Assembly: GCA_008632985.1 (NCBI GenBank)
Contig: QPGO01000112.1
Span: 248,001 to 276,501, forward strand
Direction: 5' to 3'
From: Psammoneis japonica
Lineage: Eukaryota
DNA length: 28,501 nucleotides
Shown: one piece after another, positions 1 to 28,501 of the stretch
How the letters are laid out: each line of letters begins with the position of its first letter
Position numbering within the stretch: position 1 is the stretch's first letter
Notes under the pieces: model-generated
The model's input: the letters and a program-made list of their open reading frames with translations, nothing else
Database searches by the model: none
What the model was told of the DNA's origin: nothing
Position numbers and translations under genes: made by a program

Positions 1-1005
1 GGCATTGGAGGACTCCAGCGGGTTGCCAGGGACATGCCAACAACCATGGTTGGGGAGCATGTCAATGCAGCACCTTGTCTCTCTGACATTGCTGGCTTTG
101 GCCCAGCCAGCCGCAACCTGCAGCCAGAGACAAGGGAAACATCTGTGAAACAGTGCATGTGCTCTGTCATCTCTGGATGGCCTTGGATGACTCCATCAAG
201 ATCCAGAGGATGCAATGACAACAATGACTGGGAATCAAAGGCCTCATCTCATGTCAACACAGCACCCTGTCTCTCTGACATGGCTGGGTTCTTTGGCCCA
301 GCTGCCCCACCCACAGAGACAAGAAAACCATCTGTGCAACAGTGCAAGTGCCGAGTCATCTTGGGATGGCTTTTGGTGACTCCATTGGATCCCAGGAGAG
401 CCAACAACAACAATGGCTGGGAAGCAAAGGCCTTGTCTTGTGTCAATGCAGCACCTTGTCTCTCTGACATCATGGCTGGTGGGTTTGGCCCAGGCAGCCC
501 CCCCACCTGCAGAGACAAGAAAACCATCTGTGCAACAGTGCAAGTGCTCAGTCATCTTGGGATGGCTGTTGGTGACTCCACTGGGTCCTTGAGGACACAA
601 CAGCAACAATGGTTGGGAAGCAAAGGCCTTGTCTTGTGTCAACACAGCACCTTTTCTCTCTCACACAACTGGGTTTTGCGCTGCCACCAAGAACCCAAAT
701 TTGCAAGGAACACAAGAGAACCATCTGTGTGACAGTGCAAGCACTCAATTGTCGTGGGTTTGGCACAAGAGACTCCACTGGGTCCCTGAGGAGGCAAGAA
801 CCACAATGGCTGGGAAAGAAAAGCCTTGTCTTGGGCCAATGCAGCCCCTTTTGTTTCTGATGTGATTGTGGCTTGCTTTGGCCCAGCCACCCCACCTGCA
901 GAGACAAGGGAGCTTTCTGGCTTTTTGACAGTGCAAGTGCTCAGTTGTCTTTGGATGGCCTTGGGTGCTTCCATTGCATCCCAGGGGAGCCAACAACAAC
1001 CAGGG
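1..1005. repeat. Diverged tandem repeat, ~190-197 bp unit, ~5 copies
   Basis: Anchor TGTCAA(T/C)(G/A)CAGCACC recurs at 60, 252, 441, 637 and (variant) 834. Each copy is followed by variants of TTTGGCCCAG..CAGAGACAAG..ACAGTGCAAG..GGTGACTCCA..CAATGGCTGGGAA. Confidence 0.85.
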
Positions 1006-1759
1006 CAGGGAGTCAGTGAATGGAAATTGACGGTGTTCCCTGTCTCTTGTTTGGACGGAAAACCAAGAGAGAACAGAAGAGAACAACCCACCTTTGAGTT
1101 GCCCACTTTCTTTGCAAGGTTGGTCTCCAAAGTTGTCATTTCACTGGCACAAAGGGTCTGTTTTTGAGCTTTCTGGAGAGAGTCAATTGTCTTGTTGGCA
1201 GTGGCAATTTTTGCACCGCGGGCTTTGCACTTTTGCTGCAGCTGCCAGCACATCTTTTCGTTTTGGTTTTTGCAAAGGGTGCGCATCTGCCAGCAAAACA
1301 ACAGCCACATTCTGCACTCATCACCAAACATTTTTTTGGATTGATGCATCAGGTGGCGTGGTGCTTGGAGGCTCCAAACAGCAAGGGAGCATTGTGGGAA
1401 GGGACTTTGTTGTGCTCCTTGAGAAAGTTGAGATCTTCTTGTCAAACTGCAGGGGAACAGATGTCAGACACATTGCCAAAGGTGTTGGCTTCTTCATTGA
1501 TGGAGGCAGCAGCAGCAGCAGCAGATCCTGGGTTGCTGGCTGGCAGAGCATGCATGGCTCCAGACAAAGAGCCTTGATGTTGCCCCAAAGGCTTGTCCTG
1601 GAGCCTCACCTGGGCTGCCTGGGAGGACCTTGCTTGACCTTGCGCTTGAGCACCACGAGCACCACCTCCACCATGGTCGCCAGTGGCGCCGGTGTGACTG
1701 GCGCTGTTGTGGCCAGCACCTTGTGGGTTCTGCTTCTTTCTTCTTTTTCTTGGTGGCGA

Positions 1760-2309
1760 GACAAGGTGACATGGGGCCACAGCACCACAAGATCCTCCTT
1801 CTTGTGTGGTGCTCAACCCCACAGCTCTTAAAGTCACACCTGGAGCTCACCAGACACCACCAGCATCCTCAGCTTGTGACTGTTTGGCTGGTTTTTGCAG
1901 CCATGGGCCTCTTCTTTGCTCTGGAGTTCCTTTGGAAGCTCAAGTCTGCTGCCATTTGGGGCAAGGTGACATGGGGCCACAACCACACAAGACAGGCCTT
2001 GTGCTGACTGCAGTTGTTGCAGTGTCACCTGGCATCCACAAGAGACCACCAGTGCCCTCAACTTTCTTGGTGCCATCATGAGGTCCTTGTGACAGGGCAC
2101 CACAGATGCATGGCATCAGCCTTGTGCTGTGCAACACTCAACCACAGTTCTTGGAGCATTGCAAGGGGGGTCTGCCAGAGACCAGCAGTGCCCTCAGCCT
2201 GCTTTTGCTCACTGAGTTGGTTGGCACCATCATGGGGCCACTTTTTGGTCTGAAGATGGAAAGCTCAAGACTGCACCAACCTGCTGGAGACAAGGTGACA
2301 TGGGGCCAC
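1760..2309. repeat. Dispersed sub-repeat (GA)CAAGGTGACATGGGGCCAC, 3 copies
   Basis: Exact 19-21 bp matches at 1760, 1962 and 2289, plus a degenerate copy near 4413. Confidence 0.8.
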
Positions 2310-4130
2310 AGCAGCACACAACCACATTGGTGTGGGCAGCCACTTGTTGGGGAGGAGAAGTGCTGGCAGGAGGTGCTGCAGCTGCAGTGCCCCATGTCTC
2401 TGGGAGCTGCTGCTGCTCTGGCTTGTTGCAGACACATGTCCAGTGTGCCACAGCCATGCTGACCCAGCCAACCTCCTCCTCTTGCTCAACCAGCTCCCTG
2501 TCTGAAACCGCCAACATGACCAACTCCATGGCCTTTTTTGACTTCCTTCCTGCAAGTTTCAGCCATGATGAGAGTGCAACAGCAACCACTTGGATTGGTT
2601 GCAAAGATCAAGTGCAGCAGCAGCCCTCTGACACAAGCAAACAAACAAGCTGCACAACCATCACAAATGCAAAAACTTCATTCTTCTGAACAAGAGCCAG
2701 TTAAGATCATAAAAACTGAAACACCAATCTTCTTTGAGACCAGATGTGCTGCATCTGATTGAAGCACAATGTTCAACATCCAGCTGCTGAACAAATGAGA
2801 GCTCACAACAAGTGAAGTGCACTGGCAATGAACAGACCAAGAACAAGATGACTCACATTTTTTTGGTTGCTTTCCTTTCACACTTTTTTCTTTTGTTGAA
2901 ACTCAGACAAGAGTTGACAAAAGTGGTCCCACGGATGAGAAATGAGTGCTTCTGCATTGCACAGCCCACAGGTGAGCAGAAACAGCATTGTTGTGCCATG
3001 CTTGTCAAAGAAAAAGTGACAAGCTGACAACTTTTCTGCTGTTTTCTGCTGGGGATTGCTGTCATGTCTCACAATGAAAAGCTGCAGCAAAAGCTGACTC
3101 TCTTTGAAACACACAAAAGATTGGAGCACAGCACAATGCTGGCAAAGCCAAGAGCACCCAAATGCAGGACAGACTGGGAAAAACAATCAAACAGTGAATG
3201 GGGCAGCGGAAGCAACCATTGCTGGAAGCCAAAGTTGCAAGGTGCACACCAGCCAAGAACAAATGAACAAATCACAAATTGTCATCATTGCACTCCATCC
3301 AGCAAGTGCTGCTGTCTCCCACTTCACCAACTCCCCAAGTTGACAGCCAATGCTCTGACGCTCACAACCTTTGCTGTGCTGTGGCTCTGGTGGGTTCAAA
3401 GCAAACATCTTGTCAAGAGCCCATGGCTGTGCTGTGAGACAAAATTTTCTCAAGTCTGCTGGCCCCCCATTTCATCAATTTGGCCAATCATGAAAAGCCA
3501 TTTGTTCACAATGAAAGAGCACTTGACAAGAGCGCATGCTTCTCACTCAACTTTGAACAAGAGCAAAGAACAAAAAAATGGAAAGTCTCAAGAACATGCT
3601 CTGTGCAAAATTGGAAGGCAGGTGTCTTGGCAGTCAGCAAGGGAATGTGATGTCGCTTGTTGCTGAAATGCAACATGGAACATGAGGGCATGTTCCTTGC
3701 ACAAACCCAAAATGGAGTGCAAATGAAAGGCCTTTTCTTTTGCAGAATGAACAAACTGAATCTGGCAAAAAAAGCAAGAGCCACTCTGCTCAATTCTGTC
3801 AATTCTCGTTTTTGCTTGTCACCTTTTTTGAGCAAAGATTTAGAGAGCCCACTTGGTCAGGGGCATTGGGTGGTGGGGTGGCAAAAGGTGGCTTGGCCTG
3901 TTTTGCTTTGCGCGCATCCAGGATCACCCAAACTCTGTCAACCTTGGCACTGCACTGCAGAGACCACTTGATTGCAAAATTATGACATGGATCTTTGTTG
4001 CCGGCAGGTTGATCATCTGATTGGTTGGTTTCTGAAGCTGATGTCTCCAGAGCATTGGGCATCTTTTTTCAATGCTTCAGGCAATTGGGGGACTTTTCTT
4101 TTTGTCACACATGTTTGTGTTTCATAAAAA
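2089..4130 (+). repeat. Large direct repeat, copy 1 (paralogous to ~4201-7290)
   Basis: Collinear anchors: GTGACAGGGCACCACAGATG 2089/4201; GACACAAGCAAACAAACAAGCTGC 2630/4740; CTTGTCAAGAGCC ~3409/5800; TTTGGCCAATCA ~3479/6712; CATCTGATTGGTTGGTTTCTGAA 4014/7164. Confidence 0.85.
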
Positions 4131-4200
4131 TGCATCATGGGGTCCTTTCACATTGGAGTTGGGAGTTTGAATGTGCTTCTGCTGGCTGCTGGGGGAGGAT

Positions 4201-7200
4201 GTGACAGGGCACCACAGATGTGTGGTGCTTGCCTTGTTGCACTGCTCAACACTCAACCACACAGTTTTTGGAGTGTTGCCTCAGGTCTGTCAGGGACCAC
4301 ACCAGTGCCCTCAGCCTGCTGTTGCTTGTTGGGTTCTCAGCTGGCACCATCATTTGGCTGCTTCACTCTGAAGTTGGGAAGCTCAAGTCTGTGCCAACCT
4401 GCTGCCACTGGGGACAAGGGGATGCATGGGGCCATGGCAGCACCACACAACCACACTGGTGTGGGCAGCCACTTTGTGTCAGGGAGGAGGAGCACTGACA
4501 GGAGGTGTGCTGCAGCTGCAGTGCCCCCATGTCTCTGGGGGCTGCTTCTTTGGCTCTTTGCAGGCCATGCCCAGTGTGCCACAGTTGGGCAGACCCAGTC
4601 AACCTGTTTCTTGACCAGCTCCCCATCTGCAGCCACCAGCATGATGACCAACTCCATGACCTCTTCTGACGTCCTTGCCACACAAGTTTCAGCCATGATG
4701 ATGAGAGTGCAACAGCAACAAAGGTTGCAACAGCCCACAGACACAAGCAAACAAACAAGCTGCGCAACCAGCACAAGTGCAAAAATTTCATTCTCAACAA
4801 GAGCCAGTTGAGATCACAAGAACTGAAATGTCAATCTTTTTTGAAATCAGTTGTGCTGCATCTGATTGAAGAAACAATGTTCAACATCCAGCTGCTGAGC
4901 AAATGAGAGCTTGCAAGTGAAGTGCACATTGGCAACGGAAAGACCAACAAGAACAAAATGATTTGTTTGAGATGACTCAAACAATGCAAAACTCTAAAAA
5001 CAAGTCCAGCAAAAGGCTCAAAAATGACCACTTGCAAAATGATGCAGGCAATGATTGTCTTGTGGGCAAGGCACATCACTGCCACAAAAAAAAACACAAA
5101 AACACATGACACATCCAACAGCAGCACACAAACAACAACAACAACAACATTGCAGGAAGCACTGACAAAACCCAGTCTCTGCACACACAGACAAAGAAAG
5201 GCCATGAGAAAGATGAGAGGTCAGAAGTGTGGCGCAGGAGGAACAGGAAGCTTGCGACAAACAACAAGCTGATGCTTTCCTTTCATGCTTTTTCATTTCT
5301 TGAAACTCAGAGGACAAGTTGACAAAAGTGGCTGAGAACATGAAACAAAGCACTGCAGCATTGCACAGACAGGTGAGCAGAAGCAGCAGCATTGTGCCAT
5401 GCTTGTCAAAGAAAACGCACCAAGCTGACAACTTTTCTGATGCTCCTTTCTGTTGGGGAATGCTGTCATGCCTTACAATGAAAAGCTGCCACAAGAGCCA
5501 ACTCCTCTCTTTGAAGCACAAGAAAGATTGGAGCACAGCAGTGCAGTGCTGGCATGGTGGCTAAGAACACCAAGGTGCAAGATGGGCTGGGAGAGACAAC
5601 AAAGTGGACAGTGGGGCAGCAGCCTGAAGAACAAAAGGAGCAAAGGCAATGGAGTGACAGCATGGAATCAGAGCATGCACCAAGTGTCAAGCAGCACTGG
5701 CCAGGGCAAGAAGCAAACATCACTGGAAACCAGTCAACAGATGGTGCTCTGATGACATTTACAACCTCCAGTGTGCTGCAGCTCTGAGCTCAAAACAAAT
5801 CTTGTCAAGAGCCTGTGTGCTGTGAGGCCAAATTTTCTCAAGCATCATGTTGGTGGCTTTTGAACAAAACAAACAGATGAAATTTGAGCCAACTGACAGC
5901 CAAAATGGGGGACATGGCTTTCAGCCAGCAATCAGGACAGCCCGCTCATTTCAACTTTGGTGTGGAAAATTGAGCGACATGACGAGGACCGCAGTGTTTT
6001 GTGCAGCCCATGTCATGAGCAACAACGACAAAAATGCTTGTTGCAGGCTGCAGCACAGCACAACAAGAAGAAGCCCAGTCTGCCAGCAACAACAACTGAG
6101 CCTCATTTCACTCACAATTTGCCTCCAAGGACAAGTTTTTTGTCGCCATGTGTGCGTTTCCTCCACAGTGTCGACTGGTGATGCAAGTGTTTCAGTCACT
6201 CATGCTGGCAAAGCAGTGAAATGGGGTCCAAAGTTGACACCATTGCCTGGGCTGAAAACATTTCTTCTTGCATCTTCCAAAACTTGGTCATCAATGAATG
6301 TTTTGTTTGATCCATTGTGAGTGGCTTGTGTTCTCACGTGCTTGACAAACCAACGTTTGTGTCTTGTTCGAGAGCTGGTTTGTGTGCAAGAATGTTTTCT
6401 TTGTGTTTTTGTTTCAACATGAGTGCAAGAATTGTAAATTGCCAGTCAGAAAACCAAGCTCTCATCTTGTGGCATGCACCATTTGGTTGTCAACAACTTG
6501 GTCCATCCTCAGTTTTGTGTGTGCGGGCGCACACGTGAAACACCCATTTCTCTGCATGCCCTTGACACAGCACATTTGAAAATTGTTCGTGTGTTTCAAC
6601 ACTTGAAAATGGCGCAGCAAGTTTGGACCATGCTTCATGCAAAAAGGGTCATTTTTTGCATGCAATCTCACCCAAGTCTGGAGCAAGTCTGGCTGCCCAC
6701 TTCGCCGATCATTTGGCCAATCACAAACAAAAACCCCGTTCTTTTCTTGTTCACAAAGAAGGGGCACTTGACACAAGATCACACCAGCCAGGCTTCTCTC
6801 TCAACTCTGGCGAGCAAGAGCACAGAGCAAGAAAATGGATGCCTTGGCAGGCTCCATGCAAAAATTGGAAGGCAGAGGTGTCTTGGCAGCCAGCCAGGAA
6901 CGTGTGTGAAATTGTTTGCTGAGGACGAGAAGTGCAGCACGGAACATGAGGGCATTTTCCTTCTCGGATGAAGAACCCAAAATGGAATGCAAAGAAAAGG
7001 CCTTGTTCTTTGTGGAATGAACAAACGGAATCTGGCGAAAAAACCCTCGTTCCGTTCAATTCCGTTGATCCTGGTTTCCTGCGCTCTATTTTGCTTTTTG
7101 CGCTGGCATCCAGGATCGCCCGATCTATTCGATTGCAAAACTATCGGGGATGATCCAAGGTTGCATCTGATTGGTTGGTTTCTGAAATTGATGTCTGCAA

Positions 7201-7290
7201 GCGTTGGGCATCTTTTTTCAACGCTCCAGGCAATTAGGGGACTTTTACATCTATTATCCATATTTATATTGTATTTTTAACAATATTTTT
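4201..7290 (+). repeat. Large direct repeat, copy 2, with extra segments (~4960-5270 and ~5845-6680) absent from copy 1
   Basis: Same anchors as copy 1. The last ~300 bp keep TpA/CpG where copy 1 has TpG/CpA. Confidence 0.8.
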
Positions 7291-7487
7291 AAAACTAGGA
7301 CTGTATACAAATATTATCAATGTTGGCTGGTAGCGACAAATTGCTGATGTTGTGTGCTCATCTTTTCAATTTGGTTTGTCGGCAGTTCCAAGAGTGCCAT
7401 CGACCACGATCGACAAGACCAACGAGAAACTGATTGTCTCACAATTCTCAATGCACACTATCCTGTGTGACACTTTGTTTCCTGTCG

Positions 7488-9688
7488 ATGTTTAGGTCGA
7501 CGAGAAAAAGTGCTTACTTCTTTGTGCATTTGCTGTTGATTCTTGTTTTACCATCACCCACAGAACAATGGACAAAAGAAGAAGAAGAGGGTTTCGTCCA
7601 ATCAAGGCATCAAACCCGGAGGCTTACATCGTCGTGTATGGCATACACCTTTGGAAGCGACCCATATTTCCTTCCCTGCATTTTCCCCTTCATGTACAAA
7701 GGAATGAAGTTCTATCAATGCACATCAACTGACCACTATCGCCCATGGTGCAAAACCGAAAAAGGGCGAGGAAACTGCGAATTTGCCGCGGAATGCTTTC
7801 TTGCGACAAAAGCATTGGCAAACGAGGCCGACGAAGCATCTCCTTCAACAGTCAGTACTCCCGTTTCAATAATGCCTTCAACGTCAATTTTTCCTACTAG
7901 CACTCCAACTACAACAGGAAACCCGACCTCAACACTGAATCCGACAACAAGTGCAACGTTCACGCCAACAAGTCCAACGACGACACAACCAACTCCAACG
8001 AATATTCTTCCTCCAAACTCACAACGAACCAATGAGCCAACGATCTCTATCTCCGCCGCTCCCGTATCAAGACCAACTTCCCCTCCATTCACGGACACGC
8101 AACCGCCTTCTAGCATACGAACACAGGAGCCAACCAGGATAATAGAAACACCCCCACCGACGCAACAGCGACTTCCTTTCCAGCCACCGACACAGAATCA
8201 ACCTACAATGATTCCCACAACTACGAATACCGGTAGGCCAACCTTTTCAAGCCCACCGATCTCAATGCCCACCGTGCCGCCATCTCCAAGTACACAGCGA
8301 CCGTCCGGTGGACAAATCCCTCTCCCAACTCAAGCTCCAGCATGGCAAACACCACCTCCAACACAACAGTTTACCACCTCACCACCGCCTACTACAAGAC
8401 CTGCTACAAATAATCCTACATTTACCATCTCACCACCGCCTTCGACAAGACCTGCAACAAATAATCCTACACTTACCATCTCACCACCGCTTACGACAAG
8501 ACCTGCTACAAATAATCCTACGAGAAGGTCCAGCAGTCCTCGCCCGACAAGAACTTCACGTCCAACTCCCCGGCCATCGAGGAATTTAACACGTCGTCCA
8601 ACCCCCGGCCATCCAGGAATCCAACACGTCGTCCAACACCTCGACCTACAGAACAAACTCTAGTGACCTTACAACCTACCGATACACCGCTTACAGCTTT
8701 TCCGACTCAAGCACAGTCTTCGGTTCCTCCAAGTATGATACAAACGAGTGAATCTCCTTCGATGAGTCCTACGATTGCACCCACACACGCTTTGAGTGAT
8801 ATGCCTACATCTTATCCTACAGCTACGATTGAGCCTCCATCAGAGCAGCCAATGTTTCCGTCGGTTAATCTGTCGCCCTTTTCTTTATTTCTTCTGACCG
8901 ATTTCAGCCCTAGAGGAGCGAGAAAGCTTCAATCCAATCAAGAAAGAGAACAGGAGCTTCTTACGATAATGCAAAGAGTCCTTCTCGATGCATACATGCG
9001 AGCTCTTGATGAGGATCAGGTTGTGGTTGCTCTTCAATTAATGATTGATGACGAAGAAATTGGTGGCGACCCAATTGTCCTTTTCTATCACATACTGGGT
9101 ACTGTCTTTTTTGCTCCTACAGTCACCAACTTACCTTCAACGCAACAGCTTGATCAAATTACAGCAGAAGCTCTAGAGAGCGAAGAGTTTTTGCGCAAAT
9201 TGCAGAACTCAGATGACCCGTTGCTATCGCAAACTGTTCAAACAACGGTTCAAACAGATGAAACTGTTGCACCCACAACCTCGCCAGGAGAAGGCAGTAT
9301 CTCGGGCTTGGATGCATGGGTAGTTGTCATGATTCTCTTTGCTTTCATTGCGTTTCTGTCAGCACTTGGATTGGGATACTTTCTGTGTCAAAGGGTACGA
9401 GAAGAGAGCATCGATTCTCGTGATAGTGTAAAAGGAGCAGGTTGGGTAAATTCCACGCAAGTTGGCCTATTGGAATTGGACGCAGGACTACCTCCTGAAA
9501 ACATTTCGCCCATGAACTATTCTGAAGAAGAGAAGCTAGTCGACCCAGATACTGAAGAAGATTTTCAGAGCCAAACTACAACTGATCCCATATTCCTATC
9601 TCAGATTTCCGGATCAATGCCCAATATTTCAGAAGAAGAAGAGTTGCCGGTTATTGGTTATGATCTGACGGGTGCACCTCTGAGTTGA
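7488..9688 (+). CDS. Single-pass mucin-like surface protein 1: signal peptide, fibronectin type II (FN2) domain, Pro/Thr/Ser stalk, SEA-like juxtamembrane domain, TM helix, acidic tail; one frameshift at 8602-8606
   Basis: Hydrophobic N-terminus from ATG 7488. FN2 pattern CIFPFMYKGMKFYQCTSTDHYRPWC...GNC. ORFs 7434-8663 and 8663-9688 join if one C is added to the C5 run at 8602-8606, which restores the repeat RRPTPRPSRNPTRRPT. TM helix WVVVMILFAFIAFLSALGLGYFLC. Confidence 0.85.
8373..8522 (+). repeat. Coding tandem repeat, 51 bp x3 (TISPPPSTRPATNNPTx)
   Basis: TCACCACCGC at 8379, 8430 and 8481. Confidence 0.9.
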
Positions 9689-10401
9689 TCACCAGAATAC
9701 GAAAAAGGTACCCACTGCTGCTAATGCACTTTTTCAAAATGTAAAAGTAGAAGAAATAAAAACCGTACATATCTTGTCGTGCTCAAGCTCTACTAGTAGA
9801 GAGTGAGAGTACCTTAGGTTGACTTCTACTCTAGTAGAGCTACTACTCTAAGAGTAGGGCCCTACTAGAGTAGAGAGCAAACACAAAGCTACCATTGAGT
9901 TATGGGAGTCGATCGAAGGCAATAGACCATGACGTCAAAGCATGGTCGGTCGGTCGTACAAAATTTACGTTGAAATCAGGTAAAATTTGGCGGGAGTCCA
10001 AAATTCCAAAATTCCTCATCGCCACCGCCGCGCCACCCAACGCAATGCATGTGGCATGTGCTCTCTCTTAGCTAGTAGAAGGTAGAAGTACTCTAGTAGA
10101 GAGTCGGTTCGTGCGTATTGGATGTTGCAAGAGAAGTTGATCGAGGGATCGATAGAAAAAGAAACGTTTTTAGGACGGTAAGGATGTAGTATGTAGTGGT
10201 GCTGTTGTTCGTTTGGTCATGAAGCGGTTGTGTTTTTACAGAGAACCACGATTACTTGTCTCACAATCTCAAATCGTCCGTCATCTCAACCCGAATGCTG
10301 CCGAATTCAAAGAACATTTATGGCCGAGGGAGTTCTGTGCTTGCTATTACGAATTAAGTTGAGGTGCCTCAATAAGTTAGAGTTGCAGTGCTTTTGAAAA
10401 A

Positions 10402-12320
10402 ATGAAACGTCGCATTTTCCTTTGGGTGGTGCATGCTGCTTCATTCGCTGTACTTGATGCGGGCAGACCAGTATTTTCCGATGCTCAGTCAGAGAAGGTA
10501 TGAGATAAGAGCCACTTTTTGACACTATGATTGCTGCTCTGAGGACTTCTGATGAATTTGAAATTCGTCTCTTTGCTTTTTTCGTTGTCCCGTTTGCAGA
10601 TGAAAGTGCCAGGTCGGCGCCGACAAGACGAGTTGATTTGCCCAAATGATATTTCTGAGGTATTTCAAAGTCAGCCATCTATCATTGCTACCCAGACGTT
10701 CTGCGAGACGGATGGGGATTGCAGCTCCGTTGAACCAGACGATGGAGCTGAACCATGTTGTTTACATCCCTACTGGTACGTATGATGATTGCTCGTTATT
10801 TGATTGCCGTATGGCTTCGTCTTTACGTCTTTGTCTATTCTATATTCATTTTTCGTTGTAGTATTTGTGCCAGTAGCATGCTTGATCCACCGGCTTGCGT
10901 GGGCTCTGGCTCTTCACCGGCCACACCTGCACCTTCACCAGACCCAACGAATCCTCCGACGATTTCACCACGTTGCAGCTCACACCTGAACCTACTTCTC
11001 CAAGTCCAACTCAGCTCCCAACTACACTGCAACCTTCACCAAGTCCAACTCAGCCCCCGTCTACACTGCAACCTTCACCAAGTCCAACTCAACTCCCAAC
11101 CACACTTCCACCAACGCACACACCCACATCTGGACCTACACAAAGGCCGACGGAGCTCCCAACCACGCTTTCGCCGACATTGCTTCCTACCGAACGGGAG
11201 ACTCAAGCGCCTACCACACCACAGCCCACACTTGCAGAGGTTCCTCCCACACAGATACCGACAAATGTTCCAACAGCTACAACCCCATCCCCAACTACAC
11301 TTGCTCCAACGGGACTTCCCACAGTATCACCAACCATGGAACCGACGCCAGATCTTACAGCAGATCCCACCGCGAACCCCGCTCGTCGTCCTACACCGGG
11401 TCCTAGTGAGCCTGTCCCAGAGTCGCCTTCTCGAGCGCCCGAGTTCAACAATGAAACCCAAGCACCTACCATAGATCCAGCAGCAACGGCCCCTCCTACT
11501 CCGCCGCTTGTTGTAGTTATCCCATCAGTTGAGCTATCTGAAATGTCGCTCTATCTTCGCACGTCCGCAAGTCCGTCCAAGGCAAAAAGCCTTCAGAGAT
11601 CTACGGACAAGGAGCCTTTCTCAATTATGCATAGGTTCCTCCTCACAAAATACGACCAAACTCTAAACAGAGATCAACCTGTAGTGGATCTTGAATTGTT
11701 GTTGGAGAATGTACAGCAAGTTGGAAATCCCATTGTACTTGCATATCGATTTTTGGGAACCGTGTTTTTCGACCCCAGTGTTGCAAATCTACCGTCCACG
11801 ACACAATTGAACCGCATAACTTCAGAGGCATTGGAAAGTGAAGAGTTTCTAAAGGAATTACAAAACGCAAATGATCCCATTTTGGCACAAACAATGCAAG
11901 CGACGGTACAGGTGGAAAATGTCGAAGCAACCGTCGCGCCAACAAAGGCTCCCCAGAGGATGAGTCTGGCGTGGAAGCTTGGGTTATTATTTTGATTGTT
12001 TTGGCCGTGGTTGTAATGGTATCTGTGACAGGATTGTTGTACTTCCGATTTCGAAGAAAAAGAGAAGAGGTTTACTCCGGAGTTGAAAGTACGCCGGTGG
12101 AAGACATGAGTGTCCCGTTGGGACTTCTGGAACAGGACGCTGGTATCGAAAGCGAGCGAATAACTTCGAAGCCAGTCCCGTAGAAAAAGATGAGCTGCGG
12201 TTAGACTCTTCATATGATGAATCCGACACTCCTGGTCCAGACAAAAACGCGTCTCACGACATTTTCCGGCCTCCGCGTGGCAAATCCTCTGTGGATGCCG
12301 GTAGCGGAACGTTTTCATAA
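10402..12320 (+). CDS. Single-pass mucin-like surface protein 2 (paralog): signal peptide, small Cys-rich domain (C..C...CCLHPYCIC...C), PT stalk, SEA-like domain, TM; 2 introns, ~3 apparent 1-nt frameshifts
   Basis: Exon 1 10402-10497 (MKRRIFLWVVHAASFAVLDA..), intron 10498-10599 (GTATGA..TTGCAG), exon 2 10600-10775, intron 10776-10861 (GTACGT..TTGTAG), exon 3 from 10862. Frameshifts near 10968, 11951-11954 and ~12155. Juxtamembrane domain is clearly homologous to gene 1 (LGTVFFxPxVxNLPSTxQL..IT.EALESEEFL). TM AWVIILIVLAVVVMVSVTGLLYF. The stop is TAA 12318-12320 if the last frameshift is real, otherwise 12183. Confidence 0.75.
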
Positions 12321-12907
12321 GTCATAAGGTTCTTTTGCCTTGTTACTTCTATTGGTTCATGTTACGACACTTGACGTCCATTGAGAATAATGCGCGAGGA
12401 TTCGTTTCAGTGTATACTATTCGGAGCGCCCTCTACTACGGTACAGTGTAGTAGGTTCCTCTCTCTACAGCAGTAGTTGTCGCTGTCGCGCGACATACCT
12501 TTTATGCAACGGGAAGTAGGGCCCTATGAAAAAAGTGAGGAGGTCAATCGTGACTTGATTTCATGTTGGTCGTGACTGAAATTCAAAACGATACGCAACA
12601 ACACAGGTGAAATGTACTTCTAATAACGGAATAAAAGATATTGAATTTCCAAAATTAAATGTTAAATCCAAATATGATTATGATTATTGATTTCGTTGGC
12701 CTAAACAAAGCCGCGAACAACGATTCAAAAATCAATGAAAATTATTCAGGCATGACTAACAAATATAACCAATCATTTTCGGTGGCACGACCTCATTTGC
12801 TGTTGCTGTTGTTGTTGCTTTCACAATCATCAAAAAATCAAGGTCCGAACATGTCAAATCAAGGTCTTGTTGCTGTTGTCGATACCATGTTGAGTAGATC
12901 GAAGAAT

Positions 12908-15896
12908 ATGAATCAAATGTTACGCTTTTCCTTAGAGTATTACTGATTGGAGTCGTTATTCGTCAAGCAGAAGCAACATGCAAAGCCAATCGCGCAGGAA
13001 AAGGAAAATACAAGCACAATTGCATCTTTCCTTTCACTTATCGAGACGTCACCTACACCAGTTGCACAACTGCTCGAAATGGAGGAATTCCTTGGTGCCG
13101 TATTGATGCAAATCGTGCTGATTGGGGCGAATGCGAGGACTCACCCGAGTGTTCTGGCGATACACCGACTCCTCCTCATACAACACAAGATCCGACGCAG
13201 AGCGACCCAGCACTACCAGAAACGGACGAAACTACAGCTGCTCCAGTTCCTAATACGCAATCGCCAACTCCAGAACCCTCGGTCGGTACTCCAGGTGAGA
13301 GCAATTAGGTGAATTATGCGGTATTTAAGCTTTATTGATCGTTTCTCACCAATACACATCTGTTTTTTTTTTTCCGCTACGAAATCAGCTCCAGTTACTC
13401 CGCCGCCTTCACCTACGCCAGGTAAGGAAAAATACCTTATTGTTTCTGTTGTTATTGCTGCTGATGCTAGATGCTAGATTTTCAAGTCGTACATTCTCAA
13501 TGTTGCTTCTTCTCTAACAATTATTCTTGTGCATGAAATCCACAGCAACCGAGCCGCCTACTACTCCTATCCCTACCAATCCAACGTGTTTCGCAGATGA
13601 ACGCGGAAATGGTGTCTTCAACAAAGTTTGTCTGTTTCCATTTCGTTACCAAGGAGTGACTTACAACAAATGTGTAACAGCGGGTCAAAGGGTTCCGTGG
13701 TGTGCCGTTTCAAATGATGGGGCGTGGGGCAATTGCCAAACCTCCGATGCGTGCCCTATTGAGATCACAGCCTCGCCCACTGCTGGTCCTTTGGATCAAT
13801 CGCCTTCTACAGCTGCGCCGCAAACACCGTCGCCCACTTCTTCCTCCACACTTAAGTCGACTGGTCCACCTACGACGTCGCCACAGCCAACAGCTATACC
13901 GACCGAGAATCCCACTCGACGACCCACTAGAAATCCAACTCGACGACCCACTAGAAATCCGACGCGAAATCCGACCCGCCGACCATCCCAAGCTCCATCC
14001 ATGGCACCTTCCGAGATGCCAATCTCGTTTCAACCCTCGACTACACCAACAGAGCCCAGCACAGCAACGCCAACAATATCAATGTCAATCCCGCAGCCTA
14101 CTGTGGCTCCGACTCTGCAACCCACTCGGCCGCCGTTTACTTCTACCTTGCCACCGGCTACGAACGGACTCACCTCTGTAGTGCTTTCGCCAATGGTGCT
14201 CAAGTTGGTTGTAGAACCAGCAAAGAGTAGAGGTCAGCGTTTTTTATCCGAGCGGGAAGATGAACTGGTGGAATTCGTCAAGATTTATCTACTCGATACA
14301 TTCTCTATGCGACTGCCTTCAAACAAACAAGCGTCAGAGATGCAGTTGGTTGTCATTGACGATTCGCTGCGAAACAACGATACCCTTTGGGAAACAAGAA
14401 TGCTCGGAAGTGTATATTTCGGTGCAGCCGTGACAAACCCACCGTCACAACGAGAATTGAACGGCTTGACAGAGGAGGCACTGGAGAGCGAGGAATTTTT
14501 GAGTCTCCTAGCAACAGCCAACGATCCAGTCTTGTCGAGTTCCAAGCAAGTGTCACTCGATTTCACAGATATCGACGGTAATGTACAGCAAGATCCAAGC
14601 GATACCGGTGGCGGAAGTAACAATACCGTGATTGCCGTTGTAGCATCCGTCTGTGCCGTGGTGGTTTGCTTGTTGATTTTGGGCTTTGTCTTTGTGTTGT
14701 ATCCCCGCATGAAACGACGACAACAACTACGAAAGCGAGCCAAGGCCAGTACTCCGCTGACCGCAGCTGCCGACGGATTCTTTGAACTTCCATGTGATTT
14801 GGACATGTCGTATCAGAACGGTGTCAGCGGCAGTGAAGTCGAATCCACGTATACCTATGGAAAGGAAGATGAGTCAGTGTCTATTGCTGCTTCCAATTAT
14901 GCAGCATCCATGGTGGGTCCTCCTAGCTTGGCAGGGTCCTTTATGATTCCAGAGAGTGACTCAGAGGTGGACGAAACACCAAATAAACAAAAGGATTTTG
15001 TTGCCTTTGATTTTGATAACAATGGAGCAATCAAGACCACAACGCAGAATGACGATACGGATGAGTCTGATTGCGAGCCATCGCCGTTTGTAGGTCGGAA
15101 GCTATATGATGCTAACAATGCGACCCAAGAAAAAGACGCTCCTCATGACGATCTCGACGCAAGCAAAGGTAATGGATTGTTCAACAAGGTAGAGGAGAAC
15201 TCGTCGTTGTCGCGATCCATTCAAGAAAGTCCCATAATGCAGCCGTCAGACGCCGACGTTACCCCGAGAACAAAGCAGCGTCTCGCCGAAGACACACGCC
15301 ATTGGAAAGAAAAGTGCGGTATCGACGACACTCCCATTCGCACCGATGATTTGTATTCACCAAGCAAGTTGAATATGTCTGACGATGACGATGATGATCT
15401 GCCTTCAAGCACGTTGGACCCTAGTGGTGATCCTCATTCGCCAAGTGAGACTAACGCTTACGGAGATCTTCGTTCCCCGAAGTTGAATACATCGGGTGAC
15501 CATCTTTCCCCGAAGACGCACGTTTCCGGAGAAACTCATTCGCCACTTGAAATGAATACATCGGGCGATCATCTTTCCCCGAAGACGAACGTTTCCGGAG
15601 AAATTCATTCGCCACGTGAGATGAATACAACGGGTGACCATCTTTCCCCGAAGACGAACGTTTCCGGAGAAACTCATTCGCCTAGTGAGATGAATACATC
15701 TGGTGACCATCTTTCCCCGAAGACGAACGTTCCCGGAGAAACTCATTCACCACGTGAGATGAATACATCTGGTGATAATTGTTCTCCAACTAAGTTGAAC
15801 GCTTCTGGTGATCATATTTTGCCCAATCAGGTGAATCCACCGGGTGATCATGTTCCGCCAAGTGAGATGGACGCTACTTGTGATGAGATTGTATGA
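12908..15896 (+). CDS. Single-pass mucin-like surface protein 3 (paralog): signal peptide, two FN2 domains, PT stalk, SEA-like domain, TM, long acidic Ser-rich cytoplasmic tail with tandem repeats; 2 introns
   Basis: Exon 1 12908-13294 is in a frame missing from the ORF track: LRVLLIGVVIRQAEA-TCKANRAGKGKYKHNCIFPFTYRDVTYTSCTTARNGGIPWCRIDANRADWGEC. It needs +1 nt in the T run at ~12926-12929 to reach ATG 12908. Intron 13295-13388, 33-nt exon 13389-13421, intron 13422-13545 (GTAAGG..CTAAC..CACAG). Exon 3 is in frame with ORF 13527-15896, carrying the second FN2 (CLFPFRYQGVTYNKCVTAGQRVPWC..WGNC) and TM VIAVVASVCAVVVCLLILGFVFVLY. Confidence 0.85.
15483..15790 (+). repeat. Coding tandem repeat, 69 bp (23 aa, MNTSGDHLSPKTNVSGETHSPxE) x4 plus degenerate flanking copies
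   Basis: (A/T)TGAATACA at 15483, 15552, 15621, 15690 and 15759, exactly 69 bp apart. Confidence 0.92.
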
Positions 15897-16572
15897 ACAA
15901 ATAATGAGGCGCTAGACGAGTCGAACGTATCGAAATACTAATCTAAGATCTACTAGCTAGAGAGTATCATGGTTGTCGTGGACTTATCGACTACAAAACT
16001 GGACCCACTTCGTGTTCCTGCAACCAATAGACAGGATTTGGGATATCTCAGAATCATCAACCATCGACGACGAAAGCTCTTTCACGCATTCAGATGCGAC
16101 TCGAGAATGAGGAAGCCACGCCCACGAAACAATTCAAGATCCAACATCTCCCAGCTTTATCATTTAAAGCCTTAGTAGTCTATGCAGCTCATGCATTTCA
16201 AACGACCTCCTTGAGAGGTGACGTTGAGGAATATAGCTACATAGAGGGCCCTACGACTTCAAGCAACAGATTGAGGAGGTACATGCAGCCCGCTGGGTAC
16301 TGTAGATTTCGAGACAATGCAAGGCCTTGGCGACGAAATCCACGATAACCAAGAGCAAGGAAATGTGTTTGTTTCTGCTACTTTAAGGCCGCTTCTCTCC
16401 CCACGACGAGGAACCGGCTGTAAGCACTTAAGAAACGCTACTAGAGTTGCCCTAGACTCTAGTTCCACAAATAATTCGTAGAAGCCTTGAGGGAAGAGAA
16501 GAAGACTGGCGTATAGCCAAGCACAAGGCTCATTCCCATCGCAAGGGCTCAACCGTGCCACTTGATCAAAAG

Positions 16573-16950
16573 ACTCTGATGACATTGAAAGAACTCCATG
16601 ATGTAGGTATCAAGTCGCCTCCAAAAAAACAGGTGGCATGCTTAACAACACGATGTCGAGGCTCAGCGGCCAGGGGCTTATTGTGTACCCTGACAGCGCA
16701 ACAGTGAGTCTTACTCTAGCCGGCATCGACAAGGCTGGAGGTGATGATCCCGAACAATTGACCGAAGAATATCAGGTATAAATCAGAAAGTCGCTTCAAG
16801 CCTGGAGATCAAGCTTTCGATACTCTTCTTGATGGACGCCTGTACACTCGAAATGAGGTGGTGGCTCAAGTCCAGTTTGGCTGGAAAAGCAAATTTGAGC
16901 CATCCAGTCCCCAGGTTGTCGATCGCAGGCCTCTAAGCTACGCTAATTGA
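16573..16950 (+). pseudogene. Possible decayed gene for a winged-helix-like repeat protein
   Basis: Protein-like fragments across frames: TLMTLKELHDVGIKSPPKKQVA / MSRLSGQGLIVYPDSATVSLTLAG / AFDTLLDGRLYTRNEVVA. These resemble a helix+wing pattern (L...GLI.Y....V.LT..G) that I recall from diatom hypothetical proteins. Interrupted by frameshifts and a stop. Confidence 0.3.
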
Positions 16951-17282
16951 TCATGGTGAGAACTAGGAGAAGTCACTCAAACTATCACCAATCTCGCTTT
17001 CCCGCACGGAGATCGTGTTGTCTAGAAGGAGGTTACACCTCGTTTCCTGTTCGCGGTAAGCGGCCATGGATACTAGAAGTGAGAAGCTTAACAATAGTAA
17101 CAGAAACATACGATGTTTGCTTTACTCACGTCTTAAATGCATTTTTCTTTCTTTTGAGTCCTTATTTATGACTGCGTTCTGTAGCTTCGACGTTAATATC
17201 ATTCTCCTTCGCAAATTCTTTTGATATATTATATCATATTGAGCGATGGGTTTCAAACATCCGCCATGATAATAACTACTGG

Positions 17283-18418
17283 TTACTGGTTGGGACACTC
17301 TTGAGGAACGGATTTCCATCCCCTCGATGTCAAGATTTGTTCCACGCCACTGACATGTGCTAGTCCCATGACTGCGACCATACTACCTAATTGATCGAGA
17401 TTATCAATCCCGTTGGCCATGTATAAATCCCGTTCTGCAACAATAGCGGTATAAAGCTGAGGCGCCAGTTCTTTGAATTCCCGCATTTGCAATTCGATAC
17501 TCTCCTTTGCCTTGCTGGTCTCCACGTATCGAGAAAAGTCTTGTCGAAAGGCGTCATCCTTCAAATCCTCTCGAGTAGGGCTCAACATGGAAGCGTCGTC
17601 TGGCTGCAGTTGAGCCATTCGCTCTTGCCACTCCGAAAAGAAGTTTGGATCCGTCTCGGACAATGCTTCGGTGACTCGCGACAAGGTCATCTTAACGTCA
17701 CGATCGCCAAAGACAATCTTGGAACCAATCTTCTTGGCTTGTTGAATAGCAATAGAAAACTCTTGTGACGACTGAAATCCTGCCTGTTCCATCTTGTCGT
17801 ACATGCCCTTTATATCTTTTTCGACGGATGCGGTTGTTTCCGTCTTGCTCGTTTGGGTATGCGTAGGTTTGGTCTTTGTATTGTCTTGAGGCTGTACAGA
17901 ATCATAGGAAGCTGGCGGTAGGACTGCCAAGAGTCGCCCATCATATCCTGGTACAGTTCCGTCCTTGTTGATGTTGTACATGCCTCGTACCACATTTCTT
18001 ACATTCAACTCCACAAATACAGCGTCCGTGAGAGTTTCTGCTACCAAATCTCCTGCCAAAGCTGCTGAAGCTGGAGAAAGATGATCTGTGCCCAGCAAAA
18101 TCACAGTTCGAGCGTTCTTATGCCATACTGATACACAAGGTCACAAAGTAGAGCTTTTGCTCTTGTAGTGGGCGAAGCTATCGTTGCTGCCCAAGAAGTA
18201 TCTTCTTTTGCAGTCAAAGCAGAAGCTGCCACTACAGAAGCCGCTACCGTAGAGATCCATTCTCGTCGTGTTGAAGTCAAACAAAGGACTGCAGTACAAG
18301 TCCTGGCTCTTCTTGATGGAGTAGAGTCAATTGCTACCCACGCGGATACCGGAATAATCAGGCTTGGAAACACAAACGTCAGCCACAACAACACCCGATG
18401 AAATCCAGCATTTGACAT
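17283..18418 (-). CDS. TraB/PrgY (TraB/Tiki superfamily) domain protein with plastid-targeting presequence and twin-arginine signal; one frameshift at ~18139
   Basis: Motifs ILLGTDHLS, AVFVELN, EFxxAI, FGDRDVxxTLxR, IVAERDLYMA, VAVMGLAHVxGV. ORFs 18101-18418 and 17283-18104 join with +1 nt at GG 18139-18140, giving LCDPCVSVWHKNARTVILLGTDH. N-terminus has a signal peptide ending VSA|W, a transit-like region, then TRREWISTVAASVVAASAL..SWA. Confidence 0.85.
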
Positions 18419-18914
18419 CGCTTCAACGTCCCAGAACCCATTTATCTATCCAAGGGACAAAACTAGAGATGTTTACGGATGCTGTGGGAGCTATTCTGCC
18501 TCCATATGCACATCAACTGAACCAGCGGCCTGCTATCATCGGCCATGGGCCTTGGGCCACATGCATCAAATAATTGATGTGGGTGGGCTTTCGATTGAAA
18601 CGTGTAGATTTCAGTATACTTCTACGTGAAAGAGCTCGTGGATGAAGTGTCAGACAGATGTCACCACGCCTGACAAAAACTCGTGTTATTTACACGGGGG
18701 AAAATGGGCCGTTGTCACGATTGTCACGATCCGGGGTACTAAAAACAATAAATTCGAGCTCGTGTAATCGCATTTGGCAGTGCTCAGGCAGTGCACTCCT
18801 GAATAAATGCTGATATACTGTCACGAATATAGGCAGTTTAAGTGCTGTTGGCGATTGGTCCACTGTCGCTTATTTAGTGGCCCCAGTGGCGTAACATCTC
18901 ACAATTCTAGAACC

Positions 18915-19325
18915 TGTTGATGCTGTTCAACACTCTGTCTTGTCTCACACCCAATTCTCAGCTGTCATGGCAGTGTTTGTTCACTTTGTCAGAGCCAATG
19001 TGCTGTGATGTTCAACGCCTGGAACCGGCATCACGAACGGCACGACGGTGTCGTTGCGATCGATCGATTTTTGCAGCAAGCGCCATGTTGGTCCCATGGT
19101 TGCTTGCGTGATCGCTGAGTCCTTCACACATGTCAATGTTCATGGACATGAACGACATGCTCTTGGAGAAAGAGCTGTGATCCGTCAGACATGACATCAG
19201 TGAACGGAGTGTTTGATCACGTGGATGGAATGTGTTGGCCAAGGCATGTGAACATTCGTGACAAAGACAACACAATGATTTGTGCATTGAGGTCTGTTGT
19301 TTGATCACACACATTTCATTAATCA
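18915..19325 (+). repeat. Putative 5' LTR of the outer element
   Basis: Starts TGTTGATG at about the point where TpA depletion begins and ends CATTAATCA (imperfect inverted termini, TG..CA). The partner LTR is outside the window, so the ends are unverified. Confidence 0.4.
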
Positions 19326-19544
19326 AGGTGAGTTGTCAAACTGTTTGGACACTGTGCATGTGGACACATGTCTGTGCCAATCATTGCTTGGGAGTGATGC
19401 CGCCTGCTCGCGGGTTCGCCAAGTAGAAACCGCCAAATCGGCACGAGAACCACACATTTTTCTCACTTTTCTCCGCTCACACAAGTGGATGCTCACGCGT
19501 CAAAACACAAATGAGCCCGTCAAGGCTTTGCCACTGTCAAGGAC

Positions 19545-20864
19545 TTGGAACAGGTCCCTTTGACAGAAATTGCTGACATGACTGAGGGCATTGTGAAGAG
19601 CTTGGACACCGCCGCTGACCCCCAAGTCCGCTTCCCATGCCTGGTGAATCGCAAGCTCAAGGCACTGCGCGCATGGATTGACTGCCGCAGGGCCCAAAAT
19701 CAAGAGCCGACTGCTGCTCTCTTTGCTGGCGACGTTGTTGGAACATGGACAGCATGTCTCACGGAACTAGAGCAATTCAAGTCTGCAGACTCAGACGACG
19801 AATCGGCTGCCAAAATGGCCGTGGAGCTCAAGAACCTGCATGACTGGCCCACCTTCCAAGAGTTGCTGGAGACCGAACTGCGTCACCACTGCAGTGCCGT
19901 CACCGGCATGCCCCTTGTCTGCCTGATCATGGAGCATGAAGAAAACACCGCTGAAATGTTGGCTGCTGCCTGCACTGCCATTGACGAGGACCTTGTTGCT
20001 GCCACCCGACTTGCAGGAGCTCAGCATGCGCAGGACAGGCAATGCCTGTGTGATCTCTTGAAGAAGTTGGTGACAGGGGGGCCCGGATGGGCTTTTGTCA
20101 AACCTTCCAATCGCAATCGCGATGGTTGTGCTGCTTTCTTTGCACTCAAGAGGCAGGCGGAAGGATCGGCTGCTGCCACTGCCCGAAAGAACTGTGCTTG
20201 CGCACAGATTGCTGCTGCGAAGTACACCGGACGGGGTCGATTCACTTTCGACCAGTGCATTCAGCGCCATCAAAAGGCTCACAACGACTTGTCTGAGCTT
20301 GATGAACCGGTGGCTGAGACCAAGAAGGTCTCTGACTTTCTCAAGGGTGTCTCTGACCCTGGGTTGGAAACTGGCAAGAGTGCAGTGGATGGAGACCCGA
20401 TGAAGCTAGTGGATTTCGAAGCATGCCAGCAGCATGTGAAGACTCTGGCAGAGAATGCTGAGAACCGCAACGCTGACACTCGTGGAATCGCATCCATCCA
20501 ACGCCGCAACAACCAGTGTGGAAACCCTGGCGGAAAGCACCAACCTAAAGAGGACAAGCCCAGGATCCGGGCAGGCCATTGTCCTGTTGAAGAGTGGAGT
20601 GCTCTTGACGGTCCTGAGCGAGAGCAAGTCCAAAAGCTCCGCGATGCCAAGAAAGCCGAAAAGAAACGCAAAGCTGCAGCTGCGTCCTCGGAGGCTGAGT
20701 CGGTTGATGCCAAAACTCGCGCTGTTAAGAAAGTGGCTGTTGCCGAGCCTGATCCACAACCTGCTGATGAACCAAAGGACTCCAAAGAGTCTGACAAACC
20801 TGCCGCCAATGCAGGCACCCAGTTCGGACGTGGCGCACATGAGAAACCTCAGAAGGAGGAATGA
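19545..20864 (+). CDS. gag: Gag of outer copia element (true start further upstream and decayed)
   Basis: CoDi-type Gag features: G.PL.(Y>C)LI, D...L(Y>C)DLLK.LV..GPGWAFVK, RDGxAAFFALKRQAEG, A(Y>C)AQIAAAKY.GR.RFTFDQ(Y>C)I.RHQKAHNDL, KKV.DFLKG, C-terminal AG.QFGR.AH. Only one Tyr in 439 aa. Confidence 0.85.
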   Translation: MEQVPLTEIADMTEGIVKSLDTAADPQVRFPCLVNRKLKALRAWIDCRRAQNQEPTAALFAGDVVGTWTACLTELEQFKSADSDDESAAKMAVELKNLHDWPTFQELLETELRHHCSAVTGMPLVCLIMEHEENTAEMLAAACTAIDEDLVAATRLAGAQHAQDRQCLCDLLKKLVTGGPGWAFVKPSNRNRDGCAAFFALKRQAEGSAAATARKNCACAQIAAAKYTGRGRFTFDQCIQRHQKAHNDLSELDEPVAETKKVSDFLKGVSDPGLETGKSAVDGDPMKLVDFEACQQHVKTLAENAENRNADTRGIASIQRRNNQCGNPGGKHQPKEDKPRIRAGHCPVEEWSALDGPEREQVQKLRDAKKAEKKRKAAAASSEAESVDAKTRAVKKVAVAEPDPQPADEPKDSKESDKPAANAGTQFGRGAHEKPQKEE

Positions 20865-21056
20865 ACAGTTGTGCCAGCACCAAAAGGCACAGAACCGAAT
20901 GTTGCCAAACCTGCTGGCACCACACATTTGTCTGAGTGATTCTCAAAGGACACACATGTCTCTTTGTCATCTGCTGGAAATTCAGATGATGAAGCAACCA
21001 CTGATTTGGACTCACACGCTGACACGTGTGCTGTTGGGTCCAATTTTATAATGTGC
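20865..21056 (+). pseudogene. pol: Outer element pol, N-terminal part (aspartic protease active site), in frame with gag
   Basis: Reads TVVPAPKG..LSE*FSKD..TDLDSHADTCAVGSNFIMC up to the insertion site; internal TGA at 20937-20939. Confidence 0.8.
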
Positions 21057-21332
21057 TGACAGAAAATGAAGGCAAATGGCAAGAATTCAAACAATGACTC
21101 CTTACTGCTGTCTAAATGGCAGATGAGTCTCCGCTCAGAGACCGTCACAGGAGCCGAAAGACGTGTGAGTCGGTATAATCGGGCTACTGTTGTTGTTCTT
21201 GTGAGCCTTGTGGCTCGAAAGCAAACTACATCGCGCGTGAACGCGCGGAACTAAAGCACACAAAACTGTGCACGGTAAACTAAACAGCACGCGATGCTTC
21301 GCACGCACCTAAATCCTGTTCAAATCCTGTCA
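21057..21332 (-). repeat. 3' LTR of inner element (276 bp)
   Basis: Matches 26780-27055 with 10 substitutions and no indels. Confidence 0.97.
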
Positions 21333-24300
21333 CTCCCCAGTTTGCTTGAGGAGCCACAGAAACAGATTCGACTTCGGATGGAATGAAGTTCCAGAACATG
21401 AGGGGGCGGAGAAGGTCCCAGATTTGGGAGCAACCCCAATGCTTGCTGAGAATGTCAGCAGGGTTGCGGGAGCCTTCGATGAAGTGGAACTCAAGGTAAC
21501 CAGAGGCAATTGCCTCACGCACACGGTGGAACGATAGTGCGGTGTGTCGCTTGTGTAACTTGGAGTGCGGGATGGTGGCACTGTCTACAACCGACTTGTT
21601 GTCACCGAACATGTAACTAACGTTACGGATCGGGACGCCAAGGTAGCGCAGGGTGATGCGCAGGTCGATAATCTGCTCAACACAAGTCCTTGCGGCAACA
21701 AATTCAGACCCGTAGGTCGCAGTCTCCACGGTGGCTTGTTTCTTAGAGAACCAATCAGCCGGGAATTTGTTGAGGAAGTGGAGCATTCCCATGACAGAGC
21801 GTCCGGTGAGCATGCAATGGCACAAGTTTGCATCGACGTAGTGGGTGGCAGTGACGAACTTGCCAAGGGGCGGTGGAGCGTCCTTCGGGATCATCTCTTC
21901 TGCTTCACCACACACGGAATGCATCCATTCATAGGCCGGAGCAGGGAGATCCGAATGGTCGGGCTCTTCCGTACGAACGCGGAGAGCACCGTGTCGCATC
22001 TTGGAGAGGCACCCACAGACGCGTTTGGCACGATCCAAGTGGCCTTGACAGGGCGCAGCTCGGAAGCTAGAGAGTGACATGACGGCCGTGGTAATGTCAA
22101 TTCGACCAAGGGACACTGCCCATTGGAGTGAACCAACAAGAGACTGGAACTTGTGAATGCCATCGGGTCCCAGCAGTTCGGAAGTGTCCAGTTCGGGGTG
22201 GTCACCCTTCTCTAGAGGTGACAGGGCGTTGGTGGCAGGTTTCTCCCCAAACAGTCGGGCACAGCTGTCGACCATGCGCTCGATGTACTTGCGCGGAGAC
22301 AGGCACAAGGTTCCATCGGGTTCCCGGGAAAAGTCGCAACCCAGATGGAACTCAATGGGTCCCGCACCCTTGAGCTTGAACTTGTGCTTTTCCGTGAGAG
22401 TGTCGACAAAAGATTGAGGGTCCTTCATGGCAATGGCGAGGTCATCCACATAAACGGCAATGCATTCACAGTGGTCGCCGTTCCTGCGCATCCAAATGTC
22501 AGGTTCGGCGTGGCAGGGGAAGAAGCCTTCAGCTCGCAGGCAGTCGGCGAAGCGCTCGTGCCAGCGGAGACCGGAGCTGCGCAGTCCATACAGTGCCTTG
22601 TGGATGACAAGGATGTGTCCTTCGAGTTTGCCGAACTCGGGTCCAGCTACAATGTAAAGCTTCTCCTTGGTGGTGGCTTCAAGGTGGGCATTGCCAATGT
22701 CGGTGGCCCATGTCTCCAACTCGTTGAGTTCGGCCAGGAAAATCATCAGCCGAAGGCCACGGAGGGAGACCACTCCGGAGTAGACACTGTCGACAGGTAC
22801 GTCCGTGAGGTGCCCGTCGGCTACGAGTCGTGCCTTGTGGCGACCGTCGTGTTTCACATCGTACACTAGGTGCACTCGGATCTTCTTGTGTCCCGCAGGA
22901 GGAGTGGAAGACTTGAAGGGCCCGCAGTCATGGAAGACTTCGTATTCGTTGAGTTGGTCCATCTCGAGATTGGTTGCGTCTCCCCACTTGCGGTTGCCGT
23001 TGCGTTCGTCTAGTGACATGGCGTGTTTGTAGTTCCGGGGAACTTCGCACCCACACTTGCAGCGGGGTGCAGTGCGGAAGGAGCGAAGCTTGGCTTGGTT
23101 GGCCATGCGAAATGGCTTCTTTTGGCGCCTCGCGATGGTGCGGAACCGCTTCCAGCCATCCGTGTCGAGGAGTCCGTTCTCTCGTGCATAGATGGCACAG
23201 GTGACGGGGTCGTCCTTGGCGATGATGGCAAGAGGCTCGGACGTGATCTCCCCACTTTCCCATTCAAGCATGATGTTGTAGCTGGAGCCTTTCCAGGTTG
23301 GGTCGTGAGGCTTCAGAGGTCCTTCGTGTGACACGATGCGTCGAAATTTCCAAACAGTGGTGTCTTCGTCTTCTTGCTCAATGTGATTCATGATGTCATT
23401 GCAGGCAAGGACTTCCTCGTATTCGTCATTGTTGACAGAGCAGACGAACTCAGTGAGCTCGGGATTGCCGTTCACTTTCCATTCGTGGTCTTCGACGGCC
23501 TTGACGATGCGAGCTCTGTGGCGTTGTCCGTCCTCTTGTGGCTGCATGAGGAAGGTGCGTCCAATGATGTCTTGCGGATCGAAAACTGGCATCTTGGGTG
23601 TCCTGATCTCCCCATCAGGAGAGTCGACGGGGTTGTCGTCATGGCGAGATTTGATGATGGGTTCAGGTGGCTCCCCATCAGGAGGATCAAGACGCAGGTT
23701 TCGAGCGGCAGGATCGGGGGTAGCGGAGCGGACGTTGGACCAGCAGAGGATCTTCTGAGTCTCGTCAGATAGAATCTTGAAGGTCATCTGGTGGCCGACG
23801 TGCTCAGCAATGCCAACGAAGCGTCCACGCAACTCACGGGATTCAGACGGCCAATCGGAGTCATCGAGGTGGAAGCACACGGGTTCCCACCAGTGAAAGC
23901 GAAGCAATGGGCTGATGTCCGGGGTGGAGCCAGTGAGAGTCTCGAGGGGCGTGCGCCAGTGGAGACGTGGGGACGCTGCATGGTTGAGCATGAAGCACAC
24001 ACACATGAGCGCCAGCAGCCATGTGTGGGCGGGCGAACCAAAACGATCCATGACAGTGTTCGCCATGCGCTTCACGGTCTGGTGTCGACGCTCGGCAAAG
24101 TTTTGGTGTTGCTGGTGAGGCTCACTTTGCCAGCTAGAGATGAAGAGGGCGCGCAGGATCCCGAGCACTTTGTTGCTGATCTCAACTTGAGCACGGTCGC
24201 TAATGAGTTTGGATGGGGCACCACGTGCACGGATCTGATCCTCGAGTGTGTTGACAAACTCTTTGTCCGTCTTGGTGCCGCAGACGTCAGTGACGGTAGA

Positions 24301-25455
24301 CTCGGTGCCAACAAACAGTTGGGCGCTGGTGTGACCAGAGTCGACAGCCGGGGTGTCGGCATGAACGGTGTCAGTGGCGACAGGCTCGTTGCGGCGGTGC
24401 ACATTAAGGGCGGGGTTGGGTGATTTGCAGGCCTTGCGAAGGTGTGTGCCGGCGGGCATGCGGGCGCACTGTGTGGTGCAGTCAAAAGTACGACGGACCG
24501 CATCGGCAGGTGGGAAGCCAAAGCAAGGCCGAAGAGACTCGAAGGGGGGGTCCTTGGGCTGTACAGTGCGCTCCGGAGGTGGAACGTCATCGCCCTGGGG
24601 GCCAATCGCATGCAGGTGACACTCGTAGAACACGTCGTCGTTCGGAATGAGGTGGTCATCGAGGGCGGACGCGTGATCGGCAGACAAGGAAGCAGACAAG
24701 ATGGTCTCGTTGACAACGACACGATGACGGCAGTTGCCGCATTCGTCAAACAGGTTGGCAGTGGGATCGTCCTGCAGGTCAGAGATCGCGTCGCACCACT
24801 GGTCGTCGTCAGTGACAGAGTGATCGAGGACGGAAGGGTCCCATGTGTCATCACCGGTGAGGATGACATGGGGCAGGGTGTCCCATTCGGCGTCAGTGCA
24901 AGGTCGCATGGCAACACAAGGCAGGCCAGCCTTGATGTCAATGGGGATGACACAGCCATCAGGAGTGGCAATGCGTTGCAAGCCGTTGGGCACCTTGACA
25001 GAGCGATCGTTGACATCCTGTTTGTGCCATTCGAGCTGGCCGCAGGAATGGATGGTCTTGCCCTTTCCCGTGCATGCGTGCTGATGGAGGATGGCGATGA
25101 CGGGACCACGCTGGGTCTCAATGACGGCACCAGCGGTGACAATGGGGATGTCCACCAATTGATGATCGTCAATGCCCTGAACGTCGACTTGGCGAGAGGT
25201 GCATGCAATGACGCGAACGTCGTTGCCAGCAATGCCGCCGTTGGCCCCACGATCGACTAGAGCGCCAGTGCGTGTGGATCGATGAGCAGAGGCAGAGCAA
25301 ATGACATTGTGGTTGTCAACGCGGCGGCAAGTGCGGCCGCCAAGTTCCATGTTATCTGCAGAAGCTGGCGGGGTAGAGGAAGCGGCGGATGGCCCCGGTC
25401 GACTGGCATTGGGGGCTTGGTTAGGAGACAACAGACGTTGCAGATCACCGGGTGG
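21280..25455 (-). CDS. pol: Pol polyprotein of inner element (protease, integrase, reverse transcriptase, RNase H); open but heavily missense-mutated
   Basis: PR LVDRGANGG; IN VATDT..LISDRAQ..SEPHQQHQNFAERR; RT HLVYDVKHDGRHKARLVADG, DIGNA(Y>H)L, ALYGLRSSG, VYVDDL; RH YVDANL, ETATYGSEFVA, FGDNKSV, NPADILSKHW. The first ~225 aa of the 1617-aa track ORF are out-of-frame read-through of the UTR and gag. Confidence 0.95.
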   Translation of the reverse strand, partial: PPGDLQRLLSPNQAPNASRPGPSAASSTPPASADNMELGGRTCRRVDNHNVICSASAHRSTRTGALVDRGANGGIAGNDVRVIACTSRQVDVQGIDDHQLVDIPIVTAGAVIETQRGPVIAILHQHACTGKGKTIHSCGQLEWHKQDVNDRSVKVPNGLQRIATPDGCVIPIDIKAGLPCVAMRPCTDAEWDTLPHVILTGDDTWDPSVLDHSVTDDDQWCDAISDLQDDPTANLFDECGNCRHRVVVNETILSASLSADHASALDDHLIPNDDVFYECHLHAIGPQGDDVPPPERTVQPKDPPFESLRPCFGFPPADAVRRTFDCTTQCARMPAGTHLRKACKSPNPALNVHRRNEPVATDTVHADTPAVDSGHTSAQLFVGTESTVTDVCGTKTDKEFVNTLEDQIRARGAPSKLISDRAQVEISNKVLGILRALFISSWQSEPHQQHQNFAERRHQTVKRMANTVMDRFGSPAHTWLLALMCVCFMLNHAASPRLHWRTPLETLTGSTPDISPLLRFHWWEPVCFHLDDSDWPSESRELRGRFVGIAEHVGHQMTFKILSDETQKILCWSNVRSATPDPAARNLRLDPPDGEPPEPIIKSRHDDNPVDSPDGEIRTPKMPVFDPQDIIGRTFLMQPQEDGQRHRARIVKAVEDHEWKVNGNPELTEFVCSVNNDEYEEVLACNDIMNHIEQEDEDTTVWKFRRIVSHEGPLKPHDPTWKGSSYNIMLEWESGEITSEPLAIIAKDDPVTCAIYARENGLLDTDGWKRFRTIARRQKKPFRMANQAKLRSFRTAPRCKCGCEVPRNYKHAMSLDERNGNRKWGDATNLEMDQLNEYEVFHDCGPFKSSTPPAGHKKIRVHLVYDVKHDGRHKARLVADGHLTDVPVDSVYSGVVSLRGLRLMIFLAELNELETWATDIGNAHLEATTKEKLYIVAGPEFGKLEGHILVIHKALYGLRSSGLRWHERFADCLRAEGFFPCHAEPDIWMRRNGDHCECIAVYVDDLAIAMKDPQSFVDTLTEKHKFKLKGAGPIEFHLGCDFSREPDGTLCLSPRKYIERMVDSCARLFGEKPATNALSPLEKGDHPELDTSELLGPDGIHKFQSLVGSLQWAVSLGRIDITTAVMSLSSFRAAPCQGHLDRAKRVCGCLSKMRHGALRVRTEEPDHSDLPAPAYEWMHSVCGEAEEMIPKDAPPPLGKFVTATHYVDANLCHCMLTGRSVMGMLHFLNKFPADWFSKKQATVETATYGSEFVAARTCVEQIIDLRITLRYLGVPIRNVSYMFGDNKSVVDSATIPHSKLHKRHTALSFHRVREAIASGYLEFHFIEGSRNPADILSKHWGCSQIWDLLRPLMFWNFIPSEVESVSVAPQANWGVTGFEQDLGACEASRAV
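21333..21345 (-). other. Polypurine tract of inner element
   Basis: - strand ..CAAACTGGGGAG directly abuts TGACA of the 3' LTR. Confidence 0.7.
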
Positions 25456-25837
25456 GCAGTGGCTTGCGCTTGGTGAGGTGCGCCAGGATGGGATTGTCCG
25501 AAGTGCAGTCGGGGCTGAGGCGGCAGGCAAGGAACTCGTCATGCGTGAACAAAGAGGAGTCGTTGGCAACGTCAAGACCTTTGTGTGCTTCAACAATGTA
25601 CAGACTGACCAGGGCTGCTGACATGTTCTTGTGACCACGGGGCAAAGGGATTGCATTGGTGCCGTTGTCGCACTCAAGCGAGTCGATTTGGGATGGCATG
25701 AACGTGAACAGTTCCTGATGTGAGTCCGTGCCGTCTTGGGCCAAAGCCAAACGAAGAGGACTCCCAGCACCTTGGGCAAGCACGGTTCCAACCACGTGCT
25801 CGAAACCATCGGTTTGTTGCTGACGAGTGAGAACCAT
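25445..25837 (-). pseudogene. gag: Truncated gag of inner element: N-terminus fused to the pre-protease segment
   Basis: GCCATGG start at 25837: MVLTRQQQTDGFEHVVGTVLAQGAGSPLRLAL...DEFLA(Y>C)RLSPD, then directly SDNPILAHLTKRKPLP. Removing one base at 25454-25456 joins it to PGDLQRLLS of pol. Confidence 0.7.
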
Positions 25838-26765
25838 GGCAGACAAAAAATGGTGTCAGGACAATCAATTCTGGTTGGGAAGCGAAGGTGGACTCGAAAC
25901 TTGGGTGAGAATGGACTTGACTTGAAATGGACTTGACTTGAAATCTTGAACTGTCTTAAAATCAGAAGTCGCCGGGCTTTGTTATCCCGTTCGTTGTCAA
26001 GTGCTAAACTTCCTGTCCGGTCCGTAGAGTTGTGCCGGCACGTCCGAACCCGCAGCCAGCGGCGCTTTGGGTTGCTTGCGAGCGGAGCAGCGGGTTGCAA
26101 ACCCCTGCAGGTAAGCTGACCAGAGGTGGACAAGACCCCCGAACCGTTCTTATTTTATGTCGGTTGGATTTCCCGATCAGGCTGGCCAGTTGACGTAGGC
26201 GTCAGGTGCTGTGGACGAACGAACAAACGCGGGAAAGCACCCTCGCCCCAACGCAGGCTGTGGTCACGGCCACTTGCTCTCACAGTCATCCTCATGGACC
26301 TAGTAGAACTGTAGAGCACCAGTAGTCCGGGGTAGATCAGGTACAATGGACTCGGTGTGCTTGTAGAGTGGTGGCAAAACCGCAGTCTGAAGAGTGGGTA
26401 CAGGTTCTTGGCCGTGAAGATATGTATATATACACATGTCTTCAGCGACGAAGATCCTTGAATATGTAGGGTTCTTGACCGTTAACCGATGAATAGGTAT
26501 GTCAAGGGATGAGGATCAAGGATAGACTTGGACATGACCGTTGAATGCATGTCTTCAGCGATCAAAGGTGGTGCAATCAATCCAGATGTCCAGCGGCAAG
26601 GAGACTTGACGGTGACGTTAACTTCCTGCCGATGCCCTGGTATTGAATGCGCGTAGACTTGCCGATGTATGTAGAATATATACGGAGGTCCACGTAGAAT
26701 TAAAAAATAGCGTCGTTGGTAAATCAACGACGACGATGGCGGTTGCTCAATGGGTTGACAATGAG

Positions 26766-26779
26766 CAAGACTGTTAATC
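26766..26779 (-). other. Primer-binding site complementary to the anticodon arm of tRNA-Asn(GTT)
   Basis: + strand CAAGA-CT-GTT-AA-TC immediately inside the 5' LTR has the geometry of tRNA positions 27-40 with a GTT anticodon. There is no canonical TGG-type PBS. Confidence 0.7.
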
Positions 26780-27055
26780 TGACAGAAAATGAAGGCAAAT
26801 GGCAAGAATTCAAACAATAACTCCTTACTGCTGTCTAAATAGCAGATGAGTCTCCGCTCAGAGACCGTTACAGGAGCCGAAAGACGTGTAAGTCGGTATA
26901 ATCGGGGTACTGTCATTATTCTTGTGAGCCTTGTGGCTCGAAAGCAAACTACATCGCGCGTGAACGCGCGGAACTAAAGCACACAAAACTGTGCACGGTA
27001 AACTAAACAGCGCGCGATGCTTCGCGCGCACCTAAATCCTGTTCAAATCCTGTCA
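26780..27055 (-). repeat. 5' LTR of inner element (276 bp)
   Basis: Matches 21057-21332 and keeps TpA/CpG at most variable sites. Confidence 0.97.
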
Positions 27056-27060
27056 TGTGC

Positions 27061-28501
27061 TCTGATGTCGACAGAACTGTCGTGGTGCACCCTCACTCCA
27101 AAAAGCACGCACCAATGGAAAACATTCCCATTTGCACGGCTGCTGCCGTGTGGGTTGATCCAACTGATGGACAACCACACCTTCCACTGGTCCATGAGGC
27201 CATGTTTTTCGGGGACAAAGATGACTGACACTCTCCCATGCCCCAACCAACTGCGAGCGAATGGACTGACAGTCCACGATGCCCCTTGCCAGTTTGATTC
27301 GACTGGCACACACTCCATTTCTTTCCCTGACTCGAAGATCAGGATGCCATTGCGAGTGCGAGGTGTTGCTTCAGTCTTTGATTCACACAAGCCAACAAAG
27401 GAGGATCTGGAGAACCTCCCCCAGCTGGAGCTCACATCACCCCTGAGATGGGAGCCTTCCACTGATGCCCTGGTGCAAAAGGAGGAAGCGCATGTGTGTG
27501 CCAGTGTGCGCCAAGGATCAGCAAAGTCTGATGGACAGTCGACGACGATGAATGCAACCAGGTGTGTCGCTTCCATTCATTCATGCCAAACGTCCCATCA
27601 TGACGAGAATGTCATCATGGATGCCAATGACGACGATTCTCTGCATCGCCGCCTGGTTGCTCAGGCAAATGTCTCCCACAACGACACTGAGGGAGATGGG
27701 CTGCACGACCGGCATGACCCAGATGTCCACCCAGATTGTGCCGAGCAGAAACGGGTGCATGCACTGTCGACCTCGAGTCGTGCATCGACCATCACACCTG
27801 AGATGCTTTCTAAAAGGTGGAACATTGGCCTGACGGCCACTGAGAACACCCTTAGAGTGACGACCCAGGCAGGGGTCCACAATGTCTGCACACCATCCGA
27901 ATGGAAAGTCCAGAAGAAAGCCCCTTGGCTTGAGTTCCCTGCTGTCAAGGGATGCTTCTACTCTGGCCAGATGTTTTCGAAGGTTAAATCGACACATGGC
28001 AAGATGGGAGGAAGCGCATTTGCCAATGGAAGAGGGTGTGACAGGTTCCATCCTTGGAAGAGGAAACAGGACCACCCAAATGCCGTCATGTCATTCGTGC
28101 ATGACACTGGCGCACCGCAAGTCCTTGTGTCAGATGGCATGCCGGAAATGGCGGAAGGCCAGACCAAAGAGATTTGCAAGAAATGCAGGATGCACCAGGA
28201 GGTGTCCACCCCGCACAGCCCCTGGCAGAACCCAGCCGAGGCATCCATTCGTGAGTTGAAGAAGAGAGTCCGCATGACTCTGCCCCAGACTGGTGCTCAC
28301 AGGCAACTTTGGTCCTGCAGTGCCAAATGGACATGTGACATCCGACACGTGATTGCGAGTGGCACATCGGATGTGGGAGGACGAGTCCCAGAAGAGGAGG
28401 TGACAGGTTCAACACCTGACATCTTGTCCCTCTCTCTCTTTGATTGGCATCAACCTGTCTGTTGCTGCATGCCTGTGGTGGAGTTCCCACACAAGAAGAA
28501 G
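27061..28501 (+). pseudogene. pol: Outer element pol continued: rest of protease, GAG-pre-integrase region and integrase core; runs off the window
   Basis: SDVDRTVVVHP..IPICTAAAVWVDPTDGQPH..HEAMFFGDK, then a +1 frameshift at ~27217-27220. The frame from 27221 is open to the window end (so absent from the ORF track): CPNQLRANGLTVHD..LELTSPLRWEP..ITPEMLSKRWNIGL..TLRVTTQAG..GAPQVLVSDG..PHSPWQNPAEASIRELK..TGSTPDI..FDWHQPV. Confidence 0.9.

Follow-up and report, generated by a model that had tools for sequence, protein, structure and literature searches.

The window analyzed here, a stretch of 28,501 nucleotides from contig QPGO01000112.1 of Psammoneis japonica, raises the question why the dinucleotide TpA is nearly erased from repeats, whereas host genes a few bases away contain it at an ordinary level. 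The original prediction invoked an A:T>G:C mutator that is distinct from RIP and from 5mC deamination, attacks TpA on either strand and is confined to transposon DNA.

The largest affected region is block 1 (1-6950), an unclassified repeat in which TpA and CpG are nearly erased. Its observed/expected ratio (O/E) is 0.02 for TA (11 TA against 446 predicted by base composition) and 0.14 for CG, whereas TG and CA both reach 1.81. TAA and TAG together occur 8 times and TGA 156 times, and no Pfam domain was found in the 15 ORFs of the block. The predicted confinement thus holds for repeat DNA, but block 1 is not a demonstrated transposon. The host genes and intergenic DNA at 7300-18900, comprising three fn2/Pro-Thr-rich mucin-like genes and a TraB-family gene, served as internal control and have ordinary TpA (O/E 0.64, 523 TA; CG O/E 0.95).

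Downstream of the genes, two copia elements are nested. The outer Ty1/copia-like element lies on the forward strand. Its left part (18916-21056) begins with a putative LTR from TGTTG at 18916 and contains a gag-like ORF (19515-20864). Its right part (27061-28501) is a protease/integrase frame which continues past the end of the window. TA O/E is 0.08 in 18915-21051 and 0.05 in 27061-28501, with CG O/E at 0.52-0.66. The gag-like ORF has exactly five TA (19768, 20223, 20407, 20546, 20726) and the right part exactly four, so that these counts and the dozen in block 1, all estimated by eye beforehand, proved accurate.

The inner element lies on the reverse strand and is flanked by the target site duplication TGTGC (21052-21056 and 27056-27060); the empty-site joint 21050>27055 is present in read contigs. 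It consists of a 3′ LTR of 276 bases (TG..CA, 21057-21332) with 10 TA, a copia polyprotein frame with 1624 open codons (21280-26154; RVT_2, E=7.5e-29) and a leader with 5′ LTR (25957-27055, the LTR at 26780-27055) with ordinary TpA, including 15 TA in the LTR. The start of homologues maps near 25837. About 340-380 gag residues are absent around 25504/25505, so this copy would be mobilized in trans, if at all. TA O/E is 0.23 in the ORF (21333-26150), where CpG O/E is 0.90, and 0.84 in LTR and leader (26156-27055).

Tested against the gene-region level of 0.64, the depletion has a Poisson probability of 3e-105 in block 1 and of 2e-18 in the inner ORF; in the two parts of the outer element the values are 2e-22 and 3e-16. 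In non-overlapping windows of 500 bases, TA O/E is at most 0.15 in 14 of 14 windows of 1-7000, 4 of 4 of 19001-21000 and 3 of 3 of 27001-28500; a value below 0.2 was found in none of the 45 gene-region windows and in none of the 1576 windows from 80 related metagenome loci. The borders are sharp. The last dense TA, at 18908, lies 8 bases outside the putative start of the outer element, where the density switches, and it switches again at the inner/outer junction (27055/27056). The erasure therefore ends at element borders and spares host genes only a few bases away. Ranked by TpA loss, the blocks fall in the same order as by CpG loss; TpA loss accompanies CpG decay but proceeds faster.

Specificity and direction of the change were derived from dinucleotides that 70% or more of the related loci share, with a minimum of 20 loci. 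Only 12 of the 32 conserved TA are kept in the inner element, while 13 read TG, 5 CA and 2 TT; the remaining 15 dinucleotides are kept at 78-100% of their sites, among them CG at 91% and AA at 86%. AA became AG at 2 of 57 sites, compared with 18 of 32 TA sites which became TG or CA, and the AA O/E of 1.1-1.24 indicates no depletion. The change is thus specific to TpA, runs from TA to TG or CA and affects both strands.

The same is seen in the proteins. A set of 60 homologues shares 35 conserved tyrosine columns; in these columns the inner element carries 14 cysteines and 5 histidines, whereas each of the 60 controls shows 0-3 losses of this type and non-tyrosine residues are altered at 0-19%. 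Residues 286-918 (window 25299-23403) have lost all 12 conserved tyrosines, to 9 cysteines and 3 histidines; in the RT/RNase H part tyrosine retention is mixed. All peptides with unusual Cys or His which the original prediction had quoted are located in this ORF, and the consensus of 20 homologues shows Tyr, in two places Phe, opposite them (IMHQYAYTGKG, RPYTD, DEFGNY, TTQYAR, DTVYSD, ERRYQT, PRYKYGFEVP, GNAYLEA, YEYIAVYVDD, RIYGYL, WGYxQ). The right frame of the outer element contains 1 tyrosine, 20 cysteines and 28 histidines in 500 residues; compared with the closest homologue, 12 of 16 tyrosines of the latter are Cys or His in the outer integrase, and a change is seen at 3 of 4 conserved tyrosine columns, compared with 6 of 262 in pooled controls. 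As TA>TG/CA never yields an in-frame stop, dead elements retain long open frames with Cys or His in place of Tyr, which supports the predicted damage by missense. A mild asymmetry is present: Tyr>Cys outnumbers Tyr>His (18 vs. 7, P=0.04), and sense-strand TG exceeds CA by an O/E difference of 0.21-0.40, compared with 0.06 +/- 0.10 in relatives. This excess would not be expected from a purely symmetric DNA process and counts against the explanation preferred below.

Comparisons between copies show where part of the change took place. The two inner LTRs differ at 10 positions. Seven of these belong to 6 TpA sites, one of which was hit twice (TCA/TTG); the others are two CpG>CpA changes and one transversion. 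Relative to its partner, the 3′ LTR has lost 6 TpA and 2 CpG sites. Since the pair differs mainly at TpA sites, some of the change happened in the chromosome, at the DNA level and after integration. Block 1 contains about five tandem units of about 196 bases (110-1011, forward), among which CA opposite TG is the most frequent double difference (49 of 272 pairwise). A unit of about 2 kb is present in two TA-free copies that are 76% alike (2088-5900, forward; copies at about 2088-4130 and 4200-5900), and CA/TG alternation is again the commonest double difference (37 of 150), which argues for ancestral TA or CG sites resolved independently in each copy. Because block 1 has lost CpG as well as TpA, this alternation cannot be assigned to TpA alone. 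A partial third copy (6747-7270, forward) spans the border of the erased block and retains TA (from 7087) and CG at its outer end; copy A reads TG or CA at 7 of its 10 TA sites and at 11 of its 13 CG sites.

The read data come from four runs, all of one study and possibly the source of the assembly itself. One of them (X1) yields contigs that reach 2.6 kb and show 0 differences at a k-mer depth of about 53, and matches 0.72 of the 31-mers sampled from 15000-24900, a stretch which is 60% repeat, so that exact matches must cover about half or more of the repeat's words. Among 14098 placed contigs, 3783 are at least 99% alike. In the unique region a few places disagree with the read contigs, small indels among them. 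Repeat depth is about 90-160x the unique depth for the left part of the outer element, and the summed depth of the inner family is 1100-2500x; at most positions the inner copy agrees with the bulk of the contigs. Only about 365 places over 20 kb vary at 10% of depth or more, which suggests that many conversions are common to most copies of the families and were not made in this copy. The original prediction had held that copies already carrying Cys or His would speak against it; many inner conversions may indeed predate the insertion and have been present in a progenitor copy, but the mutator itself stands, since the polarity was drawn from other families. Furthermore, TA loss in the inner element is limited to the coding part, while 1.1 kb of leader and 5′ LTR escaped it, which does not fit a uniform process in place and calls for inheritance with selection or for regional targeting.

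These features of the inner family give some weight to editing tied to the retrotransposition cycle, in which an adenosine or adenine deaminase would act on genomic RNA (UA>UI, giving sense TA>TG), on cDNA (TA>CA) or on both, and edits would build up along transposing lineages like APOBEC3 edits in retroviruses. The high depth and agreement with the contig bulk, the conversion centred on the coding part, the sense-strand excess of TG and the gag-deficient copy with its possible mobilization in trans all fit this model. However, the LTRs, for which a single template is used at integration, have most of their differences at TpA; the tandem and segmental copies of block 1, made without reverse transcription, are equally erased with independent TG/CA outcomes; TG and CA products in comparable numbers would require two substrates; and in Bigelowiella natans, according to a preprint, integrated DNA viruses acquire the signature in place, with no RNA stage. 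We therefore regard it as unlikely. Still less probable is an origin on the thymine side, by enzymatic modification of the T in TpA (e.g., oxidation to 5-hydroxymethyluracil or a derivative of it) followed by mispairing or error-prone repair to C without adenine deamination. TpA is self-complementary, so the sequence looks identical whether A became G or the opposite T became C, and thymine hypermodification with TpA preference occurs in dinoflagellate DNA; there is, however, no known efficient route from T to a base read as C, whereas hypoxanthine reads as G.

An artefact, with modified repeat bases of a long-read assembly miscalled at TpA (A as G, T as C), would be favored by the common origin of the runs, whose library type is off record, and by the differences in the unique region. 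The TA-poor sequence is nevertheless carried by the difference-free contigs of run X1, which only accurate reads yield, by its matched 31-mers and by the contigs at least 99% alike, and nested elements, like the two LTRs of one element, show the effect to different degrees, which does not fit an all-or-none modification artefact. Such an error is very improbable. The same can be said of compositional selection against UpA/TpA, e.g., to escape a UpA-cutting RNase, or of a TpA-poor donor genome. Expressed RNA and RNA viruses often avoid UpA, and the 80 related elements have a TA O/E of 0.50-1.15, already somewhat below 1 at the lower end; but none of them approaches 0.23, still less 0.05. Selection should produce synonymous changes, yet invariant tyrosines (as in GNAYLEA) became Cys or His, the erasure extends to non-coding repeat DNA (block 1 and the outer LTR), and TpA sites distinguish the two LTRs of a single insertion.

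Several known systems resemble the pattern in part. RIP of ascomycete fungi also introduces dinucleotide-specific transitions into repeats, skews the indices and disables transposons, but it converts CpA to TpA and introduces stop codons, whereas here TpA is destroyed and stops are impossible. Its indices are inverted in block 1 compared with the genes: TpA/ApT is 0.036 vs. 0.70 and (CpA+TpG)/(ApC+GpT) 1.97 vs. 1.15. RIP is given as a C>T process in the Discussion of the B. natans preprint (bioRxiv 10.64898/2026.01.13.699255). Decay of 5mC at CpG ends in TpG/CpA, marks silenced repeats and co-occurs here (block 1, outer element, LTRs); as a C>T change it cannot remove TpA, and in the inner ORF TpA is low while CpG is not. 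The Pol-eta-type WA>WG spectrum known from phase 2 of somatic hypermutation consists of A>G transitions that favor a 5′ T. As WA includes ApA and AA is undepleted, this originally proposed candidate does not fit. TadA/ADAT2-3, ADAR and APOBEC3 restriction share the A>I change read as G, the 5′ U/T preference or hypermutation as defence. The A>I enzymes act on RNA, ADAR is metazoan and APOBEC acts on C in single-stranded cDNA, while here both strands of chromosomal DNA are changed, partly after integration. The Discussion of the preprint also makes the comparison with adenosine deaminases and APOBEC3 (bioRxiv 10.64898/2026.01.13.699255).

The closest parallel is that of B. natans itself, and the original prediction, which knew of no description of such a system, is outdated on this point. 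In the preprint, mutation-accumulation lines acquired 231 new mutations in two integrated viral regions; 230 are A>G/T>C, and all 230 are located at TpA (Mettrop et al., bioRxiv 10.64898/2026.01.13.699255). As in the window, TpA alone is affected in these NCLDV and virophage inserts, giving TpG or CpA by strand; foreign or selfish DNA is targeted while adjoining host DNA mutates normally; and lasting TpA depletion goes along with CpA+TpG enrichment. TpA-depleted coding sequences are enriched in reverse transcriptase and DDE endonuclease domains (bioRxiv 10.64898/2026.01.13.699255), and the TpA frequency of the low-TpA subset is 0.0018, compared with 0.0016 (11/6950) in block 1. However, B. natans is a chlorarachniophyte (Rhizaria), whereas the host genes here are diatom-like (33-43% identity to diatom proteins; none of 8 hits, all at most 43%, is from B. 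natans). Its measured targets are single-copy viral inserts (Rho 0.45), whereas LTR retrotransposons and a tandem-rich repeat are near saturation here (0.02-0.08), and its evidence is experimental while ours is comparative.

Taken together, we consider it likely that repeat DNA is subject to context-specific transition hypermutation of 5′-TpA-3′ to TpG/CpA, with host genes spared. The polarized comparisons with other families, the LTR and repeat-copy comparisons, the sharp element borders and the B. natans lines support the predicted mutator. A would be changed to G at TpA on either strand of repeats, possibly by enzymatic deamination of adenine in DNA to hypoxanthine, which would pair with C at the next replication. 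A candidate enzyme would be a TadA/ADAT2-type polynucleotide deaminase; the natural tRNA target of TadA/ADAT2, A34, sits after U33. An enzyme of this type is also argued for in the B. natans preprint (bioRxiv 10.64898/2026.01.13.699255). It may be guided to repeats by marks of silent chromatin, a link with silenced or methylated chromatin to which the parallel ranking of TpA and CpG loss points only indirectly. Most conversions of the inner family, which is very abundant, probably came from an already mutated, non-autonomous progenitor, with LTR and leader kept by selection, and few further hits would have been added in place.

Thus, the kind of process is already known, although a literature search found no report of TpA hypermutation in diatoms. 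The TpA erasure in P. japonica would be the footprint of a repeat-directed A-to-G mutator, of which the only other report (2026) comes from one unrelated alga.

The first ~6950 nucleotides of the window (block 1) are rich in repeats and hold no recognisable protein domain; a Pfam scan of 15 ORFs from this block gave nothing above threshold. About five tandem units of ~196 bases each are located at 110-1011, and a unit of ~2 kb is present in two and a half copies: a first long copy (copy A, ~2088-4130), a second (~4200-5900) and a third, partial one (6747-7270).

The host genes lie at 7300-18900 and comprise three paralogous mucin-like genes and a TraB-family gene. The mucin-like genes (7434-9688, 10886-11995, and 13518-15896) are arranged in tandem and encode Pro/Thr-rich products. 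A fibronectin type II domain was found at the N-terminus of two of the three, and a C-terminal module (…EALESEEFL…NDP…) is conserved in all three, followed by a hydrophobic stretch in two of them. The tail of the third gene (15412-15825) consists of 5-6 in-frame tandem repeats of 69 bases, or 23 residues (…SGDHLSPKTNVSGETHSP.EMNT…). The TraB protein has eight matches with 33-43% identity. The two of these with an organism name are both from diatoms (a Thalas… MMETSP entry and Cyclotella cryptica), and no Bigelowiella protein is among the eight. The source organism is thus probably a diatom or a stramenopile related to diatoms, and not Bigelowiella natans.

A Ty1/copia-like element on the plus strand (outer element) extends from 18916 to the window end and is split by a second copia element on the minus strand, which occupies 21057-27055 (inner element). 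The latter is a Ty1/copia LTR retrotransposon, as it has LTRs of 276 bases which are 96% alike and have TG..CA ends, a target-site duplication (TGTGC) and an RVT_2 reverse transcriptase (E=7.5e-29, residues 1085-1297). Its polyprotein is 57-68% identical to 120 polyproteins among the matches listed, and its empty site is present in read contigs, which join 21050 to 27055. The outer element, whose right end and second LTR lie beyond the window, gave a weak rve match only (E=0.029). Three of its homologues (1359-1365 residues) were scanned for RVT_2, which was found above the Pfam cutoff in P0139 and P0142, downstream of the matching part, and scored below the cutoff in P0157.

The depletion of TpA which had been noticed from the sequence alone was confirmed, with observed/expected (O/E) values of 0.02-0.23 in the depleted parts vs. 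0.64 in the genes, and the counts made by eye were exact on recount. Block 1 (1-6950) has a TpA O/E of 0.02 (11 seen, 446 expected) and a CpG O/E of 0.14. The left (18915-21051) and right (27061-28501) parts of the outer element show 0.08 and 0.05 for TpA and 0.66 and 0.52 for CpG, and the inner ORF (21333-26150) shows 0.23 and 0.90. The inner leader with the 5′ LTR (26156-27055) has values of 0.84 and 1.06, and the genes (7300-18900) of 0.64 and 0.95. Measured against the TpA level of the gene region, Poisson P ranges from 2e-16 to 3e-105 across the depleted parts, in which the O/E of TpG and CpA is raised to 1.4-1.8. Within 18915-28501, TA is the sole depleted dinucleotide and TG/CA are the sole enriched ones; block 1 contains 742 TG and 833 CA. 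TpA loss and CpG loss rank the blocks alike, from block 1 over the outer element and the inner ORF to the inner leader, which is close to the genes, TpA being lost faster. As a correlation only, this ranking fits a process tied to silenced, methylated DNA.

A baseline for TpA was obtained from 80 loci of related copia elements from metagenomes, which have TA O/E values of 0.50-1.15, none falling below 0.50. Windows of 500 bases with a TA O/E below 0.2 were found neither among 1576 from these loci nor among 45 from the gene region. The scan serves as a baseline and not as evidence of absence elsewhere, since both peptide patterns used for it contain Tyr and are biased against mutated copies, and protein searches favour intact copies. 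The combined loss of Tyr and gain of Cys seen in the window was found in none of 120 inner and none of 150 outer homologue proteins.

The borders of the depleted parts are sharp at the outer element. TA is dense until 18908 and then nearly stops from the putative start of the outer LTR (TGTTG, 18916), a switch within 8 bases. At the right junction, TA occurs in the inner LTR up to 27033, and the outer element is then without TA until 27811. From this contrast, either the outer element was erased before the inner one arrived, or elements are targeted by identity. The few TpA of the outer element include two at 21047-21049, 3-9 bases away from where the inner element inserted (…TTTTATAATGTGC directly before it). 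The inner element is patchy: conversion extends to all 12 conserved Tyr columns at residues 286-918 (window 25299-23403) and to about half of the RT/RNase H part, where several invariant Tyr are kept (e.g., in YVDD), and the leader and 5′ LTR (25957-27055) are untouched. At the other end of the gene region, the repeat edge beside the first host gene (6975-7270) has normal TpA and CpG, with the rest of the repeat erased; here, CpG recovers from ~6500-6940 and TpA only from 7087. The proposed confinement to transposon DNA thus holds in that the genes are spared and the outer border is drawn within 8 bases, but block 1 is a repeat of unknown type.

The direction of the change was analyzed by aligning the inner polyprotein with 60 homologues (57-68% identity), giving 690 columns conserved in at least 80% of them. 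In the window 75 of these columns are altered, including 22 of the 35 conserved Tyr columns (14 to Cys, 5 to His, 2 to Phe, and 1 to Thr), vs. 0-19% of the columns for each other residue. When each of the 60 homologues was treated in the same way as a control, 0-3 Tyr>Cys/His changes were found among 32-38 Tyr columns. Conserved Lys is changed to Arg in 3 of 37 columns and conserved Asn to Ser in none of 20. At the nucleotide level, codons of the 80 loci were threaded onto the inner ORF and the dinucleotides common to at least 70% of at least 20 loci were followed. TA was kept at 12 of 32 positions (38%), the others being 13 TG, 5 CA, and 2 TT, while the other 15 dinucleotides were kept at 78-100% (AA 86%, AT 80%, CG 91%). 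By these alignments the change is specific to TpA and directed from TA to TG or CA. As it is confined to TpA, a general AT>GC drive such as GC-biased gene conversion is ruled out.

Both strands are affected, as both TpG and CpA are produced and one LTR site reads TCA vs. TTG. Both copia elements have a stronger enrichment of TpG than of CpA on their sense strands, with an O/E difference of 0.21-0.40 vs. 0.06 +/- 0.10 in the 80 relatives, and in the inner ORF 18 Tyr>Cys stand against 7 Tyr>His (P=0.04). This mild asymmetry (18916-21056, 21333-26150, and 27061-28501) is possibly linked to transcription. By eye and in a small sample, no flanking-base preference was obvious between 25 converted and 13 retained Tyr codons.

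In the outer element, the integrase fragment of 500 residues contains 1 Tyr, 20 Cys and 28 His; the 120 inner-family homologues average 3.9% Tyr and 0.9% Cys. At the 16 Tyr of the closest homologue (45% identity) the window has 6 Cys, 6 His and 1 Tyr. Three of four conserved Tyr columns are altered vs. 6 of 262 in pooled controls. Four of 15 conserved Arg columns have become His, Trp or Gln, therefore CpG decay adds to the Cys/His load of this element.

The two LTRs of one insertion are copied from one template, and those of the inner element differ at 10 of 276 positions. Seven of these differences belong to six TpA sites. At five of them TA is present in the 5′ LTR, with TG (four sites) or CA (one site) in the 3′ LTR, and the sixth reads TCA vs. 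TTG, as expected from an ancestral TTA struck on different strands. Two further differences are CpG>CpA changes in the 3′ LTR. The only one of the ten outside TpA and CpG is a transversion private to the 5′ LTR, at which read contigs carry the other base. In block 1, the two long copies are 76% alike and both free of TA. CA stands opposite TG in 37 of their 150 adjacent double differences, the next class numbering 5, and in 49 of 272 double differences among the five tandem units. Such an alternation marks sites where a self-complementary pyrimidine-purine step of the ancestor, TA or CG, was resolved in each copy on its own. Running over the border of the erased block, the third copy has retained TA and CG in the 200-300 bases at its outer end. 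Of the 10 positions at which it reads TA, 7 are TG or CA in copy A, as are 11 of the 13 at which it reads CG; its TG are kept in copy A at 30 of 40 positions and its CA at 30 of 39. The LTR pair and the block 1 copies together indicate that part of the TpA conversion was made in the chromosome, after integration.

The DNA itself was checked in four sequencing runs of one study, which is possibly the source of the assembly and so no independent confirmation from another culture. Contigs of run X1 are identical to the window over up to 2.6 kb, at a k-mer depth of ~53 in the gene region, and since long contigs without differences arise only from accurate reads, X1 is considered to be of this type. 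It contains 0.72 of the sampled 31-mers from 15000-24900; as 60% of this stretch is repeat, at least about half of the repeat words were matched exactly. Contigs were further aligned to 20 kb of the window beyond block 1, and 3783 of these 14098 contigs are at least 99% alike to the window. The TA-poor sequence is thus carried by accurate reads, and an artefact of base calling at modified bases is unlikely. The summed read depth relative to unique depth is ~90-160x for the outer and ~1100-2500x for the inner element, therefore each represents an abundant family. Where the contigs vary, most changes are transitions (A>G 81, T>C 94, C>T 66, G>A 75) next to 43 transversions. Among the best-supported 40 of 365 variable places eight are inside repeats, none of them in TpA context. 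As the 20 kb contain only ~365 such places, most family copies seem to share many of the conversions, and the bulk of those in the inner ORF may be inherited from a progenitor. Within the single-copy genes (8502-18614), a few dozen differences separate the contigs from the window, among them small indels and a cluster at 12847-12882; differences between alleles or strains, or errors left in the assembly, could account for them.

Compared to its homologues, the inner copy is without ~340-380 gag residues. Homologue residues 1-114 correspond to 25837-25499 and residues near 495 to ~25516-25457. Exactly at 25504/25505, contigs from each of the four runs depart from the window in both directions, therefore other copies of the family carry extra sequence there. 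The inner copy is accordingly a non-autonomous deletion derivative which could be mobile only in trans. Its history may have run as follows: an ancestor of the lineage would have been struck in place, the lineage would still have been mobilised as a non-autonomous element, with selection keeping LTR and leader intact, and a few further hits would have followed the present insertion, six in one LTR and one in the other.

The main inference of the original prediction, an A:T>G:C mutator acting at TpA in repeats, is supported by the type of substitution, its context and polarity, its occurrence on both strands, its confinement to repeats and its partly post-integration timing. In the proposed mechanism, adenine in 5′-TpA-3′ would be turned into hypoxanthine by deamination, on either strand of marked DNA, and the following round of replication would read it as G. 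An enzyme of the TadA/ADAT2 type would be the natural candidate. The tRNA substrate of such enzymes, A34, follows U33, which suggests them for this role. In Bigelowiella natans, an ADAT2 homologue was nominated on structural grounds (Mettrop et al., bioRxiv 10.64898/2026.01.13.699255). A mechanism on the thymine side of TpA is a less likely but conceivable alternative, adenine and thymine sides being inseparable by sequence because TpA is self-complementary. The change from TA to TG or CA never makes a stop in frame: a stop is kept by TAA>TGA and lost by TAG>TGG and TAA/TAG>CAA/CAG, and changes at the remaining codon positions create none. This explains why the inner frame of 1624 codons is open although over half of its conserved Tyr are gone, in agreement with the predicted missense damage without stops, and why block 1 contains 8 TAA and TAG vs. 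156 TGA.

Editing of RNA or cDNA during retrotransposition, rather than a change of DNA in place, would explain the sparing of the inner LTR and leader as well as the mild sense-strand excess of TG. However, it leaves the LTR differences at TpA, the affected tandem repeats and the near-equal yield of TG and CA unexplained, and the same three observations reject its specific form, ADAR/ADAT editing of RNA fixed by reverse transcription, for which a sense-strand-only, pre-integration pattern would be expected. A Pol-eta-like WA>WG spectrum, which the original prediction had put forward as a candidate, is argued against by its motif, as ApA would be struck too: the O/E of AA is 1.1-1.24, AA is retained at 86% and AA became AG in 2 of 57 cases. 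The separation from fungal RIP and CpG decay made there was upheld. RIP turns CpA into TpA and makes stops, opposite in polarity to TA>TG/CA and at odds with the open frame, and deamination of 5mC as sole cause is rejected by the inner ORF, in which CG has an O/E of 0.90 vs. 0.23 for TA and is kept at 91% vs. 38%. The usual RIP indices are accordingly inverted, with TpA/ApT at 0.036-0.048 in the erased blocks (0.036 in block 1) vs. 0.70 in the genes and (CpA+TpG)/(ApC+GpT) at 1.97 in block 1 vs. 1.15 in the genes.

The original prediction knew of no description of such a system, but one exists. In mutation-accumulation lines of B. natans, two integrated viral regions received 231 of the 302 new nuclear mutations; with a single exception these were A>G or T>C changes, every one of them at TpA (Mettrop et al., bioRxiv 10.64898/2026.01.13.699255). 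Rates in these regions were ~1000x that of the genome, in some lines only; clusters depleted of TpA and enriched in CpA and TpG were described as well, and reverse transcriptase and DDE domains were enriched among TpA-poor CDS (10.64898/2026.01.13.699255). The window agrees in that substitutions are almost solely A>G/T>C (conserved TA became 13 TG, 5 CA, and 2 TT), occur in TpA context only and on both strands, and affect selfish or foreign DNA with the adjoining host DNA spared (TA O/E of 0.64 in the genes). Action in place on integrated DNA is seen here for the inner LTR pair and the block 1 copies, whereas the inner ORF conversions may be inherited. Three points set the window apart from the Bigelowiella case: its host genes are similar to those of diatoms, LTR retrotransposons and a tandem-rich repeat are struck instead of viral regions, and the footprint is near saturation, compared to a Rho of 0.45 in a viral region. 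In a full-text literature search, with most subscription journals outside its scope, TpA hypermutation was not found described for diatoms. As a kind, the system is already known, though very recently, and is encountered here in a distant lineage, on a different class of target and with a much deeper footprint.

It is tentatively proposed, as a reading that falls a little short of probable, that a defence by TpA-directed DNA adenine deamination, the mirror image of RIP, operates in diatom-like stramenopiles and in the rhizarian Bigelowiella, that in the present genome it saturates LTR retrotransposons alongside cytosine-methylation decay, and that gag-deleted non-autonomous lineages can still amplify to thousands of copies if LTR and leader escape. 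If this is true, the defence is ancient in SAR lineages or has evolved repeatedly, and the frames it leaves behind are open but crippled, since it is unable to create stops.

This would be a second, phylogenetically distant case of TpA-specific hypermutation, a mode of defence first reported in 2026, and the near-saturated retrotransposons would make the phenomenon a general one and not the curiosity of one alga. With two organisms, the search for the enzyme by comparative genomics can begin, and the deaminase repertoires they share would, if the reading holds, point to a natural TpA-specific DNA adenine base editor. Adenine base editors had to be evolved artificially from TadA, and a natural DNA adenine deaminase for TpA would be of interest to base editing. 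Gene callers, transposon classifiers and CpG- or RIP-based indices misread such repeats because of their long Cys/His-rich open frames and raised local G+C. Finally, the finding would bear on how transposon families persist under mutational defence.

Follow-up and report, generated by a model that had tools for sequence, protein, structure and literature searches.

Long terminal repeats of a copia-type retrotransposon point to loss of TpA in repeat DNA after integration

The element described here, a defective copia-type retrotransposon in a 28,501-nucleotide stretch of DNA (the window), has probably been altered since its integration by a mutator that acts on DNA and changes TpA to TpG or CpA, together with ordinary decay of CpG. 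It would thereby join a recently described process known from one unrelated alga, and is not categorically new.

Results

A single insertion of a defective element

Spanning 21057-27055 on the minus strand, the element is a copia-type LTR retrotransposon; its LTRs are 276 bp long, and 5 bp of target sequence, TGTGC, are duplicated at its ends. The LTR termini read TGACAG...CTGTCA on the element strand. Repeat search and pairwise alignment gave a single pair of direct repeats, 21056/7-21332 and 26779/80-27055, with 96% identity. The features of the element are as follows.

21052..21056, no strand: target-site duplication TGTGC, left copy, from alignment of the LTR flanks; repeated at 27056-27060
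21057..21332, minus strand: 3' LTR, 276 bp, from repeat search and alignment; 10 TA and 18 CG
21280..26154, minus strand: open frame of 1624 codons, pol plus read-through, from the ORF list; TpA rho 0.24
22264..22902, minus strand: copia-type reverse transcriptase, Pfam RVT_2, frame residues 1085-1297; E = 7.5e-29, 101.5 bits against a cut-off of 31.6
25445..25855, minus strand: N-terminus of gag in a different frame, residues 1-114 of relatives, from tblastn with 7 relatives (3 matching) and the ORF list
25504..25505, no strand: breakpoint of an internal gag deletion, from unmatched residues of relatives and loose contig ends at 25504 and 25505 in X1-X4
26780..27055, minus strand: 5' LTR, 276 bp, from repeat search and alignment; 15 TA and 20 CG; G at 26907
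27056..27060, no strand: target-site duplication TGTGC, right copy, from alignment of the LTR flanks

The open frame with its RVT_2 match places the element on the minus strand, so the first-pass annotation had labelled the 3' and 5' LTRs correctly. Reverse transcriptase occupies residues 1085-1297 of the 1624, and room remains upstream of it in the frame; Pfam searches of the window copy and of two unmutated relatives found no integrase family. Relatives matched in the same frame solely from ~25560 downward, and the frame is open because TA loss has removed TAA and TAG stops. About 360 codons of the gag of relatives are absent (residues ~115-476 are unmatched in tblastn), and contigs of other copies diverge from the window on either side of 25504/25505.

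The view that this was one clean insertion, with LTRs that came to differ after integration, is borne out by the 5-bp target duplication. It is also in line with empty-site joints (21053 to 27060) in contigs of paralogous copies of the host repeat, although the sides of these joints are only 22-30 letters long and lend weak support. Given the duplication and the joints, the LTR differences should be younger than the integration.

TpA loss is limited to repeat DNA within the window

Within the window, loss of TA is limited to repeat DNA. TpA rho is 0.00-0.05 over positions 1-7000 and 0.05-0.1 in the flanks of the element, with TG/CA in excess, and the lowest value in the window, 0.00, is accompanied by TG/CA of 1.8-2.0. 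In the gene region at 7400-18900 (fn2-domain and TraB genes) TpA rho is 0.57-0.78, and the low-TpA borders fall at ~7087 and 18908. A protein-atlas search with the TraB gene returned its family but no informative taxon. Over 57 bins rho(TA) is inversely related to rho(TG+CA) (r = -0.89); across 500-bp bins rho(TA) has a maximum of 0.93, and TpA is nowhere in excess. Three further zones belong to this landscape.

18909..21051, no strand: left part of the older host repeat that carries the insertion; nearly TA-free
26250..27055, minus strand: TA-normal zone comprising the 5' leader and 5' LTR; 47 TA, rho 0.86
27061..28501, no strand: right part of the host repeat; 4 TA in 1441 bp

The only TA steps in 18909-21046 are at 19320, 19424, 19768, 20223, 20407, 20546 and 20726, and two further steps, at 21047 and 21049, adjoin the insertion site. 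The best explanation of this arrangement is that a defective copia-type element landed in an older repeat that had already been stripped of TA. Pfam assigned no family to three flank frames of the host repeat or to five frames from 1-7000, a sub-threshold MSG match aside. Region 1-7400 contains old chromosomal duplicates, tandem or segmental, which differ by 27 CA/TG doublets and in which Pfam found no retroelement signature; these doublets imply that the process acts in place on non-LTR duplicates too.

The two LTRs differ by transitions at pyrimidine-purine steps

A scripted comparison of the LTRs found 10 differing bases, 9 transitions and 1 transversion, or nine events if the doublet is counted as one. 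Both the sites and the contexts given in the first-pass annotation were recovered in full: four TG/TA, one CA/TA, a TG/CA doublet, two CA/CG and one transversion. The differences are listed as 3' LTR base/5' LTR base.

21096 (5' LTR position 26819): G/A, TG versus TA
21118 (26841): G/A, TG versus TA
21146 (26869): C/T, CA versus TA
21167 (26890): G/A, TG versus TA
21184 (26907): C/G, the sole transversion
21191 and 21192 (26914-15): T/C and G/A, doublet TG versus CA
21195 (26918): G/A, TG versus TA
21289 (27012): A/G, CA versus CG
21303 (27026): A/G, CA versus CG

TA in the 5' LTR thus corresponds to TG or CA in the 3' LTR at five sites, and CG to CA at two; all five single differences that involve A/T are of the TA versus TG/CA type. 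Pyrimidine-purine (YpR) steps cover 144 of the 276 LTR positions (52%), and all nine transitions fall inside them (P = 0.0029). Positions able to yield TA versus TG/CA by transition make up 24% of the LTR, which gives P = 0.044 for five or more TA-type differences among nine and P = 0.0011 for seven or more when the doublet is included. The pattern of YpR transitions between the LTRs is therefore genuine, though few sites carry it. That TpA loss outnumbers CpG loss, as had been proposed, holds as a matter of counts (5/15 versus 2/20), but the difference is not significant (Fisher P = 0.11).

The five TA-type differences all lie within 100 bp (21096-21195). When TA and CG are taken as ancestral, the singly polarisable changes are distributed 7:0 in the 3' LTR (P = 0.016 under symmetry), which implies either that the process is patchy or that one LTR end has been converted or mis-assembled. 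Among the contigs that cover 26907, all 30 in X1 and all in X2-X4 have C, as does the 3' LTR, and none has G; the G of the window is either an assembly error or a base found in the 5' LTR alone.

Both strands are affected, as was originally claimed. The TpA-type changes of the 3' LTR comprise 4 TG and 1 CA on the plus strand, and pol carries 13 Tyr>Cys and 5 Tyr>His changes on the element sense strand, a lean opposite to that of the LTR; the difference in lean between LTR and pol is borderline (P = 0.056).

Tyrosine codons in pol give the direction of change

Conserved columns were defined with an outgroup set of 120 proteins of 60-72% identity. The element differs from them at 21 of 32 conserved Tyr columns (13 C, 5 H, 2 F, 1 W) and at 41 of the remaining 621 conserved columns (Fisher P = 6e-16), so that Cys or His stands at 18 of the 32. 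The reverse change is absent: none of 25 conserved His and none of 6 conserved Cys is changed, and none has become Tyr. Conserved Trp (n = 17) and Gln (n = 17) show no RIP-type change and no stop. The Tyr>Cys/His pattern from which the first-pass annotation had taken its polarity is accordingly a strong one, 18/32 against 0/31 conserved His or Cys turned to Tyr. It is distributed over two zones.

21432..23280, minus strand: partly mutated zone; 11/21 conserved Tyr codons kept, 9 Cys/His, 1 Phe
23295..25299, minus strand: saturated zone; 0/11 conserved Tyr codons kept (9 Cys/His, 1 Phe, 1 Trp); TpA rho 0.00-0.42 in 250-bp bins

The two zones differ in their conserved Tyr codons (Fisher P = 0.0045). 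The polarity in pol is TA to TG/CA, both in the window copy and in other copies. At the LTR sites a TA-ancestral polarity is strongly, if indirectly, supported by the Tyr pattern of pol, by the other copies and by the TpA rho of the surrounding repeat.

Other copies carry the same kinds of change

The family has a very high copy number, in the thousands: 12,631 X1 contigs belong to it, and 1,124 X1 contigs fit both LTRs and may have been placed on whichever matched better. Other copies show independent Tyr>Cys/His changes at five conserved-Tyr codons where the window has Tyr and 20-74% of contig depth has Cys or His. At codon 1400, which is Tyr in 98 of the 120 outgroups, the window has CAT and 63% of depth has TGT, an opposite-resolution doublet of the same kind as that at 21191-92. 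Among the 40 variable places listed (of 295), 33 are YpR transitions, and 14 are places where the window has TG/CA and other copies have CG; of the sites that differ between the LTRs, these 40 include 26907 alone.

Conserved-Tyr codons at which the window has Cys also have Cys in most other copies at all three that were listed, and part of the pol mutation is for that reason older than the integration. Mutation has reached 56-100% of the Tyr codons in pol, far more than the 0-33% load of the LTRs, and much of this heavier load may have been inherited from source copies that were mutated earlier. Two informative LTR pairs of metagenomic relatives are without the pattern; in one (L001) 5 of 17 differences are in YpR steps, and in the other (L046) 10 of 20 are transversions. 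An IUPAC pattern of 32 letters, built from the invariant core of the LTR, matched both window LTRs (2/2) and had no matches in metagenome_contigs, viral_contigs or genome_contigs.

Discussion

Proposed process

In the process that we favor, a mutator would act on chromosomal DNA and replace A:T by G:C at TpA in either strand, leaving TpG or CpA, and a second process, CpG to TpG/CpA decay, would be of the ordinary kind. The LTR pair would then be a record of the post-integration share. The 3' LTR would have lost TpA five times inside 100 bp, with a strand ratio of 4:1, and CpG twice; at the doublet, an ancestral TA or CG would have been resolved differently by each LTR. The likeliest chemistry would be deamination of adenine in 5'-TA-3' on DNA, with G read at the next replication, and delivery might be in short, largely strand-coordinated tracts onto silenced repeat DNA. 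We infer the substrate (DNA, not RNA or cDNA), the enzyme and the tract-like delivery from these patterns. A broader proposal, which we hold to be possible but doubtful, is that the TpA eraser is an ancient repeat-directed adenine-deamination defence on DNA, common to stramenopiles and Rhizaria, which would act in short strand-coordinated tracts on silencing-marked chromatin and spare the 5' LTR and leader, and that LTR pairs could act as natural clocks and preserve the footprints of individual mutator events.

Alternative explanations

An alternative that we judge unlikely is that one LTR end was gene-converted from another copy, or that assembly or polishing mixed alleles, so that the TA/TG contrast is inter-copy polymorphism. 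With 12,631 X1 contigs in play, many sites are indeed polymorphic for TA versus TG/CA at 20-98%, G at 26907 is absent from every contig, and 66% of the window's sampled words are present in the best run. The confinement of the changes to one LTR, with the TA-type ones inside 100 bp, also resembles a conversion or mis-polishing tract, but a processive mutator predicts such clustering equally. The intact target duplication rules out unequal recombination between two elements, and the polymorphism would itself stem from the same TpA process in chromosomal copies.

The changes might instead have run in the opposite direction, all nine transitions being C-to-T deaminations in which a RIP-like process or decay of non-CpG methylcytosine created TA. 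Five CpA/TpG events would then belong to the 5' LTR, two CpG events to the 3' LTR, and the doublet would represent one CpG event in each. This reading needs a single chemistry and splits the events more evenly between the LTRs (6:3 versus 8:1), and the LTR data, taken alone, agree equally well with a 5' LTR that gained TA from CA/TG five times; moreover, nowhere else in the element does TpA rho reach the 0.81-0.86 of the 5' LTR and leader. The leader value of 0.86, however, is near the 0.57-0.78 of the gene region and not above normal, TpA is in excess nowhere (maximum rho 0.93), and TG/CA is in excess where TA is low (r = -0.89). In pol, TA-containing products or stops are found at 0/25 His, 0/6 Cys, 0/17 Gln and 0/17 Trp, against 18/32 Tyr gone to Cys or His, and a RIP-type change would break the 1624-codon frame, yet that frame is open. 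We consider this direction very improbable. RIP itself is rejected on direction, there being no TpA excess, an open frame of 1624 codons, and no change of His, Gln, Trp or Cys to Tyr or stop at conserved columns.

Least probable of the three is editing before integration, by an ADAR-like activity on dsRNA or by a deaminase on reverse-transcription intermediates. LTR differences could arise in this way if editing of one LTR strand followed the copying of plus-strand strong-stop DNA. Mutations are much denser in the pol body than in the LTRs and leader, one strand carries four of the five TpA-type LTR changes, and ADARs favor a U before the edited A, according to the text of the preprint 10.64898/2026.01.13.699255. 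That text also treats ADAR as a metazoan family, while the host genes here point to a diatom-like alga, and it reports that the Bigelowiella natans signature arises during clonal growth in an integrated virus that is single-copy and transcriptionally silent (10.64898/2026.01.13.699255). In the window, the 27 CA/TG doublets in the 1-7400 duplicates come without a retroelement signature. RNA edits, finally, would enter both LTRs alike, but these LTRs differ at nine transition sites, and both strands are affected (4:1 in the LTR, 13:5 in pol); the argument of the first-pass annotation against RNA editing is upheld on these two grounds.

Pol eta-type errors at WA motifs were also considered. ApA would be expected as a target too, and no AA/AG difference exists between the LTRs, but only five sites bear on this.

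Comparison with known systems

In a full-text literature search, no account of TpA erasure turned up for diatoms or other stramenopiles. The signature itself appeared in one publication, the preprint of Mettrop et al. (bioRxiv 10.64898/2026.01.13.699255), whose supplements lay outside the search; it deals with TpA-specific hypermutation of DNA that giant viruses and virophages have integrated in B. natans. According to its text, 230 of 231 mutations in hypermutable regions of mutation-accumulation lines were A>G or T>C, and all GC-biased mutations were at TpA in chromosomal integrated viral DNA (10.64898/2026.01.13.699255). As far as that text goes, the two systems share A:T to G:C change at TpA only, giving TpG or CpA by strand (10.64898/2026.01.13.699255), and the targeting of foreign or repeat DNA with host genes spared (here rho 0.57-0.78 in genes versus 0.00-0.1 in repeats). 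In the long term both show clusters of windows in which TpA is low and CpA+TpG high, and among the low-TpA coding sequences reported there, domains of reverse transcriptase and DDE endonuclease are over-represented. The differences are that B. natans is a chlorarachniophyte and the host here a diatom-like stramenopile, that the targets here are LTR retrotransposons and other repeats, that erasure here is near complete (rho 0.00-0.1 versus the 0.45 given in the preprint text for the B. natans virus region), and that CpG decay is superimposed. Timing comes here from an LTR pair and, by the preprint's account, from experiment there; action in chromosomal DNA during host propagation is something we only infer, from the LTR pair and the 1-7400 duplicates.

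Methyl-CpG deamination of silenced transposons has a counterpart in 2-4 of the 10 differing bases, which are CG versus CA/TG, but that process leaves TpA untouched and explains the minority class alone. RIP turns CpA/TpG into TpA, creates stops, and is linked to the sexual cycle and to RID. The present process would be its mirror image, with TpA destroyed, frames open and G+C raised. What the two have in common, from the portion of PMC2621366 consulted on ascomycete fungi, is that dinucleotide-specific transitions riddle repeats and kill transposons, with sharp borders beside intact genes.

A last comparison is with deamination directed against selfish elements in RNA or cDNA. APOBEC3 editing, for its part, produces gradients in HIV. 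ADAR hyper-editing of repeat RNA and APOBEC3 editing of retroviral cDNA resemble the present case in opposing selfish elements by deamination, and the 5' U preference of ADAR fits the TA context here, at least as the preprint text describes them (10.64898/2026.01.13.699255). On the same partial account both are pre-integration processes, acting on one strand or on RNA, in which both LTRs inherit the change, unlike the differing LTRs and two affected strands found here.

Implications

If our reading is right, a second, distant algal lineage rewrites TA to TG/CA in selfish DNA, and the mechanism of one 2026 preprint would be a genome defence more widespread among eukaryotes. A long open frame in a repeat would then not be evidence of an intact gene, since TAA and TAG stops have been erased, and mutated elements would be missed by homology search, as the flanks without a Pfam match illustrate. 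LTR pairs offer a cheap means of telling mutation in the chromosome apart from editing of RNA or cDNA, and a measure of tract size and strand coordination. Ages based on LTR divergence would be inflated in such genomes, and the overestimate foreseen for this element is supported: its LTRs diverge by 3.6% over all sites versus 0.76% (1/132) at the non-YpR sites that the process leaves unaffected.

Structure and insertion of the retrotransposon

The only long direct repeat pair in the window, located by a repeat search, bounds a copia-type LTR retrotransposon of 5,999 bp (repeats included) whose LTRs, read on the element strand, start with TGACAG and end with CTGTCA. Its features are:

21056/7-21332 and 26779/80-27055: long direct repeat pair (3' and 5' LTR)
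21280-26154, minus strand: sole long frame of the element, carrying a copia-type reverse transcriptase (RVT_2, E = 7.5e-29)
21052-21056 and 27056-27060: target duplication TGTGC at both element ends, from alignment

Public-run contigs in which 21053 is joined to 27060, with the element absent, represent empty-site paralogous copies of the repeat that received it; these joints favour a clean insertion, weakly because their short sides span only 22-30 letters. The empty-site contigs have TGCAC where the target duplication has TGTGC, perhaps a further TG/CA doublet (joint sides of only 22 letters). The copy itself is defective: window 25445-25855 matches residues 1-114 of its relatives in a frame other than the long one, no counterpart of the relatives' residues about 115-476 was found in the element, and contigs of other copies depart from the window on either side of 25504/25505, marking the breakpoint of an internal deletion in gag that removed about 360 codons present in those proteins. 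Upstream of about 25560 the 1624-codon frame is a spurious read-through, since the lack of TAA and TAG keeps it open.

Differences between the LTRs

The LTRs of one element are identical at integration, and thus any edit made in the RNA, or any error in the first cDNA copy, is found in both. The first-pass annotation had reported ten differing bases and read them as changes that arose on both strands after integration, against ADAR-type editing. Alignment and script reproduced the ten exactly (3' LTR/5' LTR): four TG/TA, one CA/TA, one adjacent TG/CA doublet, two CA/CG and one transversion. Nine differing sites show change after integration and on both strands, as had been proposed; the strand lean is 4:1 in the LTR, and pol leans the opposite way, 13:5 (pooled 14:9). 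ADAR- or APOBEC-type editing is rejected because the LTRs differ and both strands are altered, and we consider it likely that the differences reflect DNA-level change after integration, the polarity at the LTR sites being deduced from other comparisons (below).

Pyrimidine-purine (YpR) steps cover 52% of LTR positions and contain all nine transitions (9/9, P = 0.0029); the TA-type class is enriched at P = 0.044 (five sites) or 0.0011 (seven bases). The only non-YpR difference, the transversion, is either derived in the 5' LTR or an assembly error, since the G at 26907 is carried by none of the contigs there (30 from sequencing run X1, and those from X2-X4), all of which have C like the 3' LTR. 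There are 15 TA and 20 CG in the 5' LTR and 10 TA and 18 CG in the 3' LTR, and 10/10 TA of the latter are also present in the former. All seven changes that can be polarised singly (five TA, two CG) lie in the 3' LTR (7:0, P = 0.016). All five TA losses lie inside 21096-21195, where 5/10 TA are lost vs 0/5 in the inner half of the 3' LTR; this cluster may instead stem from gene conversion or from a chimeric assembly, the family being very abundant (12,631 contigs placed in X1).

On the + strand, 5/6 TA-type changes in 21096-21195 are A-to-G (doublet counted). The 13:5 ratio of Tyr>Cys to Tyr>His in pol leans to the other strand (Fisher P = 0.056). These opposite leans hint at strand-coordinated tracts.

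Direction of the changes

When pol of the window copy was compared with 120 proteins of 60-72% identity, 21/32 conserved-Tyr columns were changed (13 Cys, 5 His, 2 Phe, 1 Trp), as against 41/621 other conserved columns (P = 6e-16). Reverse changes were absent: 0/25 conserved His and 0/6 conserved Cys are altered, and stops occur at 0/17 Gln and 0/17 Trp. Tyr makes up 1.6% of residues in the element vs 3.0-5.0% in relatives, and Cys 2.8% vs 0.5-1.6%. Among family copies, YpR transitions account for 33 of the 40 listed variable places (295 in all), the LTR transitions lying outside those 40. Five conserved-Tyr codons kept as Tyr in the window are Cys or His in 20-74% of contig depth. Codon 1400 is CAT in the window, TGT in 63% of depth and Tyr in 98/120 outgroups; it is a TAT resolved on opposite strands, a pattern that the LTR doublet also shows.

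From pol, the other genomic copies and window composition, we infer that TA was ancestral at the LTR sites. A RIP-like gain of TA predicts the reverse of all three. A degenerate LTR-core pattern gave zero matches in three public collections (metagenome, viral and genome contigs).

TpA depletion across the window

1-7086: TA-poor repeat domain of 7 kb, 11 TA in all
within 1-7086: tandem units of 189-197 bp; also dispersed duplicates spaced 2.1-3.3 kb apart
within 7434-15896: host genes, two frames with a fibronectin type II (fn2) domain, then Pro/Thr-rich 39-69-bp tandem repeats; normal TpA
17283-18140: host gene of the TraB/PrgY/gumN family; normal TpA

TpA rho is 0.00-0.05 in 1-7000, where CpG rho is 0.03-0.37, 0.05-0.1 in both element flanks, and 0.57-0.78 in the gene-bearing 7400-18900, with sharp borders at about 7087 and 18908. 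Where TA has been lost, TG and CA rise to 1.8-2.0 (r = -0.89); a TpA excess was seen in none of the bins across the window. Old duplicates inside 1-7400 differ at 27 CA/TG doublets. At the border, about 7087-7235, TA is retained in a duplicate that lies immediately beyond the domain.

The window holds 39 open frames of at least 150 codons. In TA-erased DNA (1-7000, 19000-21050, 27056-28501) long frames occur in several frames on both strands, because TA is part of two of the three stop codons; they are no evidence of genes.

Among 5.8 billion proteins the TraB gene has 8 relatives; those that carry a name come from diatoms, at 35-43% identity (a Thalassio... transcriptome entry and Cyclotella cryptica). 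Judged by sequence, the host is a diatom-like alga to which none of the organisms represented among those proteins is closely related.

Uneven load

Conserved Tyr is kept at 0/11 positions in 23295-25299 and 11/21 in 21432-23280, and TA at 10/15 in the 3' LTR; the 5' leader plus 5' LTR is TA-normal (47 TA, rho 0.86). At 3/3 conserved-Tyr codons listed with Cys in the window most other copies also have Cys, so the pol load is partly common to copies. This shared load may go back to source copies that already carried mutations and were mobilised in trans, selection having preserved the LTR and leader, which act in cis; the LTR comparison times only the LTR pair's own few changes. The uneven load fits either such inheritance or tract-like, chromatin-guided targeting.

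Comparison with known systems and relatives

RIP is the mirror image of the TA loss seen here, and is rejected on direction. The element shows TpA-specific hypermutation of a recently described kind. According to a 2026 preprint on Bigelowiella natans mutation-accumulation lines, two integrated viral regions gained 231 mutations, of which 230 were A>G or T>C, every one of those at TpA; over the long term this leaves TpA low and CpA+TpG high, and an ADAT2-like adenine deaminase is the proposed candidate (10.64898/2026.01.13.699255). The window bears the same signature, but differs in host lineage, in its targets (LTR retrotransposons and other repeats), and in near-complete TA erasure with CpG decay superimposed. 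A full-text literature search found no account of TpA erasure in diatoms.

Of 570 confirmed metagenome matches, the 80 best were kept and fall in 67 loci that encode relatives. TpA rho is at least 0.50 in 66 of these loci, and the YpR pattern is absent from their two informative LTR pairs. One such pair (locus L001, 1-456 and 7493-7948) has 17 differences, all transitions, 12 of them C/T in pyrimidine runs and 5 in YpR, a different, strand-biased spectrum. Locus L051 (1-2766; 62% protein identity to the element) has 3 TA in 2,766 bp (rho 0.02) and 24/25 conserved Tyr changed (12 His, 6 Cys, 6 Phe), and the same erasure has therefore affected at least one environmental contig.
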